From IMG/VR virus record IMGVR_UViG_3300025929_000013, positions 32,001-96,000 of that record: 64,000 bases of DNA; one strand, given 5' to 3'. The stretch comes from a virus. The translations under genes were made by a program, and so were the position numbers. Every line of letters starts with the position of its first letter. Within the stretch, counting starts at the first letter, position 1. The notes beneath the pieces were generated by a model. That model did no database searches. It saw only the letters and a program-made list of their open reading frames with translations, and was not told the DNA's origin. Positions 1 through 64,000 of the stretch are shown piece by piece.

Positions 1-256
1 CGACTGGACCACCACGGTTCACCTCGCTGCGTGGCTCGCTCCGAAGTTCGGTATGACGAGCAGGGATTCCGAGATCCAGGAAGCGCTTGCCAAGATCCGC
101 TCACCTGAGCGGGACGGTGCGTTCACCGCGATGGCGATGGAGACGATGCTGAAGATTCACTTCGGCTACCACCTCATCGCGTTCATCCGGGAGAACGGGT
201 TCGCAGACCTGCGCGCCTTGATCGAAGCCACGGAGCTCGACCCGACAACCCCCTGA
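1..256 (+). CDS. Hypothetical protein, 5'-truncated at window edge
   Basis: Frame open from base 2 (DWTTTVHLAAWLAPKFG-MTSRDSE...) to TGA at 256; followed by a hairpin. Confidence 0.6.
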   Translation, partial: DWTTTVHLAAWLAPKFGMTSRDSEIQEALAKIRSPERDGAFTAMAMETMLKIHFGYHLIAFIRENGFADLRALIEATELDPTTP

Positions 257-265
257 TAGCAGCAA

Positions 266-302
266 GAGGCCCCCGTCCTCTGGTGTGCGGCGGGGGCTTC
301 TC
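266..302 (+). terminator. GC-rich hairpin, probable intrinsic terminator
   Basis: GAGGCCCCCG...CGGGGGCTTC inverted repeat just after the stop codon. Confidence 0.5.
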
Positions 303-584
303 TGCGTTTGCGGCGAGCCTCCTGGCATCGCCACTTCGGTAGCTGCCATAGTTCAGCTTCATGCCAAGCCTTCCACCGGAGTCCACGCAAGACCGGCTCG
401 TCCGCCGTATAAAGTCCGCCACTGGCGTTGACTGCACGATCTTCGACGGGCGCACCGTGGCACTTGACGAGCGTGAGCTCTACCATCTCCTGTCCGTGCT
501 GGCCTGTGATGCCGAAGATCCCAAGAGCGCCGCCCTACTGGCAAAACTGCTGCCCATGCCACAAGCTACAGGTCAACGGCCTGG

Positions 585-644
585 GGATGTGTGTGTGTTT
601 GACACCACATCGCGAACGCGGTGTACTCTCAAACACGTACATCC
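585..644. promoter_or_regulatory. Imperfect inverted repeat upstream of the integrase (candidate att site or operator)
   Basis: GGATGT..GTGTTTGA (585-602) mirrors TCAAACAC..ACATCC (629-644); overlaps TTGACA (599) and TACTCT (624). Confidence 0.45.
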
Positions 645-667
645 GCGATCTAGGGAGAGCGTGTGGC

Positions 668-2356
668 ATGCCCCCTGTAGATACACCGCTAAGAAGACCA
701 GCTCGATGCAAGCGCGCCATCATCTACGTACGTGTATCCAAGGCACGCGAGGTGATGTACAGCCCCGAGCAGCAGATCATGCGCTGCGAGCAGTACGCCA
801 AGCAGCACAACATCCAGATCGTCGACATCGTGCGGGACCTTAACCTCAGCGGCCGGACCTTCGAGAAGCGCAAGGTCATCGAGATCATCGAGCGCATCCA
901 GAACGGTGAGGCCGAGATCGTCCTGGTGTGGAAGTACAGCCGCTTCGGACGATCGAAACTGAAGAACGCGGTGCACATCGTCCTGGTGGAAAAGGCTGGC
1001 GGCCAAGTGATCAGTGCCACCGAGGGTGGCAATGAGAAGACCAACGTCGGACGCCTGAACCGCAACATCATCATGTCTGTGGACGAGTTCTACTCCGGCG
1101 TGATGGGCGACACGTGGAAGGACACCCACGAGCGGCGTCGCAACAGCGGTCTCCCGCACACCGGTAAACCCCGTCTGGGGTACATGCGCTGTCCGAAGTG
1201 CGAACGAGACGAGGAAAACCCGACCAAGTACAAACCCTGCGAGTGCGGCGGCGTTTTCGTCCCCGATCCTGAGCGCGCGTGGGCGGTCAAGGAGGTATAC
1301 ACGCGTTTCACCGAAGGTGAGGGGCTACGCAAGGTCATTGCCGATGTAGCCTCCCGCGGAGTCACCACGACTGTTGACGGGGCGCCTCTTACGTGGGGGC
1401 ACTGGACCACCGCGCTCGACTCCGGATTCGCGGCCGGTTGGCTGCGCGCAAAGAGCGAGGAGGCCAAGGAGGAGAACCCCAATGGGCGGCGCATCGACGA
1501 TTACGACGTCTGGGTTAAAGGTAAGCACGATGCGCTGATCTCCGAGGAAATCTGGCAAAAATACAGGAAGCGCCGCATGGCGCGTGAGCGACTCCCCCCG
1601 AAGGCTCGCGAGCCCAAGCACTCCCTAAGTGGTTTCATCCGGTGTGGCGGTCGCAATTCCGATGGGGAACTATGCCTGCGCGTGATGACTGCGGCGAGGG
1701 GTGGCCGTAAAGGCGAGAAATACGTAGTTTTTCGGTGTCCCGTCCACGCCGACACCGGCGCATGTACCGGAAGCTCGATCGGCCTGATCACGACCGAGAA
1801 GATCGTACGCCGGTGGATCCGAGACAACGCGAAGGATGACGGTCGACGCCAGCGTGCACTCGACGAGATGCTTACGTCCGAACAAAACGCAGGCGAGCTT
1901 AGGCATGCACGCGCCCGCGTGGCGCAGCTAGATGAGAAGCGAACGAAACTCGCAAGCGGTTGGGCCTCTGGGCTTCTGAAAGATGATCTCTACCGAACGC
2001 TCTCGGAAGAGCTCGACGTCGAACTTGATGTGGCGCATGCCACTGTGGCGAAGTTGGAAAGGGCAACCACCCGCATCGAGCTGGGCCCAGAGGTTTTCCT
2101 GCCCATCGCGGAGCAATGGGATGGCCTTCCACCCGCAGCTAAAAACGAAGCTCTGCAACATGTGGTCGACCACATTATTTCGATTCCGATGCCCGGACGC
2201 GCCCGTACTATGGCACGCGTTGTCGGACTTGGTGAGGCGTATGACTATGCATTGCCATCCCGCGGTGTATCGCGTGTCCGGGCGCGGCGCAATGCCTCTC
2301 TCGCCAAGACGCACCAGAACGCGTCCCAATCCGGAGTGACGCCAGGCGAGGAGTAG
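668..2356 (+). CDS. int: Large serine recombinase (integrase)
   Basis: Catalytic YVRVS, SR(F)GR motif, recombinase domain, zinc-ribbon cysteines and coiled coil; RBS AGGGAG before ATG at 668. Confidence 0.93.
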   Translation: MPPVDTPLRRPARCKRAIIYVRVSKAREVMYSPEQQIMRCEQYAKQHNIQIVDIVRDLNLSGRTFEKRKVIEIIERIQNGEAEIVLVWKYSRFGRSKLKNAVHIVLVEKAGGQVISATEGGNEKTNVGRLNRNIIMSVDEFYSGVMGDTWKDTHERRRNSGLPHTGKPRLGYMRCPKCERDEENPTKYKPCECGGVFVPDPERAWAVKEVYTRFTEGEGLRKVIADVASRGVTTTVDGAPLTWGHWTTALDSGFAAGWLRAKSEEAKEENPNGRRIDDYDVWVKGKHDALISEEIWQKYRKRRMARERLPPKAREPKHSLSGFIRCGGRNSDGELCLRVMTAARGGRKGEKYVVFRCPVHADTGACTGSSIGLITTEKIVRRWIRDNAKDDGRRQRALDEMLTSEQNAGELRHARARVAQLDEKRTKLASGWASGLLKDDLYRTLSEELDVELDVAHATVAKLERATTRIELGPEVFLPIAEQWDGLPPAAKNEALQHVVDHIISIPMPGRARTMARVVGLGEAYDYALPSRGVSRVRARRNASLAKTHQNASQSGVTPGEE

Positions 2357-2430
2357 AAGGTCTCGATCAGGCGCCCGGACTTATCCCCGTCGGTGGGTCC
2401 GGGCGCTTCGTCGTAGGTCAGCTCGTCCAT
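2245..2430 (-). CDS. Small hypothetical protein overlapping the integrase 3' end (possible recombination directionality factor)
   Basis: 61-aa ORF MDELTYDE... with AGAGGG upstream; function is speculation. Confidence 0.3.
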   Translation of the reverse strand: MDELTYDEAPGPTDGDKSGRLIETFYSSPGVTPDWDAFWCVLAREALRRARTRDTPRDGNA

Positions 2431-2700
2431 CGCCCTCTGCCTTCGTCGCGGTCTGCGACGTTCCCCTGGGGGCGGGGCGATTCGTTGTCCATCCTGCACT
2501 GCGTCGGCGCGTCAAAAAAAGCGTTCTGAGCTGTGGGTTTGATGGGTTGACATGTGGGTGCGGGGTTCGGGGGATAGGGCGTGAGCTGCGGCGCGCTGGG
2601 GTGCAGGGTCACCCGGATGGGCTAGTGCCCTGTTGACAGGGCGTCAGGCGGCTCAAGATCGGGTGTGCGCTATCCGAATTTTCTGCTCAGGAAGAGAACC

Positions 2701-4467
2701 ATGACCGATGTGGATACACGCGACCCTGCGATCGTCGAGCTGGCCCGGAAATTGTTGACGGGGGCGGCGAAGATCAAGGGGGCGTCCGTCTACCGGTTCG
2801 ACCTTCAGGGTTTCGTCTCGGACGGCGCAGCGGCGTTTCCGGACCAGCCCGGCGATGTCCTGCTGGACGAGAGGGAGGGCGTCGGGAAGGCGATCAAGCG
2901 GCTGATGGTGCTGGCGGTGCGCCGCGGGACGCAGGAGATCCAGGACGTCGCGACGGTGTCGTGCGTGCTGCGCGTGCCGCACAAGACGGGTGTGTGGCTG
3001 CTGCATGCGGCGACCGGGGAGCCGTGGACGGTGGAGCTGGCGCAGCAGCTGCTGGAGGCGTGCTGTGTGCGTCCGGATCTGGCCATGGACATCACCCAGG
3101 CGGTCCCCTTCGGCCGGGTGGGCGTTATCCACGGGCGCGGGGACCTGGAACGGATGACGACGGTCGCCTCGGGGTTCCACCGGACGATCGGAATCCTGGC
3201 GCACGCCCCGACGCGCGTGGTGGTGCGCCAGCACGAGCGGCTGCTTTCGCCGTACGCGATGCGGTACCGGGGGATGCTGTGCATCGCGGTGCACGACGAT
3301 CCTTCGGGGCGGGTGCGGAAATATTACGGCGAGCAGACCTTCACCGACCTGTTCAATAGAACCCACCACGTGGCGATGCCACCGCTGGGCGGGATGCGGG
3401 TGATGCTGCCGCTGGAGTATCCGCGCTCTGCGATCCCGCCGGATCTGCCAGTCACGCTGGACAAGCGGGAGGCGGCGGATGACAAGACGGTCGCCGCGTG
3501 GCTGGAGCGCTGCGCCGCGCTGATGCTGCATCCGGCGCATGCGCCGGACCCTGATGCGCACAAAATCGTCAAGGACTTCGAGCCGCGATTCGCGCGGGAC
3601 ATCGCCGCGGACACGACGGTCTCGGTGTTCCAGGAGCTGGTGGACACCCGGCAGCGGGAGGCGGAGCTGCGGGACAAGCTGAAGGGTTTCATCGCGGCGG
3701 GCGACGAGCTGCGCGCGCATGCGCACCAGACGCAGGAGATGTGGGAGGCGGAGCAGCGCAAGAACGCCGAGAAGGACAGGGAGATACGCGGCCTGCGCGC
3801 CGAGCTGGCCACGACGCGCGCGCAGCTTGCCGAGGCGCGGGCGGCAGACGGCGGCGGGCAGGAGCACGTGGCCGCGGTGACCGGGGAGCGGGACCGGGCG
3901 CGCGCCCTGCTGGCCGAGCGCGTGGAGGATCTGGAGGTCCTGCGCGAGACGCTGACGACGCTCAAGACCCGTCCGGAGGCGGTGGTGCCGCGCGAGTGGC
4001 GCCAGCTGTTCCCGTTCGCGGGGATCTTCACGTACGTGGACGTGCCGGACTGGGCGGTCAGACCGGCGTACGGGGTGCTTGACCGGGGCCAGGAGTCGCT
4101 GGGGTGGCTGGTGCGCGCGTGGACGGTGCTCACGAAGTTGGACGAGTACGCGGCGGCGAAGATCGAGGGCGGCGCGGGCGGGGTGTGCGCGAATTTCCGC
4201 ACGTATGTGACCGAGTTCCCGGCGAGCGGGGTCACGCCGCGCCATGTGGTGCTGGGGGAGTCCGAGGCCGTGAGCAAGCATCCTCAGCTGCGCGGGATGC
4301 GCACGTTCGACACTCCGATGGGGCCGCGGTTCTTCTCGGAGCACGTGGCGATCGGGTCGGGGGCTCCTCCGGCGCCGCGCCTGTACTACTACGACGCGGT
4401 GCGGGAGATCGGGAAGGTCCTGGTGGCTTACATCGGGCCGCATTTGAAGAACACGCTGACGAATTAG
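2701..4467 (+). CDS. Coiled-coil protein with possible C-terminal RelE/ParE-like nuclease domain
   Basis: RBS AGGAAG; central coiled coil; C-terminal ...PRLYYYD...GKVLVAYIGPHL.NT motif. Confidence 0.55.
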   Translation: MTDVDTRDPAIVELARKLLTGAAKIKGASVYRFDLQGFVSDGAAAFPDQPGDVLLDEREGVGKAIKRLMVLAVRRGTQEIQDVATVSCVLRVPHKTGVWLLHAATGEPWTVELAQQLLEACCVRPDLAMDITQAVPFGRVGVIHGRGDLERMTTVASGFHRTIGILAHAPTRVVVRQHERLLSPYAMRYRGMLCIAVHDDPSGRVRKYYGEQTFTDLFNRTHHVAMPPLGGMRVMLPLEYPRSAIPPDLPVTLDKREAADDKTVAAWLERCAALMLHPAHAPDPDAHKIVKDFEPRFARDIAADTTVSVFQELVDTRQREAELRDKLKGFIAAGDELRAHAHQTQEMWEAEQRKNAEKDREIRGLRAELATTRAQLAEARAADGGGQEHVAAVTGERDRARALLAERVEDLEVLRETLTTLKTRPEAVVPREWRQLFPFAGIFTYVDVPDWAVRPAYGVLDRGQESLGWLVRAWTVLTKLDEYAAAKIEGGAGGVCANFRTYVTEFPASGVTPRHVVLGESEAVSKHPQLRGMRTFDTPMGPRFFSEHVAIGSGAPPAPRLYYYDAVREIGKVLVAYIGPHLKNTLTN

Positions 4468-4475
4468 GAAGTGCG

Positions 4476-4670
4476 ATGGGCTCTGGTCATTGGATCCACA
4501 TCGCCGTGGCGGTGGGCAGCGCGGCGATCAGCGGTGGGTGCACGGCGTATTTCGTGCGCCGTGGCAGCCGCAGGTATGTCAACCGCGAGCATTTCAGCTC
4601 GCCGTTCGTTGTCGAGGAGGACGTCGAGGGGGACGACGACGAACCGAGGGGCGCGCACCGTCATGTATGA
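4476..4670 (+). CDS. Small membrane protein
   Basis: MGSGHWIHIAVAVGSAAISGGCTAYFV: one hydrophobic helix followed by an acidic tail. Confidence 0.5.
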   Translation: MGSGHWIHIAVAVGSAAISGGCTAYFVRRGSRRYVNREHFSSPFVVEEDVEGDDDEPRGAHRHV

Positions 4671-4744
4671 GGTGTGCCCGCGGCGGGGTTGGGAATATAC
4701 GCTGCGGCGCTGGCAGCCGCACCGACACGCGTGAGGGGTTTTCC

Positions 4745-5059
4745 GTGAGCGACAGGCCGGTCAGCTACACCGTGCACCCCTACCTGGAGCGCAACTCCGG
4801 CAGCCCCTATGTGCTGCCGGAGTTCGAGCGCATCGTGTCGGGGCATCCGCTCGACCGCTGTGAGACGGAGGCGGGGGTGGTGCGGCTGGTGCGCTATACC
4901 CCGCCGGGTTGCGAGGTGTTCCGTTTCGCGGTGCACACGGTGCTGCGCGACGGTCGGGCCACGGCGACCAGTTATAGGCTGCTGGCCGGGGCGCGGGTGG
5001 ATTATGACGGCGCTGTGGTGGTGCTGGGTGGGCAGGGGGCGCAGGCGCAGGAGGCCTGA
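4745..5059 (+). CDS. Hypothetical protein
   Basis: GTG start after GAGGGG; high GC3. Confidence 0.55.
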   Translation: MSDRPVSYTVHPYLERNSGSPYVLPEFERIVSGHPLDRCETEAGVVRLVRYTPPGCEVFRFAVHTVLRDGRATATSYRLLAGARVDYDGAVVVLGGQGAQAQEA

Positions 5060-5209
5060 CGTGCGTCAGCCCCGCGTCACGATTCTCCGCGCGAGAGACA
5101 TTTGATGCGGGGCTGGTGCGGGCACCCGTCCCCGGGACGGTGCTTGGCGGCCAGCCTAGTCAGGCGTGCGGGATTCTTGCGGCGTTCGCGGATTTTTCCC
5201 CGGTGCGGC

Positions 5210-7480
5210 TTAGGCGGTCTTCGCGGTGCGCCCGCCGAGCAGGGCGATGGTGTTGCTGGCGCTGGCCGCGCTCCAGGTGAACGCGATGGCCAGGGTGCGC
5301 GCGACGTTGGAGACCACGGTGATCGGGCCGGTGGCGGTGGCGATGTAGCTCTGGGCGGAGCCGGTGGTGGTGTTGGTCACCAGGCGCAGGATGAAGGTGG
5401 CCAGGACCGAGGTGGGGGAGCGGAAGTTGAGCAGCAGCTCGTATTCGTAGGGGGCGTTGGTGATGCCGCTGGTGGCGGTGATCGCGGGGATGGACACCAG
5501 TCCGGTCGCCGCCCAGAAGACCGCGAACGCCAGGGTGGGGGTGCCGGTGACGCTGTAGACGCCGTTGCCCTTCATGACGTAGACCGAGCCGTTGTAGGGC
5601 TCGTTCGCAGGCACGGTGTAGGAGTGCAGCGTCGTGGTGGTGGTGGTGTTGGAGATCGTGGCGGTGGAGTTGACGGGGGCGTTGTCGTTGAGGTTCGGGG
5701 TGTTGCCCGCGTAGAGGGTGCCGGTGTTCGCCTGCGCGTTGGTGACCTGGACGGCGCCGGTCTGGGTGCCGTAGTTGATCAGGGCGCCGGTGGGGGCGGT
5801 GCCCCAGGTGCCGGTGATGTTCTGGGCGACGACGGTGTTGCCGGAGGTGGGGGCGTTGATCGTGATGCCGTTGGCGACCGTGGCGGTGCCGCCGTTGGAC
5901 AGGGTGACGTCGTCCAGGGTGCCGAACTGGGGGCCGAAGACGATCAGGTCCTGGGCGGTGGAGTAGCCGCCGGTGAATCCGCCGCTGTAGCAGTACAGGT
6001 GCTTGGCATAGACGTCGCGGCTGTTGGCGTCCACGCTCAGGTGGGGGCCGCCGTTGATGTTCGAGGACTCCATCTTGCAGTCGGTGATGAAGATGGAGTT
6101 GGGTCCGGCGCTGTTGCCCAGGCCCTGGGCGACCCAGACGGCGCCGGTATGAAATGCCTCCAGGCGGCATCCGTGCAGGTAGAAATTGTTCACGGTGTCG
6201 GTGGAGTTGCCGAAGCCGGAAGCGGCGGCGCTGTTGCGCAGGTAGAAGACCGGGGTGCTCGCGTTCGCCGTGGTGGAGCCGCAGCTCTCGGCCACGATGT
6301 TGTACGCCCGTGAATCCCAGCACTCCGCGGTGTCGCAGACGATGTCCAAGTTGGAGGTGACGAACACGTCGCGCAGCAAGATGTTGTCGGCGTAGTAGCA
6401 CTGGAAGACCAGGCCGCTCTGCCCGTTGCCGTTGACGCCAAGGGATTCCACGGTGCAGTAGCGGCAGTGGGTGGCGCCGGTCAGGTCGGATGCGGGGCCG
6501 GAGAGCTGGATGAGGGCTCCGTTGGCGGTCTTTTTCAGCGTCGAGGCGCGCGCGCCCGCGCCGACCAGGCGCACGCCGGTCATCCCGAGCAGGGAGATGC
6601 CGACCGAGGGGCTGCCGGTGGGGGTGACGACGTAGATCCCCTCTGGGAAATAGACCACACCGCCGCCCGCGGTGTGGCAGGCGTTGATCGCGGCCTGGAT
6701 CGCGGCGGTGTCGTCGGTCGAGCCGTCGCCCTTGGCGCCGTAGACCTTGACGTTGAACCAGTCGCTCACCCCGCGCGCGCTGACGGTCGCCGTGGAGGGG
6801 ATCGCGATGCCGCCGGTGAAGGTCTTCAGGCCCGCCGCGGACTGCGCGCTGGTCAGGTCGAGGAAGTTCTGGGTGGTGCTGCCGGTGCCGCCGTTGGCCA
6901 GGGACAGCGGGACGCTCGCGGTGGCCAGGGCGCTCAGCCCCAGGTTGGTGCGGGCGGTCGCCGCGGTGGCAGTGAGTTCGCTCAGGTCGTTGGCGGTGAG
7001 CAGGAAGTTCGGGGCGGTAAGGCCGCCGCTGAACGTCACCGCGCCGGAGAAGGTGTTGATTCCCGTCCAGGTGTTGTTCAGCGCCAGGCCGCCGTAGCCG
7101 GGCGCGACGATTCCCGAGGGGATCACGGCGGGGGAGCCGTCGAGGTTGGGGACGGGGGTGAGGCTGGAGAGGTCCGCGGTCATACCGAGGCTGTGCGGGA
7201 CGTAGATCGGGTAGGTGCGGGTGCCGCGGATGTTCTCGATGACCGTGTAGTACCAGCCCACCGGTAGCAGGGCACTGTTGTCGGTGCATATCAGGGTCAC
7301 GCTGAAATGTCCGCTTGAGTCCAGCGTCGCGGTGACCGGCGTCGCGTACATGATCGCGTTGGCCGGGTCCACGAGCTCGGGCGGCGGGGTGAAGCTGATG
7401 TTCCCGCTCAGGGCCACGCCAGTGGAGTCCAGAAAAGTCCCGGTCAGGGTGATCGTGTTGATATTGCTGGGCAGCGGCAT
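5210..7480 (-). CDS. Tailspike / receptor-binding protein with pectate-lyase-3-like beta-helix
   Basis: FNVKVYGAKGDGSTDDTAAIQAAI motif; N-terminal domain shared with the two neighbours; RBS GAGGAGG. Confidence 0.8.
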   Translation of the reverse strand: MPLPSNINTITLTGTFLDSTGVALSGNISFTPPPELVDPANAIMYATPVTATLDSSGHFSVTLICTDNSALLPVGWYYTVIENIRGTRTYPIYVPHSLGMTADLSSLTPVPNLDGSPAVIPSGIVAPGYGGLALNNTWTGINTFSGAVTFSGGLTAPNFLLTANDLSELTATAATARTNLGLSALATASVPLSLANGGTGSTTQNFLDLTSAQSAAGLKTFTGGIAIPSTATVSARGVSDWFNVKVYGAKGDGSTDDTAAIQAAINACHTAGGGVVYFPEGIYVVTPTGSPSVGISLLGMTGVRLVGAGARASTLKKTANGALIQLSGPASDLTGATHCRYCTVESLGVNGNGQSGLVFQCYYADNILLRDVFVTSNLDIVCDTAECWDSRAYNIVAESCGSTTANASTPVFYLRNSAAASGFGNSTDTVNNFYLHGCRLEAFHTGAVWVAQGLGNSAGPNSIFITDCKMESSNINGGPHLSVDANSRDVYAKHLYCYSGGFTGGYSTAQDLIVFGPQFGTLDDVTLSNGGTATVANGITINAPTSGNTVVAQNITGTWGTAPTGALINYGTQTGAVQVTNAQANTGTLYAGNTPNLNDNAPVNSTATISNTTTTTTLHSYTVPANEPYNGSVYVMKGNGVYSVTGTPTLAFAVFWAATGLVSIPAITATSGITNAPYEYELLLNFRSPTSVLATFILRLVTNTTTGSAQSYIATATGPITVVSNVARTLAIAFTWSAASASNTIALLGGRTAKTA

Positions 7481-7538
7481 GAACGGCCTCCTCGCCTACA
7501 CAGCAAGCCTAGAATCTCAAGACCTTCCTATATGAGGG

Positions 7539-9707
7539 TCAGCCGCCGAGCGTCGTCCAGGACCAGGAGGGGGCCACCGAGTAGGTCAGGGTGATCGTCT
7601 TGCCCGAGGGCACGATGAACGTCCCCGAGGTCAGCAGCTTGTTCGCGCCGTCGATCGCGATCTGGGTGACGGTGCCGCCCGCGACCGTGACCTCCGCGTG
7701 GCGCCAGAAGGGGTTCTGCAACGGGGTGCCGCTGGAGGGAATCGCCGGGGCGGTCACGGCGCCGATCGCCATGTCGAGGTTGATGACCTCCAGGCCCAGC
7801 GGCCCGTTGGCCACCAGGACCGAGGTCGGGTCGGTGGAGAGCGCGGCGGCCAGGGAGTTGCCGTCGCCGCCGTTGGAGCCGAGCCCGATGCGCCCGATGC
7901 TGGGGGTGGCACCCACGTCGTGGATGATGTGGCCGCCACCCCACTCGATGTCGCAGACGTCGATGTTCAATTTGTTCATGGCCCCGGCCAGGACGATCGG
8001 CTGCTGACAGCCCTCGATGGAGAGGTAACTGAAGTGGCTTCGGTGGGGGAAGCCGCTGGAGGACCAGGACACCAGGCCGTCGAAGCAGTCGATGATGCGC
8101 ACGCTTTCGGCCTGGACGTGCTCATAGACGATCAGGCCATAGACCATGCCCTCGACGCTGAAATAGCCGATGTTGCAGTTGTCATTGTTATTAGCTACGG
8201 GCATTGCCAAACCGAAAGACCAGTTCGCGGGCGGCACGGCGGGAGCACCGGTGACCAATGAAGTGGCCAGGACACCGGCGTTAGGGACGTTGGCCTCGCC
8301 GATGCAGCGGAAGTCGAACCCGCAGCAGTTGAAGTCAGAGATCTCCACGCCGATGCCGTCCACGACCACGAGCAGGTTGTCCCAGGTGGAAGGCGGGTCG
8401 CCCTTGTAGTGGAACGTCGGGCCGCCGATCACGGATACCTCGCCGCTGACGGGGATCGTGTCGCCCGCGTTGTACGTACTGCGCAGCACGGTACCGGCGC
8501 GCTGCGGGGTGGTCTGGTGCCAGTGGTACAAAGCTGTCTGGTCGGTGGTGCCCTGGAAGACCAGGATCCCCTTCTGGGCCGTCTCCGCGATCACCGGCAG
8601 GGGGATCAGGGCATTGCCCTGGGTGGCGCCGCCGGTGGTGGGGTTGCCCGCCAGCAGATAGGTCTTCGGATCGAACAACACCTTGGCGTATCCGTGGGCG
8701 GACAGGTAGGTGCCCGCGGCGGTGACGGCGGCGTTGATCGCGGCGGTGTCGTCGGTCGTGTTGTCCCCGGCGGCGCCGTAGTCGGCGACGTGGAATTCCC
8801 AGGGCTGGTGGGGGTGGCGGTGCCCGGCGTCGGCGAGCTTGTTGACGGCCCCGGCCGCGGGTGTGCCGGTGGGCTGGAAATCGGCGGCGGTGGCGTCGAC
8901 ATCCAGGACCGCGCTCGTCCCGAGACCCAGCTGGGTGCGCGCGCCCGCGGCGGTCGCGGCGTTGGTGCCGCCCTGCGCGAGAGGCAGCGGGGAGCCGAGG
9001 TGGGTGGCGGTGACGGTGGGGCTGCCCAGGGTGCCGCCCAGATCCCCGCCGATCTGCACGCCGCCGGTGGTGGGCGTCGCCCAGGTGGCCGCACTGGTGG
9101 AGGTGGCGGTGAGGACCTGTCCGGTGGCCGGGGTGCCGGAGACGGCGACGCCCTTGACGGCGGAGACCGTGGGGCCGGGGTAGGTGCCGCTCAGATCGCC
9201 GCTGGCGCTTGATCCGGTGGCCAGGTACCCGGACAGCGTGACGGGTCCTGAGAAGACCGTGGTGCCGGTGTAGGTGTTGCTGCCGGACCAGGTCTGGCTG
9301 TAGGCCAGGCCCCCGTATCCCGGCGCGACGACGCCGGACGGGATGATCGCGGGCACGCCGGTGACCGAGGGGATCGGGGTGACGGTGGAGAAGTCGACGC
9401 TGCTGCCCAGGGTGTGCGGCAGGAAGACCTGGTAGATGCGGGGCGCGGCGCCCGCGATGCGCTCGGTCACCGTGTAGGACCAGCCCACCGGGACCAGCGG
9501 CGGATTATCCGTGCACACCAGGGAGACGGAGAACGAGCCGGTCGAGTCCAGGTTCGCGCTGACCGGGCGCGAATAGATCACCGAGCTGCCCGGGTCGACC
9601 AGCACCGGCGGCGGCGCGAAGGTGATCGAGCCCTGCGAGGGGTTGTCGAAGCTGTCCAGGAACGTTCCGTGGACGGTGATGTAGACGATCCCCCCGGGCA
9701 GCGGCAT
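7539..9707 (-). CDS. Second tailspike / receptor-binding protein (beta-helix)
   Basis: FHVADYGAAGDNTTDDTAAINAA motif; paralogous N-terminus; GDLSGT/GDLGGT fibre repeats. Confidence 0.8.
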   Translation of the reverse strand: MPLPGGIVYITVHGTFLDSFDNPSQGSITFAPPPVLVDPGSSVIYSRPVSANLDSTGSFSVSLVCTDNPPLVPVGWSYTVTERIAGAAPRIYQVFLPHTLGSSVDFSTVTPIPSVTGVPAIIPSGVVAPGYGGLAYSQTWSGSNTYTGTTVFSGPVTLSGYLATGSSASGDLSGTYPGPTVSAVKGVAVSGTPATGQVLTATSTSAATWATPTTGGVQIGGDLGGTLGSPTVTATHLGSPLPLAQGGTNAATAAGARTQLGLGTSAVLDVDATAADFQPTGTPAAGAVNKLADAGHRHPHQPWEFHVADYGAAGDNTTDDTAAINAAVTAAGTYLSAHGYAKVLFDPKTYLLAGNPTTGGATQGNALIPLPVIAETAQKGILVFQGTTDQTALYHWHQTTPQRAGTVLRSTYNAGDTIPVSGEVSVIGGPTFHYKGDPPSTWDNLLVVVDGIGVEISDFNCCGFDFRCIGEANVPNAGVLATSLVTGAPAVPPANWSFGLAMPVANNNDNCNIGYFSVEGMVYGLIVYEHVQAESVRIIDCFDGLVSWSSSGFPHRSHFSYLSIEGCQQPIVLAGAMNKLNIDVCDIEWGGGHIIHDVGATPSIGRIGLGSNGGDGNSLAAALSTDPTSVLVANGPLGLEVINLDMAIGAVTAPAIPSSGTPLQNPFWRHAEVTVAGGTVTQIAIDGANKLLTSGTFIVPSGKTITLTYSVAPSWSWTTLGG

Positions 9708-9711
9708 GGCG

Positions 9712-10062
9712 CTAGACCTGCGAGGCCGGGGCGATGGTGGACAGGTCCACCGTGGAGCCGAGGGTGTGCGGCAGAGTCAGCGGGTAGCTTCTCAGGCCCC
9801 GGACATTCTCTGTGACGATGTACACCCAGCCCTGCGGCGCCAGGTTCGCGTTGTCCGTACATGGAAGTACGACGCTGAAGTGGCCGTTGGAGTCGAGCTG
9901 CTCGGTGATGGGGCCGGGCGAGAGGAACGTGGTCCCGGCGACGTCGATCAGCTCGGCGGGGGGTGTGAAGGTGACGCTGCCGGACATCGCGACGCCGTTG
10001 AAATCAACGTACGTGCCGGTGACCGTGATCGTGTTGATGTTGCCGGGAAGCGGCATGGCCAT
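9712..10062 (-). CDS. Stand-alone copy of the tailspike N-terminal adaptor domain
   Basis: 116 aa closely matching the first ~110 aa of both tailspikes. Confidence 0.75.
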   Translation of the reverse strand: MAMPLPGNINTITVTGTYVDFNGVAMSGSVTFTPPAELIDVAGTTFLSPGPITEQLDSNGHFSVVLPCTDNANLAPQGWVYIVTENVRGLRSYPLTLPHTLGSTVDLSTIAPASQV

Positions 10063-10139
10063 GCCCTCTCGCCTGTGATCGCTACGTCAACCGTAGAATC
10101 ACAAGTGCTTACAATGAGAGGGCTCCGGGCGGAGACGAC

Positions 10140-10183
10140 GAAGCCCCCCGCTACCCGGGTGGATCGGGCGGCAGGGGGGCCTC
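10140..10183 (-). terminator. Hairpin downstream of the DUF397 gene
   Basis: GCCCCCC...GGGGGGC inverted repeat. Confidence 0.45.
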
Positions 10184-10197
10184 AGTGCGTTACAGCG

Positions 10198-10395
10198 CTA
10201 CAGCTGCACGGGGATCCATTCGCCGGTGCGCGCCGCGTCAAGAGCCGCTTCCCACTCGCGGCGGGTGAACTTGAGCACGGGGCCGTGGGGGTCCTTGGTG
10301 TCGCAGACCTCGAAACCGTCGGGCGTCTCGCGCACCGCTACGCAGTCGCCACCGTTGTCACCGCTCTTGGCGGGTTTCATCCATTGGCCTTGCAT
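10198..10395 (-). CDS. DUF397 protein
   Basis: W.K...S..NGGDCV.V....EVCDTKDP.GPVLKFTRREW signature. Confidence 0.9.
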   Translation of the reverse strand: MQGQWMKPAKSGDNGGDCVAVRETPDGFEVCDTKDPHGPVLKFTRREWEAALDAARTGEWIPVQL

Positions 10396-11243
10396 CAGTT
10401 GGCCGTCTCCTTGATCCGTCGTTCGATGAACTTGAGTGATTCCGCTTCGGACAGCGCCTCCTGAGTGACCCTGCCGATCACGCGCCTGGCCTGGGTGACC
10501 TCCAAATCTCCGTCATGCTTGATGTACCCGAATGTCGTCTCGGTGTACACGACCGCGGGGCCGCCGCTGTGGAATTCGAGGAGCTGCACCTGCCAGAACA
10601 CCACCGGTGTGTCGAGCGTGACCACCCGGATGCTGACGTTGGGCAGCTCGACCACCTCCCGCAGGTACTTGAGCTGCGTGTGGAACACCGGCTGGCCGCC
10701 GTACGGCTTGCGCAGTGCGGCCTCTCCGATGACGGCTCGCAGCTCCAATGGCTCCGGCTCGGTGAGCCTGCGCTGCCGCAGCATGCGCACGGTGATCAGT
10801 GCCTGGACGCGGTCCGGATCGGTGACCATGGCGCTGCCCGCGTAGAGGCCGCGCGCATAGTCCGTTGTCTGGAGCTGGCCCGGGATGAGAACCGGCTGGA
10901 TCGTACTCAGGCGCTGTGCTTCGTTCTCGTAGCCGATGTACTCCTGGTGCCGGGCCCCGATCTCCCCGCCGAAGCGTTCCCACCAGGCGTCCGTACGCGT
11001 GGCGATCGCCATCTCGCACAGGCGCTCGGTCTCCACTTGCGCAACCCCGTAGAGCGCACACAGCTTTACCACGTCCCGAGGCTCGACCTGAACCTCGCCG
11101 CGCTCGATGCGTTGCAGCTTCACCCTTCCGAACCCGACAATATTGGCCGCCGCCTCGATCGACAGGTTGTCCGGGTGCTGCTTGCGCAGCTCGACAAGCC
11201 GCCTGGCGACCTGCTCTTGCGTCCACGAAGCGCTAAAGGCCAT
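10395..11243 (-). CDS. XRE-family HTH regulator with DUF5753 domain (WhiJ-like)
   Basis: N-terminal HTH (KLQRIERGE), WW motif, IPGQLQT.DYAR; paired with DUF397. Confidence 0.9.
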   Translation of the reverse strand: MAFSASWTQEQVARRLVELRKQHPDNLSIEAAANIVGFGRVKLQRIERGEVQVEPRDVVKLCALYGVAQVETERLCEMAIATRTDAWWERFGGEIGARHQEYIGYENEAQRLSTIQPVLIPGQLQTTDYARGLYAGSAMVTDPDRVQALITVRMLRQRRLTEPEPLELRAVIGEAALRKPYGGQPVFHTQLKYLREVVELPNVSIRVVTLDTPVVFWQVQLLEFHSGGPAVVYTETTFGYIKHDGDLEVTQARRVIGRVTQEALSEAESLKFIERRIKETAN

Positions 11244-11469
11244 GTGGCCTCCCTTCCCGAGAACATCATGCCCGGTGGAAGCGCGCTGTGTTGGTAACGA
11301 ATGTATTACGACGCGAACTAGTTCTTGCACATGTTCTGCGACAGGGCCACTCTCGTCTTAGCAGCTGACGGTGAGTCACGAAGTGACAGCTCGTAGCGTA
11401 CAACGTGGACCGCCAGTGCACCCGCAAATGCAGCATCTCGTGCACACCGGCATCCCCTGGGACGAGATC

Positions 11470-11931
11470 ATGAGCGCTGTAACCGTCGTGGAAGCTTTCG
11501 ACACCCGTGTCAGCCGGGCTGACGCCTCCGCAGACATTTCACTCCCCGTACGCCAGAGATCCACCGGCGAGCTGGCCCGGCGTCACACCGAGGCGTGGCT
11601 CGCGGAGTGGGACCTGAGCGAGTGCGCCGACGTCGTCAAGACGATCATCGGCGAACTGATCCAGAACGTGGTCAAACACACCGACAGCGCGCTGGTCACC
11701 GTCGTCCTGGCCTGGCATACAAACGACCACCGCCTATTGATCACAGTCGGCGACACCGGTAGGGCGATGCCCGGGACGCATGGTCCGTGGGTGCGCCGCT
11801 GCGGTGCGACCGCCGAGTTCGGGCGAGGGCTTGCGCTTGTCGCTGACTTAACCGAGCAAGCCTGGTTCAAGGCCAAACCGGACGCCGGGCTCAACCGCTA
11901 TGCCCTGCTCAACCTGGACGGGCCGTCATGA
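11470..11931 (+). CDS. HATPase_c ATP-binding protein (anti-sigma-like, AbaA-OrfA-like)
   Basis: ELIQNVVKH, V.DTG and GRGL.LV motifs; divergent from XRE; in-frame TTA codon at 11848. Confidence 0.85.
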   Translation: MSAVTVVEAFDTRVSRADASADISLPVRQRSTGELARRHTEAWLAEWDLSECADVVKTIIGELIQNVVKHTDSALVTVVLAWHTNDHRLLITVGDTGRAMPGTHGPWVRRCGATAEFGRGLALVADLTEQAWFKAKPDAGLNRYALLNLDGPS

Positions 11932-12494
11932 CATCACACGATCACACCGCGTACGACCCCACCGTGCACGACTACGCCGAGCGCGTCTACGACCTCGCGG
12001 AGAAGCTCAAGGCTCTGCGCGACATGTCGCAGAGCTTGGGCGATGAGATGAACGCCAACGCGCGCCAGCAGTCACTGGCACTGCTGCACTCCGCGATAGG
12101 TCCGTGGCTGGACCGGGCGCCCATCGCCCACCTGCTCAACACCGCGTTCGCGATCCTGATCTACGCCGCGCACAACCACGAGCCGCCCGGCCCGGCGACC
12201 CGAGAGGCCGTCAAGTACCTTCAGCGCAACATGCGGGAACTGCCCGACGGTGAGAAACGCATGCTGGGCGTCACGGAGTTCGAAGCGTCGCATCCGGAGC
12301 CCCCGAAGCCGCTCGCGCTCACACCCCGCGGGCTACCGCGCCGCCCGGTACGCAACGCGCTCGAAAACACCGTGGACATCCGAGCGCACGGCGGCCTGCG
12401 TCTCGCACAGCCGGGCGACGCGGGTGACCTCGCGCGATTGGCCGAGGAGATCGACGCGTTCAACGCGATGCCGCCGGTGTCCCGAGCGGGCTAA
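11928..12494 (+). CDS. Hypothetical protein
   Basis: ATGA overlap with the ATPase gene; 188 aa. Confidence 0.65.
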   Translation: MTSHDHTAYDPTVHDYAERVYDLAEKLKALRDMSQSLGDEMNANARQQSLALLHSAIGPWLDRAPIAHLLNTAFAILIYAAHNHEPPGPATREAVKYLQRNMRELPDGEKRMLGVTEFEASHPEPPKPLALTPRGLPRRPVRNALENTVDIRAHGGLRLAQPGDAGDLARLAEEIDAFNAMPPVSRAG

Positions 12495-12681
12495 TCCGCT
12501 CCCCCTAGACCGGGCCCCCTCCCCGCGGTGTGCCGCATCCACGCCGTTGGGGAGGGGAGGCCCACCAAGCCGCCGTCCGCGTATGCTCCCACCCCCTGCT
12601 GCGCGGGCGGCCCCCTTAGACCTCGCCGAGACGATCTCTTCGGCGTTGCCGGGCTTCTTACGCTGATCCGCCCGGTCCGGC

Positions 12682-12725
12682 CGCCCCGTGTGCTACCACC
12701 AGTTGGCGCACGGGGCGCCTTTTTC
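12682..12725 (+). terminator. Intrinsic terminator between convergent genes
   Basis: CGCCCCGTGTGCTA / TGGCGCACGGGGCG stem followed by a T run. Confidence 0.6.
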
Positions 12726-12748
12726 ATGTCCGGGCGCGCCGAAGATAG

Positions 12749-14224
12749 TTACTCGCTCTCCTCCGGCAGGACCTCGGCGTCCAGGATGCCGAGCTGCTCG
12801 TAGACGGTCGGCACGGGGGGCGGCGGGGCGATCGCGGGGGGCGGGGATCCGAACATGCGCGAGAGGAATCCGGTCTCCGCGCCGCTGGCCGCGCCGCGCT
12901 GGCTGACCTTGATCGTGAAGCCCGAGGTGTTCATGTCGCTGCGCAGCTTCAGCAGCCTGCTGATATTCGCGCGGCCCCGCACCGTGCGGGAGTGGTCGCC
13001 CCCGCCCAGCAGCTCCTCCTCCCAGCGTTCGCGCAGGTAGTCGGCGGTTTCGTGCTCCAGGATCAGCCGCAGCAGGGCGTCGAGCTGCTCCTCGGTGGAC
13101 AGGTCGACCGGCACGTCGTACGCGCAGGCCGCCTTGGGTTCGTACTTGGGGCACACGTCTTTGACGTAGCAGGTGTCGCAGGCTCTTAGGGTGCCGCCGG
13201 TGTTGCGCAGCAGGGGCAGTTCGCGGATCTCGCGGGCGCCGTCCTCGTCGGTGCGCTCGTGCGCGAACTTCTCGACGCCGATGCCGGGAAGCGGCTCGAC
13301 GGGGCGCTGGCGGGGGCCTGTAGTAACTATCGGGTTCCGCGCCCCAGGGGGGTCGATCTCAACATCGTCCGGGTCGTTTTCCGTGTTCTGCCCGCAAGGC
13401 GTTTCGGGGGTGATGGTTACTTTGTTGACGGCTTCGAGCTGCTTGGTCCATGCCCACAGGGATACCTTCAGTACCTCTGCGGTGTCGTCCTCCAGCACGG
13501 CCTGGGCGTCGAAACCGGCCATCTCAATCTCGGTTCGGTGCCGCCGACGCGCGACGTCCTTCTGCCGGGAGTGGTAGCGGCGCAGCTCCCCGCGGCTCCA
13601 CACGACGGTGTCGCCGTATTGCGAGGGGCTGAGCCATGAGGTGGAGTGCACGCTGTACCAGGGGATGGCGGCCATCACCGACGGCTTGGTCATCGCCAGT
13701 CCGAAGAGCTTGACCCCGTCGCGCGCGAGGGAGACCAGGGTGGGGGTGAGGTCTCTGCCTTCGAGTTCGACGGCGGCCAGGGCGATGTTGCGGTGCCGCT
13801 CGGCCATGAGCATCAGCTCGGCGAGCCCGTCCTGGGGGTGCCAGACGGCGACCGCCTTGTCCCCCGCCAGATCCCTCAGGGTGTCGCGGTGGCTCCTAAG
13901 AAGCGCAGGGCCCAGGGCGAGGGCGTCCATCTCCAGGACGTAGTCGACGGCGCCGGTGTTGTAGCCCACGAAGTCCTCGTAGCGCTCCACCAGTTCGCGC
14001 AGCTCGCTCTCGCCGGGGGGCGTGGGGGAGTTGTTGAGGCTGTAGGCGCCGGAGTCCAGCAGGATATTCTGGCCCGCGTCGAAATGCTCTGCGATGAGCC
14101 ACGGCTTGGTGAATTTGACCTTGCGCGCCAGCCCGATGTAGCTCATCGCGACGTCGGGGATTTCCTGGTCGGCCAATAGCCGCCGCCAGGCGGAGACCTC
14201 AGCGCCCGCGAACCAGAGCCTCAT
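12749..14224 (-). CDS. TGT/DpdA-like (guanine transglycosylase fold) protein with Cys-rich C-terminal domain
   Basis: LLDSGAYS motif, VAVWH, K.FGL, SVHSTSW; C-terminal CDTC...CP...C. Confidence 0.6.
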   Translation of the reverse strand: MRLWFAGAEVSAWRRLLADQEIPDVAMSYIGLARKVKFTKPWLIAEHFDAGQNILLDSGAYSLNNSPTPPGESELRELVERYEDFVGYNTGAVDYVLEMDALALGPALLRSHRDTLRDLAGDKAVAVWHPQDGLAELMLMAERHRNIALAAVELEGRDLTPTLVSLARDGVKLFGLAMTKPSVMAAIPWYSVHSTSWLSPSQYGDTVVWSRGELRRYHSRQKDVARRRHRTEIEMAGFDAQAVLEDDTAEVLKVSLWAWTKQLEAVNKVTITPETPCGQNTENDPDDVEIDPPGARNPIVTTGPRQRPVEPLPGIGVEKFAHERTDEDGAREIRELPLLRNTGGTLRACDTCYVKDVCPKYEPKAACAYDVPVDLSTEEQLDALLRLILEHETADYLRERWEEELLGGGDHSRTVRGRANISRLLKLRSDMNTSGFTIKVSQRGAASGAETGFLSRMFGSPPPAIAPPPPVPTVYEQLGILDAEVLPEESE

Positions 14225-14226
14225 GA

Positions 14227-14646
14227 TCAGTCTCCGGTGGAGGTGCCCAGGATCCGCCACGGCGTGGCTGGCGGCGCCGCGGTGATCCAGAAATTCGTCG
14301 CGATCGTCGGGTTACGCAGCAGCGCCTCCCACGCAGTGACCAGGGCCGTGTTGGAGAGGCTGGTGGCGACTTCGTAGTTCACCCGCGCCTGCTGCGGCGC
14401 AGGAGGGCGCCCCAGCTCGAAGTCGAGGCACCGTTCGAACTCCTCGTTCCATTTCTCCTTGTGTTCGGCCGCCTCGAACGCCTCCGGGTCGGCCAGCGCG
14501 ACGTCGAAGATCGCGGCCAGTTTGCGGGCGACGCAGTCGCAGGCGCAGGTCGCCTCGGTGTACGGGGAGTCGCAGCAGGCGCAGACATCGCCGCAGGTCT
14601 CGACGCCGCGCGCGCAGTCGCAGTCTTCCAGGGTCGTCGCGGTCAT
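14227..14646 (-). CDS. Cys-rich hypothetical protein
   Basis: Nine Cys in the first 40 aa (CDC, CACC, CACDC). Confidence 0.6.
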   Translation of the reverse strand: MTATTLEDCDCARGVETCGDVCACCDSPYTEATCACDCVARKLAAIFDVALADPEAFEAAEHKEKWNEEFERCLDFELGRPPAPQQARVNYEVATSLSNTALVTAWEALLRNPTIATNFWITAAPPATPWRILGTSTGD

Positions 14647-15126
14647 CTATTCCTCCGTGGCTTTGGCGGCGCGCGCCATGGCGGACAGGTCGCGCTGGCG
14701 GTCCACCTCAGCCTCCAGCAGGTCCCAGGCGCTCGGGGTGGCGTTGAAGTCCGGGCGCCAGTGCGGGCGGGCGAAGGACGGCGACAGGAACGGCAGCACG
14801 GTGAATCCGTCGGCGAACGCGTGCGCGCAGCGGCGGGTGTCGGCGTCGATGACGAGGTCCAGGACGCCGGTGGTGCGCAGGGCGCCGAGGGTGCGCCGCA
14901 GTGTGCCGTCGCGCTGGTCCAGGCCGTGGATCTGGGTCAGCGTGATGTACCCGGGCAGCGCGTTGTATTTGAGCCAGTCCTCCAGCAGCTTGTCGCGCTG
15001 TTCGCTCAGCAGGTGCAGGCGGTGTTCCACCTCGACCAAGGCCTTATAGAGGCCGGTTCCGGCGGGGATGGGGGCCTCCGACGAGGGCGCCTTCATGACG
15101 CCCTCGACGACCATCGCGATATTCAT
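14647..15126 (-). CDS. HAD-fold-like hypothetical protein
   Basis: IAMVVEGV start and LVIDAD resemble degenerate HAD motifs. Confidence 0.5.
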   Translation of the reverse strand: MNIAMVVEGVMKAPSSEAPIPAGTGLYKALVEVEHRLHLLSEQRDKLLEDWLKYNALPGYITLTQIHGLDQRDGTLRRTLGALRTTGVLDLVIDADTRRCAHAFADGFTVLPFLSPSFARPHWRPDFNATPSAWDLLEAEVDRQRDLSAMARAAKATEE

Positions 15127-15130
15127 GCGT

Positions 15131-15523
15131 CTAGTTCAGGCCGAGCTCGGTGGCCAGCTGCGCGTCGGCGGCCTGGCGCTGCATGGCGGCGGCGGTCTGC
15201 ATGGAGGTGGCCACGATGCCCTGGATGAGCATGGAGTCGTGGATGCGCTCGCGCACATACCCGCAGGCCATGAGCATTTCCTGGATGCTGGCCGGGTGCT
15301 GCGGGGAGTACTTGGCCAGCGCGGCGAGGTCCTGGATGGCGACGGCGACGCCGGGCTCGGTGACGACGACGAGGAACGCGGTGGGCACGCTCTGCCCGGC
15401 GGGGGTGCCGGTGGACTCGGCCAGCGCCTCCAGGTCGCGCCGGTCGCGCTCGCTCAGGCGCTCGAAGCGGGGGCTGCCGTTGGATCCGCCGCCGAGGGGG
15501 ACGGCGCCCTGGGTGTTGGGCAT
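15131..15523 (-). CDS. Hypothetical protein
   Basis: Start MPNTQG after AGGAG; contiguous with neighbours. Confidence 0.6.
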   Translation of the reverse strand: MPNTQGAVPLGGGSNGSPRFERLSERDRRDLEALAESTGTPAGQSVPTAFLVVVTEPGVAVAIQDLAALAKYSPQHPASIQEMLMACGYVRERIHDSMLIQGIVATSMQTAAAMQRQAADAQLATELGLN

Positions 15524-15533
15524 GGGGATGCTC

Positions 15534-16034
15534 CTAGTTGTAGAGCCCTGCCTTGCGGCGGGCTGCTTCGACAACGAGTGAATGAACGGGGCAGAATTCG
15601 CAGAGATATCTGCTCAGCGAGCTGCGGAATTTGCCCATGCCCAGCTCTTTGCGCTCCTGCTGCGTGGCGGGCGTCAGCTTCTTGCGATCAGATTTGTATT
15701 CGTTGCACGCCGGGTTGCGGTGGTGCGCGGCCCAGCAGGCGAGGGCGTCCTCGGTGAAGGTGTCCCGCGTGGTGTAGAACTCCGGGTCCAGGCCCGTGTG
15801 TCCGCTGGCCTCGCGGATGCGCGCGACGATCGCCTCACGGGCGCAGGGGGAGTCCCAGAACCGCTTCTCGACCAGGTAGGTCAGGCCCTTGTGCGTCAGG
15901 CCGCTGCGCTCGGTGTGCCGGGTTTCTATCAGGTGCGCGAGGACTTCGTCCTGCTCAGGCGGCCCTTCATAGTCGGGCAGAGGCTCGACCGTGAGACAGT
16001 CGTCGCACCGCAGCAGCCTGATGTTCTCAGCCAT
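15534..16034 (-). CDS. Zn-binding hypothetical phage protein
   Basis: CDDC and CEFCP motifs. Confidence 0.65.
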   Translation of the reverse strand: MAENIRLLRCDDCLTVEPLPDYEGPPEQDEVLAHLIETRHTERSGLTHKGLTYLVEKRFWDSPCAREAIVARIREASGHTGLDPEFYTTRDTFTEDALACWAAHHRNPACNEYKSDRKKLTPATQQERKELGMGKFRSSLSRYLCEFCPVHSLVVEAARRKAGLYN

Positions 16035-16117
16035 GTGTCATCCGAGGGTCGCGAAAGAGAGCGGCGACATTCCCTCGGAGACGGGGCGATTCGAGATCCA
16101 CTCTAGCAGCGGTACGG

Positions 16118-17227
16118 CTATGCGGCGGCGGTCAGCTGACCCCAGGTCACCGGGCCGATCACACCGTCCTGCGCGATCTTGCGCGCGCCCTGGAAGCGCT
16201 TGGTCGCGGCGGCGGTGTGCGGGCCGTAGACGCCGTCGATCCCGGCGGGGTCGAAGCCGAGCAGCCAGAGCATGGCCTGGGCGCGCTGCACGTGGGCGCC
16301 CTGGCTCCCGCTGGCCAGGATGAGGCCGGGGTAGTGCAGATCGACACGGTGGGCGCCGAGGCAGCCCCAGGTGATCGGGCCGACGACGCCGTCCACGGCC
16401 AGGTCCCAGGCGCCCTGCGCGTGCTGCACGGCGGCCAGGGTGCGGAAGCCGAACTGCCCGTCGATGCCCTGGCTGTCATAGCCCAGGGCCGAGAGCAGAC
16501 TCTGTGCGGCGCGCACGTCGTCGCCGCCCATGCCGATGCTCAGGGTGCGGTGCACGCCGGTGGTGTTGGGCACGGCGTCGGTGACCGGCTCGCCGAGCAT
16601 GGCCGCGAACTCGGCCGCGGTGCCGCGGTAGGCGTTGAAGTCGACCTTCTGGCCCTGCTCATTGGCGGCGTCGGTGTACTGCCACAGCGCCGGTGTCATG
16701 CCGCCGTAGGGATTCCAGCCCACGCCGCCGTCTCCGCCGTCCGCCTCGTACTGGGACAGGCCCGTGCCCGCGGCGCCGGGGTAGTTGGAGGAGATCAGGA
16801 ACATCCCGCGATCGCGCAGGGGCTTCAGGTCGACCGAGCCCCAGTACTGCTGCCAGTACCATTTGGGCAGGTAGAGCAGCTTGATGCGCAGGCCGCGGGC
16901 GTGGGCCTCGTCGATGATGTTGCAGACCAGTGCGAGGCTGGGGGCCTTGCCTGCCACGACCTCCACGTCCAGCATGCCCGGCAGGCTCTTGTCCCCGACG
17001 TGGTTGGCCATGTTCTGGGCCTGGGCTGCGGCGGAGTCGGCGACCGTGGCGAAGTGGTACCAGATGCCCGGCCTGCCCGCCTTGGTGACCTGCGCCATCC
17101 ACGCCGGGTAGAACGGATCTACGTAAGACGCGCCCTGCGTCGCCTTGACCAGGTAGAAGTCGCCGTCCGGCAGGGGCAGTACGAGTCCCTGCTGGTAGCT
17201 GGCGATGTCCGGTCCGCGCAGTGTCAT
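16118..17227 (-). CDS. Endolysin: GH25 muramidase plus peptidoglycan-binding repeats
   Basis: GPDIASYQ, KATQG, LDVE, LWQYT; C-terminal DG.FG..T and DGV.GP.TW repeats. Confidence 0.92.
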   Translation of the reverse strand: MTLRGPDIASYQQGLVLPLPDGDFYLVKATQGASYVDPFYPAWMAQVTKAGRPGIWYHFATVADSAAAQAQNMANHVGDKSLPGMLDVEVVAGKAPSLALVCNIIDEAHARGLRIKLLYLPKWYWQQYWGSVDLKPLRDRGMFLISSNYPGAAGTGLSQYEADGGDGGVGWNPYGGMTPALWQYTDAANEQGQKVDFNAYRGTAAEFAAMLGEPVTDAVPNTTGVHRTLSIGMGGDDVRAAQSLLSALGYDSQGIDGQFGFRTLAAVQHAQGAWDLAVDGVVGPITWGCLGAHRVDLHYPGLILASGSQGAHVQRAQAMLWLLGFDPAGIDGVYGPHTAAATKRFQGARKIAQDGVIGPVTWGQLTAAA

Positions 17228-17297
17228 GACAAACCCCCGGGCTTGTTCGAGTCTTTTCATCCATGCTCGAACGATTTCCCGGGGGTCTGTTAGGTGC

Positions 17298-17474
17298 TTA
17301 TTGCGGCGGGCGCCGGATACTCCAGCCGGTGCCGACGCCGAGCAGGTGCACCGCGAGGCAGAAGAGGCCAGCGAGCGCGAGGCTCAGCGGGCTGAACCAG
17401 GCGTTGGTCGACGTGCCGCTGCCGTTGATGATGAACGCGACGGCGAACAGGATCGCTGCGATCAGTCCGAACAT
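17298..17474 (-). CDS. Small two-helix membrane protein (58 aa), possible lysis accessory
   Basis: MFGLIAAILFAVAFII...LSLALAGLFCLAVHLLG; lies just upstream of the endolysin. Confidence 0.6.
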   Translation of the reverse strand: MFGLIAAILFAVAFIINGSGTSTNAWFSPLSLALAGLFCLAVHLLGVGTGWSIRRPPQ

Positions 17475-17476
17475 GC

Positions 17477-17722
17477 TCAGCCCCAGGGGTCGGCGGGCGG
17501 GGTGGCGCAGTACGCCTGGGTGCGCACCGGGCCGCGGGTGGGGGCCTGCTTGACCTCGGCCTCGTGGATGCCGAAATATAGGTCGTGCAGGTCGCTACGG
17601 GATTCCTGGGTCATGGCGTCAACCTGGAGGCCGCCGCGGTCGCGCACGACCTTCTTGTAGGTCCCGTCGGTCAATCCGCTGTCGAGCTCGCGGTTCATCG
17701 AGCGCAGCTGGGGCAGTCCCAT
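17477..17722 (-). CDS. Hypothetical phage protein
   Basis: MGLPQLRSMN...; AAGGGG upstream. Confidence 0.6.
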   Translation of the reverse strand: MGLPQLRSMNRELDSGLTDGTYKKVVRDRGGLQVDAMTQESRSDLHDLYFGIHEAEVKQAPTRGPVRTQAYCATPPADPWG

Positions 17723-17723
17723 C

Positions 17724-17960
17724 TCACGCCCCCTTTCCAGGAGAGCCGGGGGCCGCGGGGACCTTGGGTGCGGCGGGCATGCGGGTGGCGATCGCGTGCT
17801 CCCCGGCGGCGACCTTGAACGTGGAGGCCTGCGAGACCGCGGCGGTGCTCGCCTGCTTGGCCCGGGGCCTATGGGTATGAATGGCGAAAGCACCGTTGTC
17901 ACCGTTGCCTGTGTGGCGCGCGTCGAACGTCCCCTTCGGATGCGGCTTGACAGCCATCAC
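17724..17960 (-). CDS. Small basic hypothetical protein
   Basis: Tightly packed operon. Confidence 0.55.
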   Translation of the reverse strand: MMAVKPHPKGTFDARHTGNGDNGAFAIHTHRPRAKQASTAAVSQASTFKVAAGEHAIATRMPAAPKVPAAPGSPGKGA

Positions 17961-18262
17961 ATCACCCCCAGGGTCGGGTAGCTAGTGCCGCTGTATCCGG
18001 CCTGCGAGCCGGTGTAGTCCACGCGCGGCAGCGGGAACTTGGAGTCCACCGCGAGCACGTCCGCGATGGTCGGCTGCTGGCACGGGCCGTATCCGAAGCG
18101 GGGCGGCGCGGGCTTGCCGATGTTCGCGATCGGCGGGCGGATCGCCTCGATCGCCGCGGTCGAGAGCCTGGCCTGGCCGCTCAGTGCGCGGCTGACCTGG
18201 TTCTCCTGCAAGCTCTGCCACGGCTTGGTGGTGTCGTAGACCGTATTCGAGTTCTGCATCAC
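17957..18262 (-). CDS. Hypothetical phage protein
   Basis: Tightly packed operon. Confidence 0.6.
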   Translation of the reverse strand: MMQNSNTVYDTTKPWQSLQENQVSRALSGQARLSTAAIEAIRPPIANIGKPAPPRFGYGPCQQPTIADVLAVDSKFPLPRVDYTGSQAGYSGTSYPTLGVM

Positions 18263-18790
18263 TTAGCTCCACGCCGGTCGCAGGTGCGCGAGCTGCGCGA
18301 CCCGCCTGGGATTGGTCTGGCCGAGGGCGTTGGGGTCCTCGGGGTAGCTCACCTGCTTCATCCGGTACATCTCGGCCGGGCTGGCGGCCGGGACCTTGCC
18401 CAGGTGCGCCAGGCGCTCGACCTCGTTGCCGTGCGCGGTCCAGCGCTCGCCGCCGCGCTGCTGGGCCTCGATGCCGGACATCAGGTTCAGCTCGGGACGC
18501 CAGAAATAGTCGTTGAGGTCAATGCGCTCACCCTTGTGCACGCCGCGCTGGTACTGGCGCTGGGTCAGGCGACCCTGCACGTTGAGCATCACCCGGTCCT
18601 GGCGCCGGTCTATCAGGGTACCGATATAACCGTCTGGATACTGTGCCTGGGGGGCGCGGCCGGTCTGCATCATGCGCCGGGCGTCCTGGATGGAGCGCCC
18701 GCCGATCAGCGGCACGCCGCCGTTGGCGTTCTGGACGACAGAGCCCTGCTGACCCACGCCCATCGGCGGGTTGTACATCCAGTTCGGCAT
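18263..18790 (-). CDS. Hypothetical phage protein
   Basis: 175 aa; YPDGY.GT..RR.DR and Y.RGVHKGERID segments. Confidence 0.7.
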   Translation of the reverse strand: MPNWMYNPPMGVGQQGSVVQNANGGVPLIGGRSIQDARRMMQTGRAPQAQYPDGYIGTLIDRRQDRVMLNVQGRLTQRQYQRGVHKGERIDLNDYFWRPELNLMSGIEAQQRGGERWTAHGNEVERLAHLGKVPAASPAEMYRMKQVSYPEDPNALGQTNPRRVAQLAHLRPAWS

Positions 18791-18801
18791 GGGTCACCCC
18801 C

Positions 18802-18975
18802 TTACATCGAGGACTTGCGGGCCGCCTGGTCGGCGGTCGGCATGGGGCTGATCGGCGAGGCGCCCGGGGCAGGTGCCGGATGAGCGCGCACGCCCGGCTG
18901 GCCCTGTGCGGCGAGCGAGGTGGAGAACTGGTGCGGGCTGATCGGCGCGGCGCCGGAGGTGTCGTAGCCGGACAT
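18802..18975 (-). CDS. Small Pro-rich hypothetical protein
   Basis: TGATG coupling to the upstream gene. Confidence 0.5.
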   Translation of the reverse strand: MSGYDTSGAAPISPHQFSTSLAAQGQPGVRAHPAPAPGASPISPMPTADQAARKSSM

Positions 18976-19301
18976 CAGTTCGGCTCCGGACCGAGGCCGT
19001 CGAACCCGGCGCGCCAGGTGTCCTTCTGGCCGTGGCTGGAGGGCAGCATGTAGACGTTGCGGCCCAGGCCCTCGGCGGGGGCGGGGTAGGCGCGGGTGGC
19101 GGTGACCACGTTGCAGGCGCCGGAGGTCTCCTTGGTCTGGGAGCGGCGGCCGACCGGCTGGCGGGTGGGGTCCTTGGTCTTGCCCGAGCCCTTCTTGGGC
19201 ACGAGGGTGCCGCCCTTGACCCCGACGGCGCGCGAGGACGTGGCGTCCGAGGTGCCGATCAAGGGCCCCATCGGCGAGATCTCGTTGCGGCTCTTGGCCA
19301 T
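18975..19301 (-). CDS. Basic hypothetical protein
   Basis: RBS GGAGG. Confidence 0.6.
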   Translation of the reverse strand: MAKSRNEISPMGPLIGTSDATSSRAVGVKGGTLVPKKGSGKTKDPTRQPVGRRSQTKETSGACNVVTATRAYPAPAEGLGRNVYMLPSSHGQKDTWRAGFDGLGPEPN

Positions 19302-19379
19302 GGACGTGCCTCCGACATGAGCGGCCTAAGTGCGAGCGGGTGACGATCGGCCCTGCCCACAGTATAAAGACGTGGATGC

Positions 19380-19697
19380 CTAAGCCGTGAGTGAGGCTTC
19401 GCGGCGGCGATCGCTGCCCCAGCCCCCGCCCACGGCCTCCACCCGGAAGCTCAGGGCGCTGACGCTGCCCTCGGCGACCTGCGCGTCGGTGAACGCGATC
19501 GTGGTGATCACTGTGAGGCCCCGCTGGGCGAGGTAGCCCTGGGCGATGGGCACGGACTTCGCAGCCTGGTTCACGGCGCTCGGCCCGATGGCGCGCATCT
19601 CGACGGTGCGCCCGTCGGCCAGGGCGTGCGCGACCGCGCTGCCCAGCTCGACGGCGGGGGTTCCGCTCTTGACGCGGAAGACGCGCGGCGCGGCCAT
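19380..19697 (-). CDS. spoVS: SpoVS family protein
   Basis: RVKSGT....LGSAVA, RAIGPSAVNQAAK, IAQGYL and F.D....G.VSAL.F.V match the SpoVS pattern. Confidence 0.85.
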   Translation of the reverse strand: MAAPRVFRVKSGTPAVELGSAVAHALADGRTVEMRAIGPSAVNQAAKSVPIAQGYLAQRGLTVITTIAFTDAQVAEGSVSALSFRVEAVGGGWGSDRRREASLTA

Positions 19698-19766
19698 GGT
19701 GCTCCAAATCCGGTACTTCAGATACGAGTCCTTGTACTGAAGGTACGGCCGGGCCCTGCGGCGGTG

Positions 19767-20351
19767 TTACGCCGCCCGCGCGGTGCGCTTCATCTCGGTG
19801 TGCGGCGTGAGGGTCTGGCGCATGCGCACGTCGCGCGGCTCGTCGCCGCGGGTGGACATCGCCTTGGCGATACGGGCGAGCACGTAGGCGTCGGCGGCGT
19901 TATCGGCCTGCGCCTTGGTCATCTCCTTGGCGAAGTCGATGCCCCACAGGCCCTTGACGGAGGCGATGACGATGTCCTTGGGCGCGCGCCCGGTGCCGGA
20001 GACGAACTTCTTGAGCGTGGGCGGAGGCACGAGGGTGGGGTAGCACACGGGGGAGTCCAGGGTCATGCGCAGCACGGTCTTGACCACCGCGCCCAGCTCC
20101 CCGGCCTCCTCGCGCCCGTGGCTGGCGCCGTAGGCGTAGCCCTCCATGCACACGTGGGCGACGTAGTAGCCGTGGCGGGTGTGGGTGATCTGCTCGGTCA
20201 GCCAGCGGCCGATCGCGTTGAGCCGGTCGACGCCGCTGCCATAGCTGCCCGGGGGGAACGCGGTGACCGTGGTGGTGTGCCCGTGAGGCCGCAGGATGCT
20301 CAGGCCGAATCCGCTGTAAGACTGGTCGATGCCGATCCAGCACTCGCTCAC
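19767..20351 (-). CDS. RuvC-like Holliday junction resolvase
   Basis: IGIDQS, MEG, P.TLKKF..GTG.A.K and DNAADA. Confidence 0.88.
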   Translation of the reverse strand: MSECWIGIDQSYSGFGLSILRPHGHTTTVTAFPPGSYGSGVDRLNAIGRWLTEQITHTRHGYYVAHVCMEGYAYGASHGREEAGELGAVVKTVLRMTLDSPVCYPTLVPPPTLKKFVSGTGRAPKDIVIASVKGLWGIDFAKEMTKAQADNAADAYVLARIAKAMSTRGDEPRDVRMRQTLTPHTEMKRTARAA

Positions 20352-20653
20352 GGCACGTCCCGGAATTTGGAGACGCTGTGGACGCGCATGTACAGCTCCG
20401 GTCCGAAGCGGCTTTCGACCGTGTCGAAATACACCTCGAAGCGCACCACACGGCGCCCGAGCAGGCCCGCGCTCTCGTAGGAATGGCTGAGCATGCGCCC
20501 CAGGCTGTAGCGCAGGGCGTCGGGCACGCCGAACCGGTCTATGCGGTCGTCGAGGAACTCGGACGGAAAGACCTCGCGGCACACCATCAGCCCGTGGGGA
20601 TCATCCTTCTCGGGCATGCGCACGGTGTCGTCGGGCACGATCACGGGTTCCAC
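20348..20653 (-). CDS. Hypothetical protein
   Basis: Overlapping operon gene. Confidence 0.5.
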   Translation of the reverse strand: MEPVIVPDDTVRMPEKDDPHGLMVCREVFPSEFLDDRIDRFGVPDALRYSLGRMLSHSYESAGLLGRRVVRFEVYFDTVESRFGPELYMRVHSVSKFRDVP

Positions 20654-21113
20654 CTTCCGGTCCGGGTTTCTCTGTCGTGTCGTGCGGTGCGCCGGGTCAG
20701 CTCCCGGGAGACGACGGCGCCGCTGCGTTCGGCGTTGTCGCGCGCCACGGCGGCGAATCCGCGGCTGGCGCGCACGAACTGGTGCTCGCCGTCTAGCTGC
20801 TCCACGGCCGCGTCCGAGAGGGCGGCGGCCTTCTGGGCGGCGACCGTGCGCAACTCCGGACGGCGCAGGGACGCGGCGGCCCTCTCCCGGTTCAGCGCCG
20901 TCTCCAGATCCTTCTCGTCGCTCTCGTATCGGCGGCGACCGCGGCGGCGAACGCCGTCCAGGCGCCGTAGACCACCAGCAGGCGCATCAGCTCGTCGTCG
21001 GACAGCTCGGTGATGTCCTGCGGCAGCTCGGGCATGTCGCCGTCGGGCTCGACCGGCAGGCGCAGGCCGCGGTTCTCCACCGCGCGCGCGGCTCTGCGGG
21101 TGACCGGCCTCAC
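20641..21113 (-). pseudogene. Helical hypothetical gene broken by an apparent 1-nt deletion near 20928
   Basis: Frame ...AAVAAD continues in another frame as YESDEKDLETALNRE...SRELTRR. Confidence 0.55.
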
Positions 21114-22012
21114 GTGAGGGCCTCGCAGTCGCGGCACGCGCCGGGGAAGCGGCACGCCGGATCGGGTCCGACGCCGTCCAGAGCCAGCTTGATCTGCGCG
21201 GCGCCGGTCAGGATCGGTTTGATCAAGCTCTTGTCGTACTTGACGGAGAATTCCTTCGCGTCCTGCGACAGCTTGGAGTCGTAGAGGTAGACCATGCGGT
21301 CGACCGGGATTCCCATGGTGCGCGCGAGGTAGAGGTAGATCTGGCCCTGGCGCAGGTGCGCGACGAACGGCTTGTGGATCGCGTCCCACAGGCCCTTGAG
21401 GTCCAGGACCGTGCCGCGGGGGGTGTCGTAGGTGTGCCGCTCCAGCAGGGCGGGGTCGGCGTAGCGCACGGTGCCCTCGCCGACCGTCTTGATCTCCACC
21501 AGGCAGTGGCGCTCGGGCACGTATCCGTCGGTGCGCCCCTCGATCATCAGGTCGGGGTCTTGCAGGGGCAGCTCGTCGTAGACCAGCAGCGCGCTGCCGC
21601 AGTCGCACCATTTCGGGGCGCGCGCGTAGAAGCGCGACTCGCACGCCAGGCAGCGCCAGTAGCCCTCCAGCAGGCTCATCTGGGTCATCCAGCGCTGCCA
21701 GCGGGCGTGCGCGTCGTGTCCGTAGGTGAAGACGGCCTCGCGGGAGAAGGTCTGGCGCTCGCGGGTGCTCACGCTGCCGCGCAGACGCTCAAGGTTGGCG
21801 CGGGGGCACCAGCCGGTGCGGCAGATGTCGCTGGGATGTAGAGCGTGAGGGTTGCGCTCGGGGTCGGGCTTGCGGGCCGCGTCGAGGACGTGGGCGCGGA
21901 TGTCGGCGAGCAGGACGGTGGGGATTTTTCGGTTGGCGAGAAGCTCGGCGAGGCCGCGGGCGCCCCCCGTCGGCGCCGCTTTCGCCGTGTTGGTGCGGTG
22001 GGGGGTCGCCAT
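21110..22012 (-). CDS. Cas4-like PD-(D/E)XK exonuclease
   Basis: HPS..C...CPR, G...H, GRTDG...EIKT, Q...Y and terminal C...C..C. Confidence 0.85.
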   Translation of the reverse strand: MATPHRTNTAKAAPTGGARGLAELLANRKIPTVLLADIRAHVLDAARKPDPERNPHALHPSDICRTGWCPRANLERLRGSVSTRERQTFSREAVFTYGHDAHARWQRWMTQMSLLEGYWRCLACESRFYARAPKWCDCGSALLVYDELPLQDPDLMIEGRTDGYVPERHCLVEIKTVGEGTVRYADPALLERHTYDTPRGTVLDLKGLWDAIHKPFVAHLRQGQIYLYLARTMGIPVDRMVYLYDSKLSQDAKEFSVKYDKSLIKPILTGAAQIKLALDGVGPDPACRFPGACRDCEALT

Positions 22013-22311
22013 TGCCATTTCTCCGGCTCGTCGGGGTTCTCGCGTTTGATCGCCTTGCGGTCGTGCTGCTGGAGCCCGCCCCACACACCCCAGGACTCGT
22101 TGTTGAGGATCGCTCGCTTCAGGCAGCGCTGGCGCATGGGGCACACCGGGCCGCCGGAGTCGCCGTTGCAGATCGCCATGGCCTGGGGGGCGGAGTCGAA
22201 CCAGGGGTCCGCGCCGAAACGGGGGCGAGGGAATTTGCGGCACAGGGCCTCGCGCAGCGGGTCGTCGCCGCGCGACCAGTCCACCGCGCGATCCCTGGAC
22301 ATCAACACCAT
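21769..22311 (-). CDS. whiB: WhiB family transcription factor
   Basis: Four Cys (C...C...CP....C) and the GVWGG motif; C-terminal tail overlaps the next gene. Confidence 0.88.
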   Translation of the reverse strand: MVLMSRDRAVDWSRGDDPLREALCRKFPRPRFGADPWFDSAPQAMAICNGDSGGPVCPMRQRCLKRAILNNESWGVWGGLQQHDRKAIKRENPDEPEKWQWRPPTAPTRRKRRRRGAPAASPSFSPTEKSPPSCSPTSAPTSSTRPASPTPSATLTLYIPATSAAPAGAPAPTLSVCAAA

Positions 22312-22619
22312 TACCCGCCCCCTGTCAGTTCGAGGAAGTGGTCCTTGGTGATCACCGCGTACTCGCGGCCCGCGAGGTCGACCATGACCACCGGCTCGCG
22401 CCCGTCGAGCAGCGCCTGGCGCTCGACCGTCTCCAGCACGTCGCGGCGCAGGCTGAAGCTGCGCGACGCGGTCGTCTTGTACTCGAAGGAGTGGTAGCGG
22501 TTGCGCGCGTCGTTCTTCGCGACCCAGCCGTTGCCGGAGCCGGGCGTCAGGGTGCTGCCGGTCTCGCGGGCGCCGTTGCGCTCCTGCTTGCGGCTGCGCC
22601 GCTGTCCCGGGGTGCTCAT
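22311..22619 (-). CDS. Small PD-(D/E)XK nuclease (Hjc-like resolvase)
   Basis: QE....PGSG.G...K.D......E.KTT pattern. Confidence 0.75.
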   Translation of the reverse strand: MSTPGQRRSRKQERNGARETGSTLTPGSGNGWVAKNDARNRYHSFEYKTTASRSFSLRRDVLETVERQALLDGREPVVMVDLAGREYAVITKDHFLELTGGG

Positions 22620-22933
22620 GCCTCGATCCACTTTCCGCCGGTGATCCAGCCGTGGTTGCCGCAGTGCGGGCACAGCAGCGAGGGCACGACCGTGAGCGGG
22701 TCCTGGCACACCAGCTCGTGCTTGGAGCGCGCCAGGTGCCCGGGGACGTTGGTGAACCCGATCCACCCGCCGCACCAGTGCTCGTCGGCGGCGTTCCAGT
22801 GCCAGGTCATCAGGCCGACGCGGGCGGCGGTGCCGGACTGGGTCTCCCAGTCGGCGTACTGATCGTCCCCGAGCGGAAAGACGCTCTCGTTGCCGGGCCA
22901 TGTGGTCGGCGGCGTGTCGTGTTCCCTGATCAT
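22616..22933 (-). CDS. DUF6527-like Cys/His protein
   Basis: PLTVVPSLLC..CGNHGWI..GKW. Confidence 0.6.
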   Translation of the reverse strand: MIREHDTPPTTWPGNESVFPLGDDQYADWETQSGTAARVGLMTWHWNAADEHWCGGWIGFTNVPGHLARSKHELVCQDPLTVVPSLLCPHCGNHGWITGGKWIEA

Positions 22934-23319
22934 CGCGCCACCGCCTCGGGTGCGTCGGCCGCGGTCAGGTGCACCGGGCGCAGGCCGTCGGGGTGGTCGG
23001 TCAGGGTGTCGCGTGCGATGCGCAGCCCGTCCTGGTAGGCGCTCCAGCGCTGTCCCAGGCCCGGATCGGCGCGCTCCATCTCGGCGTAGCGCCCGGCGGC
23101 CTCGTACTCCCGGCACAGCGCGGTGACCGCGCCGTGGTAGCGCGAGCGCAGCGCCTGGAGCTCGTCGACCAGATAGCCGATCTCGTCGTTGTCGTGGCTC
23201 CAGCCGCGTTCGGCGTCCAGCAGCGCGGTGACGACCTCGGCCAGCGACGGGTACGCGGGCGAATCCGGGGAGGTGTTGCGCAGGCGGTAGGTCAGGCGGC
23301 GCAGGTCGTTCAGGCTCAT
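22930..23319 (-). CDS. Hypothetical protein
   Basis: Overlap-coupled operon gene. Confidence 0.6.
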   Translation of the reverse strand: MSLNDLRRLTYRLRNTSPDSPAYPSLAEVVTALLDAERGWSHDNDEIGYLVDELQALRSRYHGAVTALCREYEAAGRYAEMERADPGLGQRWSAYQDGLRIARDTLTDHPDGLRPVHLTAADAPEAVAR

Positions 23320-23606
23320 CGCGCGCCCCCCGTGCAGCGCGGGTCGTTCGCGACCACCGCGATGCCGCCGTAGGGGCTGTCGTTGTGGTAAATGGTGTAC
23401 ACCATGTCGGGGCCGTCGCATTTGCGCGACCAGTTGCTAAAGCCGTCGGGCATGTTGCCGACGGTCGCCGGGCTGTCGTTCTGCACGCGGGTGCGCTGGG
23501 CGTCGTTGTACGGCTGCTGTGCCTTGTTCGAGCAGGCGACCGCGGTCGACAGGACGGTGCACACGACGCCGATCGCGCCGACAATGAGCGTGGTCTTGGG
23601 GATCAT
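23316..23606 (-). CDS. Putative lipoprotein
   Basis: Signal peptide ending in lipobox-like AVAC. Confidence 0.65.
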   Translation of the reverse strand: MIPKTTLIVGAIGVVCTVLSTAVACSNKAQQPYNDAQRTRVQNDSPATVGNMPDGFSNWSRKCDGPDMVYTIYHNDSPYGGIAVVANDPRCTGGAR

Positions 23607-24646
23607 CGGGTTCCCTCCGGGAAGGCGCGGGTCAGGATCTGCTTGCGCAGCTGCTCCTGGGCGGTCAGGTCGCCGCGCAGCAGGTCGACGAGCGCGTCCT
23701 TGCCCTTCACCCGTACACCGGTGACCGTGTAGTAGGCCCCGGACCGCTCGATCGCCTCGTAGAGCACGCCCATGGTCACCAGCTCCTTGACCTCGTCGTA
23801 CTCGCCCTGGCGAAAGCCCAGCAGCGGGGCGTCATCGAAATAAAAATCGATGGTTGCGATGCGGTGCGGCGCCGCGCTCTTGTTCTTGATCGTCCTGGCT
23901 TTGATCGTCTGGCCGACACGGGCGGCGCCCTTGCCGGGGCGCGTCTCGTCGATGTACTCCGCCCGCGCCACCTCGACCCGCGCGTAATACGCGTAGTTCT
24001 TTGCGTTTCCGCCCGGTGATGTACGGGGGGTGCCCTGGGGGGAGTAGCCGCCGATCTTGTCGCGCCACTGGTTGATGATCAGCCCGAGCAGCGGGCGCTC
24101 CGTGCCGGTCATGGCCCTGGCCGTGGATGTTCCGGCCTTGCGAAAGAATTTCCCGGTCAGGCGCGCGCCGAGGGCCACCTGGAGCTCGTCGATGCCCTTC
24201 TCCTCCTCCTGGTCGGGGATCAGGGCGGGGTAGGAGTCCAGGACGATGGTGTCCACGGCGCGGGAGGCGGCGGCCTCCAGCATCGCCGAGTAGGCCTCTT
24301 CCATCGAGTTGGTGGGGTGCAGCAGGACCCTGTGGTTGTCCACGCCGAGAGCGGCGGCCCAGGCCTCGTCGTATCCCTCGGCGGCGACCCACCAGCAGGT
24401 GAATGCGGGGTCGACGCGCTGGTTCTCGGCGATGGTCTTGAGGACGACGGCGGTCTTGCCGGAGCTTTCCTGGCCGATGACCTCGGTCCACTGGTTGCCC
24501 GGCCAGCCGCCGCCCAGGGCGATGTCCAGGGACAGGGAGCCGCTGGGGAAGCGGGGGGCCGCGGGGACGTCGGCGGCCAGGACGAGGGTGTTCTCGCCGT
24601 ACTTCTTGTTGATCTTCGCGATCAGAGCGGTGACGACCGGGTCCAT
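23603..24646 (-). CDS. recA: RecA-like recombinase
   Basis: SGSLSLDIALGGG, G.ESSGKT, INQWR.KIG and PGGNA. Confidence 0.95.
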   Translation of the reverse strand: MDPVVTALIAKINKKYGENTLVLAADVPAAPRFPSGSLSLDIALGGGWPGNQWTEVIGQESSGKTAVVLKTIAENQRVDPAFTCWWVAAEGYDEAWAAALGVDNHRVLLHPTNSMEEAYSAMLEAAASRAVDTIVLDSYPALIPDQEEEKGIDELQVALGARLTGKFFRKAGTSTARAMTGTERPLLGLIINQWRDKIGGYSPQGTPRTSPGGNAKNYAYYARVEVARAEYIDETRPGKGAARVGQTIKARTIKNKSAAPHRIATIDFYFDDAPLLGFRQGEYDEVKELVTMGVLYEAIERSGAYYTVTGVRVKGKDALVDLLRGDLTAQEQLRKQILTRAFPEGTR

Positions 24647-24753
24647 GCCTTCTCCGAATCAGAGTTCGAGGAAGGCGTTTCGGCTGCGTACAGGGCCGAC
24701 GATCCCGGTGTTACGATGCGCTGCGACGATAGTGTACTGCGCCGGGGGCTAGT

Positions 24754-25137
24754 TCACTTGATCCGGCCGATGATCTGTTGCGGCCGGTAGCCGCCCTCCT
24801 TGTTGACCTGCCGGGAGGGCGTGGCGGCGGTGCGGTCGGTGGAGACCATGCCGGAGGTCGTGTGCAGCACCGGGTAGCCGCAGGTGTAGCAGCGCGGTTT
24901 GGTCTCCGGGGTGGGCTTGAAGTAGTCGCCGGAGGTGCACGCCGGGCAGCGGTCGACCAGGCTCGCGGACTGCGCCTGGCGCGGCGCCGGAGGGGGCTCC
25001 TCGCTCTGCTGCGGCACCGGCGCAGCGGGCGCTGGCGGGGCGAGTGGGCGCGGCGCCCACCAGGCGTCGAGCGGGGCCTGGTCGCGCGCGGGTGCGGGCG
25101 GGGTGGCGGCGCCGACGGCGCGTTCCCAGAAGCCCAT
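24754..25137 (-). CDS. Zn-ribbon hypothetical protein
   Basis: CPAC...RCYTCGYP. Confidence 0.65.
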   Translation of the reverse strand: MGFWERAVGAATPPAPARDQAPLDAWWAPRPLAPPAPAAPVPQQSEEPPPAPRQAQSASLVDRCPACTSGDYFKPTPETKPRCYTCGYPVLHTTSGMVSTDRTAATPSRQVNKEGGYRPQQIIGRIK

Positions 25138-25301
25138 CAGGTTCCCTCCTTCTCGCGTTCGCCCTCCACGGGCCTGGTGTCGAAGAATCCTGCATCGCAG
25201 TACTCGCCACCGCCGCGAGGGAAATGGCAGGACAGGAATCCGTTCTTCTTGATCGGCGTGGACTGCCCGCACAGGGGACAAGTGCCTCGGGGGCGCCTCA
25301 T
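25137..25301 (-). CDS. Small Zn-finger protein
   Basis: MRRPRGTCPLCG...H...C; coupled at both ends. Confidence 0.5.
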   Translation of the reverse strand: MRRPRGTCPLCGQSTPIKKNGFLSCHFPRGGGEYCDAGFFDTRPVEGEREKEGT

Positions 25302-25651
25302 CACTCGCCCCACGCGACCCAGTCGTCCAGCAGGGAGATGCGGCGCAGCCGCTCATACTTCTCGGCGGTGCTGTGCCCGTCCCACACGGCATCGGCGTTG
25401 TGGCGCACGTGGACGAACAGTGGCCAGTCGGCGGGTGCGATGTGCCAGGTGAGCTGGCCCGCGGGGCTGTAGACGTACACCACGCGCCAGCCGGGGTTGT
25501 CCGCGTCGTCGGCCCATTCGCTGGGCCAGCCGCGGGTGAGCAGGGCGACGAGTTCGGCGCGTTCGCGGTAGACGGCGTTGAGAGAGGCCAGGGCCTTGTT
25601 GCGCTCGGCCTCAAGCTTCGTGAGCTGCACGTAGGCTTCGGGGATGTCCAT
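25301..25651 (-). CDS. Hypothetical phage protein
   Basis: Y.ER..L...GQLTWH...WDGHST.EKYERL pattern. Confidence 0.7.
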   Translation of the reverse strand: MDIPEAYVQLTKLEAERNKALASLNAVYRERAELVALLTRGWPSEWADDADNPGWRVVYVYSPAGQLTWHIAPADWPLFVHVRHNADAVWDGHSTAEKYERLRRISLLDDWVAWGE

Positions 25652-25652
25652 C

Positions 25653-25946
25653 TCAATCCCATTCCACCGTGTGGTCGTCGATGGTTGTGATGTGCCGCTC
25701 CTGCGGCGGATGCCCGAGGGTGCGCACGCAGCGGTGCTCGCGGAAGCCGTGGGCGTCGTGGGAGCGCAGCTGCACCTCGCAGATCTCGCGCGTCGGTTTG
25801 ATCCGGAACTCGACGTCGGTGATCCTGTTGGTGCCGTAGCCGATGTGCACCCCGGCGTCCTCGTCCACGTCCATCCACTGGTGGGTGTGGCCGTTCTTGC
25901 CGAGCGTGTAGCGCCACTGATAGACGACCGGCGGTTCGTCGCTCAC
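25653..25946 (-). CDS. Hypothetical protein
   Basis: Operon gene. Confidence 0.6.
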   Translation of the reverse strand: MSDEPPVVYQWRYTLGKNGHTHQWMDVDEDAGVHIGYGTNRITDVEFRIKPTREICEVQLRSHDAHGFREHRCVRTLGHPPQERHITTIDDHTVEWD

Positions 25947-26119
25947 GAGGTCAGCTCCTTGCGCAGCTTCGCCGTGATCTCGGCCAGCAGCTTCCAGGCC
26001 ATGTCGCGCTGCTGCTCGGTGACGTCCTCGCGCCGCTGGTACTCCATCAGGGCGTCGCGCAGCACGCGCGTCTCCTCGATGTCCGGCAAGATCTGGATGT
26101 AACGCCGTCTAGGGTGCAT
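25943..26119 (-). CDS. Small hypothetical protein
   Basis: GGAG before MHPRRR. Confidence 0.5.
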   Translation of the reverse strand: MHPRRRYIQILPDIEETRVLRDALMEYQRREDVTEQQRDMAWKLLAEITAKLRKELTS

Positions 26120-26130
26120 GGGTTCTCCGG

Positions 26131-28065
26131 TTATTTCGCTTCGGCCCAGCTGTCGCAGACGACGAGGTCGCTGGTCAGGGGCAAGTTGATCAGTTTCTGG
26201 ATGTCGGGGCCGAGCATCGCCTCGCGCACGATCGCGGCGCATTCCTCGGCCAGCGGGGCGGGGGTCTCGGTGACCAGCTCGTCGTGCACGGTCAGCACCA
26301 GGCGCATCCCGGAGTGCAGCTGCCGGTGCAGGCGCACCATGGCGAGCTTGATCAGGTCCCCAGCGGAGCCCTGGATCAGGGAGTTGACGGCCTGGCGTTC
26401 GGCCAGGGCGCGCAGCTCGCTGTTGCGATAGCGGATCTCCGGCAGGCGCCGGTGGCGCCCGAGCAGGGTCACGATGTGCGGGTCCGGACGCGAGCGGCAG
26501 GTGCGGATCACGCTCTCGCGGAACCTGTAGATCTCCGGGAACTGGCGGCGGTGCACTTCGAGCACGCGCTTGGCCTCGGCGAGGGGGATCTTCGCCATCG
26601 CGGCCACGCGCGCGGGTCCGGCGCCGAACACGATCGCGAAGGCGATGGCCTTGGCGACCTGGCGCATGTCCTTGGTGACCTGCTCGGCGGTGACGCCGAA
26701 CACCTGCATCGCGGTCGCCGTGTGCGCGTCGATGCCCGCCCAGAAACCCTCGTACAGGGCCCCCATCCCGAGGTAGTGAGCGAGGATGCGCAGCTCGATC
26801 TGGCCGTAGTCGGCAACCACCAGGCGGTAGCCCTCGGTCGCGGTGAACAGGGAGCGCACCTGTCTGGCCAGCTTCTCCCCGGGACGCGGCACGTTCTGGA
26901 GGTTCGGGTCGCGCGAGGAGAATCTGCCGGTGCGCGTCCCATACTGCACGAAATCGGTGTGGATACGGTCATTGATGAGGACCCCGGGCTTGTCGTCGGT
27001 GCCGAGGTAGGAGCGCACGTAGGTGGTGTCGATCCGCTCCAGCTCCTGGTACGCCTCCAGGGCCTGCACGACCGGCTGGTCCGCGTAGGGCTCCAGGGCC
27101 TCGGAGCTGGTGGAGTAGTCGCTGATGGTCAGCTTCGCGCCGAGTTTCGCCTTGGCCTCGCCGCCCTTGGTGGGCAGCAGGGGTTTAAGGCCCAGGCCTC
27201 CTTCGGCGGGCTTGGCGTAGAGCAGCTGCTGTTTCTGCGGCACGCTGTTCAGGTTGAAGATTCTTCCGGCGGCGGCGTAGAGGTTCTCGCGGGCGTTGTC
27301 CAGTACCGGGGTGATCTCGTCGGCCAGTCTCTGAAGGGCCGCGGTGTCCACATGGGCGCCGTCGCGGCGCATGTGCGCGACGACTTCAAGGACCTGCATC
27401 TCCAGGTCCATCAGCTCGTCGAACCCCTGCGCGCTCAGTGCCTTGGCGACGCGGCGATAGAGCAGCCAGTCGTAGCGGGCGTCGAAGAACCCGTAGCGTC
27501 CGACGGCGGAGATGGAGTGGCGCTCGACCGCCTTGCCGGTCTCCTCGCGGTCGTAGGTCACCCCGTACGTATTGGTGATCAGGTCCTTGAGTCTCTTGGA
27601 GCGCAGGTTCTCGTCCAGGATCCAGACGCCCACGATGGTGTCGTGGTAGGGGGGCGCGGGGATCGCCGGGAGGTGCTTGGCGACGGAGACCAGGTCGATC
27701 GTGGCGTTGTGCGCGATCTTCGTGCGGCCGGACGCCATCAGGGGGGCCAGGGCCTCGAACACGCGCTCGCGTTCCAGCTGTTTGGGCGGGGCGTCCCAGA
27801 GCGGGGGGTGGGTGACGAATTTCCCGGTGGCGCGGTCCTTGCGGCGCACCGCGGGGGCCAGCAGGGTGTCGCCGTTGGGGTGGCCGAACGGGATCGAGCA
27901 GGCGAACCCGTAGGTGGCCAGGGAGATCCAGGTGACCTCGTTGTAGACCGGGTGCCCGCGCCTGGGGCCGGTGGACTCGATGTCGAACGCGAACGCGTCG
28001 GCGGCCTCAAGGCGCGCCACGGTGTCACGCAGTTGTTCTTCGGTGAGCACGAGCGCGGGGAACAC
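26131..28065 (-). CDS. Family A DNA polymerase with 3'-5' exonuclease domain
   Basis: FDIES, TGRFSS..PNLQN, ADYGQIELRILAH, R..AK...F, N..IQGSA.D and VHDEL. Confidence 0.96.
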   Translation of the reverse strand: MFPALVLTEEQLRDTVARLEAADAFAFDIESTGPRRGHPVYNEVTWISLATYGFACSIPFGHPNGDTLLAPAVRRKDRATGKFVTHPPLWDAPPKQLERERVFEALAPLMASGRTKIAHNATIDLVSVAKHLPAIPAPPYHDTIVGVWILDENLRSKRLKDLITNTYGVTYDREETGKAVERHSISAVGRYGFFDARYDWLLYRRVAKALSAQGFDELMDLEMQVLEVVAHMRRDGAHVDTAALQRLADEITPVLDNARENLYAAAGRIFNLNSVPQKQQLLYAKPAEGGLGLKPLLPTKGGEAKAKLGAKLTISDYSTSSEALEPYADQPVVQALEAYQELERIDTTYVRSYLGTDDKPGVLINDRIHTDFVQYGTRTGRFSSRDPNLQNVPRPGEKLARQVRSLFTATEGYRLVVADYGQIELRILAHYLGMGALYEGFWAGIDAHTATAMQVFGVTAEQVTKDMRQVAKAIAFAIVFGAGPARVAAMAKIPLAEAKRVLEVHRRQFPEIYRFRESVIRTCRSRPDPHIVTLLGRHRRLPEIRYRNSELRALAERQAVNSLIQGSAGDLIKLAMVRLHRQLHSGMRLVLTVHDELVTETPAPLAEECAAIVREAMLGPDIQKLINLPLTSDLVVCDSWAEAK

Positions 28066-28150
28066 GAGCGGACTCCGAGTGGTGTGGAGCGACGCCCCCG
28101 CCGGGGTGTGGATGCGGACACTCGTCCGGCGGGGGCGTCAGATCGGGGTG

Positions 28151-28834
28151 CTATTTGGTGAGCTCGGCGACCAGCTCGCGCAGCTCCTCGACGGTGGGGA
28201 TGTCCTCGACCGAGGAGCCGATCTCGTAGGCCTGCGCGCGGAACTCGGCGAGCTGCTCGTCGCTCAGGGCGGTGATGTCCCAGTCGTCCTTCAGGTCGCG
28301 CATCTTGATGACCTCGGCCTGGTATTCGGTGTTGGTGCCCTTGCCGGTGGCGTGGATCGCGACGTACAGCCGGGGGTCGTCCAGGCCCTCGAACCGGCGG
28401 TCACCGGCGATGCCCTCCAGCTTGCGCGCCAGGCGTGCTCCGGCCTGGATGTATTCGAAGCTGGGGTTCTCCGGGTCCGCGAAGCTCACGACGTTGAAGC
28501 ACACCGCCATGGCGGCGGGCTGGTCTCCGAACGGATCGCAGAGCGGACAGTCGCCGGACAGGTGCCGGTAGCTCTTGCGCCCGGTCTTCTCGATCCAGTG
28601 GCTTCGATAGCTGTCGAACGGTTCGGCATCCAAGAACTTGACGACAATCGGCTCTTCGCCGTCGGTGAATTTCAGGGGCCGCGCGAACCCGCCGCCCTCG
28701 GCCAGGGTGCTCTTCATCCCGCCCCATCCGCCGGATCCGCCGCCGCTGGGGCGCTTGGCGGGTGCGGTGTTACGGCGGCCCGGGGTCTCCTGCGGTTCAG
28801 CCTCGGGCAGTGCGCGGCGGCGCTTGGTTTCCAT
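28151..28834 (-). CDS. Single-stranded DNA-binding protein (gp32-like)
   Basis: Position next to the polymerase; H....CPLC, GKG.NT.Y; acidic C-terminal half. Confidence 0.65.
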   Translation of the reverse strand: METKRRRALPEAEPQETPGRRNTAPAKRPSGGGSGGWGGMKSTLAEGGGFARPLKFTDGEEPIVVKFLDAEPFDSYRSHWIEKTGRKSYRHLSGDCPLCDPFGDQPAAMAVCFNVVSFADPENPSFEYIQAGARLARKLEGIAGDRRFEGLDDPRLYVAIHATGKGTNTEYQAEVIKMRDLKDDWDITALSDEQLAEFRAQAYEIGSSVEDIPTVEELRELVAELTK

Positions 28835-29069
28835 GTGATCTCCTGCTCAGCGCGGGATGGGCGTGAAGCACCGAGTTGTCCTCGGTGGTAAGGCCCTGAT
28901 AGCGCTCGCGTTCCGGCCGAAGCAGGCGATCGATGGCGTTGCGGAAGTACTCGACGGGGTCCACGTCCCCGTCTTCGAAGTCAGCTGTCACCGTGGCCGA
29001 ATATTCGGCCCATTCATAGGAGCCCAGGTTCACGTGCTCGGTGACCGTGCGCGTGATCTGGATCTTCAC
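28797..29069 (-). CDS. Hypothetical protein
   Basis: VNLGSYE motif; operon position. Confidence 0.6.
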   Translation of the reverse strand: MKIQITRTVTEHVNLGSYEWAEYSATVTADFEDGDVDPVEYFRNAIDRLLRPERERYQGLTTEDNSVLHAHPALSRRSHGNQAPPRTARG

Positions 29070-29551
29070 TGGTCCGCCTTGGCGGCCTGGGCCTCGGCGT
29101 TGGCGGTGCGCACGAACAGCTCGTAGATGCGCGCGCGGAAGTTGGTCTTGTGGATGTTGCGGCCGTGGGGGCTCAGGACCCCCTCCTCCCGCGCTATCTC
29201 GATCATCGCCTCGATCAGCGCGCGGGAATAAAGGCGCTGCCTTCCGCGCACGTCGGTGGACGGCGAGCGCCAGAAGGTGACCGGCAGGATGCCGTCCTGC
29301 TCCCAGCGCCGCACGGTGGTGACCTTGCGGTTAAGGGCCTTGGCCAAGGCGCCGATCGGAAAGAACTCGACCGTCTTGCCGCGCACCATGTACTTGCGCG
29401 GGTAGGAGTCCCAGCGCTCGCGGGAGGCGACGGGGGCGGCCAGCTCGGTCGGGCGCGAGGCCACGATCTGGCGGTTGGTGCCGGGGTACAGCCCGGTTTC
29501 CGGGTCGGGCGTGCGGATGAACGGGCCACCGGCGCAAGAGCTCTTGGTCAC
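29066..29551 (-). CDS. MerR-like HTH DNA-binding protein
   Basis: IGALAKALNRKVTTVRRWEQDGILP...RLYS. Confidence 0.8.
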   Translation of the reverse strand: MTKSSCAGGPFIRTPDPETGLYPGTNRQIVASRPTELAAPVASRERWDSYPRKYMVRGKTVEFFPIGALAKALNRKVTTVRRWEQDGILPVTFWRSPSTDVRGRQRLYSRALIEAMIEIAREEGVLSPHGRNIHKTNFRARIYELFVRTANAEAQAAKADQ

Positions 29552-30012
29552 AGCGCCTCCGCCTCCGGCTTGAACGCCCAGCTGACCCGGGTGTCGAACA
29601 GGTCGTCGATCTCGCGCTCGGTCAGCAGGCCCTGCTGGTAGAGGACGTAGAGCTCGTCCTGATCGAAGGTGGGCCTCGCCGGGAACAGCCGACCGACCAC
29701 GCCCTTGGCCATGGCCAGGGCCTCGGCGCGCTCCTCGTTGACCAGGCGTGAGACGCGCCGCTCGCGCTTGATGCCCTCGTAGCGGCGCCCGGCGTACTCG
29801 AAGGGGCGCCCGATCGCCAGGCGCAGGTGCCCGGACTCGTCGCTCTCGCCGTAGCGCTCGACGTCCGCGCTGATGTCGTCTCGCAATTGGTTGAGCTGGC
29901 TCGTGAGGCGGTCGACCTGGGCCTTGAGATAGACCCACATTTTCAGCTTCTCGGTAAGCTCCTTACCCGGCACCGTGCCGGGGTCGTCACACTGCATCAC
30001 AGATGTCTCCAC
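29548..30012 (-). CDS. Coiled-coil hypothetical phage protein
   Basis: 154 aa, high GC3. Confidence 0.65.
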   Translation of the reverse strand: METSVMQCDDPGTVPGKELTEKLKMWVYLKAQVDRLTSQLNQLRDDISADVERYGESDESGHLRLAIGRPFEYAGRRYEGIKRERRVSRLVNEERAEALAMAKGVVGRLFPARPTFDQDELYVLYQQGLLTEREIDDLFDTRVSWAFKPEAEAL

Positions 30013-30195
30013 GGTTGTATCCGCGCAGCCTGATAGAAGCGGTCTGAGAAGACCGTGCTGCTATCGGGGGAACTGCTAGCGACCGTAGGTCCACCCGGCC
30101 AAGAAGCCAAGGGTTGGCGCACTGCAAGTGACTATGGATTTGATGTGGTCAACTAATCGACCAATTGTTGGGGGGACGCACCCTCATCTGGACGT

Positions 30196-30816
30196 TTAAG
30201 CGGTGGCCTGGCGGTAAATGTTGCGCAGGCTTCCCTCGGAGCGCTCCAGGCCGCGCTCGGTGAGCCAGGGGGCGGCGATCTGGCGCGCGAAGGCGACGCC
30301 GGTTGCGTTCGGGTTGGCCGCGTACGCGACGGCGAGCTTCTCCAGCTCCTGGCGCACGGCGCTGCGCGGCTTCGTGGCACCCTTGGCGCGGGCGGGCTTG
30401 GTCTTCGTCGCGGGCTTCACCTCGGGCTCCTCGCGGTGCGCCGAGAAGTGCGACAGCAGGGTGTTGACGACGAAGGCGGCGCTGGGCAGCACGGCGACGA
30501 AGTATCCGACCAGGTCGTGCACGGGTGCGTCGAACAGGTTCGCCGCGAGGGAGATGCCGCAGAAGAGGGCGAACACGAACCACGCGAGCATGCGCACGCC
30601 GCCGGACAGGGTGCGGTCCAGGACCTTGCGCAGGGCGTACACGGTGACCGCGTCGACCGCGACGGGGTAGAGGTCGGCCTGCCACTGGCCCTGTCCGGCG
30701 CGCAGGGCCAGGTCCCTGATGTGGCTGAAGCTCAGGGCGCCGGTCACGACGGCCAGGAACACGGTCGCGCCGTGCTCGGCGATTTTCTGCGTGATCTCGC
30801 TCAGCCAGCGCATCAT
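30196..30816 (-). CDS. DUF2637 / SpdA-like membrane protein with basic C-terminal putative DNA-binding region
   Basis: LSFSHIRDLA..AG, YPVAVD, SLAAN and about four hydrophobic helices; Lys/Arg-rich linker then a helical domain. Confidence 0.8.
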   Translation of the reverse strand: MMRWLSEITQKIAEHGATVFLAVVTGALSFSHIRDLALRAGQGQWQADLYPVAVDAVTVYALRKVLDRTLSGGVRMLAWFVFALFCGISLAANLFDAPVHDLVGYFVAVLPSAAFVVNTLLSHFSAHREEPEVKPATKTKPARAKGATKPRSAVRQELEKLAVAYAANPNATGVAFARQIAAPWLTERGLERSEGSLRNIYRQATA

Positions 30817-30840
30817 TTCCCCACCCGATTCCCTGAATCA

Positions 30841-31930
30841 GTGCACCGTATTTCGACAGGGTAGGAGAGTGCTGCGCATTGTGCAAACTATTCTACCGCT
30901 TGTGAACTTGTGCACCCTGTGTGGGATCGTGGTGTGTGCACATCTGGGCGGTTCGTGCACGCACGTCATTCACCCGTTCGGCCCCACGCCGGTGTGCGTG
31001 ATGCGTGCAGGTGTGCGGTGAGTGATCCGCGTTTGTGCGTGCGCTTGTGTGCACGGTCGTCGACCGAGGCGAGCATGACCTGTTGTGCACCGAGCATCCG
31101 TGCATGCACGTGCTCCTCGATGCTGTGCACGGTGACCATGTCGTCCACGTGCACGGTGCGGTGCACCGAGGATGCACGGGTGTGCCGGGTGCAGCGCTGC
31201 ATCCATGCACCCACCCCGCCGGGCGCGTCGTAGTTGATCACGTGGGAGGCGACGGGCAGGTCGACGCCGCTGCCCCCGGCGTCCGTGCTCAGGAACACCC
31301 GGCACGTGAAGCTGGTGCAGAAGCGGGCCACGGCCGCGGCGCGGGCCGCCGCGTCAAGCTCTCCGTGGTACAGGACGCTCTGATAGGCCCCCAGGGCTTC
31401 TTGCAGCAGCGGGAGCATCTCACGGAACGCGGTGAACACCACGACCTTGTGGGAGGGCTCGACGAGGGCTGCGTCGACCAGCTGGAGCAGGACGTCGAGC
31501 TTCTCCCCGCCCGCCTGCTCGGGAATCGCGCCCGCGTCGACCAGCTTGCGGGCGTAGGCGCTGCCGATGCCCTTGCCCTTGCCCTTGCCCGCGCTGCGGT
31601 GTTTGGCCGCGGAGACGTGCAGCAACCGCGGGTCGCACAGCAGCAGCCGCGCGGCGAGCATGCACGCGCTGACCCGGCCGAGCGCCGCGCTGCCGTGCTG
31701 TGCACCGCCCGCGTACAGTGCGGCGACGTCCACGTGCGCACGACCCTCGTCGCGGGCACGCTCCAGTGCATGCTCCAGGTCGCGTTCGATACGTGCATAC
31801 ACCGCGCGGGTGTGCACACCCAGATGCACCGGGACCGTACGGTGCACGACGGCGGGCATGCACGCGGCCACGTCCGGATCGTGCACGGTGCGCCGGTGCA
31901 TCGCCGGGGCGAGCGTGTCGTGCATGACGT
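30841..31930. repeat. Two clusters of GTGCAC palindromes (13 exact copies plus TGCA variants)
   Basis: Exact copies start at 30841, 30910, 30936, 30955, 31049, 31085, 31125, 31149, 31161, 31700, 31812, 31842 and 31881. Confidence 0.85.
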
Positions 31931-32600
31931 CGAGGTTCCGGTAGGCCACGGGGCGCCCGTACTCGTTGCGCACGACGTAGGCGCGGTCGTATAGGTCCCA
32001 CCGGCCGAACACGGACGGGTCGACCCACTGCATGACGCTGTAGATCTCCTCGGGCCTGCCGTTGTCCATGGGCGTACCGGTCAGGGCGTACCGGTACGGA
32101 GCTGTCAAATCCTTGATCTTCTTGGTGCGCTGCGCCCCGGCGTTCTTGATCGCCTGCGCCTCGTCCAGGACGATCCCCTCGAAAGCCAGGCGTCGCAGGG
32201 CCCCCGCGTCGGCGCACGCGGTCTCGTAGGAGACGATCACGTAGTCCGGGCGCCCGTCGCGCTGCATCGCGGCGTATAGCTCGGCACGCTTGGCCGGGGC
32301 GGCGTCGATCACCGCGCAGTGTTCCGCGGCCGGGACGCGCAGCGTCACATTCTTGAGCCGGATCCCGCGCGTGCGAACGTCGGCGAAGGCCGCGATCTTC
32401 TCGGCCCACTGCCAGCGCAGCGCCGCCGGGACGATGATCAGGGCGCTGTCGACCTCGCCGCGCATGAAGAGTTCTTCGATCACGGCGAGGGCGACCAGGG
32501 TCTTGCCGGTGCCCATCCCGTGCGCGATCAGCATGCTGCGGCGCTCGACGGCGGCGCTCACGGCCTGTTCCTGGTAGCCGTGCAGATTTCCGCAGAACAT
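30966..32600 (-). CDS. SNF2-family helicase
   Basis: GMGTGKT, LDEAQ, LTGTP and STDAG..GVDL. Confidence 0.92.
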   Translation of the reverse strand: MFCGNLHGYQEQAVSAAVERRSMLIAHGMGTGKTLVALAVIEELFMRGEVDSALIIVPAALRWQWAEKIAAFADVRTRGIRLKNVTLRVPAAEHCAVIDAAPAKRAELYAAMQRDGRPDYVIVSYETACADAGALRRLAFEGIVLDEAQAIKNAGAQRTKKIKDLTAPYRYALTGTPMDNGRPEEIYSVMQWVDPSVFGRWDLYDRAYVVRNEYGRPVAYRNLDVMHDTLAPAMHRRTVHDPDVAACMPAVVHRTVPVHLGVHTRAVYARIERDLEHALERARDEGRAHVDVAALYAGGAQHGSAALGRVSACMLAARLLLCDPRLLHVSAAKHRSAGKGKGKGIGSAYARKLVDAGAIPEQAGGEKLDVLLQLVDAALVEPSHKVVVFTAFREMLPLLQEALGAYQSVLYHGELDAAARAAAVARFCTSFTCRVFLSTDAGGSGVDLPVASHVINYDAPGGVGAWMQRCTRHTRASSVHRTVHVDDMVTVHSIEEHVHARMLGAQQVMLASVDDRAHKRTHKRGSLTAHLHASRTPAWGRTGE

Positions 32601-33530
32601 TTACAGACGCTCCAAATACCGCGCGAGGCGCGAGTAGGCGCCGTCGTAGGCGTCGGCGATCTCTTTGTCGCTCATCTCGCCGGGGTCTTTGACGGTGCGC
32701 CGCGGGTAGCGGAAAAAAGTGACGCGGGTGCGGCGGCGCAGCCGGGCCTCGACCAGGTCCGCGTTCGAGATCCCCGGCTCGTCGTTGTCCAGGGCGATCA
32801 CGACCCGGTCGGCCAGGCGCACCAGCAGGTCGATCTGGGCGTCCGAGACAACCGCGCCGAAGGAGGCGAGCGCGCCGGGGATTCCGGCGGCCCACAGCCG
32901 GGCGCAGTCCAGGGGGGACTCGACCAGGACCGCGGTGTCGCCGTCGAAGGCGTGCGCCCCGAACAGGGTGGAGGCCTTGGCGATGCCGCGGGGGCGGTTG
33001 CGCACGAACTTGCCGCGCTTGTACTGGTAGCCGAGCAGCGCGCCGCGCGGGTCGCGGATCGGCAGGACGAAGCCGCCGGACTCCTCGTCCCACAGCAGGC
33101 CGTAGCGGGCGGCGCCCTCGTCGTCGATGCCGCGTTTGGCAAGCGCCTCGGCCGGGGGGAAGGCGTAGCCTGCCAGGCTCGGCTCCGGCGGGGGCGCCGA
33201 TGGTACGCAGGGTCCGCGCAGGATCCGTGCGGCGCGCTCCAACGACCCGTAGCGCGCGGTCCAGGTGTGCGCGGCGACCGGGTCCAGGCCCAGGCGGTCC
33301 ATGACCAGGGTGGGAAACGAACCCTGATAGCCGCAGCTGAAGCAGAGGAACAGACCGCGCTCCTCGTTGACACTGAACGAAGGGTGCCGGTCCTCTTTCC
33401 CGGTGCGCGCGAGATGGGCGGGGCAGTGCGCCCACACCTCCCCGCCCTCGACGCGCACGATCTCGATCCCCAGCTCCCGCAGCGCGCCCTGTACGTCGCC
33501 GGGCACCGGCGGGGCGGTCAGATCCCACAT
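32601..33530 (-). CDS. DNA primase (CHC2 zinc finger plus Toprim)
   Basis: CPAH...CFSC, VES..D, LDNDEPG and KDPGE. Confidence 0.92.
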   Translation of the reverse strand: MWDLTAPPVPGDVQGALRELGIEIVRVEGGEVWAHCPAHLARTGKEDRHPSFSVNEERGLFLCFSCGYQGSFPTLVMDRLGLDPVAAHTWTARYGSLERAARILRGPCVPSAPPPEPSLAGYAFPPAEALAKRGIDDEGAARYGLLWDEESGGFVLPIRDPRGALLGYQYKRGKFVRNRPRGIAKASTLFGAHAFDGDTAVLVESPLDCARLWAAGIPGALASFGAVVSDAQIDLLVRLADRVVIALDNDEPGISNADLVEARLRRRTRVTFFRYPRRTVKDPGEMSDKEIADAYDGAYSRLARYLERL

Positions 33531-33539
33531 ACCGGCGCC

Positions 33540-34817
33540 CTACCAGCGTGAGGTCGCGCTCGTGCCGCCGGTGGTGGCCTCGAATGGGCTCTGCGCCAGC
33601 TCCTCGCACGCCCCGCGACTCCAGTCGATGCGGATGTGGCTCTGCACGTTGGGGCAGTTGCGCGAGGCGACGATCTTGAGCAGCTTGACCGCGTCGTCGT
33701 CGGTGGGATCGAGCGCCATGGCGATGTCGGCGTCCATTTCGAAGCTCGACGCCCAACCGAACGAGCCGCCGTCGGCGCCCTTCTTGCGGTCGACCTTGGA
33801 GCGCAGCAGCTGGCTGGTGATGATCACCGGGATCGCCCAGGTGTCGGCGAGACGCTTGAAGGACTGCGTGAGAGAGGTGATGGCCTGGGGTGTGCCCACG
33901 TCCCCGGTCAACTCGTCGCGCATCAGGTAGATGCCATCGACCGCGAGCAAATCGGGGCGGTTGCGCTCGATCGACGCGGCGATCTGTGTAATCGTGGCCT
34001 GATGTGCGATCCCCTTGTGGATGTGGAAGGACGCCATGCCTCCCACGCGGGCGATCGCGCGTTCCAAGCGAATCCATTCGGCCTGGTTAAGCGTGCCGCT
34101 GCGCAGCTTCTGGACGTCGATCCCGGCGAACGAGGCGTCGAGGCGCTCGGCGATCTCCATGACGCCCATCTCGATCGTGTAGAGCAGCGGAACCAGCTCG
34201 CTGCCGTTGGCGTAGGCGTCCTCGTAGGCGTAGCGGGTGATGGCGCTCAGGACAGTGGTCTTGCCCCCCTTGGGCAGGCCGCCGAGCACGACGAGCTGTC
34301 CCGGTTGCAGGCCTTGGGTGGCTCGGTCGACGGTGGGGAACCCGGTGGGGATCCCGCGCAGGCCCTCGATGCTCTCGCGGTAGGCGCGATACTGCCCCAG
34401 GCGCTCGTCGCCGCTCTTGAGCAGTTCCAGCATCGCCGCGCGACGGCTCGGGCGCATCAAGGAGCGCAGGGTGGTGGCGAGTACGCCCTCGCTGGCGTCC
34501 AGGTCCCCGGCCTCCAGCGCCTCGACCGCGCGCACCACGCCCACAGCGAGCACCTCGCGGTTGCGCTGCTCGACCAGGCGGTCGAGGTAGACGGCGATCG
34601 GCTCGGGCGGGGTGTCGAAGGTGTAGCCGGGGAACTGGGCCGCGAGGGTCTCGGCGCTCGGGACGCGGCCGTAGCGCGTCTGGTGGCCGAGGATCGCCTT
34701 GTACACCTTGGCGTGCACGGGGGTGGGGAAGTATTCGGCGGTGATCTGGGCGTCGGTCAGGGCGTGGGTCGAGCCCTCGGCCACGACCGCGCACAGGACC
34801 CTGTGTTCGATGTCCAT
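33540..34817 (-). CDS. dnaB: DnaB-like replicative helicase
   Basis: GIPTGF, G.PKGGKT, IEMG, SQL.R and E.DAD. Confidence 0.93.
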   Translation of the reverse strand: MDIEHRVLCAVVAEGSTHALTDAQITAEYFPTPVHAKVYKAILGHQTRYGRVPSAETLAAQFPGYTFDTPPEPIAVYLDRLVEQRNREVLAVGVVRAVEALEAGDLDASEGVLATTLRSLMRPSRRAAMLELLKSGDERLGQYRAYRESIEGLRGIPTGFPTVDRATQGLQPGQLVVLGGLPKGGKTTVLSAITRYAYEDAYANGSELVPLLYTIEMGVMEIAERLDASFAGIDVQKLRSGTLNQAEWIRLERAIARVGGMASFHIHKGIAHQATITQIAASIERNRPDLLAVDGIYLMRDELTGDVGTPQAITSLTQSFKRLADTWAIPVIITSQLLRSKVDRKKGADGGSFGWASSFEMDADIAMALDPTDDDAVKLLKIVASRNCPNVQSHIRIDWSRGACEELAQSPFEATTGGTSATSRW

Positions 34818-35273
34818 CTAGAGCCGTCCGATCTGGTCCGCGCGGTCGGGGGGAAGATGCTGGCCGCGCTGCCCGAATGTCAATAGGTTGGCCCGGTCGG
34901 GGAAGTAGACCCGCTGCACGTCCGGGCGCCGCGCCAGCTCGCGGGCGACACCGGCGGGGGTGCGGCTCAGGACCGGGGCGTAGATGTTCTGCTCGTAGCC
35001 GAGCGTCTCGGCCAGCTCCAGGGCGAAGCCGTCCCCGAGGAAGGTGAGCACTTCCAGGTGCCAGTGGTCGCGCACCATCGTGCGGTAGATCGCGGCGGCG
35101 GCCAGCTCGTTGACCGAGAAGTCCGCGGGGGACAGCGCCCTGGGGGGCGTACGGCGGCGCCAGGGGCCCTTGCGCGGTGCGCTTGGGGTCTCGGGCCGCC
35201 GCAGCCCCACCAGGCCCTCGTAGACCACCCAGAGCCGCTGCGGGGGGTCGTCTGAGATGTCGCCGTGCTGCAT
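34818..35273 (-). CDS. Hypothetical phage protein
   Basis: MQHGDIS...VVYEGL; contiguous operon. Confidence 0.65.
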   Translation of the reverse strand: MQHGDISDDPPQRLWVVYEGLVGLRRPETPSAPRKGPWRRRTPPRALSPADFSVNELAAAAIYRTMVRDHWHLEVLTFLGDGFALELAETLGYEQNIYAPVLSRTPAGVARELARRPDVQRVYFPDRANLLTFGQRGQHLPPDRADQIGRL

Positions 35274-35962
35274 CAGGACCGGTGCCGCGGGATGGTGACC
35301 GGCAGCTGTGTGAAGCCGCGCAGGAACTCGACCAGGTGCTCGGGGTAGGCAGCGATCATCTGGGGCAGCCCCACGCCGGTGACGGCGATGGTGACCAGGC
35401 CGCGGCGGCGGCGGGAGGCAAGGACGCGGTACAGCTCGTCGTAGGACGCACCGGAGGCGGTGATGCGCTCGCGCCCGATGTCGTCGATCACGATCAGCGA
35501 GTCGTGCATGACGCGATCCATGGAGGCGTCCAGGCTCTCCAGGTCGTCCTCGTGCTCGATGCCCCGGCCCTCGCGCCAGGCGTGACGCTCGTTGAAGAAA
35601 TGGATGTAGTCCGGCCAGGGCACGTAGAGCACGGTGATCCCGTCGTACCGGCGCCCCAGCACGATCTCGGTCAGCACCGTGCAGGCGATCTCAGTCTTGC
35701 CGATCTTCGGAGGCCCGCTCACGAACAGGCCGACCCCGATCAGGCTGCGATCGTCGGGGAACTCGGATAGGGGCGTGCGCTCGGGCACGTAGCGCACTGC
35801 GAACGTCTCGATGAAGTCCCGGGCGATCTGGAGCGTGGCCTCAGGATGGGCGAGGTCCTCCAGGACGCGGCCCCAGGTGCCCACGGGGAATCGGGCGGCG
35901 TTCCACACGGAGGCGGGCGGCATTGTCTCGGTCACGGGGTTCCAATCAGGATACGAATTCAT
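35273..35962 (-). CDS. DnaC-like helicase loader (AAA+)
   Basis: GPPKIGKT Walker A and IVIDDIG Walker B; lies between initiator and DnaB. Confidence 0.85.
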   Translation of the reverse strand: MNSYPDWNPVTETMPPASVWNAARFPVGTWGRVLEDLAHPEATLQIARDFIETFAVRYVPERTPLSEFPDDRSLIGVGLFVSGPPKIGKTEIACTVLTEIVLGRRYDGITVLYVPWPDYIHFFNERHAWREGRGIEHEDDLESLDASMDRVMHDSLIVIDDIGRERITASGASYDELYRVLASRRRRGLVTIAVTGVGLPQMIAAYPEHLVEFLRGFTQLPVTIPRHRS

Positions 35963-36884
35963 AGGTGGTCGGGGTCGAGGTCCGCTCCGGCCAGCGCACG
36001 TAGGCGTCGGGGTCGTCGCGGTACAGGGCGCGCTGCTCGGCCTCGCGGATCTTGGACAGCAGCAGGTGGCGCTGGAAGAGGAAGTGCCTCCAGGGGGCCA
36101 CGCTCGGATTGCGCAGGCCTCCGGCCTCGGCGTACAGGTTCGTCATCGCGCGGATCTGCGCGGGGGTGACGCCCTCGTCGAGCAGCACCCGGAACAAGCG
36201 TGCCAATGCCTTGACATTGGTGTCGAGGGCTCCGGCGATCCGGGCCTCCTGCATCCGCGCGCGCCACGCCAGGGCCAGGCCCATCGGGCTGTCGGCCGAG
36301 GGCGAGCGCCGCGGGCCGTGGGAGCCCCAGCTCTCCCGCGAGGCCCCGGCGCTCGCGCTCGCCGGGTGCGTCTGCCACAGATCCAGAGCCTTCGCCGGAT
36401 CCAGGGCGTCCTCCCGGTCCCTGGCCGCCTTCGCCTCCCGGCGTACCGCCGCGCGCCGCGGCGGTGAAGGAAGACACGAAGTGTCTTTCTTCTCTGGCTC
36501 TGGTTCTATTGGCTCTCGTTCATTGAGGGCCCCCATCCGTGATGGGTCGGTGTCCCGCACCGGTGATGGGTCGCTTGCAGGGTTCTGCGATGGTGCGGGC
36601 TTCCCGATGCCGAGGAGATATTCGACGCCGTGGATGACGCCGCGGCGCTTGACGGTGATCCACCCGGTCTCGCGAAGCTCGCGCACCGCCCGCTCGATCG
36701 TGGGTACCGAGCACTTGAGATCGGCGGCGAGCGTGGCCTGGCGCGGCCAGCACCGCCGCGCGTCGCCCGCGTAGCGCAGCAGCATCCCGTAGACCGTGAT
36801 CGCCCGCGGAGACAGACCGCTTCGCAGCAGCTCTTCGGGCAACGGTGCCCAGTACCCCTCGTTCATCAGTACCCCGTCATCCAT
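35946..36884 (-). CDS. Replication initiator with N-terminal winged HTH
   Basis: CWPRQATLAADLKCS..TIERA..EL...GWI; upstream of the loader. Confidence 0.8.
   Translation of the reverse strand: MDDGVLMNEGYWAPLPEELLRSGLSPRAITVYGMLLRYAGDARRCWPRQATLAADLKCSVPTIERAVRELRETGWITVKRRGVIHGVEYLLGIGKPAPSQNPASDPSPVRDTDPSRMGALNEREPIEPEPEKKDTSCLPSPPRRAAVRREAKAARDREDALDPAKALDLWQTHPASASAGASRESWGSHGPRRSPSADSPMGLALAWRARMQEARIAGALDTNVKALARLFRVLLDEGVTPAQIRAMTNLYAEAGGLRNPSVAPWRHFLFQRHLLLSKIREAEQRALYRDDPDAYVRWPERTSTPTTYEFVS
36481..36597. repeat. Candidate iterons and origin within the initiator gene
   Basis: GTGATGGGTCG at 36539 and 36563, degenerate copy at 36587 (24-nt period), next to a T-rich tract at 36481-36525. 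Confidence 0.5.
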
Positions 36885-37114
36885 GTGGACTTGGTCATCA
36901 GCTCGTTTAGGAACAGCACCGCGTCCGTCCTGTCCAGGCCGAGCAGTTCGGCCATCTCCCCGGCTTCGGGACGCCGCTCAAGCACGAACCACAGCGCCGC
37001 GATCAGCCGTGCTCCGGTGCTGAGCGAGGTATCGAGGATGATCTTGGCTGGCATGCAGAAGATGCGCTGGTCGACCAAGACGCGGATCGGCTCGTCGGCC
37101 TCGGTGGCGGGCAC
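36866..37114 (-). CDS. Small HTH-like protein
   Basis: LSTGARL...EMAELLGL. Confidence 0.55.
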   Translation of the reverse strand: MPATEADEPIRVLVDQRIFCMPAKIILDTSLSTGARLIAALWFVLERRPEAGEMAELLGLDRTDAVLFLNELMTKSTWMTGY

Positions 37115-37117
37115 GGC

Positions 37118-38260
37118 CTAGTCCACCGGGACTTCGCGGGTCTGCACGTTCTTGCGCGGGCGCCCGCGGCCCTTGGGGCGCCACTGCCCGGCCTCCTCGT
37201 CGAACCACTCGGTGCGGGTGCGCTGCGCCATCTGCACCGCGACCGTCACCGACGGCTCGGCCTGCTCGGGGATCTCCTGCGGCTGGGGCACCGCGTCCGC
37301 GATCGCCTCCAGCTCCTGCGCCGCGTCCGTCGGGGCCACCCCGAGCAGGTGCTGGAGGATCACGTGCAGGCGCAGCAGCTCGTCGGTGACCGGGCTGCCC
37401 GGACCGTCGGTGACCCCGGTGTAGTCCATCCGCGTGACCAGGTCGGTGGCGATGTGGTACTCAAGCAGCTTGTCCAGGGTGGAGAACACGTTCGCGACCG
37501 GATCGCCCTCCAGCTCCCGGCCCAGGTCCAGCTGCGTGGTGCGGGTGATCGCGTGGGTGATGGTCACCGGGCCGTCCCCCGCGCCCGCCATGACCGCGTC
37601 GCGCAGCTTGGCGCCGAACGGGCGGCGCGCCAGGACCTCCGGGTCGACCTTCAGGGCGCCGCGCGAGGCCAGCGCCCCGCGGATGCGCTCGTCGTCCAGC
37701 TCGATCTCCGCAAGCTGCGGCTCGGGCAGCTCCTGCTGCCCGAACACCTGCGGCGCCGGGGGCTCGATCGGGGCCAGCCCGTAGGACAGGTTCAGCACCG
37801 TGCGCACCCCGCGCTCGAATGCGGATTCGATCAGCGCCCGGGTCTCCTCGTCCGGGTCGGTGTCCTCGTGCAGCACCAGCAGCACGACCTCGTCCGCCGG
37901 GTCCGCCTCGGCCAGCAGCTCGGCGATGCGCCCGTAGACGTCGGACGCGGCCTCCAGGTTGTCCGTCTCGCCCTTGGCGCCCTTCACGTCCCGGCGCGTG
38001 GGCGGGTTGGTCACCGAGATCACACCGGTGAAGTCCAGGTTCGCCAGGGCCGACCACTGGTGCACCATCGCGACGCCGGGGGTGAAGTGCTCGTCGGTCA
38101 GCGGCAGGATCAGCCGGATCTCGTCGTACTTGACGCCCTCGCCGGTGTAGTAGCCCTCCTCGTCCTTGGCGCCGAAGCCCAGCCAGTCGTTGAGCAGCTC
38201 GTAGATGTTGTCCCGGTTCGCGGGCCCGTTCCCGGCCACCGCAAAGGTCAATGTCCCCAT
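37118..38260 (-). CDS. Acidic hypothetical protein with C-terminal AT-hook
   Basis: Start MGTLTF after AAGGG; ends ...RPKGRGRPRK. Confidence 0.7.
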   Translation of the reverse strand: MGTLTFAVAGNGPANRDNIYELLNDWLGFGAKDEEGYYTGEGVKYDEIRLILPLTDEHFTPGVAMVHQWSALANLDFTGVISVTNPPTRRDVKGAKGETDNLEAASDVYGRIAELLAEADPADEVVLLVLHEDTDPDEETRALIESAFERGVRTVLNLSYGLAPIEPPAPQVFGQQELPEPQLAEIELDDERIRGALASRGALKVDPEVLARRPFGAKLRDAVMAGAGDGPVTITHAITRTTQLDLGRELEGDPVANVFSTLDKLLEYHIATDLVTRMDYTGVTDGPGSPVTDELLRLHVILQHLLGVAPTDAAQELEAIADAVPQPQEIPEQAEPSVTVAVQMAQRTRTEWFDEEAGQWRPKGRGRPRKNVQTREVPVD

Positions 38261-38414
38261 GAAAGTTCCCTTATGTCCATCCGCCGCGAGTGCGCCGGGA
38301 GCCCCCATACAAGCCGCCCGCACCGCATCCGGGTAGTCCCTACCCGACCCCTGATTGTTAGCACTTGCGACGCTCTGACCTGCGGGAACGTGCAAACGGG
38401 TGAATCTTTCCGGC

Positions 38415-38771
38415 CTACGGCTTGACAGGGGCCGCAACGCCGGTGTCTTCGAGCCCTGCGATCCCCTTCTCGGCGATCGGGACGACGTCGTGGACGAACA
38501 CGGACTCCAGCTTGGCCAGCGCGCCGGTCGGCTTCCAGGTGCCCGCGGCCACCGCGGCGCCACTGATGAACGCGAGGGCGGCGTTGGCCGCAAGGTCGCG
38601 GTAGCTCACCCCGGCGGGGTTCTCCAGCGCGGAGCCGACGCCGGTCGCCGCGGAGAACAGGGCGAGCAGCAGCGCCTTGACGCCCTCGGGCCAGGAGCCC
38701 TTGGAGACGGCGGCCACCAGCAGCGGCAGCACGCTGCCGACCAGCAGGGACAGAAGCGACAAGCGATCCAT
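38415..38771 (-). CDS. Holin-like membrane protein
   Basis: Three hydrophobic helices; follows the tail genes. Confidence 0.7.
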   Translation of the reverse strand: MDRLSLLSLLVGSVLPLLVAAVSKGSWPEGVKALLLALFSAATGVGSALENPAGVSYRDLAANAALAFISGAAVAAGTWKPTGALAKLESVFVHDVVPIAEKGIAGLEDTGVAAPVKP

Positions 38772-38804
38772 GTGCGGTCTCCGAAGATCACTGCCACGAG
38801 CTAT

Positions 38805-40454
38805 TTACGTATCGGGTTGTGCATACATGATCTGGTACGGAACCCCGAGGGGGACCGCCTGGCTTACAAGGCCGTTTAGACGGTATTGCAGGGCGCGGAA
38901 GTCGCGGTAGTAGTGCGAGCGCGAGCGGTACGCGGCGGCTTCCCACAGGTAGTCCGGTGAGGGTTCGGCGGCGTCGAAGTAGGGGTTGAGCAGAGGCGAG
39001 CGCTCGATCATCGCGTCGTCGACCCACCAGGTCACGTTCGCCGCATGCGCGTCCCAGTCGGCCTGCGCGACATAGATCCAGACCCCCACGTCCCCGGACG
39101 CCGACAGCGGCACGGTGAAGGTGACCCACAGCCGGTACCAGCCGCCCTCGATCACGGTCGTGGTGGCGGTGGAGTTTCCCAACACGATGTCGGCGCTGTT
39201 GCCGCCGATCGCGGCGTACAGGTTGATCGCCGGGCTGCCCGCCTGGGGCAGGATGTACACGCTCATGGTGTAGGTCGCGCCGGGCCGCAGCTGCGCGGTG
39301 CCGGAGGTGGGCTGCCCCAGGGTGCCGGTGCCGGGCGCCAGGGAGCCGCCGCTGTAGTGCGCGTCGATCTTCGCGGCGCCCACGTGGGTGCGCCCGACCC
39401 CGGCGTCCACGCCATAGGTGGTCCCGGCCCCGCCGCCCTGCTGGTACCAGCCGTAGGTGTCCACGTCGAAGCTGGGATTGAGGACCTCGTTGACGCGGTT
39501 GGCGGCGACGGTGACGATCTGCTCGCGCGCCGGTTGGAACGCGCTGGGCGCGATGCGTGCGGCGATGTTGTTGCAGGTGATGCGGTGCACGTCGACATAC
39601 GCGATCTCGCCGTCGCCGATCGCGGCGGGGGTGATGTGCGGTACGACCGCGACGTACGCGGTGCCGGAGGGGGCGGTGGCGGTGGCGGTGGACTGCTGGT
39701 AGACGTAGCCGCCGGGGTGGGTGGCGTACGCGGTGTAGCTCCAGGTGCCGATGATGTTGAAGCTGGAGTCGTAGAAGTGGATCCCGGCGGTCCACTGCGC
39801 GTTGGCGCGCGGCAGGGCGACGTACACGGACCCGGTGATCTCCTGGCCCGGCGCGCAGGTCGCCATCGCCGCCTGGTTCGGCTTCATCGAGTACTGCGGC
39901 AGTCCGCCGTTGTTGGTCAGCTTTCCGCACCAGGCGCCGGTCAGCGGGCGGTCCTGGCTGCGGTCGACCGTCGCGTCGAAGATCGTCATGCCGGAGAAGA
40001 CCGCGTCGCGCGAGTACACCAGCTTGGTGCGGTAGTCCGCGGCGTCGGCGGACAGCAGGTTGCCGAGGTTGATGCTCTCGACCTGCGCGGCGGTGATCGC
40101 GGCGGCGGTCGGCGCGGTCCAGGTGGCGCGGATCGCGGCGTTCACGGCCCCGTTCCACAAGGTCCCCAGGGCGGTGGTGTAGGTGATCGGGGCGGTCGCG
40201 GCGGCGTAGGCGCGCGAGTTGGGGGCGCCGGTGCCCAGCGCGAGCAGGCAGCTGACGGCGGGGTCGACCGCGGTCGCGTCCCAGATCCCGAAGTCGTTGA
40301 TCGCGCCGACCGGCAGCACGATCGTGTCGGCGGCGGACCCGGAGGACTGGCTCAGCCCCCGCGCGGACAGCGCGCCGGGCACGCGCAGCAGGGGGGTGGC
40401 GGCGTTGCCGGTGCTGTGCGAGGCGCCGGAGGCGGTGTCCGCGATCGTGGGCAT
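38805..40454 (-). CDS. Minor tail protein with carbohydrate-binding-like domains
   Basis: N.V.NPSF..D..GW and PG.TYT.S.Y CBM-like segments. Confidence 0.7.
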   Translation of the reverse strand: MPTIADTASGASHSTGNAATPLLRVPGALSARGLSQSSGSAADTIVLPVGAINDFGIWDATAVDPAVSCLLALGTGAPNSRAYAAATAPITYTTALGTLWNGAVNAAIRATWTAPTAAAITAAQVESINLGNLLSADAADYRTKLVYSRDAVFSGMTIFDATVDRSQDRPLTGAWCGKLTNNGGLPQYSMKPNQAAMATCAPGQEITGSVYVALPRANAQWTAGIHFYDSSFNIIGTWSYTAYATHPGGYVYQQSTATATAPSGTAYVAVVPHITPAAIGDGEIAYVDVHRITCNNIAARIAPSAFQPAREQIVTVAANRVNEVLNPSFDVDTYGWYQQGGGAGTTYGVDAGVGRTHVGAAKIDAHYSGGSLAPGTGTLGQPTSGTAQLRPGATYTMSVYILPQAGSPAINLYAAIGGNSADIVLGNSTATTTVIEGGWYRLWVTFTVPLSASGDVGVWIYVAQADWDAHAANVTWWVDDAMIERSPLLNPYFDAAEPSPDYLWEAAAYRSRSHYYRDFRALQYRLNGLVSQAVPLGVPYQIMYAQPDT

Positions 40455-40455
40455 G

Positions 40456-41547
40456 TCAGAACACCTGGTCGTAAATGCCGTGGCGCACGGCGGTGGAGTT
40501 GAACGAGTCGCTAACGGTGGTCACCAGCGTCGGCGCACCCGAGGAGCCGGGGTAGGCGTATACGCGGATGGTCGAGCCGACCGCCTGCACGTAATAGCGG
40601 CTGCCGGTCGGCAGCCGGGTGTAGGTGGCCGCGGTGGACAGGACCCCGGCGGTCATCTTCTGCACCTTGGAGCGTGAGCACATCCAGTAATTGCTGGCAT
40701 CCGAGAGCCGGAACAGGATGCCGTTGTCCTCGACCGAGGGGTTGGTCACGTCCGACTGGGCGGTCTGCCCGACGCAGCAGTCCGCGCGGGTGTCGGCGAC
40801 GTAGAGGAGTTTGATTTTCTGGGCGCCGGACCAGGAGGGGTTCTTCACCAGCACCCCGCCGGTGATCTGCCAGTACCCGACCGGGTTCGCCGTCCAGGTA
40901 AGTCCGAGGGTGTTGCCGCTGCTCGCGTTCATCTCCGGGATCGGCGCGGCCAGGCGCTGATAGCAGGGCAGTGCGACCACCGCGCCGCCGGGGGTCATCC
41001 CGCCGGGCACCGCGATCAGGCTGCCGCCCGCGTCGTACCATTCGATGCCCGCGTACACGGTGGCGGCGTACGGGCTTCCGGCGACGTAGAAGCTGGCCAG
41101 CTGCCCGGTGAACCCCGCGCCGGTGGAGAACTCCCACGCGCTGTTGCTGTCCGGGGTCGGCGGCGGTGCGGCGCCCTGGGATCCGGCGGGGGCGATGAAC
41201 TGGTTGGGGCCGTAGTTCACCACCGCGCCGGGCGCGAACACCGTGGAGGCGTCCCACGCCGGGATGTAGGGCAGCGGGATGGCGCTGGCCGCGACCAGCC
41301 CCTTGTCCGGGCTCGTATACGCACTGAACGCCCAGGTGCCCGGCGCGGGCGGGGAGACGTTGGTGTTGGCGAGCAGCGCCTGGTACTGGCGGGTGTCCGT
41401 ACCGGTCACGATCGCCCCCGCGGAGTATGCGGTGGCCGAGCTCCAGGAGGTGATCAGCGGGTATTCGGCGCTGGAGAGGGCCGCGACGCCGCTGGTGGTG
41501 GGGGTGGCGATCAGCCAGATCTGGTTCGCGATCGGAACGGTGGTCAT
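40456..41547 (-). CDS. Minor tail protein with CBM5/12-like repeats
   Basis: WSSATAYSAG and WDASTVFAPG repeats. Confidence 0.65.
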   Translation of the reverse strand: MTTVPIANQIWLIATPTTSGVAALSSAEYPLITSWSSATAYSAGAIVTGTDTRQYQALLANTNVSPPAPGTWAFSAYTSPDKGLVAASAIPLPYIPAWDASTVFAPGAVVNYGPNQFIAPAGSQGAAPPPTPDSNSAWEFSTGAGFTGQLASFYVAGSPYAATVYAGIEWYDAGGSLIAVPGGMTPGGAVVALPCYQRLAAPIPEMNASSGNTLGLTWTANPVGYWQITGGVLVKNPSWSGAQKIKLLYVADTRADCCVGQTAQSDVTNPSVEDNGILFRLSDASNYWMCSRSKVQKMTAGVLSTAATYTRLPTGSRYYVQAVGSTIRVYAYPGSSGAPTLVTTVSDSFNSTAVRHGIYDQVF

Positions 41548-41549
41548 GC

Positions 41550-43190
41550 TCAGGCCCCCAGGTATCCGGTGGCCAGGGTGGTGCTGACGCCGACCGCGCT
41601 CCAGGTGCCCATGCCGCCGGTGACCGGGTTGAGGTAGGTGACCGAGTCGGTGTACGCCTGGGAGGAGGACCACTGCGCCGCGGACGTGCTCGCGCCGGTG
41701 GGCGGGTTGCCGGGCGCGTAGATCAAGGGGTTCTCGTTGAAGGTGATGGTGGAGAACAGCAGGTCGTACGCGGAGGCGGAGGCGTTCTTGGAGGCGACGC
41801 TCAGGGTCAGGGTGTGCGCGCCCGCGATCAGCGCCACCGGCGTGGTGCCCAGGGTGACCGAGCCGTTGGACGCCTTGTACAGGTCGTAGGACGCCTGGTA
41901 GGTGGTGGGCTGGGTCTGTCCGCGCAGCAGGTTGAGCTTGCCCACCTGCACCGCGGCGCCGTCGATCGCGGCGGTCAAGATGCCGCTGTCCGCGCCGGTG
42001 CCCAGCACCAGGACCGCGGTGACCGAGCCGTTGCCCAGGACCGTGAACGGGACGCTGACCACGGTGGTGGGCCCCGCGGCGTTGGTCTCCTTCACATACG
42101 AGACGCTGGACACCGTCACCACGCTCAGGGCGTTGGGTGCGCCGGTCACCGCGTCGGCGACGTAGTTGCCGGTGTTGACGGTGCTCACGGAGGACACGCA
42201 GGTGTAGCGCACGCCCAGGTAGATCACTTCGTCGCCGGGTTTGTACGCCCCGGCGGGGTTCCACGGTGTGGGCGGCGGGGAGTAGAACGCGGACTGGTCC
42301 TGGGTGAGCACCTCGTTCACCCCGGTCGCCACCGTGGCCTTGAGGCCCGTGGCGGCGTGCACGCTGTCGGCCAGGCCCGCGGCGGTGCCCTTCTCCTGGT
42401 TCAGGCGGGCGGCGCGCTGGGTGCGCAGGCGCTGGTAGCGCGCGGAGGACGCGAGCTCGGGGTTGATGCCCAGGCCCTGGCCCAGCTCGTAGAGCCGGTC
42501 CTGGCGGGTGGTGAGGATCGCGTCGACTTCGAGCAGGTCGTCGAGCTCGGTGTGCATCTGCGCGAAACCGAATCCGAGGATGGACAGAAAAGCGGTCAGA
42601 TCCGCGTTGGGGTCGGAGACGTCGGTGCTGGTGCCCGGCAGAGCCTTGTAGGGCGCGGGCACCAGGGATTCGAGCAGCGCGGTGTAGCCGTAGTCGCGCA
42701 CACTGAGGCACGCGACGGATCCGGCGGCGCGGTAGAGGGTGGTCTCGAAGCTGACGGACCACACGGTGGAATCCGTGCCGGGGGTCACGTTCAGGGTGTA
42801 GGGCACCAGGCAGGACCACACCGATCCGCCGTGCGCGACCCGGTCCCCGGTGCCGTAGGTCAGCGCCGCCGACCACGCCGGGAAGGGTGTGGCGAGGAAG
42901 AACGTGTAGTACCAGTAGCCGGGCGGCAAGTCGGTGTCGGCGTAGTCGCTGCGCAGCGTGCTGACGGGGAAGCTGGCCAGCTGTACGCCGTCGGTGATCG
43001 CGACGGGGTAGCCGTAGCCGGAGCGCACGAGGGTGAGCTGTGTCCAGTCGGCCAGGGGCGGGGTGTCCCAGGACAGGGTGATGCGCCCGTAGTCGCTCTG
43101 GACGGCGGTCAGGTTGGTGACGTGGTAGTCCAGGTCCTGGGGCGCGCCGTAGAGGGTCTTGCCGTAGACGTCGATGCCGTAGGTGGCCAC
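41550..43190 (-). CDS. Baseplate wedge / tail protein (P2 gpI-like region plus CBM repeats)
   Basis: L..LG..LG...KGT..GL; WSAALTYGTGD and WNPAGAYKPGD. Confidence 0.7.
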   Translation of the reverse strand: MATYGIDVYGKTLYGAPQDLDYHVTNLTAVQSDYGRITLSWDTPPLADWTQLTLVRSGYGYPVAITDGVQLASFPVSTLRSDYADTDLPPGYWYYTFFLATPFPAWSAALTYGTGDRVAHGGSVWSCLVPYTLNVTPGTDSTVWSVSFETTLYRAAGSVACLSVRDYGYTALLESLVPAPYKALPGTSTDVSDPNADLTAFLSILGFGFAQMHTELDDLLEVDAILTTRQDRLYELGQGLGINPELASSARYQRLRTQRAARLNQEKGTAAGLADSVHAATGLKATVATGVNEVLTQDQSAFYSPPPTPWNPAGAYKPGDEVIYLGVRYTCVSSVSTVNTGNYVADAVTGAPNALSVVTVSSVSYVKETNAAGPTTVVSVPFTVLGNGSVTAVLVLGTGADSGILTAAIDGAAVQVGKLNLLRGQTQPTTYQASYDLYKASNGSVTLGTTPVALIAGAHTLTLSVASKNASASAYDLLFSTITFNENPLIYAPGNPPTGASTSAAQWSSSQAYTDSVTYLNPVTGGMGTWSAVGVSTTLATGYLGA

Positions 43191-43191
43191 G

Positions 43192-43956
43192 TCAGATCCC
43201 CGGCACCGGGCGCACGTAGGTGGCCGTGAGCGTCGCGACGCCGCTGCACGTGCCGTTGTACTGCCCGATCTGCACCGTGAGGACGTCGCCCTGGTGCAGC
43301 GGCCCGTCGTAGGACACGGTGGGCAGGTGGGTGGCCAGGTACACCGGCTGATACGGGATGTGCGAGGCGTGCTGCTTGACCAGGGAGCCGTTGACGTGGA
43401 AGCGCACGATGACGTCCTGGAACGCGATCGGCACCGGCAGCAGCGCGGAGGCGTTCAGGACGTTCTGCGCGGAGGACAGGGCGACCTCGTCGACCGCCGC
43501 GGAGAAGCCGACGTCGATGTGGTACCAGCCGCCGAGCACGCTGGTGATGTGCGAGCCGCCGGACCACATCCGGAACGGGTCCTGCACCGGGACGCTGGTC
43601 CAGTTGATCAGCCCGAAGTTCGCCGGGCCGGGCAGCGTGAGCCGGTTGGGGGTCACCCCGCCCTGGCTCAGGCTCAAGACCGGGGTGTTCCAGCCGTTCG
43701 CGGACGCGGTGACCAGGTTGCTGATCTGGGTCTGAAGGCTGAGCAGGGTGGTGTCGTGGTGGTCCAGGCGCGCGCCGACGTTGGCGTAGACCACCGCGGA
43801 GGAGCCGACGGGGGCGTAGATGTGGGGGTTGACGCCCAGGGTCTGCTGGGTGGCGCCCAGCTCGTCCTGGAGGGCGTTGACGTCGTTGGCGTCGACCGTG
43901 GTGATCTGGTCGCGTTTGGTGGAGTAGGTGCGCACCGCGCCCGGGTAGACCGCCAT
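43192..43956 (-). CDS. Minor tail / fibre protein
   Basis: A.DVNALQDE....Q.TLG; lies in the baseplate operon. Confidence 0.65.
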   Translation of the reverse strand: MAVYPGAVRTYSTKRDQITTVDANDVNALQDELGATQQTLGVNPHIYAPVGSSAVVYANVGARLDHHDTTLLSLQTQISNLVTASANGWNTPVLSLSQGGVTPNRLTLPGPANFGLINWTSVPVQDPFRMWSGGSHITSVLGGWYHIDVGFSAAVDEVALSSAQNVLNASALLPVPIAFQDVIVRFHVNGSLVKQHASHIPYQPVYLATHLPTVSYDGPLHQGDVLTVQIGQYNGTCSGVATLTATYVRPVPGI

Positions 43957-45458
43957 TACACGCCTCCCGTGGCGTTGATCGTGAAGGTTCCGGCGGCCGG
44001 GCACTCCCAGGCGCGGAAGAACGCGTCGAAGGTCCCGGTCTGGGGCAGGTCGCTGCGCGCGAACACGGGGATGTTGACCAGCGACACCCCGGGTACGGCG
44101 TCGACCGCGGCGTAGATCGCGGACAGCGGCACCAGCTCGCCGAAGTCGACCGCGTCCGGCGCGAACACCGCCTGGAGCGCGGCCGTCACCGCGCCGAGGG
44201 TGGCGGCGCGGTTGTAGGAGGGCTGCACGTAGAGCTGCACCGGGGACGCCGAGGTGCCGATGTTGACGCTCACCACCGTGCCCGCCTGCACGCTCACGCT
44301 CATCCCGGCCACCACCAGGGGCGCGAGGGTGTTCTGGACCTGGGTGATCAGGGCGGTGGTGGGGGCCGAGCGCTGGGCGGCCAGGATGTACACGGTCACC
44401 GCGCCGGTGCCGGAGCTGATCGCGGAGGCCTTGGACACGGCGGACAGCGAGAGTGCGGCGTCGGCGTAGTCGGCGAGGGTGACGCAGCGTTTCTGGGTGC
44501 GCCACGCGCGCGGGGCGTTGATGCGGATCGAGTCAAGGGACTCGGCGTCGGCGCCGCCGAGGGTCTGGCTGGAGGACTGCACGGTGACCCCGGTGACCGC
44601 GTGCGCCAGGTCGGTGATGGAGCCCGCGGCCAGGTTGCCGTAGGCGCCGCCGCCGACGCGGTAGGACGCGGAGATAACGACCCCGCTCGGCGGGACCATC
44701 CCGTTGACGCCGTCGCCGAAGACGATGGTGGACGCGCCGGTGGCGTCGGTGGCCACGCTGTAGACGGTGTCGGTGGGGCCCGCGTCCAGCAGGCTGTCGG
44801 TCGCGCTCCACACCGCGGGGCCGCCGGGCAGCTGCACGATCACGACCAGGGTCGGGGGCAATAGCGGCGCGGTCGGCAGCGCGAAGGACTGCCCGGCCAC
44901 CCCCGTGCTGGTGCCCAGGTCCAGCACCTGGTAGGTGGTCGCGGACGCGACGCCGATCGAGACGGTCAGGGCGTAGTGGCCCTGGTCCTTGCCCTGGGTG
45001 ACGTTCGCGGTGACGCTGCCCCCGGCGGCCGGGACGGTGGTGTCGGCGTCCAGCTCGAAGGTGATGTTCCCGTCCACGCTGGCCTGGTAGCCGGTGATCA
45101 GCTGGGTGGCGGCGGGCAGCAGGATGGAGCCGGTCGTGCCGGGGTCCGAGACCAGGGTGACCGTGCCCGTCGCGGGCAGGGCTGGCGAGGGGGTGTATCC
45201 GATCAGGGCGGCCAAGTTCAGCACGCTGGCGCGCTGGGTGGCGGTAGCCAGGAAGGCCTCGTTGGCGATGCGGTCCTGGTAGTAGGACAGGATGTCGCCC
45301 ACGTAGCTGATCATGTCCGTGAACAGGACGCCGAAGTCCCCGGTGTCCCGCGACGTCCACTGGGGCATCGCAAGGTCCGCATACGCGAAGAGCGACTGCT
45401 GGAACCCGGTGAAGTCCTTGCTGATGTAGTCGACGACGTTCGGCAGCGGCGTGCCCAC
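43956..45458 (-). CDS. Baseplate J-like wedge protein
   Basis: DYISKDF, YYQDRIANEAFL.TA, FGDG..G..P, GGADAES and R.VT..DY. Confidence 0.9.
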   Translation of the reverse strand: MGTPLPNVVDYISKDFTGFQQSLFAYADLAMPQWTSRDTGDFGVLFTDMISYVGDILSYYQDRIANEAFLATATQRASVLNLAALIGYTPSPALPATGTVTLVSDPGTTGSILLPAATQLITGYQASVDGNITFELDADTTVPAAGGSVTANVTQGKDQGHYALTVSIGVASATTYQVLDLGTSTGVAGQSFALPTAPLLPPTLVVIVQLPGGPAVWSATDSLLDAGPTDTVYSVATDATGASTIVFGDGVNGMVPPSGVVISASYRVGGGAYGNLAAGSITDLAHAVTGVTVQSSSQTLGGADAESLDSIRINAPRAWRTQKRCVTLADYADAALSLSAVSKASAISSGTGAVTVYILAAQRSAPTTALITQVQNTLAPLVVAGMSVSVQAGTVVSVNIGTSASPVQLYVQPSYNRAATLGAVTAALQAVFAPDAVDFGELVPLSAIYAAVDAVPGVSLVNIPVFARSDLPQTGTFDAFFRAWECPAAGTFTINATGGV

Positions 45459-45537
45459 GCGGCGGAGCCTCCCGTCCCAAAATGCGGTTACGAGCAGGCT
45501 CCGAATGGTGTGGTGCTTACATCAGTCTAGAAGGTGC

Positions 45538-45963
45538 TCAGGGCTGCGTGGTGCTGGCGTAGTCGGTCACGGTGCCCCCGACGCCGACGCGCACGGTGGT
45601 GTGCGCGCTGGGCCGGGCCAGGGCGTCGTCCTTGCGCGCGGCGTCCGCGATCACGCCCGCGATGCCCGTGCCGGTGGCGTCCATGACCGGGGTGATGCTT
45701 TTGAGCACGGCGGTCGGCTCGTACACGGTCATCGCCTGCTGTACGTCGTGCCCGATCTCCGTGACCGCCATGGGGTCGCGGAAGGTGAACAGCAGGTGCG
45801 CGGTCGCCACCCCGAAGCCGACGGCGGCCACGCGCTGGCCGGGCTGGGTGGAGGCCAGGGCGGTGACCCGGTCGCGCAGCTGCGCGGTGGCCGAGGGCTG
45901 GACGCCGACCGCGCCGCTCTGGTCGATCGCGAACGGCAGCGACACGGCGACGGGCTGGGCCAT
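45538..45963 (-). CDS. gp25/GPW-like baseplate protein
   Basis: LPF, T.PGQRV...FG and YEP. Confidence 0.8.
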   Translation of the reverse strand: MAQPVAVSLPFAIDQSGAVGVQPSATAQLRDRVTALASTQPGQRVAAVGFGVATAHLLFTFRDPMAVTEIGHDVQQAMTVYEPTAVLKSITPVMDATGTGIAGVIADAARKDDALARPSAHTTVRVGVGGTVTDYASTTQP

Positions 45964-45973
45964 GACAGCCTCC

Positions 45974-46531
45974 TCACAAAGTCGAGTAACTGAGTGTATT
46001 GAGGAACAGTTGCGCGGTGCCGGTGTAGGACACCGCGCCGCCGACCCAGGTCAGGTTTCCCGAGGTGTCGGCCAGCAGCGTGTCCAGCACCGGCGTGGGG
46101 GTCAGCAGCACCACCCCGGCGTACGCGGGCACCGCGGGCACGGGCAGGGCGCCGGTGAGTACGGCGGTGCTGGCGCCGAACACGACGCTGCTGGTGGCCA
46201 GCGCCCCGCGCCACTGCACCTGCCCGCCGGGCCCGAGCCGGTACTGAGCGGTGCCCGCGCTCCACCCGGCCGCGAGCCACGCGGCGGCGGGGGCGGCCCA
46301 GGGGCTGTAGACGGGCCCCGCATGGTAGACGGGCTTTGAGGCGTCGCCGACGTCCAGGGAGACCCACACGGTGGATCCGGGGATGGGGGCGGGGCCGTGG
46401 GTGCGCACGGTGGGCGCGGCCCACGCGGACACGGCGCCCCCGGCGACCTGCGGGATCAGGACTTTGATGCGGCCCTGGCCGAGCGGGTCGGTGGTGGCCG
46501 CGACGTGCGCCTCGTAGATCTCGCCGCTCAT
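45974..46531 (-). CDS. Baseplate spike (gpV-like OB fold)
   Basis: DPLGQGRIKV.IP...WA...P.PGS.VWV...GD...PVY. Confidence 0.85.
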   Translation of the reverse strand: MSGEIYEAHVAATTDPLGQGRIKVLIPQVAGGAVSAWAAPTVRTHGPAPIPGSTVWVSLDVGDASKPVYHAGPVYSPWAAPAAAWLAAGWSAGTAQYRLGPGGQVQWRGALATSSVVFGASTAVLTGALPVPAVPAYAGVVLLTPTPVLDTLLADTSGNLTWVGGAVSYTGTAQLFLNTLSYSTL

Positions 46532-47745
46532 GCGCCGCTGCCGTAGAACGCCGCCCGCCACGCCGAGCCGCTGAGCACCATCGCGCCGGGCGCCGGGGCC
46601 ACCGGGCGCGGGCTGGTCAGGTTCAGGGCGCCCTCCTGGTCGCGGCCGAGCTCAAGGTCGATGTGGTAGGTGTTGTGGGCTTTGAGCAGCGGGTCGAGGG
46701 TGATGCGGTGGGTGGCCTGGCAGATGCGCCACAGGCCCTGGTCGGCGCCGGGCAGCGCGCGCCCGGCCAGGCGCACGGTGCGTCCCGGGCGCAGGCGGGT
46801 GTCGCCGTCGCAGCTCGCGCAGGCGCTGACCCAGTAGCGCTGGGTGGACATCGCCGCGTTGGCGATGTCCTGGGCCTCGGCGTAGGAGGAGGCCACGGAG
46901 CCCTTGACCACCCGGGCGAACGCGGGCGGCGCGCTGGCGCCGGGTGAGGTGCGCGTCGGGATGGCGGAGGCGGTGGCCAGCTGCCCCGAGGAGCTGCGCA
47001 GGGTGTTGGCGCTGTACGAGGTCAGATACGAGCCGCTCGGGTCGGTCTCGCCCACGGTGGACTCGAACGCGCTCAGGGTGTCCCACACCCCGGGCTGCAT
47101 GTCGCGGCGCAGCACCGGCGCGGAGAAACCCGCGGGGTCGATCGAGACGGCCGGGTCGACGAAGTACACCAGGGAGTTGTCCACCCAGCACTGGAAGCCC
47201 ACCTGGGCGGCGAGGTCCTGGAGGAAGGAGAAGTCCGAGACGGCGGCCTGGGTCTTGGCCGGGAAGATGCGGGGGCTGGGGGTGACGTAGGCGGCCAGCT
47301 GGTTCGCGGCGGCGATCTGGCGCGCGATCGCGGAGCCGGTGGTGTTCAGGAAGGAGCGGCTCACCGCGTTCTGCATCGGCATCGAGGACCCGGTCAGGGT
47401 GTACTGCACCGGCAGGGTCACCATCCCGGCGATGCGCGAGACGCCCTGGGTGCTCAGTTTCCGATGGCTCGCGACATACCCGTAGAAGTCGTAGGAGTCC
47501 GCGGGCGAGGAGGCGTAGGTGAAGTGCACCGGGGTGCGGTCCGCGATGATCATCGAGGAGGGTACTGACTGCTCCAGCGCCTGGCGGTCCGCGGTGACCG
47601 GGGTCAGGACCGTGAGCTGCGCGATCGCGTGCTCGCCGACCGCGAGGCGGATCTGGGCGGCGACCGGCAGCCGGTGCGAGTCCAGCGCGGGGCTGCGCAC
47701 GGTGAGGGCCGGGGCGAACGCGGGGGCGGGCAGGATGCTAGGCAT
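46528..47745 (-). CDS. Baseplate hub (gpD/gp27-like)
   Basis: Q...SDF.FL..LA...G and GD..LRPG. Confidence 0.8.
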   Translation of the reverse strand: MPSILPAPAFAPALTVRSPALDSHRLPVAAQIRLAVGEHAIAQLTVLTPVTADRQALEQSVPSSMIIADRTPVHFTYASSPADSYDFYGYVASHRKLSTQGVSRIAGMVTLPVQYTLTGSSMPMQNAVSRSFLNTTGSAIARQIAAANQLAAYVTPSPRIFPAKTQAAVSDFSFLQDLAAQVGFQCWVDNSLVYFVDPAVSIDPAGFSAPVLRRDMQPGVWDTLSAFESTVGETDPSGSYLTSYSANTLRSSSGQLATASAIPTRTSPGASAPPAFARVVKGSVASSYAEAQDIANAAMSTQRYWVSACASCDGDTRLRPGRTVRLAGRALPGADQGLWRICQATHRITLDPLLKAHNTYHIDLELGRDQEGALNLTSPRPVAPAPGAMVLSGSAWRAAFYGSGA

Positions 47746-48013
47746 CGGGGATCCTGATCACGGTGCCCTGCGGGACGCTGAGCCAGTTCGCGATCTGGGG
47801 GTTGGCGTCCGCGAACACCCACCACAGCGCCTCCGCGCCGTAGAAGCGCTTGGCGACCAGGTCGACGCGGTCGTGCGCACCCCAGGTGTAGTACTGCACC
47901 GTGTAGGTCACGCCCTGCGGGGTCAGCGGCAGGATCGTGGGACGGGTGGTGCCCGCGGCGTCGGTGAGCGGGACGACGGTGTTGCGCGTGTAGCGCGAGG
48001 AGGAGGAGATCAT
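47738..48013 (-). CDS. Tail X / LysM-like baseplate protein
   Basis: DRVDLVA.RFYG...LWW..ADANP......G..IRIP. Confidence 0.85.
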   Translation of the reverse strand: MISSSSRYTRNTVVPLTDAAGTTRPTILPLTPQGVTYTVQYYTWGAHDRVDLVAKRFYGAEALWWVFADANPQIANWLSVPQGTVIRIPDA

Positions 48014-48762
48014 GCCGGGCTCGCCTGGGGCAGCAGGGTGAAGGACAGCGCCACGGCGCAGCGCATCGGCGTCATATTGGCCGAGAAATGAGTGTATTGA
48101 ACATCGATACCTGATATGTAGCCGTAATAGGACAGGGAGTTCTGCGCGTACGCCGCGCCGAAATGGACCCACGCCGGGACCTGCTGCATGGGCCCGGTGA
48201 CGTTGCTCTTCTGCGGATTGTTGTTGGCGTCGGTCCAGCTCACGCTCGCAACCTGCGTGGTGATCCCGGAAATCCTTTTCAGCGCGTTGACGTCGGCCAG
48301 GACGCCGATCTGGCGCGGGTCCTCCGCGGCGAACCGCCCGCCCGGCAGCGGGAACTGGTCAGGATAACTGTTCGGCAGGTTGGGGCCCTGCGGGATGCCC
48401 GTGTTGACTTCGAACGTGCGGTCGAACAGCAGGCTGAAGCTGAGGGTGGAGGCCAGCCCGATCAGGTAGACCCCGTTGTCCAGGGGGCTGCGGTTGTACT
48501 GCGGCAGGGTCAGGTTGGTGGCCGAGGAGTCGATCGTGTACGTGGTCTCCACCATCGACGGGTTGTATAAGAAAGCACATGCATATACGGGCGCGTTGTC
48601 TCCCGAGTAGTAGCTCTTGTCCTGTTTGATGTAGCCGCGCTGGAGGTTGTTGATCTCCTGCGGGAACAGGGTGCCCTTGGGCTGGACCGCGGTGGTGCCG
48701 ATCAGCGGCAGCTGCAAGATCCTCGGGTCGAACGCCGCTTGCGGCCAGGCGTCCTCGATCAC
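48010..48762 (-). CDS. Tail tube initiator-like protein
   Basis: FLYNP, LLFDRT and YTHF...M.P.R; downstream of the tape measure. Confidence 0.7.
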   Translation of the reverse strand: MIEDAWPQAAFDPRILQLPLIGTTAVQPKGTLFPQEINNLQRGYIKQDKSYYSGDNAPVYACAFLYNPSMVETTYTIDSSATNLTLPQYNRSPLDNGVYLIGLASTLSFSLLFDRTFEVNTGIPQGPNLPNSYPDQFPLPGGRFAAEDPRQIGVLADVNALKRISGITTQVASVSWTDANNNPQKSNVTGPMQQVPAWVHFGAAYAQNSLSYYGYISGIDVQYTHFSANMTPMRCAVALSFTLLPQASPA

Positions 48763-48775
48763 GCTGTCACCTCGC

Positions 48776-51700
48776 TCACAGTCCCACCGCCATCTGCTTG
48801 ATCCGCGGGTCGTTCGCGATCGCGGTGACGAACTGGTTCGCGGCGGCATTCGCGGCCTGTGCGGTGGCGTTCGGGATGGTGACCTGCACGCTGCCGGGCG
48901 CGAACTGCAACACGACCCCGCCCGCTGATTTCCCGCCGCCGGTGCCGGGGGAGTAGAGGCTGTTTTTCAGCAGCTCGTCGCGAATCGTGCTGGCGGGGTC
49001 GGCGGGCACCACCATCTCGCCCTTGTGCAGTGCGGCGGTCTGGTCTTCCGGTACTGACCAGGCCCCGCTCTTGTATCCGACATAGCCGCGCCCCGCGTTG
49101 ACGGCGACCACCCCGGGCACTTTGTCCAGGCTGCCGTAGCGGGCGATGGCGTATTTGGCGCCCGCGATGATGTTGTCGACCGGGTTCCAAATATCCGTAT
49201 GTCCGGCCATGGCGTAGCTCTTGAACGTCGAGGGGATCGTCTGCATGATCCCCTCGCTCGGGTGCCCCGCCATGGCGTTGCTGTCCGTCAAGTTGATGGA
49301 CCAGGGGTCGCCGCCGCTCTCGTGCTGGGCGATGATGTTGATGTCGCTCGCGTCCGAGGTCGGCAGCCCGGCGATCGCGAGGGCGGTGTTGATCCAGGAG
49401 GCCAGGGTGCCCGGCGGTTTGGCGCCGGTGGGGACGGCGTAGCTGTGCCCGAACTTGTCGGTCACCTTCCCGTTCACGGCGCCGGGTCCGAGGTTCGCGC
49501 CGGATTGCGGGTCGACGTTGTTCGTGCCCGCGGAGTTGTTCTGGGTCTTGGTCGGCGGCGCGTACTTACCCGACAGGGCGGTCGAGAGGGCGTCGACCTC
49601 GTTGATCGAGCCGTTGGGGCCGACCAGCTGTGGGGCCGCGGTGCCGGTGGCGCCGTTGCCGCCGGTGGCCGCCGCGTTCTGCCCGGCGCTGTCGCCGCCC
49701 CCGCCCACCACCCGCCGCATGGTGGGGAACTCCTTGGGCGAATAGGCGCGCCGGTTGACGTTCACCCCCGAGTGTGGGGCTTCGACCAGCATCCCGCCCC
49801 CGACGCACATGGCGACATGGCCGGGTTCCGGGAACATCAGGTCGCCGGGTGCCTCGGCGCCGGGGGTGACCGGGGAGCCGATGGTCATCTGCGCCTGGCT
49901 GGTGCGCGGGATCGAGACCCCGCCGCTCTTGTACGCCGCCTGCGTCAGGCCCGAGCAGTCATAAGCGTCCGGCCCTGTGGCGCCCCACTGATACGGCTTG
50001 CCGACCTGCGCGAGGACGAAGGACACGGCGGCGCGCGCGGCACCGGCGCCCGCGGTGGATGCGCCCTTGGCCGGGGTCACCCCGCTGGGGGCGCCGCCGA
50101 CGGGCGTGCTGGTCGACGCGCCGGAACCCAGCCCGTAGGTGGTGATGCCCGGGTTCAGTCCGTTGCTGGTGTTCAGGGGGTTGGTCTGGGCGGTACTGAA
50201 CGCCTGGGGGTTGGTCGGGGTGTTGACACGGTCCTTGTGCCAGTCCCACAGCGACTGGGCCAGGCCGACCGTGCCACCGATGACGCCGCCGACCACGGTG
50301 CCTTCGGGTCCGAACATCGACCCGATCAGCGCCCCGGACCCGGCCATGCCCGCGATGTTGACCCCGGTGCGCGCCAGTTCGCGGCCGTTGCTTGCGCCCG
50401 GCCCGGCGTGGGAGATGCCCTGCGCGAGCTGCCCGGTGGCGTATGCACCGCCGAGTCCGGCCCCGATGACGCCGAGCGCGCCGAGCCCGGCCGCGCCCTC
50501 GGACAGGCCCATCATCCCGAAGCGGCTGGCGAAGGTGTCGCCCATGCCCTGGAACAAACCCCCGGCGCCGAGCCGTCCCAGGCCCCCGCGCAGGAACCCT
50601 GCCCCGCCGCGCCACGCCGCTCCTCCGAGCGCCAGGCCGCCGAGCTGGGTGGCCGTGCCCGCGACCCCGCCGAGGATGCCCCCCACGCCCCCGCCGCCAC
50701 CGCCCAGGCGCCCGGCGGTGTAACCGCCCGACAGGGCTCCTAGGCCGTTGGTGAACCCGGGGAACGTGGACGCGAAACCCCCCGCGGTGGCCAAACCGGA
50801 ACCCACGCCGGTGTCGTTCAGGATCGTGCTCAGGGCCTGGTTGAAGGAGTTCAGGAGGTTGACCGAGTCCTGGAGCGAGGAGTTGAAGTCACCGTACTGA
50901 TCAGCGGTGCGCCCGGCCTTGGTCGCCTGGAGGTTCTTGATGTCCTGCACGGTGGTGGCGCCCATGCCGTACTGCGAGAGCTGCGACATCGCGCCCTTGT
51001 CGCCGCGCGACGCCTTGGTCATCAGGTCGTTGAGCTGCCCGGGGGTGGCGCCCTTGCCGATCGCGGTGTTGTACTGCTGCAAATAGCCGGTCAGCATCTG
51101 GGTCGTGCCCGGCGCCCACCCCGCCTGCGCCCCCAGGTAGCTCAGGTTGGCGTTGAGCGACCCGCCGGGGCCCAGGGCGGCGGCCAGGGTGCCGGGGGAC
51201 ACCGACTTCTGGCCGCGGAAGGTGCGCGAGAAGACGTTCTGCGCCAGGGCGAGGGGGTCGGCCTGCACGCCGCCCGCGCCGATCGGCTGCTGGTAGCCCA
51301 GTTGCAGCGCGGCCATGTTCGAGCGCGGCGAGTAGATCGACGCGAGGGAGGTGGCGACCTGCGTCTGCGACATGTAGGGGTTGGCGTAACCCATCTTGTA
51401 CATGCCGGACTGCGCGGTGAACCACGCCTTGTTCGCGGTGCCGTCGGTGTTCTGCATCGTCGCGCCCGAGTAGTAGTTCAGGATCGACGCGGCGCTCGCG
51501 GCGTCGCCGATGCTGGACGCGGTGACGTTGAGGTTCGTGCCCGAGGTGCCGTAGATCGCGGACACCGCGCGCTGGGCGGTTGCGGCGTAGCCCCCGGGGC
51601 CGATCCCGGAGTTGAGGACCCCCTGGTAGGCGGCGCGGTCCATGGTCAGGATGTTGGGCGTGGTGCGCTGGGCGTACCCGGTCAGCATGTGGAAGCCGCC

Positions 51701-52111
51701 GGTGACCGCCATGCCCGCGGCCATGCCGCGCATCGACGGCCCGCCGTCGCCCCCGCCGTTGCCGCCCCCGGGCTGTCCGCCGCCCAGGCGGTAGCCGATG
51801 TTCTCGAAGACGTTGCCCATGGTGCGCATGGGCTGCCCGCTGGGGGCGCGCGGCGCATAGCCCCCGCCGGTCGCGCCGGAGGACGGGTTGGTCGCGCGCA
51901 CCCCGGAGGAGGACGCGGAGGAGGAGGCGCGCCGGTAGTCGGCCATGGCGTCGGTGATCAGGCCGCCCAGTCCCCGGAGGAACCCGGAGAAGCTGCGGTC
52001 GGCCTGGTCCACGGTGCGCTGGAAGTTGTTGCTGCCCGCGCCCACCGCGTTCGCCGCGACCGGTGCCTCGGGGGTCAGGCGCGGGTCGGGGACGATCGGC
52101 TGCTCGCTCAC
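48776..52111 (-). CDS. Tape measure protein with NlpC/P60 and lytic transglycosylase domains
   Basis: 1111 aa, Gly/Ala-rich; GKPYQWGA.GP..YDCSGL; HESGG...GIMQ..P.TF. Confidence 0.92.
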   Translation of the reverse strand: MSEQPIVPDPRLTPEAPVAANAVGAGSNNFQRTVDQADRSFSGFLRGLGGLITDAMADYRRASSSASSSGVRATNPSSGATGGGYAPRAPSGQPMRTMGNVFENIGYRLGGGQPGGGNGGGDGGPSMRGMAAGMAVTGGFHMLTGYAQRTTPNILTMDRAAYQGVLNSGIGPGGYAATAQRAVSAIYGTSGTNLNVTASSIGDAASAASILNYYSGATMQNTDGTANKAWFTAQSGMYKMGYANPYMSQTQVATSLASIYSPRSNMAALQLGYQQPIGAGGVQADPLALAQNVFSRTFRGQKSVSPGTLAAALGPGGSLNANLSYLGAQAGWAPGTTQMLTGYLQQYNTAIGKGATPGQLNDLMTKASRGDKGAMSQLSQYGMGATTVQDIKNLQATKAGRTADQYGDFNSSLQDSVNLLNSFNQALSTILNDTGVGSGLATAGGFASTFPGFTNGLGALSGGYTAGRLGGGGGGVGGILGGVAGTATQLGGLALGGAAWRGGAGFLRGGLGRLGAGGLFQGMGDTFASRFGMMGLSEGAAGLGALGVIGAGLGGAYATGQLAQGISHAGPGASNGRELARTGVNIAGMAGSGALIGSMFGPEGTVVGGVIGGTVGLAQSLWDWHKDRVNTPTNPQAFSTAQTNPLNTSNGLNPGITTYGLGSGASTSTPVGGAPSGVTPAKGASTAGAGAARAAVSFVLAQVGKPYQWGATGPDAYDCSGLTQAAYKSGGVSIPRTSQAQMTIGSPVTPGAEAPGDLMFPEPGHVAMCVGGGMLVEAPHSGVNVNRRAYSPKEFPTMRRVVGGGGDSAGQNAAATGGNGATGTAAPQLVGPNGSINEVDALSTALSGKYAPPTKTQNNSAGTNNVDPQSGANLGPGAVNGKVTDKFGHSYAVPTGAKPPGTLASWINTALAIAGLPTSDASDINIIAQHESGGDPWSINLTDSNAMAGHPSEGIMQTIPSTFKSYAMAGHTDIWNPVDNIIAGAKYAIARYGSLDKVPGVVAVNAGRGYVGYKSGAWSVPEDQTAALHKGEMVVPADPASTIRDELLKNSLYSPGTGGGKSAGGVVLQFAPGSVQVTIPNATAQAANAAANQFVTAIANDPRIKQMAVGL

Positions 52112-52272
52112 GACGCGCTCGCCCTCCTTTCGGCGTCGTACCTGGCCAGGGACATCCAGTAGCGGCGCTCACGCGCGGTGAGCGCCTTGATCTCCGTCAG
52201 CGTCCAGCCCGGGTGGACCCGGGCGAGGATCGAGGTGGTGCGGTAGACCTCTGCCACCGAGCTAGATGCGAA
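52108..52272 (-). CDS. C-terminal extension of the tail assembly chaperone (probable frameshift product)
   Basis: GWTLTEIKAL..RER.YW in the +1 frame relative to the chaperone; no clear RBS. Confidence 0.6.
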   Translation of the reverse strand, partial: FASSSVAEVYRTTSILARVHPGWTLTEIKALTARERRYWMSLARYDAERRASAS

Positions 52273-53110
52273 ACAGATCGCCCGCGGAGACGGGGACGGC
52301 AACCTCCTGTCCGCACTCCTGGTGCGTCATGGTGATCTCGTCGTAGCGGGGCCCGTAGGTGTTCTCGGTGACCGCGTCCAGCAGGGCCTTGCGATCCGCC
52401 AGGCCGAGCGAGCGCGCCAGGGCCATCGACCCGGACACCGCGCTCTTGCCGGGCAGCTCGCAGGACACGATCACCCGCGAGAGCAGCAGCGTGTTCTGCT
52501 CCGGCACGGTCAGCTCGCGCCCGTCGAACTCCATCTGGTCGTGGCCGGTGGGCTGGCGCAGCTGCGCGTGCCCGCCGCCGCGCAGCTCGACCTCGAACAC
52601 CCGGCACACCGGGTCCTCGGGGCCTTTGATCTCCACCTGGCCCAGGTGCACCGTCAGGTCCGAGAGCGCGCTGCACTGCGGGCAGCGAAAGCGCGGTACT
52701 GAGAGCGTGTCGCCGTAGGTCGCCATCCGGATCGCCAGCAGCAGGGTGTCGCGGTCCGCGGCTGTGAGCTCGCGCAGCAGCTCCTTGGTCGCCGGGGTGT
52801 CGCCGATCTCGACGGTGCCGAGCGAGACGACGGTGTCCATCCAGCGCAGGTAGCTGCCCGAGACCCTGGCCAGGGCCTCGTCGTCCGCGCCCGTCAGCTC
52901 CCGCACCCGCGCGGTGCGCAGCGCCCGCCCGTCCTGCAAGCGCCCGAAGGGCAGGCGCACGGTGGTGTCCGGCGGCGCCGCGAGCTCCGGCTCGGTGGCC
53001 GGGCCGAACGCGCTCTCGATCGCCGCCGCGATGCCGCCGGGGTTCTCGCTCGCCTTGAAGGCGGTGGCCTGCCCCCCGAAGGCGTCGAAACTCCCGCGGT
53101 CGTAGTCCAT
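52262..53110 (-). CDS. Tail assembly chaperone / hub-assembly protein
   Basis: Between tube and tape measure; VRELTG.D, DRD.LLL.IR..TYG and CPQC. Confidence 0.8.
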   Translation of the reverse strand: MDYDRGSFDAFGGQATAFKASENPGGIAAAIESAFGPATEPELAAPPDTTVRLPFGRLQDGRALRTARVRELTGADDEALARVSGSYLRWMDTVVSLGTVEIGDTPATKELLRELTAADRDTLLLAIRMATYGDTLSVPRFRCPQCSALSDLTVHLGQVEIKGPEDPVCRVFEVELRGGGHAQLRQPTGHDQMEFDGRELTVPEQNTLLLSRVIVSCELPGKSAVSGSMALARSLGLADRKALLDAVTENTYGPRYDEITMTHQECGQEVAVPVSAGDLFRI

Positions 53111-53130
53111 GTCGGTTCCCTTGTTCTAGG

Positions 53131-53718
53131 TCAGTTGGGCGGCGCGACGGAGTCACCGGATCCGGGCTTCTGGGCGAAGTTGACGTCCCACCCCTCATGG
53201 GCGAGTGTCATCTGGCTGACAAGGAACCCGTTCCCTGCCGCGTCAAGGTCCGTAAATGAAACCTGTGTTGGCCAAGCGTTGTATACGCGGAAAGCGGCCT
53301 TGACCGTGACGTTCGCCGCGGTGACCGGGTGGTCCAGCACGAGGATGTCGATGTTCGAGCGGAAGTCCTGGTCGTTGGTCCAGTTGCCGGTGCCCTGCTG
53401 AACCAGGAACAGGGCCTTGATCCAGTCGAGCGCCGGGGCGTCCCCGAGGATCACGCCTTTCTGCAACACCAACGGCCCAAAATCGCTCTGACCTGGCATC
53501 TTTTGCGTAGTCACGTTATACGCACCTTGACGGTAAGCAATGATGTCCGTCTGCATCCCGAGCCCGGACACGCTCATGAAGCCGATCGGAACCGGCGTCG
53601 CGCTGCCCCCTGAACCGAAGACAGGGTGGTTAATTATGACGTGGAATTTAAAATTCCGAAGCGGGTCGCTAGCGTAATTCGCGAAGGACGGCGACTGGGT
53701 GACCGTGCTGGTGGCCAT
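53131..53718 (-). CDS. Tail tube protein (T4 gp19-like)
   Basis: DPLRNFKF, GF..VSGL, YRQG, K.PG, NAWP and L.HEG. Confidence 0.93.
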   Translation of the reverse strand: MATSTVTQSPSFANYASDPLRNFKFHVIINHPVFGSGGSATPVPIGFMSVSGLGMQTDIIAYRQGAYNVTTQKMPGQSDFGPLVLQKGVILGDAPALDWIKALFLVQQGTGNWTNDQDFRSNIDILVLDHPVTAANVTVKAAFRVYNAWPTQVSFTDLDAAGNGFLVSQMTLAHEGWDVNFAQKPGSGDSVAPPN

Positions 53719-53767
53719 CTGCTCCCCCTCTCGGGGATCATGCGACGATCAGGGACCGAGGGGGTTG

Positions 53768-55303
53768 TCATGCCAGGTTGGAGGCGACCTGGGTCGTGCT
53801 GTCGAAGAGGCCGATCGAGATCACGACGTACTCCGCCGGATTCGAGAGGGCAACGCCGACCGAGACGTTGACCTGCCCGACCGAGCTGGTCGCCGGGGTG
53901 TTGTTGGTCTGGTCGCACACCACCCAGTACGCCGTGCTGGCCTGGGTGGAGGCGAAGTAGCCCGCCTGCATCAAGGCACTGAGCTGCTGGTTCACCACCG
54001 AGTTGATCTTGCCCCACAGGATGTAGTTGTTGGGCTGGGCGATCGCGAATTGCAGGGAGCGCTTGAACAGGTTCTCGATGTACATCAGGGTGCGGCGCAC
54101 CGAGATGTAGCGGCTCGGCATCCCATAAGCCAGTGTACGTACACCCATGATGCAGTAGCCGTACTGGGGGACCTGGCGGATGATGTTGATGCCGTCGGTG
54201 TTGAGGGTGTCCAGGTCCGCCGCGGCGAACACGGTGTCCACGCTCACGGTGTTGGCCAGCGCCGTGGTCACCCCGCCCGGCGAGAGATAGGTCCCCTTGG
54301 CGGCGTCCGCGGCGGCGAACTGCCCGAGCACCGCTCCGCCCGGCGGCAGCGTGCGCACCGCGCCCACGGCCAGGGAGCTGGGGTCGTTGACCACGAGCCA
54401 GGGCCCGTACGCCGCGGCGTAGGAGGTCTGGGTGAACGGGGTGCCGGACCCCGCGTTCGGGGCCAGCGCCTCGTAGGCGGCCACCGTCGCCGAGTAGGTG
54501 GAGCTGGCCTGCGGCATGTCCACGACCAGGAACACGTTGCCCTGCGCCGCCGCCCAGGAGGTCAGCGAGTTGATCGTCGCCGCGGTACTGATGCCGGGCA
54601 GGTTCAGGTTGATGATGCCCTGCACGCTGGCCAGCTGTTCGGCCGCCGTGACCAGGTTCGGGGTCGCGACCCCGTCCGCGCCGGAGGCGAGGGGGGTGTT
54701 GGCCTGCACCGCGGGGGTCTGCGCCGTGGTCCACGGGCTCACGCTGGAGGTGTAGGCCATTGTGATCGTCTGCGACCCGGAGACCGGCGAGTTGATCAGG
54801 GGGATGATGTAGCGGGGGTCGGCCGGGTTGAAGGTGACCGCGGTGTAGCGCTCCACGACGTTGCCCGTGGTCCCGACCGCGACGCTCATGTCGAAGAACC
54901 CGCTCGACGCCGCGCCGGAGGCCGTGATGGAGATCCAGATGTTGTTGCTGGAGACCCCCACCGACTTGGCGGTGATGGTCACCAGCGACGCCGGGGTGCC
55001 CTGCTGGTCCATCAGCGTGACGTGCCCGGCGACCGCGTCCGACGCGGTGGCGCGCACGATCCAGCAGCCGTTCCCGCCATTGGTGAAATATTGATACACG
55101 GCGAAGGGCAGCAGGTCGATACCGTTGCCGAACCCGCCGTACGCGGCGGAGTACTGACCCCAGGAGGTCACCAGCTGCGGGGTGCTGGGGCCGTAGGTGC
55201 AGGTGCCGCAGAAGGCCGCGAGCGCGGCGCCGCTGTCCTCCACGCCCGCCGGAAGCGGGGTGAGGGTCTCCTGGATGTAAACCCCGGGACGACCGAGGGC
55301 CAT
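53768..55303 (-). CDS. Tail sheath protein
   Basis: RPGVYIQE, P.LVTSW, LN..GIN.I, G.RTL...RYISVRR and PAEYVVI. Confidence 0.95.
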   Translation of the reverse strand: MALGRPGVYIQETLTPLPAGVEDSGAALAAFCGTCTYGPSTPQLVTSWGQYSAAYGGFGNGIDLLPFAVYQYFTNGGNGCWIVRATASDAVAGHVTLMDQQGTPASLVTITAKSVGVSSNNIWISITASGAASSGFFDMSVAVGTTGNVVERYTAVTFNPADPRYIIPLINSPVSGSQTITMAYTSSVSPWTTAQTPAVQANTPLASGADGVATPNLVTAAEQLASVQGIINLNLPGISTAATINSLTSWAAAQGNVFLVVDMPQASSTYSATVAAYEALAPNAGSGTPFTQTSYAAAYGPWLVVNDPSSLAVGAVRTLPPGGAVLGQFAAADAAKGTYLSPGGVTTALANTVSVDTVFAAADLDTLNTDGINIIRQVPQYGYCIMGVRTLAYGMPSRYISVRRTLMYIENLFKRSLQFAIAQPNNYILWGKINSVVNQQLSALMQAGYFASTQASTAYWVVCDQTNNTPATSSVGQVNVSVGVALSNPAEYVVISIGLFDSTTQVASNLA

Positions 55304-55313
55304 GGTGGTGCTC

Positions 55314-55928
55314 CTACTCTGGGCTCGCCCCGATGGGCTCGACGGTCAGGTTCAGGTCGGTCGCCGGGACGGGAGTGTCGATCGGGGCCCAGAGCAGCTC
55401 GGCGACGGTGCGGATGCGCCAGACCGCGCGCAGCAGGCGCTTGCCCTGCTCGTCGCGCACGGCGTCGGTGTCGGGGCCGCCTACGACATCCAGGCGGCGC
55501 ACCGTGTTGTCCTGCGGAACGACCAGGTAGCCGTAGCGCGGAGGCAGGAGATCGAAGGTGGTCAGCTGCGCGAGCAGCGCGGTGAGATGCAGCGCCTTGC
55601 GACACAGCAGGGTGACCGAGTAGTCCAAGAACATGGGGATCGGGAACTCGCTCCAGTAGGGCGAGGCCGCCATCCCCGGCGCCCCGGGGTAGGAGCGGTA
55701 GCCCTCGGGGACGTAGGGGATCTGGATGTACCCGGTGTGCGCCCGCGCCGGATCGAAGACCTCGTCGACCCGGTCCAGGATGATCAGTGGGAAGCTCTGG
55801 TCGGCGTATGCGTTCTCCGGCGCGCGGTAGCGCACGGTGACCGGGCGCGCGTCGTCGTTGACGTCGGCGACCGTCAGGCCCTGGAGCTTGGCCTTGACCG
55901 CCATGTCCTCGTTGCGGAACAGGGGCAT
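55314..55928 (-). CDS. Tail terminator / completion protein
   Basis: Directly upstream of the sheath; start MPLFRNED. Confidence 0.65.
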   Translation of the reverse strand: MPLFRNEDMAVKAKLQGLTVADVNDDARPVTVRYRAPENAYADQSFPLIILDRVDEVFDPARAHTGYIQIPYVPEGYRSYPGAPGMAASPYWSEFPIPMFLDYSVTLLCRKALHLTALLAQLTTFDLLPPRYGYLVVPQDNTVRRLDVVGGPDTDAVRDEQGKRLLRAVWRIRTVAELLWAPIDTPVPATDLNLTVEPIGASPE

Positions 55929-55966
55929 CAGCGCCGCCCGACTCGAAGGCGCGCGCGTGCGAACAT
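55928..55966 (-). CDS. 12-aa Arg-rich leader ORF (MFARARLRVGRR)
   Basis: Strong RBS GAAGGAGG; TGATG overlap with the next start. Confidence 0.45.
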   Translation of the reverse strand: MFARARLRVGRR

Positions 55967-56065
55967 GGCGGCCTCCTTCAGGCGTATAGGCGGTTGTCCT
56001 GCGCACTTCCAGGATCCGCTGTATACGTGAAGGAGTGTTAGATGCTGTACATAGAGGGAGGCATG

Positions 56066-56105
56066 AAAAAGAGGGCGGCCCCCGCTCCAACAGGGACCGC
56101 CCTCT
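56066..56105 (-). terminator. Intrinsic terminator after the head-completion genes
   Basis: AGAGGGCGG...CCGCCCTCT stem followed by a T run on the minus strand. Confidence 0.75.
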
Positions 56106-56162
56106 ACGCCCGGTGCGTGCCCGACAACGCCACCGTCTCCTCGGCGATCACCCTACCAGCGT

Positions 56163-56696
56163 CTAGGACCCCAGGGCGTTCGGGTCGATCGCGTACGGCG
56201 CGAACTGCGCGTCGTCGACCAGCTCGTCCGCCTTGAGCTGGGTTCCCTCGATCTGGAGGATCAGGTCGGCGCGGCGGATCTGGCCCAGCGCCGTCATCCT
56301 CTCGATACGGAAGACCTTCTCGTCGTACACGATCCTGTCGCGCAGATACGCGTTGGTGCGCACGTCGGTACGGGTGAGGCCCACCCGGGCCATCTGCCGC
56401 CAGCCCGCGGTGACCGCGAGGGTGTCGTTGGTGTAGAAGCCCTGGGTTCCCCCGGCGCGGTCGTCGCCCTGAAGATGCACCACATGCAGCACCGGCACCG
56501 AGAACGGGCCGTGGAAGACGCGCCCCACGCCGGTGCCCTCGTCGTAGACGGGGTCCTCCACCGACAGCTCGTGGTGGAAGCGGTAGTAGTCGACGCTGTC
56601 CCCGGCGACGCTCTGGTAGCCGCGCAGCCCCTTCTCGATCGAGCGCGTCTCGGCGCCGACGGTGAACCGGCCGCGCTTGAAGTCGAGGCGCCCCAT
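56163..56696 (-). CDS. Head closure / neck protein
   Basis: Position after the adaptor gene. Confidence 0.6.
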   Translation of the reverse strand: MGRLDFKRGRFTVGAETRSIEKGLRGYQSVAGDSVDYYRFHHELSVEDPVYDEGTGVGRVFHGPFSVPVLHVVHLQGDDRAGGTQGFYTNDTLAVTAGWRQMARVGLTRTDVRTNAYLRDRIVYDEKVFRIERMTALGQIRRADLILQIEGTQLKADELVDDAQFAPYAIDPNALGS

Positions 56697-57523
56697 CACC
56701 ACCACCCGCCCGCGGTGCCGGGATCGGGGATGTCGCTGGTGTCGTCGTCGCGGTGGTCGACCTCCGGCAGCAGCCGCTGCGGCAGCGAGTAGTCGTCGTA
56801 CTCGCGCTCCTTGTACAGGGGGATGAGTCGGCCGGTGGTGCGCGAGACACGGCGCAGGTTGCCCATCTCGATGCGGTAAAAACCCACGTTGAGCTGCTCG
56901 CACAGCTCTTTGTACCGGGCGGAGACCGCGTCGATCATGCTCATCAGTTGCGCGAAGCGCTGGCCGCGGTGCACCTGCGTGCCCTCGGCGGTACTGATGT
57001 CGATGTCCGAGCTGGCGTCGGTGGCCATCGCCCACAACGCGTTCACGGTCGCCAGCAGGGACAGCGGCAGCATCTCGATCTCGGGCAGCGTGGCCAGCGT
57101 CATCGGGGTCTCCACATAGTGGATGAACCCGTTGCTGTCGCGGTTGCGGGAGGTCAGGCGACGGTCCTTGCAGTGCATGAGCACCGCTTCGTCCACGAAG
57201 ACTTCAAGCTCCGCGTCGCTGAACATCCCGGTCGCGGTGCCGGTGACGATGAGGGTCGCGTTGTCCGGCAGCGGGTTGTAGGCGCCCAGCAGCAGGACGC
57301 GCCCCTCCTCTTGCAGCAGGTTGTAGTCGCGGTCCTGGACCAGGGTCGTGGTCACCCCGCCCAGGACGTAGGTGACCTGGGCCTGCGCGATCGAGGACTC
57401 GCTCAGGTCGAATTCGCCGACCTCGCCGACGCCGCCGAAGGAGTCGCGAAACGGCGTGGGAAGGTCCCCGAGCTCCGCGCGGACCCGGGCGATGACGTCC
57501 TGAAGGGGTACCGGGCCGCTCAC
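56696..57523 (-). CDS. Head-to-tail adaptor
   Basis: RVRAELGD...FSDAEL; position in the head module. Confidence 0.65.
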   Translation of the reverse strand: MSGPVPLQDVIARVRAELGDLPTPFRDSFGGVGEVGEFDLSESSIAQAQVTYVLGGVTTTLVQDRDYNLLQEEGRVLLLGAYNPLPDNATLIVTGTATGMFSDAELEVFVDEAVLMHCKDRRLTSRNRDSNGFIHYVETPMTLATLPEIEMLPLSLLATVNALWAMATDASSDIDISTAEGTQVHRGQRFAQLMSMIDAVSARYKELCEQLNVGFYRIEMGNLRRVSRTTGRLIPLYKEREYDDYSLPQRLLPEVDHRDDDTSDIPDPGTAGGWW

Positions 57524-57533
57524 CTAAGTCACC

Positions 57534-57974
57534 TCATGCCAGGCTCATCGTCAAGGCGTTCGCGGCCAGCTGGAGCGAGTCGTTCTGTGCCGCGGCCCCG
57601 GGGGTGTCCAGCGTCCAGAGCATCAGGGGGATGCCGGAGGTGCCGGTGGACACGGTCACCAGGGCGCACATGGTCGCGGCCGGTCCGATGCCCAGGGCGC
57701 CGGTGAACGGGCCGAACAGCACCGGCGAGGAGTTCGCGACCTGATACGTCCCGGAGCTCAGCGCAGCGGCGGCGAAGGTGACGCTCTGGCGTGCGTATCC
57801 GGCGGCGGACACCTCGTTGTAGGTGGGCAGCGAGGACGGGTCGGACGGGGACGCGGTCAGCAGCATCAGGTACACCGTGCGCGACGGCGCGGAGACCACC
57901 AGCGTGGTCGCCATCGAGCCGTCCAGGTAATCGAGGCAGTACGCCGCCCCGATCGGGGTGAAGTTGCCGCTCAC
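57534..57974 (-). CDS. Virion structural protein
   Basis: Y..LLTA.P...EVS..GYARQ.V.F motif. Confidence 0.65.
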   Translation of the reverse strand: MSGNFTPIGAAYCLDYLDGSMATTLVVSAPSRTVYLMLLTASPSDPSSLPTYNEVSAAGYARQSVTFAAAALSSGTYQVANSSPVLFGPFTGALGIGPAATMCALVTVSTGTSGIPLMLWTLDTPGAAAQNDSLQLAANALTMSLA

Positions 57975-57986
57975 CGCGTCCCCCTC

Positions 57987-58232
57987 CTACTTCTGCTGCG
58001 GATGCGCGGCGGCGCGCACGAAGGCGTCCTTGGCTTCCAGGAGCTTGTGCAGCCCGGTGGTGAGCATCGGGCCGTCGAGCTTCTCGGCCATCTCGTGCGC
58101 CAGGTCGTGGACCTTCTTGGAGATCGCCGCCAGGTGCTCGGGCAGGTGGTCGAAGGAGAAGTGCCTCAGCACCTCGGCGACCGCCGGGTGGTGTTGCGGC
58201 GCGGGAGCGGCGGGCTCGGCCGGGGTGGTCAC
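57987..58232 (-). CDS. Small helical-hairpin protein, Acb2/Tad1-like candidate
   Basis: F.F.HLP.HL..ISK...DLA...GP..T.GL.KLLEAKD..VRA. Confidence 0.55.
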   Translation of the reverse strand: MTTPAEPAAPAPQHHPAVAEVLRHFSFDHLPEHLAAISKKVHDLAHEMAEKLDGPMLTTGLHKLLEAKDAFVRAAAHPQQK

Positions 58233-58513
58233 GACGCACCCTCCGCATCGGTGGTGGTCTCCGATTCGAGCGGCAGGTAGAGCCCGCGCATCATGATGTT
58301 GAGGTTGCCGTTCTCCGTGTCGAGGTGGCCGTTGGCGTCGACCAGCAGGCCGCGCTTGAAGGCCGCCTTGTCCAGGTGCATGGTGATCAGGTCGATGACG
58401 GCCTCCGGCTGGGAGGTGTCGTTGCTCGCCCAGGACTGCATCGTTTTGAGCTGGCTGTCCAGCTGGCGGCGCACCTGGTCCGGAGTTCCGGCGGCGACGA
58501 GGCTGAAACTCAT
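58229..58513 (-). CDS. Hypothetical protein
   Basis: Overlap-coupled operon gene. Confidence 0.6.
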   Translation of the reverse strand: MSFSLVAAGTPDQVRRQLDSQLKTMQSWASNDTSQPEAVIDLITMHLDKAAFKRGLLVDANGHLDTENGNLNIMMRGLYLPLESETTTDAEGAS

Positions 58514-58791
58514 GAAGGGGTGTCCTCACAGGGTTCGAAGTTCTCGGTGAAACGCGACTCGGGGAATCCCAGGCGCCGGGTGTGGGTGTCGGTGACCCAC
58601 TCGCCGCCGCGCAGGACCGCGGCCTCATAGGCGTGCTCGACGATCACGACGGGCTCCGCGCTGGTCTCGACACCCGCGGCGCCGGGCTCGGCGATCTCGA
58701 CGATCGTGAACACCGAGCCGGGGGGAAGGGCGTGCTCGCCCTCGCCGAAGGGGACCAGGGAGCGTGCGTGCGCGCCGACGCTCAGTGCCAC
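58510..58791 (-). CDS. Hypothetical protein
   Basis: Overlap-coupled operon gene. Confidence 0.6.
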   Translation of the reverse strand: MALSVGAHARSLVPFGEGEHALPPGSVFTIVEIAEPGAAGVETSAEPVVIVEHAYEAAVLRGGEWVTDTHTRRLGFPESRFTENFEPCEDTPS

Positions 58792-59129
58792 ACGAACCCC
58801 TTGCCATCCAGGTGGTCCGCGAAGTCGGTCGCGAGCTTGTAGGTGCGTCCGGCCTCGAAGTCGTAGTGCTTGCCCGCGCCGTAGGTCACGTCCTTCATGT
58901 CTTCCTTGATGCGCACCGTGCGGTACGGCTGGCGCACCTCGACCGCGGCGCTCGGCTCGACGGCCTTGGGCGTGACGTAGTCGACGACCTCGCTCTTGAC
59001 CTCGCGCGCGGCGTCCTGCGCCATCGTGATCTCGGCGGCGCGCTCGACGGCGGCCTCGTCGCGCTCCTTGGCCAGGCGGTCCGCCTCCTTGCCCGTGAAA
59101 TCCTGCGCCCGGCGCCGTTGCGTCGGCAT
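58782..59129 (-). CDS. Head-module hypothetical protein
   Basis: RBS AAGGAG; follows the capsid gene. Confidence 0.7.
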   Translation of the reverse strand: MPTQRRRAQDFTGKEADRLAKERDEAAVERAAEITMAQDAAREVKSEVVDYVTPKAVEPSAAVEVRQPYRTVRIKEDMKDVTYGAGKHYDFEAGRTYKLATDFADHLDGKGFVWH

Positions 59130-59227
59130 GTCAGCTCCTTGTGGTTGTGCGAGTCATGGGCACGGCGGCGGCAGTGACTGGGACCTGCCGCCGCATACTC
59201 ATGCAGAAAAACAGCCGAGAGATCGGG

Positions 59228-60494
59228 TCAGTTGGTGTTGACGACCACGACGGACTGATCGGTGATCAGGCCCATACCGAGGATCGCGTACCAAGCCAGT
59301 GCATGTTCACGTCCGAAGTCCAAGACGCCGCCGTCGCGCAATTCCACTGGTAGAGAGATCGCGTGGCCGTAGGCGTTGTCGCCGATGAACGTTGAGGAGT
59401 ACACATCGACCGGAACGGTGTTCTGTGTCTTCGTGACCTGAGTCGTCTCGATGAAGATCACGTCGAACAGACGTCCCACCTCACCAAGCATGAAATTCCC
59501 CGGAGCCGCATATTTAGTGACCTCGATGAACTCGGGCGCTTCACGCAAATGGCGCGATTGGTGCGGATGGATGAATCCGACGTAAGTCTCCCCAATCCGG
59601 GGCACATTCTTCGTCGCCAGGGTCTCCGCGACGTCGCGGATGGCGGCCGGGGTGAGGTTGTACGTCCCGGTCAGTCCGTTGGTGGAGGTGCCCACGGTGC
59701 CGAAGTCGTACGGGCTCTTGTTGGTGATCGAGCCGCTGGGGTTGGAGTACCCGAACAGCAGGCTGCTGGCCGTCTGCAACGTTGATTGGGCCAGATTATC
59801 AAGGTATTGAGCCATGTTGCGGCCCAGGAGACGGCTGGCCGAGGCCATGACGTCGTCGAAGGACGCGTTGAGCAACAGCTCGGTGACAGCCACCGCATAT
59901 CCATGCTCGGCGACTGTGATCGAGAACTGCGACGCCGTGAGGGCGTTGGTCTGCATGCGAACACCCTCGACGAGCTGCGCCGCAGCGCCCAGGTTGTTGT
60001 ATCGCATGAAGTTGATGGTAAGACCTGGAGATACACCCAGTTCTGTCTTCTTCACAGCGAACTGCTCGAAGCGCAGAATCGGCATGGCCTGGAAGCAAGT
60101 TGTTACCCAGCAGTTACCCACTAGGGCCAGGTCGTTTCCGCCTGGCTCTGCACCTTTTCCATCGGTGCAGATCGGACTGTATCTTCGGCTCCAGTCCCGG
60201 TCGGCTATACCGGCCTTCCGGTCCTGTTGGAGTCGCCTCGCGTGCAGTCTCTACGGCGTCCCCGGTACGGGTTCCCTCGGTATTCCCCGTGCCACGAGTC
60301 ATGTTCTACGAGCGTCGGTGGGGTTCACCGATACAGCGTGGTGTTTACTCGCCGGTCACCCGACGAGGTCCCCTGGTGTCGAGGATTTCCTTCGACCATA
60401 TAGTTTGGATCGCCTGCGACAGCTGGTTGTTGGACCCGCTGTAGTTCGTCGGCGAACCCGACAAGTTGGGTGTACCCGTGATCGCATTGGCCAT
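59228..60494 (-). CDS. Major capsid protein, spliced: exon 1 60494-60382 joined to exon 2 60095-59228 (326 aa)
   Basis: Joined reading MANAITGT...QTIWSKEIL-FQAMPILRFEQFA...; GEVGRLFDVIFIET capsid-type motif; AGGAG RBS before ATG at 60494. Confidence 0.92.
60096..60381 (-). ncRNA. Group I self-splicing intron (286 nt, no homing endonuclease)
   Basis: Exon ends in U, intron ends in G; P1 UCCU/GGGA; core elements CUGUAUCGGUGAA, GGGAAUACCGAG, CCGUAGAGACUG and AAGAUACAGUCC; P9 hairpins. Confidence 0.93.
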
Positions 60495-60530
60495 GGTCGG
60501 CCGCTCCTATCTCGGGCGTGCTTGTCCAGC

Positions 60531-61313
60531 TCAGCGGTAGAGACCGCCCTGCCGGACCTGGTTGGAGGCTGCCGCGAGTAGTTGCTGCCGATGCGTCGCG
60601 TACTCCGCCATGGACATCTCGGAGATGTCTTTCGGAGTCAGCGTGCGCTGTGCCGGGTCTGTGTCCATCGGGCCGATGTTGGGGCGTCCGGTGGCGGACA
60701 CCCCGCGCAGGCTGGCCTGACGCGCCTGCGCCTGTGCTCCCGAGATCGCGTCAACGATCGCGGAGGATTTGGCCGTGAGCATCGCGATCGAGGCGTCGAT
60801 CTCCTCACGGGTATTGCCGGTCACCAGGTCCAGAAGCTCCGGGGCGATCGCATCACGCGCCTCGTCGACCTTCGCCTGGGTGTACGACTTCAGCTCGTTG
60901 TACTGCCGTTCCTTGTCGAAGATCGCCCGCTCTTCCAGCCGCTGGCGCTCCATCTCCGCCATCTGGGCCTGCCAGCGCTCGGACTCCTGGCGAACGAAGT
61001 CCTTGGCGGACATCTCCGCCTCTTCCCGCGCCTTCTGCGCCGCGTCCGCGTCCGCCTTCGCCTTGGCGATCGCGTCGGCCTCGGCCTGGCGCTCGGTCTC
61101 CAGCGCCGCGAGCTTGGACTGGATCGAGTTGATCGTCTCGGACTGCTCGCTCAGGCGGCCGTAGAGCTTGTCGCGCTCGTCCTGGCGGGCCTTCTGAAGC
61201 GCCGCCTCGGTGAACATGCGCTCGGCGGCGGGGTCTGCGGACGGCGGGGGAGTGGGCACCGGCACCGGGATGGTGATGGTGCCTGCGGGGTCGGTGGTCG
61301 GATCGAGGTCCAC
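60531..61313 (-). CDS. Capsid scaffolding protein
   Basis: Acidic coiled coil between portal and capsid; ends I..MSM.EY...R..LL. Confidence 0.85.
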   Translation of the reverse strand: MDLDPTTDPAGTITIPVPVPTPPPSADPAAERMFTEAALQKARQDERDKLYGRLSEQSETINSIQSKLAALETERQAEADAIAKAKADADAAQKAREEAEMSAKDFVRQESERWQAQMAEMERQRLEERAIFDKERQYNELKSYTQAKVDEARDAIAPELLDLVTGNTREEIDASIAMLTAKSSAIVDAISGAQAQARQASLRGVSATGRPNIGPMDTDPAQRTLTPKDISEMSMAEYATHRQQLLAAASNQVRQGGLYR

Positions 61314-61316
61314 GTG

Positions 61317-63014
61317 TCACGTCTCCGAAGACTTGTTGGTGTCCGGATTTCGCCACTGGGCCAATTTCGTCCCTGCGGCGAGTGCCACGAGTTCGTCCTG
61401 TATTTTCTTCGTGTCCTCGCTCAGCCCGCCCACGCCGGGAAGGCCGGGGAGCGGAGCGGGGTCGCCGGACGCGGGGCCCGGCGGTGGTGCGGGCGGCTCT
61501 ACCCCCTCTGGGGGAAGGCCGGTCATGTCGAGGATAACACTGGCTATCTGAGCCTTTAGTAGGTCCAGTACACCCTGGTGTTTGGTCTCCTCAAGCTGCT
61601 CGTCGAAGATCTCGGCCAGTGCGTCGGCCGGGAACTCCTCGCCCAATTCTCGCAGCGCCCCGCGCTTGGACGTGAGCCCCAGCTGCAACTTAACCATCAG
61701 CTCGTTGAGTTTGACCAGGACGTCGACCGGCAGCGGCGGCGGGAAGTCGGCGACCGTGCGGTAGACGAGGGGGTCGGTGGGGTCGAGCACGTCGGCCTGG
61801 CTGGGATCTGTCTTGAGTCCCTCGGTGTCCGGGTCGTAGTTCAGGGTCTGCGGCTCGAACAGGAACAGCGTGCGCAGGGCGAGCTCGTTGATGCGCGCGA
61901 ACCCCGCGGAGTACTGGATGATCTTGCGGTGGTAGCGCAACATCATGGGCTGATATTGAATGCTGAGTGCCACGCCACTGGTGTTGCTGACCGGCTGCTC
62001 CTGGCCGAGCGCGTTCTCCGGCACGCCCGTCATCTCGTGCATCGCGGTCTTCAAAAACTGGAGGTACTGGAGCGCCCACTCCAGCTCGATGTTGTTCTCC
62101 AGGTTGTAGACCTTGGCGTCCTTGGGCAGCCCGCCCCACACCTTGCGAGGGCCCTTCTCAAGATTCGAAGCTTTGGCCCCTGAGATAATCGTCACCGGCG
62201 CCGCGTGGTAGTCGATGATCTCGCTGATGTTCGTGGCTTGCTCGTTGAGTTCCCTGTTCAGCGAGATGATGTCCGCGATGTCGGACAGCCCCCAGGGCGA
62301 CCCGGGCACCTCGATATTCGTGATCGGCACGATCGGGATCTCGCCGAGCCCGTTGGGGTGCGAGTCGATCAGCTCATCGTTGATGTACTCCTCGACATAC
62401 TCGTCCGTGATGATCTCAGTGTATGTATATACCTGCCGCGTGCCCTCTGTAGAGGTACCCCAAAAGCGGTATTTTAGCTTAAAACGGACAAGTCGCTCAG
62501 GATCGTGTGGATGATATTCAGGGAATGCGAAGCTCGGGTTGATCGCCAGCAGCCGCACGCGGCCGGGGTGCTGCATCCCCGCGGCGTCCGTCCACGCGGG
62601 CTCATACGCCACCTTCACGAAGACGTCCCCGCAGACCCCGGCGAGCTCGCCGATCTGCATCAGGAGCTTGTCCTTGCGGTTGTCGACCTCCCACACCCTT
62701 TTGAGCAGGGCGGGGACGATGTGCTCGGTGGCCTTGTCGCTGGCGAAGTGCACGCCGCGCGAGAAAGTGAAGGAGGTGATGAAGCGGGAGAACGCCGCCG
62801 TGTAGTTGAAGGTGAGCTGCGTTTCGCCCGATTCGCGACGATATCCCCAGTGATGTCCCAAAAACCACGCCAGATTCTGGGCATAACGGTTCAAACGTGG
62901 ACCATGCACCTCAAATTCCTCGTCGGCCAATTCGACGAGTCCGAGGGGTGATATAGCAACGGTGAGATCCGACGCCGCGGCCCGCATGGAGGGGGACGGG
63001 AACGACATCGACAC
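61317..63014 (-). CDS. Portal protein (SPP1 gp6-like)
   Basis: N.LG.IP.V...N, G.SDI and N.SGVAL; 565 aa upstream of the scaffold. Confidence 0.9.
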   Translation of the reverse strand: MSMSFPSPSMRAAASDLTVAISPLGLVELADEEFEVHGPRLNRYAQNLAWFLGHHWGYRRESGETQLTFNYTAAFSRFITSFTFSRGVHFASDKATEHIVPALLKRVWEVDNRKDKLLMQIGELAGVCGDVFVKVAYEPAWTDAAGMQHPGRVRLLAINPSFAFPEYHPHDPERLVRFKLKYRFWGTSTEGTRQVYTYTEIITDEYVEEYINDELIDSHPNGLGEIPIVPITNIEVPGSPWGLSDIADIISLNRELNEQATNISEIIDYHAAPVTIISGAKASNLEKGPRKVWGGLPKDAKVYNLENNIELEWALQYLQFLKTAMHEMTGVPENALGQEQPVSNTSGVALSIQYQPMMLRYHRKIIQYSAGFARINELALRTLFLFEPQTLNYDPDTEGLKTDPSQADVLDPTDPLVYRTVADFPPPLPVDVLVKLNELMVKLQLGLTSKRGALRELGEEFPADALAEIFDEQLEETKHQGVLDLLKAQIASVILDMTGLPPEGVEPPAPPPGPASGDPAPLPGLPGVGGLSEDTKKIQDELVALAAGTKLAQWRNPDTNKSSET

Positions 63015-63077
63015 CGCTGGCCCCTCCCTTCAGTGAGTTGATCTACACCTAGACTTACCGAGCTGTGCGCAGGAGTG

Positions 63078-64000
63078 TTAGTGGCCTACTTCGCGCTGCA
63101 TGTGTTTGATCAGTTCGTCGCTGCCGGTGTGGAAGAGCTCGGCGAAGTTCTTCGCGGCGCGCGCGATGTGCTCGCGGCGCTCGCGCACCGGATCGCGGTG
63201 GGCGTGGCCGGTGCGCGCCTCCTGCTCCTGCGGGTTGGCGGCGGCGTGCGCGTGGATCTTCGCGATCGCAATACGCTGCTCGCCGCCGCGTACCGCCTCG
63301 TGGGCCTGGTCGGCGCGTGCGTGCGCGGCCTGCGCCTCGTTCTCGGCCCGCGCGCTCTCCTCGGCGGTCTCGGCCCGCGCGGTCTTGGCGTGCGCGATGT
63401 GGACTTTCTCCTCGGCGAAGTGCGTCTTTTCGATGTTCGCGTGGTGGGCGACCTGCGCGCGTTGCGCGGCGACCTCCGCCAGGGCCATGCCGTGCTCGAC
63501 GCTGCCCTTGCCCCGGTTCGGGTCCGCGGCGACCTCCTCGGCCTTGCGCTTGGCCGTCAGGACGTCCGCAGCCGCGGCAGCCCGCGCGACACCGGCGCGG
63601 TTGGCCAGCATCCGCGAATGCGAGGCCCTCTCCATGTGCATGGAGACCTCGGGATTGCTGCGCCCCTCATCGACACTCGCGGCCCCGGGATGCGTCTCCA
63701 GCGTCTTGCGCAGCGCCGCCGCCTTCTGCTCGTGGACAGCCGCCGAGCGTGCGTCGCCCTCCGCGATGAGTCTGCGGTGCTGCTGCTCGTGCCACCCGGC
63801 GAGCGCGGTCATCTGCTGCGGGGTGTGCTGGACCTGCGGCTGTGGCGTCGGCGCGGCCTTTTTCGCGGCGGGCGCAGGGCCCTGATGCAGGTGCGCGTGC
63901 GCCGCGGTGTACGCCGCAGCCGCAGAGGGCGCAGGGGGAGAGGGGGCCGCGCGCTGCGCATCCGCCGGGGGGGAGGAGGCGGCTGCCTTCTTCGCAGCGC
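63078..64000 (-). CDS. Ala/His-rich low-complexity protein, 5'-truncated at window edge
   Basis: Frame stays open from the right edge (AAKKAA...QQ-MTALAG) to the stop at 63078. Confidence 0.65.
   Translation of the reverse strand, partial: AAKKAAASSPPADAQRAAPSPPAPSAAAAYTAAHAHLHQGPAPAAKKAAPTPQPQVQHTPQQMTALAGWHEQQHRRLIAEGDARSAAVHEQKAAALRKTLETHPGAASVDEGRSNPEVSMHMERASHSRMLANRAGVARAAAAADVLTAKRKAEEVAADPNRGKGSVEHGMALAEVAAQRAQVAHHANIEKTHFAEEKVHIAHAKTARAETAEESARAENEAQAAHARADQAHEAVRGGEQRIAIAKIHAHAAANPQEQEARTGHAHRDPVRERREHIARAAKNFAELFHTGSDELIKHMQREVGH

What the first reader, a model, noticed from the sequence alone, without database searches (positions are those of the whole stretch)
30196..31930. GTGCAC palindrome field written into a helicase gene next to an SpdA/DUF2637-like membrane protein: candidate membrane-tethered centromere
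Seen: 13 exact GTGCAC copies lie in about 1.1 kb (9 in 30841-31166, 4 in 31700-31886), with one more at 30517 and many TGCA variants. Base composition near 70% GC predicts well under one copy in that span. The motif runs through the intergenic region into the SNF2 coding sequence in different frames and visibly skews the protein (SSVHRTVHVDDMVTVHSIEEHVHARM; VVHRTVPVHLGVHTR), so selection appears to act on the DNA. The gene just downstream encodes a roughly four-helix membrane protein with a basic C-terminal domain. Known: on Streptomyces plasmid pIJ101 an SpdA-type membrane protein binds short palindromes near its own gene and contributes to stability. Inference: this is a two-part cis/trans module that anchors the phage genome to the membrane for segregation or spread through hyphae, which would be unusual for a tailed phage.
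Basis: partly seen in the sequence, partly recalled or inferred. Interest (0 to 1): 0.85.

Follow-up and report, generated by a model that had tools for sequence, protein, structure and literature searches.

The report
Docking-site array beside membrane-anchor gene
A soil Streptomyces-type phage has written about two dozen copies of the short palindrome GTGCAC (more loosely RTGCAY) into the end of a helicase gene and into the promoter of the next gene. That gene encodes a membrane protein with a small DNA-binding-like tail, so the copies are most likely docking sites that hold or regulate the phage DNA at the cell membrane.

Summary
Thirteen exact GTGCAC lie in 30841-31886 (11.7 per kb, against 0.45 per kb on the rest of the 108.8-kb contig). 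The true consensus is RTGCAY, with 24 copies in two sub-fields.

Selection acts on the DNA. With the SNF2 protein held fixed, synonymous resampling gives 3.1 GTGCAC (observed 9) and 6.7 RTGCAY (observed 20). Out-of-frame copies are built from rare codon pairs, four copies lie in non-coding DNA, and asymmetric variants occur in both orientations.

The Val-His imprint is kept in seven orthologues (63-100% identity) and is absent from 42 more distant ones.

SpdA2 is soluble, is not DUF2637 and binds a different 12-mer. The contig has no ParA/ParB but two recombinases, so a plasmid-type centromere is unlikely.

The cis/trans idea survives. The array overlaps the promoter of the DUF2637 gene, whose product has four membrane helices, a basic linker and a three-helix HTH-like tail. 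In my own sample, DUF2637 loci were enriched for private word arrays (13/31 against 0/20 controls).

This scan has already noted DUF2637-plus-array systems on other DNA. This case is a variant: a palindromic word, placed upstream and inside a neighbouring conserved gene. The binding protein is inferred, not shown.

The parts
30841..31210 (.). Sub-field A of the RTGCAY array. It holds 9 exact GTGCAC, ATGCAC/GTGCAT variants, and looser variants (TTGTGCAA, TTGTGAAC, GTGCAG). It spans the intergenic promoter region and the last 80 or so codons of SNF2 (helicase motif VI and the C-terminal tail).
   Evidence: GC3 of the SNF2 frame falls from about 0.9 to 0.6-0.7 here.
31617..31925 (.). Sub-field B of the array. 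It holds 4 exact GTGCAC plus 7 ATGCAC/GTGCAT, inside the variable region between the two SNF2 helicase lobes (codons about 226-328).
   Evidence: GC3 dips to 0.66 at 31711-31845. Rare codons (CAT, GCA, CGT, GGT) cluster here.
30966..32600 (-). SNF2-family helicase gene (544 aa). It hosts 9 GTGCAC and 20 RTGCAY.
   Evidence: Pfam SNF2-rel_dom E 2.6e-30 and Helicase_C E 2.1e-18; phrog_62 DNA helicase; orthologue alignment.
30817..30965 (.). Intergenic region of 149 bp with GC about 0.51. It holds 4 exact GTGCAC.
30878..30906 (-). Promoter-like element for the DUF2637 gene: TTCACA, 17 nt, CACAAT. A TAGAAT lies at 30890-30895. A GTGCAC at 30910-30915 abuts the -35, the variant TTGCACAA overlaps the -10, and a GTGCAC at 30841-30846 lies in the 5' leader.
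   Evidence: consensus scan: 1 found against 0.1 expected; sequence read on the minus strand. Promoter function is inferred.
30196..30816 (-). DUF2637 membrane protein gene (206 aa): four membrane helices, a basic linker (residues 127-150) and a three-helix C-terminal domain (151-205). This is the top candidate reader of the array. A single GTGCAC lies at 30517.
   Evidence: Pfam PF10935 E 3.2e-14; AlphaFold2 pLDDT 88.5; domain-only model pLDDT 88.6; HTH-like structural neighbours.
29066..29389 (-). Small MerR/excisionase-like HTH (HTH_17) ORF two genes downstream. It is an alternative candidate reader. The start codon is uncertain (29389, 29464 or 29551).
   Evidence: Weak Pfam hits below the curated cut-off: HTH_17 E 2.8e-4, MerR_1 E 7e-4. 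GC3 0.93-0.95.
29548..30012 (-). ORF of 154 aa with no family match, between the DUF2637 gene and the HTH_17 ORF.
   Evidence: GC3 0.92; no Pfam or PHROG match.
35946..36884 (-). O-like/HTH_36 replication initiator gene of the same module. It contains its own origin-like element at about 36465-36580: two 20-bp repeats with internal dyads, an A+T-richer patch and a 12-bp hairpin. It is relevant as the competing candidate for the primary origin.
   Evidence: Pfam HTH_36 E 1.5e-15; phrog_270/391 replication initiation; repeats and sequence.

Best explanation
The field is a cis-acting array of about 24 binding sites (RTGCAY, best form GTGCAC) for a symmetric, sequence-specific double-stranded-DNA-binding protein. 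Selection on the DNA maintains it even where it overlaps the SNF2 helicase reading frame.

The most likely reader is the protein encoded immediately downstream, whose promoter sits inside the array: the DUF2637 protein. That protein has four membrane helices, a basic linker and a small three-helix HTH-like tail.

Binding of many copies would do two things. It would autoregulate the DUF2637 promoter. It would also gather this part of the phage chromosome, in the middle of the replication module, at the cytoplasmic membrane. The result is a one-protein DNA-to-membrane tether that organises lytic replication, rather than a plasmid-style segregation device.

Shown: the array, its uniqueness on the contig, DNA-level selection, its conservation in a phage clade, the domain architecture, and the family-wide link between DUF2637 genes and private word arrays.

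For: 1. Array statistics. 13 GTGCAC and 24 RTGCAY lie in about 1.1 kb, against 0.45 and 0.76 per kb elsewhere. It is the only such cluster on the contig.

2. DNA-level selection.
- With the SNF2 amino-acid sequence fixed, synonymous resampling gives 3.1 +/- 1.4 GTGCAC (observed 9, p 1.5e-4) and 6.7 +/- 1.7 RTGCAY (observed 20; 0 of 20,000 trials reached it).
- All 8 Val-His pairs use GTG. Out-of-frame copies use rare codon pairs: CGT-GCA, GGT-GCA, CAT-GCA.
- Copies occur in two reading frames and in non-coding DNA.

3. Recognition on double-stranded DNA. The asymmetric variants ATGCAC and GTGCAT occur 6 and 5 times, that is, in both orientations. Single-strand folding is unremarkable, z = -1.6.

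4. Conservation. Val-His counts are 3-8 in the seven orthologues at 63-100% identity, at aligned positions, and 0-2 in 42 more distant ones.

5. Architecture. The sites abut the -35, overlap the -10 and lie in the leader of the DUF2637 gene. This is the layout of the adaptor/site pair AlpA/alpS.

6. The protein. The confident model shows four membrane helices, a basic linker and a three-helix domain. Its neighbours are mostly DNA-binding HTH modules: Tn4430 TnpA DNA-binding region Z 6.0, R388 StbA DNA-binding domain Z 4.9, RecX, ColE2 Rep, IS630 HTH_23, TetR_N. About 10 of 44 family members have Pfam HTH hits in the tail.

7. Family-wide link, tested here.
- 13 of 31 DUF2637 loci in actinomycete genomes reach -log10 p >= 9 for a local 6-mer cluster, against 0 of 20 control regions from the same genomes (Fisher p 4e-4).
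- In L195, L214 and L221 the words lie in the linker of the DUF2637 gene itself, in three frames and both orientations.

8. Co-variation, weak and confounded by phylogeny. The third tail helix keeps S-x-G-T/S-L-R-N in partners of the Val-His-rich SNF2 genes. It differs in partners of P0008 and P0017, which lack the imprint.
Against: - No binding was tested, and the fold matches are modest (Z 6 or less), which is common for three-helix bundles.
- In five of the sampled DUF2637 loci, the nearby array lies inside an upstream HTH_36 rep-like gene. It is more simply read as rep iterons, so part of the family-wide association may reflect neighbourhood to replication origins rather than DUF2637 binding.
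- DUF2637 travels with this SNF2 lineage on contigs whose SNF2 lacks the Val-His imprint (P0008, P0017). Presence of the gene therefore does not predict this word.
- Other DNA-binding proteins are encoded nearby: the HTH_17 ORF, the HTH_36 initiator and a WhiJ-like Xre regulator.
- No orthologous DNA could be obtained, so conservation of the motif itself is inferred from protein sequences only.
Confidence: 0.42

Rival explanations
1. Operator or roadblock array for a soluble regulator. A phage or host transcription factor binds RTGCAY sites to repress the DUF2637 promoter and perhaps to stop read-through from the replication operon. Candidates are the downstream HTH_17/MerR-like protein, the WhiJ-like Xre regulator at 10395-11330, or the prophage repressor. 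Membrane tethering plays no part.
For: The sites overlap the promoter-like element. An HTH_17 ORF lies two genes downstream. A pair of exact GTGCAC 24 bp apart lies in the divergent promoter region of a WhiJ-like Xre/DUF397/ATPase cluster. The phage is probably temperate, so silencing of the replication module in lysogens would make sense.
Against: Twenty-four sites spread over 1.1 kb, 20 of them inside a conserved gene, is far more than promoter control needs. The 11416/11440 pair is within chance expectation for about 49 background sites (my estimate, about 0.7 such pairs). There are no other clusters at other promoters on the contig.
Confidence: 0.22
2. Replication origin or auxiliary origin. 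The array is a set of iterons inside and beside a replication gene, as with lambda ori inside gene O. It is bound by the phage initiator or helicase loader, and the lower-GC intergenic stretch is the unwinding region.
For: The field lies in the middle of the replication module: initiator, DnaC-like loader, DnaB, primase, SNF2, field, then PolA further on. Intergenic GC is 0.51 against 0.68. In five actinomycete mobile elements, inverted-repeat arrays lie inside an HTH_36 rep-like gene directly upstream of a DUF2637 gene.
Against: The initiator gene has its own lambda-like origin candidate in the linker after its HTH domain, at 36465-36580, and it contains no GTGCAC. Cumulative GC skew shows no inflection near 31 kb. 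A 6-bp palindrome with irregular spacing is unlike typical 17-22-bp iterons. BRock-type relatives with the same gene order have no such array.
Confidence: 0.15
3. One reading: a plasmid-type centromere. An SpdA-like membrane protein binds the array to segregate or spread an extrachromosomal phage genome through hyphae.
For: The array-plus-adjacent-adaptor layout resembles centromeres. [quoted passage not shown] The tail resembles the DNA-binding domain of partition protein StbA at Z 4.9.
Against: No ParB_N or ParA-type ATPase is on a contig that CheckV rates complete. Two recombinases point to integration. The protein is unrelated to pIJ101 SpdA or SpdB. The sps 12-mer is absent.
Confidence: 0.08
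4. Methylation or restriction-linked site cluster. GTGCAC is, from my own knowledge, the ApaLI-type restriction site. The cluster would act like the GATC clusters of oriC or P1 pac, read through its methylation state.
For: A 6-bp palindrome is the typical form of type II sites. Clusters of methylatable palindromes are known at origins and pac sites (my knowledge, not tested).
Against: No C5, N6_N4, D12-class or N6_Mtase methyltransferase was found on the contig. The consensus relaxes to RTGCAY, which is not one enzyme's site. The terminase and portal genes are more than 20 kb away according to an earlier unchecked note.
Confidence: 0.05
5. By-product of protein-level selection for His/Val-rich segments in the helicase, or chance.
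For: His content is 5.0% against 2.2% elsewhere, and the Val-His pairs are conserved in orthologues.
Against: Four copies and several variants lie in non-coding DNA. Copies occur in two frames. Codon choice alone is significant (p 1.5e-4 and below 5e-5). Poisson p is about 1e-14.
Confidence: 0.03

Closest known systems
AlpA / alpS of the Corynebacterium glutamicum prophage CGP3 (PMC4446434)
   Same: It is an actinobacterial prophage. 24 copies of a short word (TTAAnnG) are concentrated in the promoter region of the adaptor's own operon. The adaptor binds them, the phage DNA ends up at the membrane, and both proteins are needed for efficient phage replication.
   Different: AlpA is soluble and works through the actin-like filament AlpC. 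Here no filament protein was identified, and the candidate adaptor is itself membrane-anchored. The word here is a palindrome, and most copies lie inside a neighbouring coding sequence.
SpdA2 / sps of Streptomyces plasmid pIJ101 (PMC4170104)
   Same: A short palindrome is written into a coding region without destroying the protein. It is bound by a small plasmid-encoded DNA-binding protein and contributes to stability.
   Different: SpdA2 is soluble, 117-163 aa, and is not DUF2637. sps is the 12-mer CGTCACGTGACG, with 2-3 copies inside spdA itself. Here about 24 copies of a 6-mer lie in another gene and in the promoter. There is no sequence similarity.
SpdB2 of Streptomyces plasmid pSVH1 and its putative actinophage homologues (PMC4447253)
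   Same: [quoted passage not shown] Homologues on actinophages were proposed to help spread phage DNA.
   Different: SpdB2 binds DNA non-specifically and forms pores, and no cognate site array is described. pIJ101 SpdB shows no relation to the DUF2637 profile (hhalign probability 0.2%). pSVH1 SpdB2 itself was not tested.
phi29 p16.7 (PMC4974454, citing Serna-Rico et al. 2003)
   Same: It is an early phage membrane protein that provides an anchoring point to the membrane for the replicating phage genome.
   Different: p16.7 acts through the terminal protein and single-stranded DNA, without a sequence-specific site array. It is an unrelated protein in a protein-primed phage.
Centromere-like arrays that overlap the adaptor's own promoter: ParR/parC of plasmid R1 and StbA/stbS of plasmid R388 (my knowledge; the StbA DNA-binding domain is PDB 7pc1)
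   Same: Ten or so short repeats flank or overlap the promoter of the operon that encodes the binding protein, giving both autoregulation and DNA positioning. The tail here aligns to the StbA DNA-binding domain (Z 4.9, 62 residues).
   Different: Those repeats are direct repeats of 9-11 bp in non-coding DNA and serve plasmid segregation. The structural match is weak. No NTPase partner was found here, and the phage probably integrates.
clt / TraB recognition repeats of Streptomyces conjugative plasmids (my knowledge; also named by earlier scan notes)
   Same: They are arrays of a short (8-bp) word in or next to a coding region of a mobile element, read by a membrane-associated DNA-handling protein.
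   Different: TraB is an FtsK-like pump that reads non-palindromic 8-mers. No such pump lies next to this field. Not tested here.

Membership tests
DUF2637 (Pfam PF10935) | Match to the family profile above the curated cut-off | tested here: met
   E 3.2e-14, 53.6 bits against a cut-off of 22.8, residues 18-129. It is the only copy on the contig.
DUF2637 (Pfam PF10935) | N-terminal multi-helix membrane domain | tested here: met
   The AlphaFold2 model has helices 2-39, 44-65, 72-95 and 102-126, pLDDT 84-97. That they are membrane-spanning is inferred from hydrophobic sequence; it was not computed with a topology predictor.
SpdA / SpdA2 (sps-binding proteins of Streptomyces plasmids) | Sequence similarity to the conserved SpdA N-terminal DNA-binding region | tested here: not met
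   A six-frame tblastn of the protein against 72,556 plasmids, pIJ101 included, gave only two DUF2637 matches and none on pIJ101. The annotated pIJ101 SpdA has no Pfam family in common.
SpdA / SpdA2 (sps-binding proteins of Streptomyces plasmids) | Associated 12-bp palindrome CGTCACGTGACG in 2-3 copies in or beside the gene | tested here: not met
   There are only two 2-mismatch matches in 64 kb, fewer than chance, and none is in an array.
SpdA / SpdA2 (sps-binding proteins of Streptomyces plasmids) | Small soluble protein of 117-163 aa | tested here: not met
   The protein is 206 aa with four hydrophobic helices. The paper describes no membrane segment.
SpdB / SpdB2 spread proteins | Homology to plasmid SpdB proteins | tested here: inconclusive
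   pIJ101 SpdB against the DUF2637 alignment gives hhalign probability 0.2%, and it has no Pfam hit. pSVH1 SpdB2, the characterised protein, could not be fetched and was not tested.
ParABS / ParMRC-type partition system | ParB-type or ParR-type adaptor together with a ParA or ParM NTPase on the same replicon | tested here: not met
   ParB_N gave no match and AAA_31 gave no match, with the controls responding. The StbA_N (ParM) search is uninformative because its control was silent.
Iteron-type replication origin inside a replication gene (lambda ori / O type) | Repeats bound by the initiator, located in or next to the initiator gene, with an adjacent A+T-rich region | tested here: inconclusive
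   The field is 5 kb from the HTH_36 initiator gene. That gene has its own repeat, A+T patch and hairpin element at 36465-36580. Binding cannot be tested here.
SNF2 helicase family (host gene of the array) | SNF2-related N-lobe and Helicase_C lobe | tested here: met
   PF00176 E 2.6e-30 and PF00271 E 2.1e-18. Conserved residues are kept through the motif-laden stretch in the alignment.
HTH-type DNA-binding domain (tail of the DUF2637 protein) | Tri-helical fold matching solved DNA-binding domains | tested here: inconclusive
   There is no Pfam hit on residues 125-206. The three-helix model has pLDDT about 96. Best matches are the Tn4430 TnpA DNA-binding region (Z 6.0), the StbA DNA-binding domain (Z 4.9), RecX and ColE2 Rep, all with Z below 8. 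Atlas neighbours are RecX_HTH2, HTH_23 and TetR_N at TM 0.5-0.65.
Type II restriction-modification target (GTGCAC) | A cognate methyltransferase encoded by the element | tested here: not met
   PF00145, PF01555, PF02086 and PF02384 were all negative on the contig, with the controls responding. A host enzyme cannot be excluded.

The most novel reading that the evidence does not exclude
DUF2637 proteins are a widespread, undescribed class of one-protein DNA-to-membrane tethers of actinobacterial phages, plasmids and integrative elements. Each has a membrane anchor and a small HTH tail that reads a private short word, and that word is written in tens of copies into or beside its own gene. This phage shows that the array can be exported into a neighbouring, strongly conserved helicase gene (including helicase motif VI), can use a 6-bp palindrome, and can sit at the heart of the replication module to localise phage replication at the hyphal membrane.
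Probability: 0.38. Interest if true: 0.85.

Novelty: new variant of a known kind. Interest (0 to 1): 0.62.

Why it matters
If the tether model holds, a family of unknown function would gain a function. DUF2637 is mentioned in only two papers of the searched library. The model would also explain how large Streptomyces phages position their replicating DNA in multinucleate hyphae.

It would give a clean natural example of a dense protein-binding code layered on a conserved enzyme-coding sequence. Here the array visibly reshapes the helicase: His content rises from 2.2% to 5.0%, Val-His pairs are 8.6 times more frequent than in other genes, and rare codon pairs are used.

The system is directly testable, because one small soluble domain and one 400-bp fragment suffice. 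The word/tail pairs of different elements would form a natural specificity series.

It also has a practical side for annotation: local codon-usage anomalies and odd dipeptide biases in phage genes can flag hidden cis elements.

Tried and rejected
This was the most wanted evidence.

Searches for orthologous DNA that led nowhere
- The search for related loci on metagenome contigs and genome contigs was saturated by generic SNF2 peptide patterns and returned only relatives at 30% identity or less.
- Viral contigs held no close SNF2 relatives and no DUF2637 relative.
- blastn against INPHARED phages found nothing.
- Read laying on four runs gave only 151-nt pieces identical to this phage, so there was no diverged DNA and no read-end information, because contigs only were laid.
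- No RNA holder was listed.

Jobs without a usable result
- Complex prediction with two copies of the DUF2637 protein gave no verdict. It is not evidence either way.
- Foldseek of the whole model against the PDB found nothing at E 0.001 or better. VIA on the whole model was dominated by generic helical bundles.
- Pfam on the tail alone gave no family.
- The StbA_N (ParM) search had a silent control and is uninformative.

Ideas tested and set aside
- General purine-pyrimidine (Z-DNA-type) alternation: alternating hexamers without the core are only 1.3 fold enriched.
- DnaA-box or Rex-operator reading of the TTGTGCAC/TTGTGAAC variants: the flanks of the 13 exact sites are not conserved. This comparison rests on consensus sequences recalled from memory.
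- Single-strand hairpin element: z = -1.6.
- Targeting by the phage's CRISPR-like spacers: only chance 13-mers.
- Literature search for a GTGCAC-reading Streptomyces factor: hits look incidental from titles and abstracts; the papers were not opened.
- BRock-type phages (39% SNF2 identity, same gene order) have no GTGCAC cluster.

Corrections to my own first curation of the 31-locus sample
- I first dismissed the in-gene arrays as low-complexity linkers. I reversed this for L195, L214 and L221 after seeing three frames and both orientations.
- L212 is a CRISPR array and L222 is probably a simple Pro/Ala-type coding repeat. Both remain in the 13/31 count, so a curated count would be about 11/31.

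Unpublished genome
- Locus L215 (unpublished genome G016) was left out of all analyses.
Full report
OBSERVATION

The window is bases 32001-96000 of a 108,847-base IMG/VR virus record that CheckV rates complete. GTGCAC occurs 42 times in the window. Thirteen copies lie in 30841-31886: nine in 30841-31166 and four in 31700-31886. One more lies at 30517.

On the whole contig there are 62 copies. The density is 11.7 per kb in the field and 0.45 per kb elsewhere, with Poisson p about 1.5e-14. No other palindromic hexamer clusters in this way.

ATGCAC and GTGCAT are 30-40 fold enriched, so the consensus is RTGCAY, with 24 copies in two sub-fields (30841-31210 and about 31617-31925) some 450 bp apart. 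The enrichment is specific to the TGCA core. Alternating purine-pyrimidine hexamers without it are only 1.3 fold enriched.

Pieces of 151 nt identical to the field occur in contigs of four other soil or rhizosphere runs from different studies. The sequence is therefore real, and the phage is widespread at low abundance.

GENE CONTEXT

All genes from about 43 kb down to 20 kb are on the minus strand. In transcription order they are:

| Gene | Window coordinates | Evidence |
|---|---|---|
| O-like initiator with an HTH_36 domain | 35946-36884 | |
| DnaC-like loader | 35273-35962 | |
| DnaB-like helicase | 33540-34817 | |
| Primase | 32601-33530 | |
| SNF2 helicase | 30966-32600 | |
| Intergenic region, 149 bp, GC about 0.51 | 30817-30965 | |
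| DUF2637 protein | 30196-30816 | |
| ORF of 154 aa, no family | 29548-30012 | |
| Small MerR/excisionase-like HTH ORF | about 29066-29389 | |
| ORF of 227 aa | 28151-28834 | |
| DNA polymerase I | 26131-28065 | |

The nearest isolated phages are the 112-116-kb Streptomyces phages BRock, GiJojo, LuckySocke and pSt2308, at about 39% SNF2 identity. BRock shares the order DnaB, primase, SNF2, small ORFs, PolA but has no GTGCAC cluster.

The contig has no ParB_N, no ParA-type ATPase and none of four methyltransferase families. It does have a tyrosine recombinase and a large serine recombinase. The phage is therefore probably temperate and integrating.

SELECTION ACTS ON THE DNA

Six of the nine in-gene copies are read as Val-His and three lie in frame +1.

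- Val-His density in SNF2 is 14.7 per 1000 residues, against 1.7 in 107 other genes of the phage.
- His content is 5.0%, against 2.2%.
- All eight Val-His pairs use GTG.
- The out-of-frame copies are built from pairs of rare codons (CGT-GCA, GGT-GCA, CAT-GCA) that cluster in the two sub-fields.
- GC3 in the SNF2 frame dips from about 0.95 to 0.66-0.76 exactly there.

I then held the protein sequence fixed and drew synonymous codons from the phage's own usage:

| Word | Expected (mean +/- sd) | Observed | P |
|---|---|---|---|
| GTGCAC | 3.1 +/- 1.4 | 9 | 1.5e-4 |
| RTGCAY | 6.7 +/- 1.7 | 20 | never reached in 20,000 trials |
| TGCA | 15.7 +/- 1.9 | 29 | never reached in 20,000 trials |

Four exact copies and several variants lie in non-coding DNA. 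The asymmetric variants occur in both orientations (6 and 5). Together these argue for recognition of double-stranded DNA by a symmetric reader, and against an RNA or single-strand element. Single-strand folding is unremarkable (z = -1.6).

CONSERVATION

A graded series of SNF2 orthologues exists. The Val-His pairs sit at aligned positions in the seven closest (63-100% identity; 3-8 pairs each). All 42 more distant orthologues have only 0-2 pairs, and those positions read differently. The conserved SNF2 residues are kept through the motif-laden stretch, so the helicase is probably still functional.

Conservation of the word itself is therefore inferred from the protein imprint.

THE DOWNSTREAM PROTEIN

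It matches DUF2637 (E 3.2e-14). With a 44-sequence alignment, AlphaFold2 gives a confident model (pLDDT 88.5): four long hydrophobic helices, a low-confidence basic linker (residues 127-150) and a compact three-helix domain (151-205; pLDDT about 95).

Modelled alone, the tail has pLDDT 88.6. Its best structural neighbours are mostly DNA-binding helical modules: the DNA-binding region of Tn4430 TnpA (Z 6.0), the DNA-binding domain of partition protein StbA of R388 (Z 4.9), SETMAR, RecX and ColE2 Rep. The Atlas lists RecX_HTH2, IS630 HTH_23, TetR_N and homeodomain-like clusters at TM 0.5-0.65. These scores are modest for a three-helix bundle, so a DNA-binding fold is plausible but not shown.

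About 10 of 44 family members have Pfam HTH hits in their tails, and the PHROG family is labelled excisionase.

ARCHITECTURE OF THE INTERGENIC PART

Read on the coding strand, the features come in this order:

1. The SNF2 stop codon.
2. GTGCAC copies at 30955, 30936 and 30910.
3. A promoter-like element: TTCACA, 17 nt, CACAAT. A TAGAAT lies inside it.
4. The variant TTGCACAA, which overlaps the -10.
5. A GTGCAC at 30841 in the leader, about 25 nt before the start codon.

An array that embraces the promoter of the gene for its own binding protein is the classical layout of adaptor/site pairs. In prophage CGP3, 24 alpS repeats lie in the alpAC promoter region.

SpdA2 of pIJ101 is a soluble DNA-binding protein of 117-163 aa. 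Its site, sps, is the 12-mer CGTCACGTGACG, present 2-3 times inside spdA. The paper never mentions a transmembrane segment.

- That 12-mer is absent here.
- The phage protein finds nothing on pIJ101 by six-frame search.
- pIJ101 SpdA and SpdB have no DUF2637 match, and hhalign gives 0.2%.

The Spd protein with four membrane helices is SpdB2, which binds double-stranded DNA non-specifically. The authors remark that putative homologues on actinophages might help spread phage DNA. The SpdA label therefore fails as a family assignment. The functional analogy, a palindrome in a coding region bound by a nearby-encoded protein, remains apt.

PF10935 matched in 24 of 121 sampled Actinomycetes genomes. 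I scored 31 loci of about 3.4 kb for their strongest local 6-mer cluster. One locus from an unpublished genome was excluded.

- Thirteen of the 31 reach -log10 p >= 9, against none of 20 size-matched control regions 50-100 kb away in the same genomes (Fisher p 4e-4).
- Eleven exceed all 40 Markov simulations, against none of the controls (p 0.002).

Curation:

- L212 is a CRISPR array, and L222 is probably a simple coding repeat.
- Five loci (L201, L203, L206, L213, L218) share 3-4 copies of the inverted repeat GGTAGCCGCA-N4-TGCGGCTACC, 200-800 bp upstream of the DUF2637 gene. In L201, L206 and L218 these lie inside an ORF with a weak HTH_36 hit, so they are most simply rep iterons. L201 also has a NikA/MobC-like gene and L203 a TrwC relaxase.
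- L195, L214 and L221 carry 10-17 copies of a private word in the linker of the DUF2637 gene itself, in all three frames and both orientations. These are DNA-level arrays.
- L204 and L216 have arrays in or upstream of the promoter.

None uses RTGCAY. DUF2637 genes are thus truly associated with private word arrays, but part of the association reflects their position next to replication genes.

EARLIER NOTES OF THIS SCAN

A word search returned 22 notes. At least seven of them describe other genomes in which a DUF2637 gene of a Streptomyces-type phage or phage-plasmid carries an array of its own short word. Several follow-ups claim that the word changes with the tail. I treat these as leads. 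My own sample reproduces the basic pattern but not the co-variation claim.

Within this clade I see only a weak, phylogenetically confounded hint. The third tail helix keeps S-x-G-T/S-L-R-N in the partners of Val-His-rich SNF2 genes. It differs in the partners of P0008 and P0017, whose SNF2 lacks the imprint.

RIVALS

- An origin reading is weakened. The initiator gene has its own lambda-like candidate at 36465-36580: two 20-bp repeats with internal dyads, an A+T-richer patch and a 12-bp hairpin, in the linker after the HTH. There is also no GC-skew inflection near 31 kb.
- A pure operator reading explains the intergenic sites, but not 20 further sites spread through a conserved gene.
- A plasmid-type centromere lacks partner genes and conflicts with the recombinases.
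- A methylation switch lacks a methylase.
- Protein-level selection is excluded by the codon test.
- The CRISPR-like spacers of the phage do not match the field.
- A homodimer prediction gave no verdict.

VERDICT

The field is a real cis element, under DNA-level selection and conserved in a clade. It is most likely a docking array for a symmetric DNA-binding protein, and the adjacent membrane-anchored DUF2637 protein is the best candidate reader. The likely roles are autoregulation and bringing the replication region of the phage genome to the membrane.

The closest functional analogue is CGP3 AlpA/alpS, and more loosely phi29 p16.7. It is not SpdA.

Compared with the DUF2637 arrays seen elsewhere, this one differs in three ways: it uses a 6-bp palindrome, it lies upstream of the gene rather than inside it, and it is written into a neighbouring conserved helicase gene. 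Binding and localisation remain to be shown.

Noticed in passing
window 36465-36580 (minus strand, inside the initiator gene 35946-36884): A lambda-like origin candidate lies in the linker after the HTH_36 domain. It has two 20-bp direct repeats 24 bp apart, each with an internal dyad, then an A+T-richer patch and a 12-bp-arm hairpin (arms 36466-36477 and 36481-36492).
   Followed up: partly
window 10198-11931: A WhiJ-like cluster on a phage: an Xre-type HTH protein of 311 aa (10395-11330, minus), a DUF397-like small protein (10198-10395, minus) and a divergent ATPase/anti-sigma-like ORF of 186 aa. These assignments come from reading the translations; no Pfam scan was run. Two exact GTGCAC 24 bp apart (11416, 11440) lie in the divergent region. 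That is within chance expectation but is a possible second target of the same reader.
   Followed up: partly
L201:2546-2675, L203:753-890, L206:2497-2620, L213:699-829, L218:2273-2402: Five different actinomycete genomes share an array of 3-4 copies of the inverted repeat GGTAGCCGCA-N4-TGCGGCTACC, 200-800 bp upstream of a DUF2637 gene. In L201, L206 and L218 the array lies inside an ORF with a weak HTH_36 hit, which makes it a likely rep gene with internal iterons. A NikA/MobC-like gene (L201) and a TrwC relaxase (L203) follow.
   Followed up: partly
L195:1691-2057, L214:1340-1505, L221:1009-1460: Private word arrays lie inside the linker of chromosomal DUF2637 genes, in three reading frames and both orientations: CCGAAC about 15 copies, CGAGAC/GTCTCG 10 copies, and GGGACC about 17 copies. 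They are DNA-level arrays, not peptide repeats.
   Followed up: partly
L216:2886-3025 and L204:1337-1405: L216 has three copies of the 12-bp palindrome ACGGATATCCGT plus half-sites about 850 bp upstream of a DUF2637 gene. L204 has four direct TGACGG-containing repeats in the promoter just upstream of the DUF2637 start.
   Followed up: no
L212:139-537: A type I-E-like CRISPR array (65-bp period) happens to lie next to a DUF2637 gene. It is a false positive of the cluster statistic.
   Followed up: yes
contig bases 19645-20148 and 32716-33150 (the latter is window 716-1150): The phage encodes both a tyrosine recombinase domain (in an open frame of 545 aa) and a large serine recombinase (open frame of 647 aa).
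   Followed up: no
window 30100-32700: Contig pieces of 151 nt identical to this phage occur in four rhizosphere or soil metagenome runs from four different studies (2017-2025). This is besides the microbial-fuel-cell sample that may be the source. The same phage is geographically or ecologically widespread at low abundance.
   Followed up: partly
The gene pair is therefore older than the GTGCAC imprint.
   Followed up: partly
window 30013-30195: A second lower-GC intergenic region (about 0.53 GC, 183 bp) lies between the DUF2637 gene and the next ORF. It has no RTGCAY sites. Its function was not examined.
   Followed up: no

Follow-up and report, generated by a model that had tools for sequence, protein, structure and literature searches.

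The question at this locus is where the major capsid gene begins, and what separates its beginning from the rest of the reading frame. The window (the whole stretch of 64,000 nucleotides that was analysed) belongs to a 108,847-bp IMG/VR virus record with a CheckV completeness of 100%. The virus is a BRock-like (Borockvirus-like) siphovirus that probably infects Streptomyces. Its capsid protein matches PHROG 1357 'major head protein' (E 7e-59) as well as the Pfam family Phage_capsid_4, and the gene has a scaffolding-like gene and a portal gene as neighbours. The program-called capsid ORF (59228-60121) matches PHROG 1357 only from profile position 42, the match beginning at residue 9 (FQAMPIL...) of that ORF; the called ORF therefore lacks about 40 N-terminal residues.

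The original prediction held that this ORF has no sensible N-terminus, that the real start is ATG 60494 and that a group I intron interrupts the gene. The first two points are borne out. From ATG 60494, which is preceded by an AGGAG ribosome-binding site, the minus strand reads MANAITGTPNLSGSPTNYSGSNNQLSQAIQTIWSKEIL, 38 codons ending in ...WSKEIL, and exon 1 aligns with residues 1-38 of the capsid proteins of phages BRock and Alone3. Without splicing the frame runs into TAA 11 codons past WSKEIL, giving an ORF of 49 aa (60345-60494). Removal of 60381-60096 joins CU|C (Leu38) to UUC CAG GCC AUG (FQAM), and the spliced capsid product counts 326 aa. Positions 60381 and 60095 both carry a C, so the cut could equally be drawn one base to either side; only the cut 60381-60096 gives a 5' exon ending in U together with an insert ending in G. 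The gene and its surroundings are arranged as follows:

61317-63014: portal gene, neighbour of the capsid gene
60531-61313: scaffolding-like gene, neighbour of the capsid gene
60508-60504, minus strand: AGGAG ribosome-binding site, 9 nt upstream of ATG 60494
60382-60494, minus strand: capsid exon 1, from ATG 60494 to U 60382, comprising 37 codons and the CU of Leu38
60096-60381, minus strand: insert of 286 nt, assigned to group I introns; first base C 60381, last base G 60096 (omega-G)
59228-60095, minus strand: capsid exon 2; C 60095 is the third base of Leu38, followed by FQAMPILRF..., and the stop codon ends at 59228

Contiguity of the capsid gene in relatives

The nearest cultured relatives are the Streptomyces phages BRock, Alone3, LuckySocke, pSt2308 and GiJojo, with capsid proteins that are approximately 70% identical to that of the window. 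The residues EIL|FQAM are contiguous in six cultured Streptomyces phages. The annotated capsid proteins of the cultured relatives measure 340 aa and contain the unbroken stretch ...IQTLWSKEILFQAMPILRFEQFAVKK...; in BRock and Alone3 an unbroken ...WSKEILFQAMPILRFEQ... runs across the junction. Uncultured relatives give the same picture: among the best 80 IMG/VR relatives of exon 2, exon 1 is joined straight to exon 2 in 79; in the last one an intron lies four codons before EIL|FQAM. The nearest relative (L124, 90% amino acid identity) carries the DNA ..GAGATCCT|CTTCCAGGC.., in which the two exon ends of the window abut exactly, so that the insert measures 286 nt. The site itself lies in a highly conserved capsid stretch (EIL|FQAMPILRFEQ). 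The alignment of homologues across WSKEIL/FQAMP that had been proposed as a check thus shows them contiguous exactly at EIL|FQAM, and the predicted boundaries 60381-60096 with their in-frame CT|C join are confirmed by the cultured phages, the 79 IMG/VR relatives and the L124 DNA.

A DNA run that contains the stretch without differences probably represents its source sample, likely a microbial fuel cell metagenome. Sequences of a close phage relative are also present in rhizosphere RNA libraries, where three metatranscriptome runs contain 33-50% of the words of the window stretch. Two contigs of 2,219 and 1,849 nt (runs X2 and X3) have 60094 next to 60381 and lack exactly the 286 nt in between. 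They span the scaffolding and capsid genes (59228-61313) and are about 96.5% identical to, and about 3.5% different from, the window. No intron sequence was seen in runs X2 and X3, and run X4 and the runs with small shares contained nothing across the junction. Given the divergence of about 3.5%, the lack of intron sequence and the possible presence of DNA in RNA libraries, these contigs are explained equally well by an intron-less sister strain and by spliced RNA. The contigs confirm the intron boundaries and are not proof of splicing.

Run X2 holds a further, more divergent capsid contig (record 9, window 60033-60091), which past 60091 encodes ...QTIWSKEILF and represents another allele contiguous at the EIL|FQAM site.

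Structure and internal guide of the insert

A group I structure drawn by hand was mapped onto an alignment of 33 sequences (A1) and comprises P1, P2, P3, P4, P5, P6/P6a, P7, P8/P8a/P8b, P9, P9a and P9b. In the window its elements are placed as follows:

60369-60385, minus strand: P1, formed by UCCU|C (60385-60381) and the internal guide GGGGA (60373-60369)
60348-60367, minus strand: P2, a hairpin of 8 bp with a GUGA (GNRA) tetraloop
60341-60336 with 60241-60236, minus strand: P3, within 60236-60341, enclosing the P4-P5-P6 domain
60331-60326 with 60282-60277, minus strand: P4, UCGGUG/UACCGA
60323-60320 with 60288-60285, minus strand: P5, with a 31-nt loop (60319-60289)
60276-60255, minus strand: P6/P6a
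60267-60263 with 60212-60208, minus strand: putative kissing contact of the P6 loop (UACCG) with the P8 loop (CGGUA), within 60208-60267
60174-60251, minus strand: P7, with G 60251, bulged A 60250 and GACUG 60249-60245 pairing with CAGUCC 60179-60174; encloses P3' and P8
60232-60189, minus strand: P8, inside P7
60097-60170, minus strand: 3' domain with P9, P9a, P9b and a conserved GUAACA tail leading to the omega-G
60170-60148, minus strand: P9
60146-60126, minus strand: P9a, with a GAAA loop
60125-60106, minus strand: P9b, with a GUAA loop

Both splice sites obey the rules for group I introns. At the 5' splice site U 60382 stands opposite G 60372 in a U.G wobble, and the guide GGGGA consists of the five nucleotides that precede P2. 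At the 3' side the last nucleotide of the insert is G 60096, directly before exon 2, and wherever the 3' junction of an aligned family member can be defined, the intron likewise ends in G. Of 48 distinct family members, 34 form all five pairs of P1 in the register seen here, U.G included, against 5.2 expected from shuffled guides. The pairing is kept while its letters vary from one insertion site to another (guide/exon combinations GGCCG/CGGUC, GGUCG/CGAUC, GGACG/CGUUC, UGCCC/GGGUA and AGUCC/GGAUU), and a guide that changes along with its exon shows the behaviour expected of a true internal guide sequence. A P10 helix, in which the guide region would pair with the 3' exon, could not be convincingly traced by eye.

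Support for the remaining helices comes from the alignment. Over the 33 sequences 91.4% of the alignment cells are standard-paired, against 33-40% if the 3' partners are slid by 1-3 columns; both-side changes occur at 51 of 80 pairs, and 0 of 500 shuffles matched any observed measure. Covariation is strong in P2, P3, P6, P8, P9 and P9a, whereas no variation occurs in P4, P5 and the greater part of P7. The hairpin P2 is 96.6% paired with both-side changes in 7 of its 8 pairs, and the helices of the P3-P4-P5-P6 domain (alignment helices 3-5) are 92-100% paired. Both-side changes affect three of the six pairs of P3 and two of the five of P7, the others being invariant. One position of P3 is an A.A mismatch in the window copy, and about half of the 33 aligned members have no standard pair there. 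The closing pair of P7 (G 60251-C 60174) is C-G in BAKA and A-U in L096; the window has G-C where most copies have A-U, a compensatory change. P3 crosses P7 to form the group I pseudoknot, and the P3-P8 core is present with covariation. Of the elements named in the original prediction, P1, P4, P7 and the three 3' hairpins are all real and conserved in the alignment, and the U.G pair and terminal G fall at U 60382/G 60372 and G 60096. The predicted guanosine-binding pair is G 60249-C 60175, beside the bulged A 60250, which we take to be equivalent to G264-C311 of Tetrahymena.

A further contact covaries outside the classical helices. The pairing between the P6 and P8 loops is 96.3% paired with both-side changes in all five pairs (33 sequences), and BAKA has CACAUU with AAUGUG at the same positions. 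Judged from these alignments, the two core domains seem to be clamped together by this kissing-loop pairing. For a pairing of the P6 and P8 loops in group I ribozymes nothing relevant turned up in the literature searched, which we do not take as a verdict on newness.

The layout is compact: P3' follows directly after P7 and leaves no room for P7.1/P7.2, and P5abc is absent. Together with the GUAGAGACU motif this is, to our reading, presumably reminiscent of IC3 introns. The unconstrained minimum-free-energy fold was rejected, as it pairs the 3' strand of P7 with the P3/J3-4 region.

With 31 nt, the P5 loop (60289-60319) is longer than in most relatives, where it has 8-17 nt, and contains an imperfect direct repeat, CUCGUAGAAC ... 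CUCGUGGCAC, which is similar also to the J6/7 segment CCGUAGAGAC. A long P5 loop is common to a subfamily (L085, L044 and L118) found at another capsid site.

Homology, spread and rival readings

With Rfam 15 no family was found in the whole window at gathering thresholds, and Intron_gpI gave no match at E <= 10 on a 701-nt slice (59900-60600). The gathering score of RF00028 (Intron_gpI) is 50 bits, an operational and not a structural criterion, and two positive controls stay below it: BAKA with 28.6 bits (E 2.8e-4) and LittleE with 30.7 bits (E 6.7e-5). Introns at the same capsid site reach 56.7 (L073), 41.1 (L048) and 31.5 bits (L081), and other introns of those same capsid genes 53-86 bits. 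The main differences between the window copy and these same-site relatives are the P5 loop of 31 nt and the greater length of P8 in the former, which probably account for the miss. In the same slice Rfam returned a flavivirus element, on the wrong strand; we consider it a chance match.

A model made from the family itself behaves differently. Built from 32 relatives with the window copy left out (160 positions, 31 base pairs), it matches the window intron over its full length with 160.9 bits (E 1.7e-39), as the sole match in the 64 kb; a leave-one-out nhmmer profile scores it at E 9e-64. The absence of a covariance-model hit, named with the original prediction as a refutation, applies literally to Rfam Intron_gpI, which is silent on the window copy, but is overturned by the hits on close relatives and by the family model.

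The connection with BAKA was made through the literature, followed by a motif scan. In a blastn comparison of the window intron with BAKA, 172 nt align at approximately 71% identity (E 8e-14). Shared blocks include GUAUCGGUGAACCCC...GGGGAAUACCGAGG, GUA.AGACU, GAAG.UA.AGUC, UCUGCA.CGAUGG.AAAG.UGCAGAG and CAGGC.GAAA.GACCUGGCC. A blastn search of the intron against 50,697 phage records gave no match. Scanning IMG/VR with a degenerate P4-P5 core motif (ATCGGTGRANCCC...GGGNAATACCGAG) yielded at least 116 loci, and an nhmmer profile of the 33 aligned copies (A1) finds 112 family copies in 78 of these at least 116 loci. Against the same loci the best blastn match of the window intron is 89% over 164 nt, followed by 82% over 219-232 nt. 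No second copy was found in the phage's own genome by blastn, nhmmer or the covariance model. By sequence comparison, the window intron is a member of the BAKA/LittleE-type actinophage intron family, homologous across the whole ribozyme.

With an exact insertion, homology to introns that are known to splice, a covarying core and correct splice-site rules, the assignment to group I is well supported. We are confident that the insert 60381-60096 is a compact, ORF-less group I intron in the major capsid gene, in agreement with the original prediction. By analogy with its relatives, the window copy would be expected to splice, and to do so unaided. The capsid gene would be transcribed together with the upstream scaffolding gene late in infection. 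The RNA would then fold into a P4-P6 domain and a P3-P8/P7-P9 domain, with the P3/P7 pseudoknot and the P6-P8 kissing clamp, and the guide GGGGA would pair with UCCU|C, placing U 60382 in the U.G wobble. The first attack, after U 60382, may come from an external guanosine that occupies the G-C pair in P7, and the freed exon end may in turn attack after the terminal G 60096. The ligated mRNA would read CU|C as Leu38, then Phe39, and encode the 326-aa HK97-type capsid protein; unspliced RNA would yield the 49-aa peptide only.

Matches in other samples show how such introns are distributed. Among the matches listed, the site Leu38|Phe39 is occupied in eight loci from other samples (L073, L048, L081, L120, L089, L123, L059 and L012). 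Among the matches listed, BRock-type capsid genes on IMG/VR contigs carry introns after approximately residues 34, 38, 46, 52, 69, 99 and 133-137, and further ones after approximately residues 230-237, 251, 313 and 326. Some capsid genes hold three to five introns and are thus split into four to six pieces (L053:60-1900, L048:1600-4180 and L093:5660-8020); most of the introns in these three genes are detected by RF00028 (33-86 bits). The portal gene of L087 contains two. The family also splits unrelated capsid genes of PHROG 10 (L114:1685-3136, L122:6183-7382, L115:1388-2557 and L104:3162-4115), and in one locus (L054:4741-6084) the profile gives a weak match of 50 bits immediately following an ORF similar to a tape-measure gene. 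It seems that the family favours late structural genes.

As the original prediction stated, the window intron encodes no endonuclease: ORFs on either strand match no Pfam family, and in the family alignment the lengths of insertions and deletions are not multiples of three. The additional suggestion of mobilisation in trans finds no support as far as an enzyme of the phage itself is concerned. Six frames of the 108,847-bp genome contain no HNH, HNH_3, GIY-YIG, LAGLIDADG_1 or LAGLIDADG_3 domain, so the phage seems to be without a homing endonuclease of those families.

This distribution also bears on the role of the intron. According to the original prediction, splicing could serve as a checkpoint of timing or metabolism; on such a reading it would be rate-limiting for capsid production and would sense GTP. 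Capsid synthesis does depend on splicing, and guanosine is the cofactor of group I splicing. However, only a minority of relatives have the intron at EIL|FQAM (0 of the 80 closest), family copies sit at 10 or more other positions of the same gene as well as in unrelated capsid genes, the pattern of a mobile passenger, and no regulatory element was found. A checkpoint finds no support here and is improbable; an element that is scattered and variable in presence and absence fits a selfish passenger, and most likely the intron is just that, an efficiently splicing passenger rather than a regulator.

Still less probable is that the intron has decayed and no longer splices, so that the phage lineage would be defective or dying and its capsid gene a pseudogene. 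One may point here to the Rfam miss, to the A.A mismatch in P3 and the unusual P5 loop, and to RNA contigs that are not unambiguously tied to the window strain. Yet the core helices are all intact, and so are the U.G wobble, the bulge in P7 and the terminal G; the mismatch recurs in about half of the family and the long loop in the subfamily L085, L044 and L118. In addition, both exons are intact, the capsid protein is 70% identical to that of BRock, and the genome is complete according to CheckV.

An explanation other than an intron (a small transposable element, an assembly chimera or ribosomal bypassing) might appeal to the absence of a protein-coding gene and the silence of Rfam, but can be dismissed given that terminal inverted repeats are lacking, that there is no target duplication beyond the single ambiguous C, that homologous copies at the same site occur in 8 contigs of other metagenomes (among the matches listed), that a 30-kb DNA contig covers the region without differences, that the group I structure covaries, and that a gap of 286 nt far exceeds any ribosomal bypass known to us.

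The selfish, splicing intron can be placed in a wider scenario, which we put forward tentatively. It may belong to an undescribed radiation of small, endonuclease-free group I introns favouring the major capsid genes of soil actinophages, with at least 10 sites in one capsid family, up to five introns per gene and entry into a second, unrelated capsid family. Spread could proceed by, for example, reverse splicing or recombination during co-infection, perhaps with a P6-P8 kissing clamp not described before.

Significance and known systems

For annotation the consequence is direct: the capsid gene is miscalled as a truncated ORF, here and in many uncultured relatives, unless the intron is recognised, and a standard Rfam scan misses the window intron. 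High-GC phages whose virion proteins are known to require RNA splicing are few; a Streptomyces-phage-like lineage now joins them and is tied to experimentally validated mycobacteriophage introns. With its 112 copies in 78 of at least 116 loci and its strong covariation, the collected family could support a dedicated covariance model as well as a study of how endonuclease-free introns spread among capsid genes. The part that might repay further work consists of the multi-intron capsid genes, the absent endonuclease and the kissing loop.

Compared with known systems, the introns of T4 td/nrdB/nrdD, of the SPO1 DNA polymerase gene and of Twort-like phages share the ribozyme class with the window intron. 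Such classical phage introns belong to subgroup IA2 and carry extra P7.1/P7.2 helices, which are absent here. They also differ by residing mostly in DNA-metabolism genes of phages with low-GC or Gram-negative hosts, and often carry endonuclease ORFs. Like the window intron, the classical introns tend to lie in conserved parts of essential phage genes (PMC3706429, PMC2988022). The original prediction named DNA-metabolism genes of enterobacterial and Firmicutes phages as the best-known sites of phage group I introns; the rarity that this implies for the present case is overstated, as such introns have been known from capsid and tail genes of high-GC actinophages since 2013 (PMC3706429).

Among the latter, LittleE likewise has a group I intron in an actinophage major capsid gene, and its 5' core is 92% identical to that of BAKA. 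Its splicing was demonstrated by RT-PCR and N-terminal protein sequencing (PMC3706429). Unlike the window intron, the LittleE insert measures approximately 820 nt, bears a homing-endonuclease gene on the opposite strand, and lies at another site in another capsid family.

The same-site introns from IMG/VR, of which the literature searched gives no description, share the codon position (Leu38|Phe39), the guide GGGGA and the architecture, and are 68-76% identical over the whole intron. They differ in having no long P5 loop, and several of their genes carry two to five further introns.

A further validated counterpart is the ORF-less insert of 265 nt in the minor tail gene of BAKA, for which splicing was shown by RT-PCR (Pope et al. 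2013, PMC3706429). BAKA/Optimus and the window intron agree in helix order, in a near-identical P4/P5/J6-7/J8-7 core, in the P9, P9a (GAAA loop) and P9b hairpins and in the P6-P8 loop pairing, and both have no ORF, a U before the intron, a G at its end and a high-GC actinophage host. Differences concern the gene (tail instead of capsid) and the lineage (Omegavirus, with a Mycobacterium host), the P5 loop (8 nt in BAKA against 31 nt), a shorter P8 in BAKA, and detection by Rfam, which is weak for BAKA (28.6 bits) while the window copy goes undetected. Capsid and tail genes of actinophages were thus already known to contain group I introns, and the window intron adds one member to this group.
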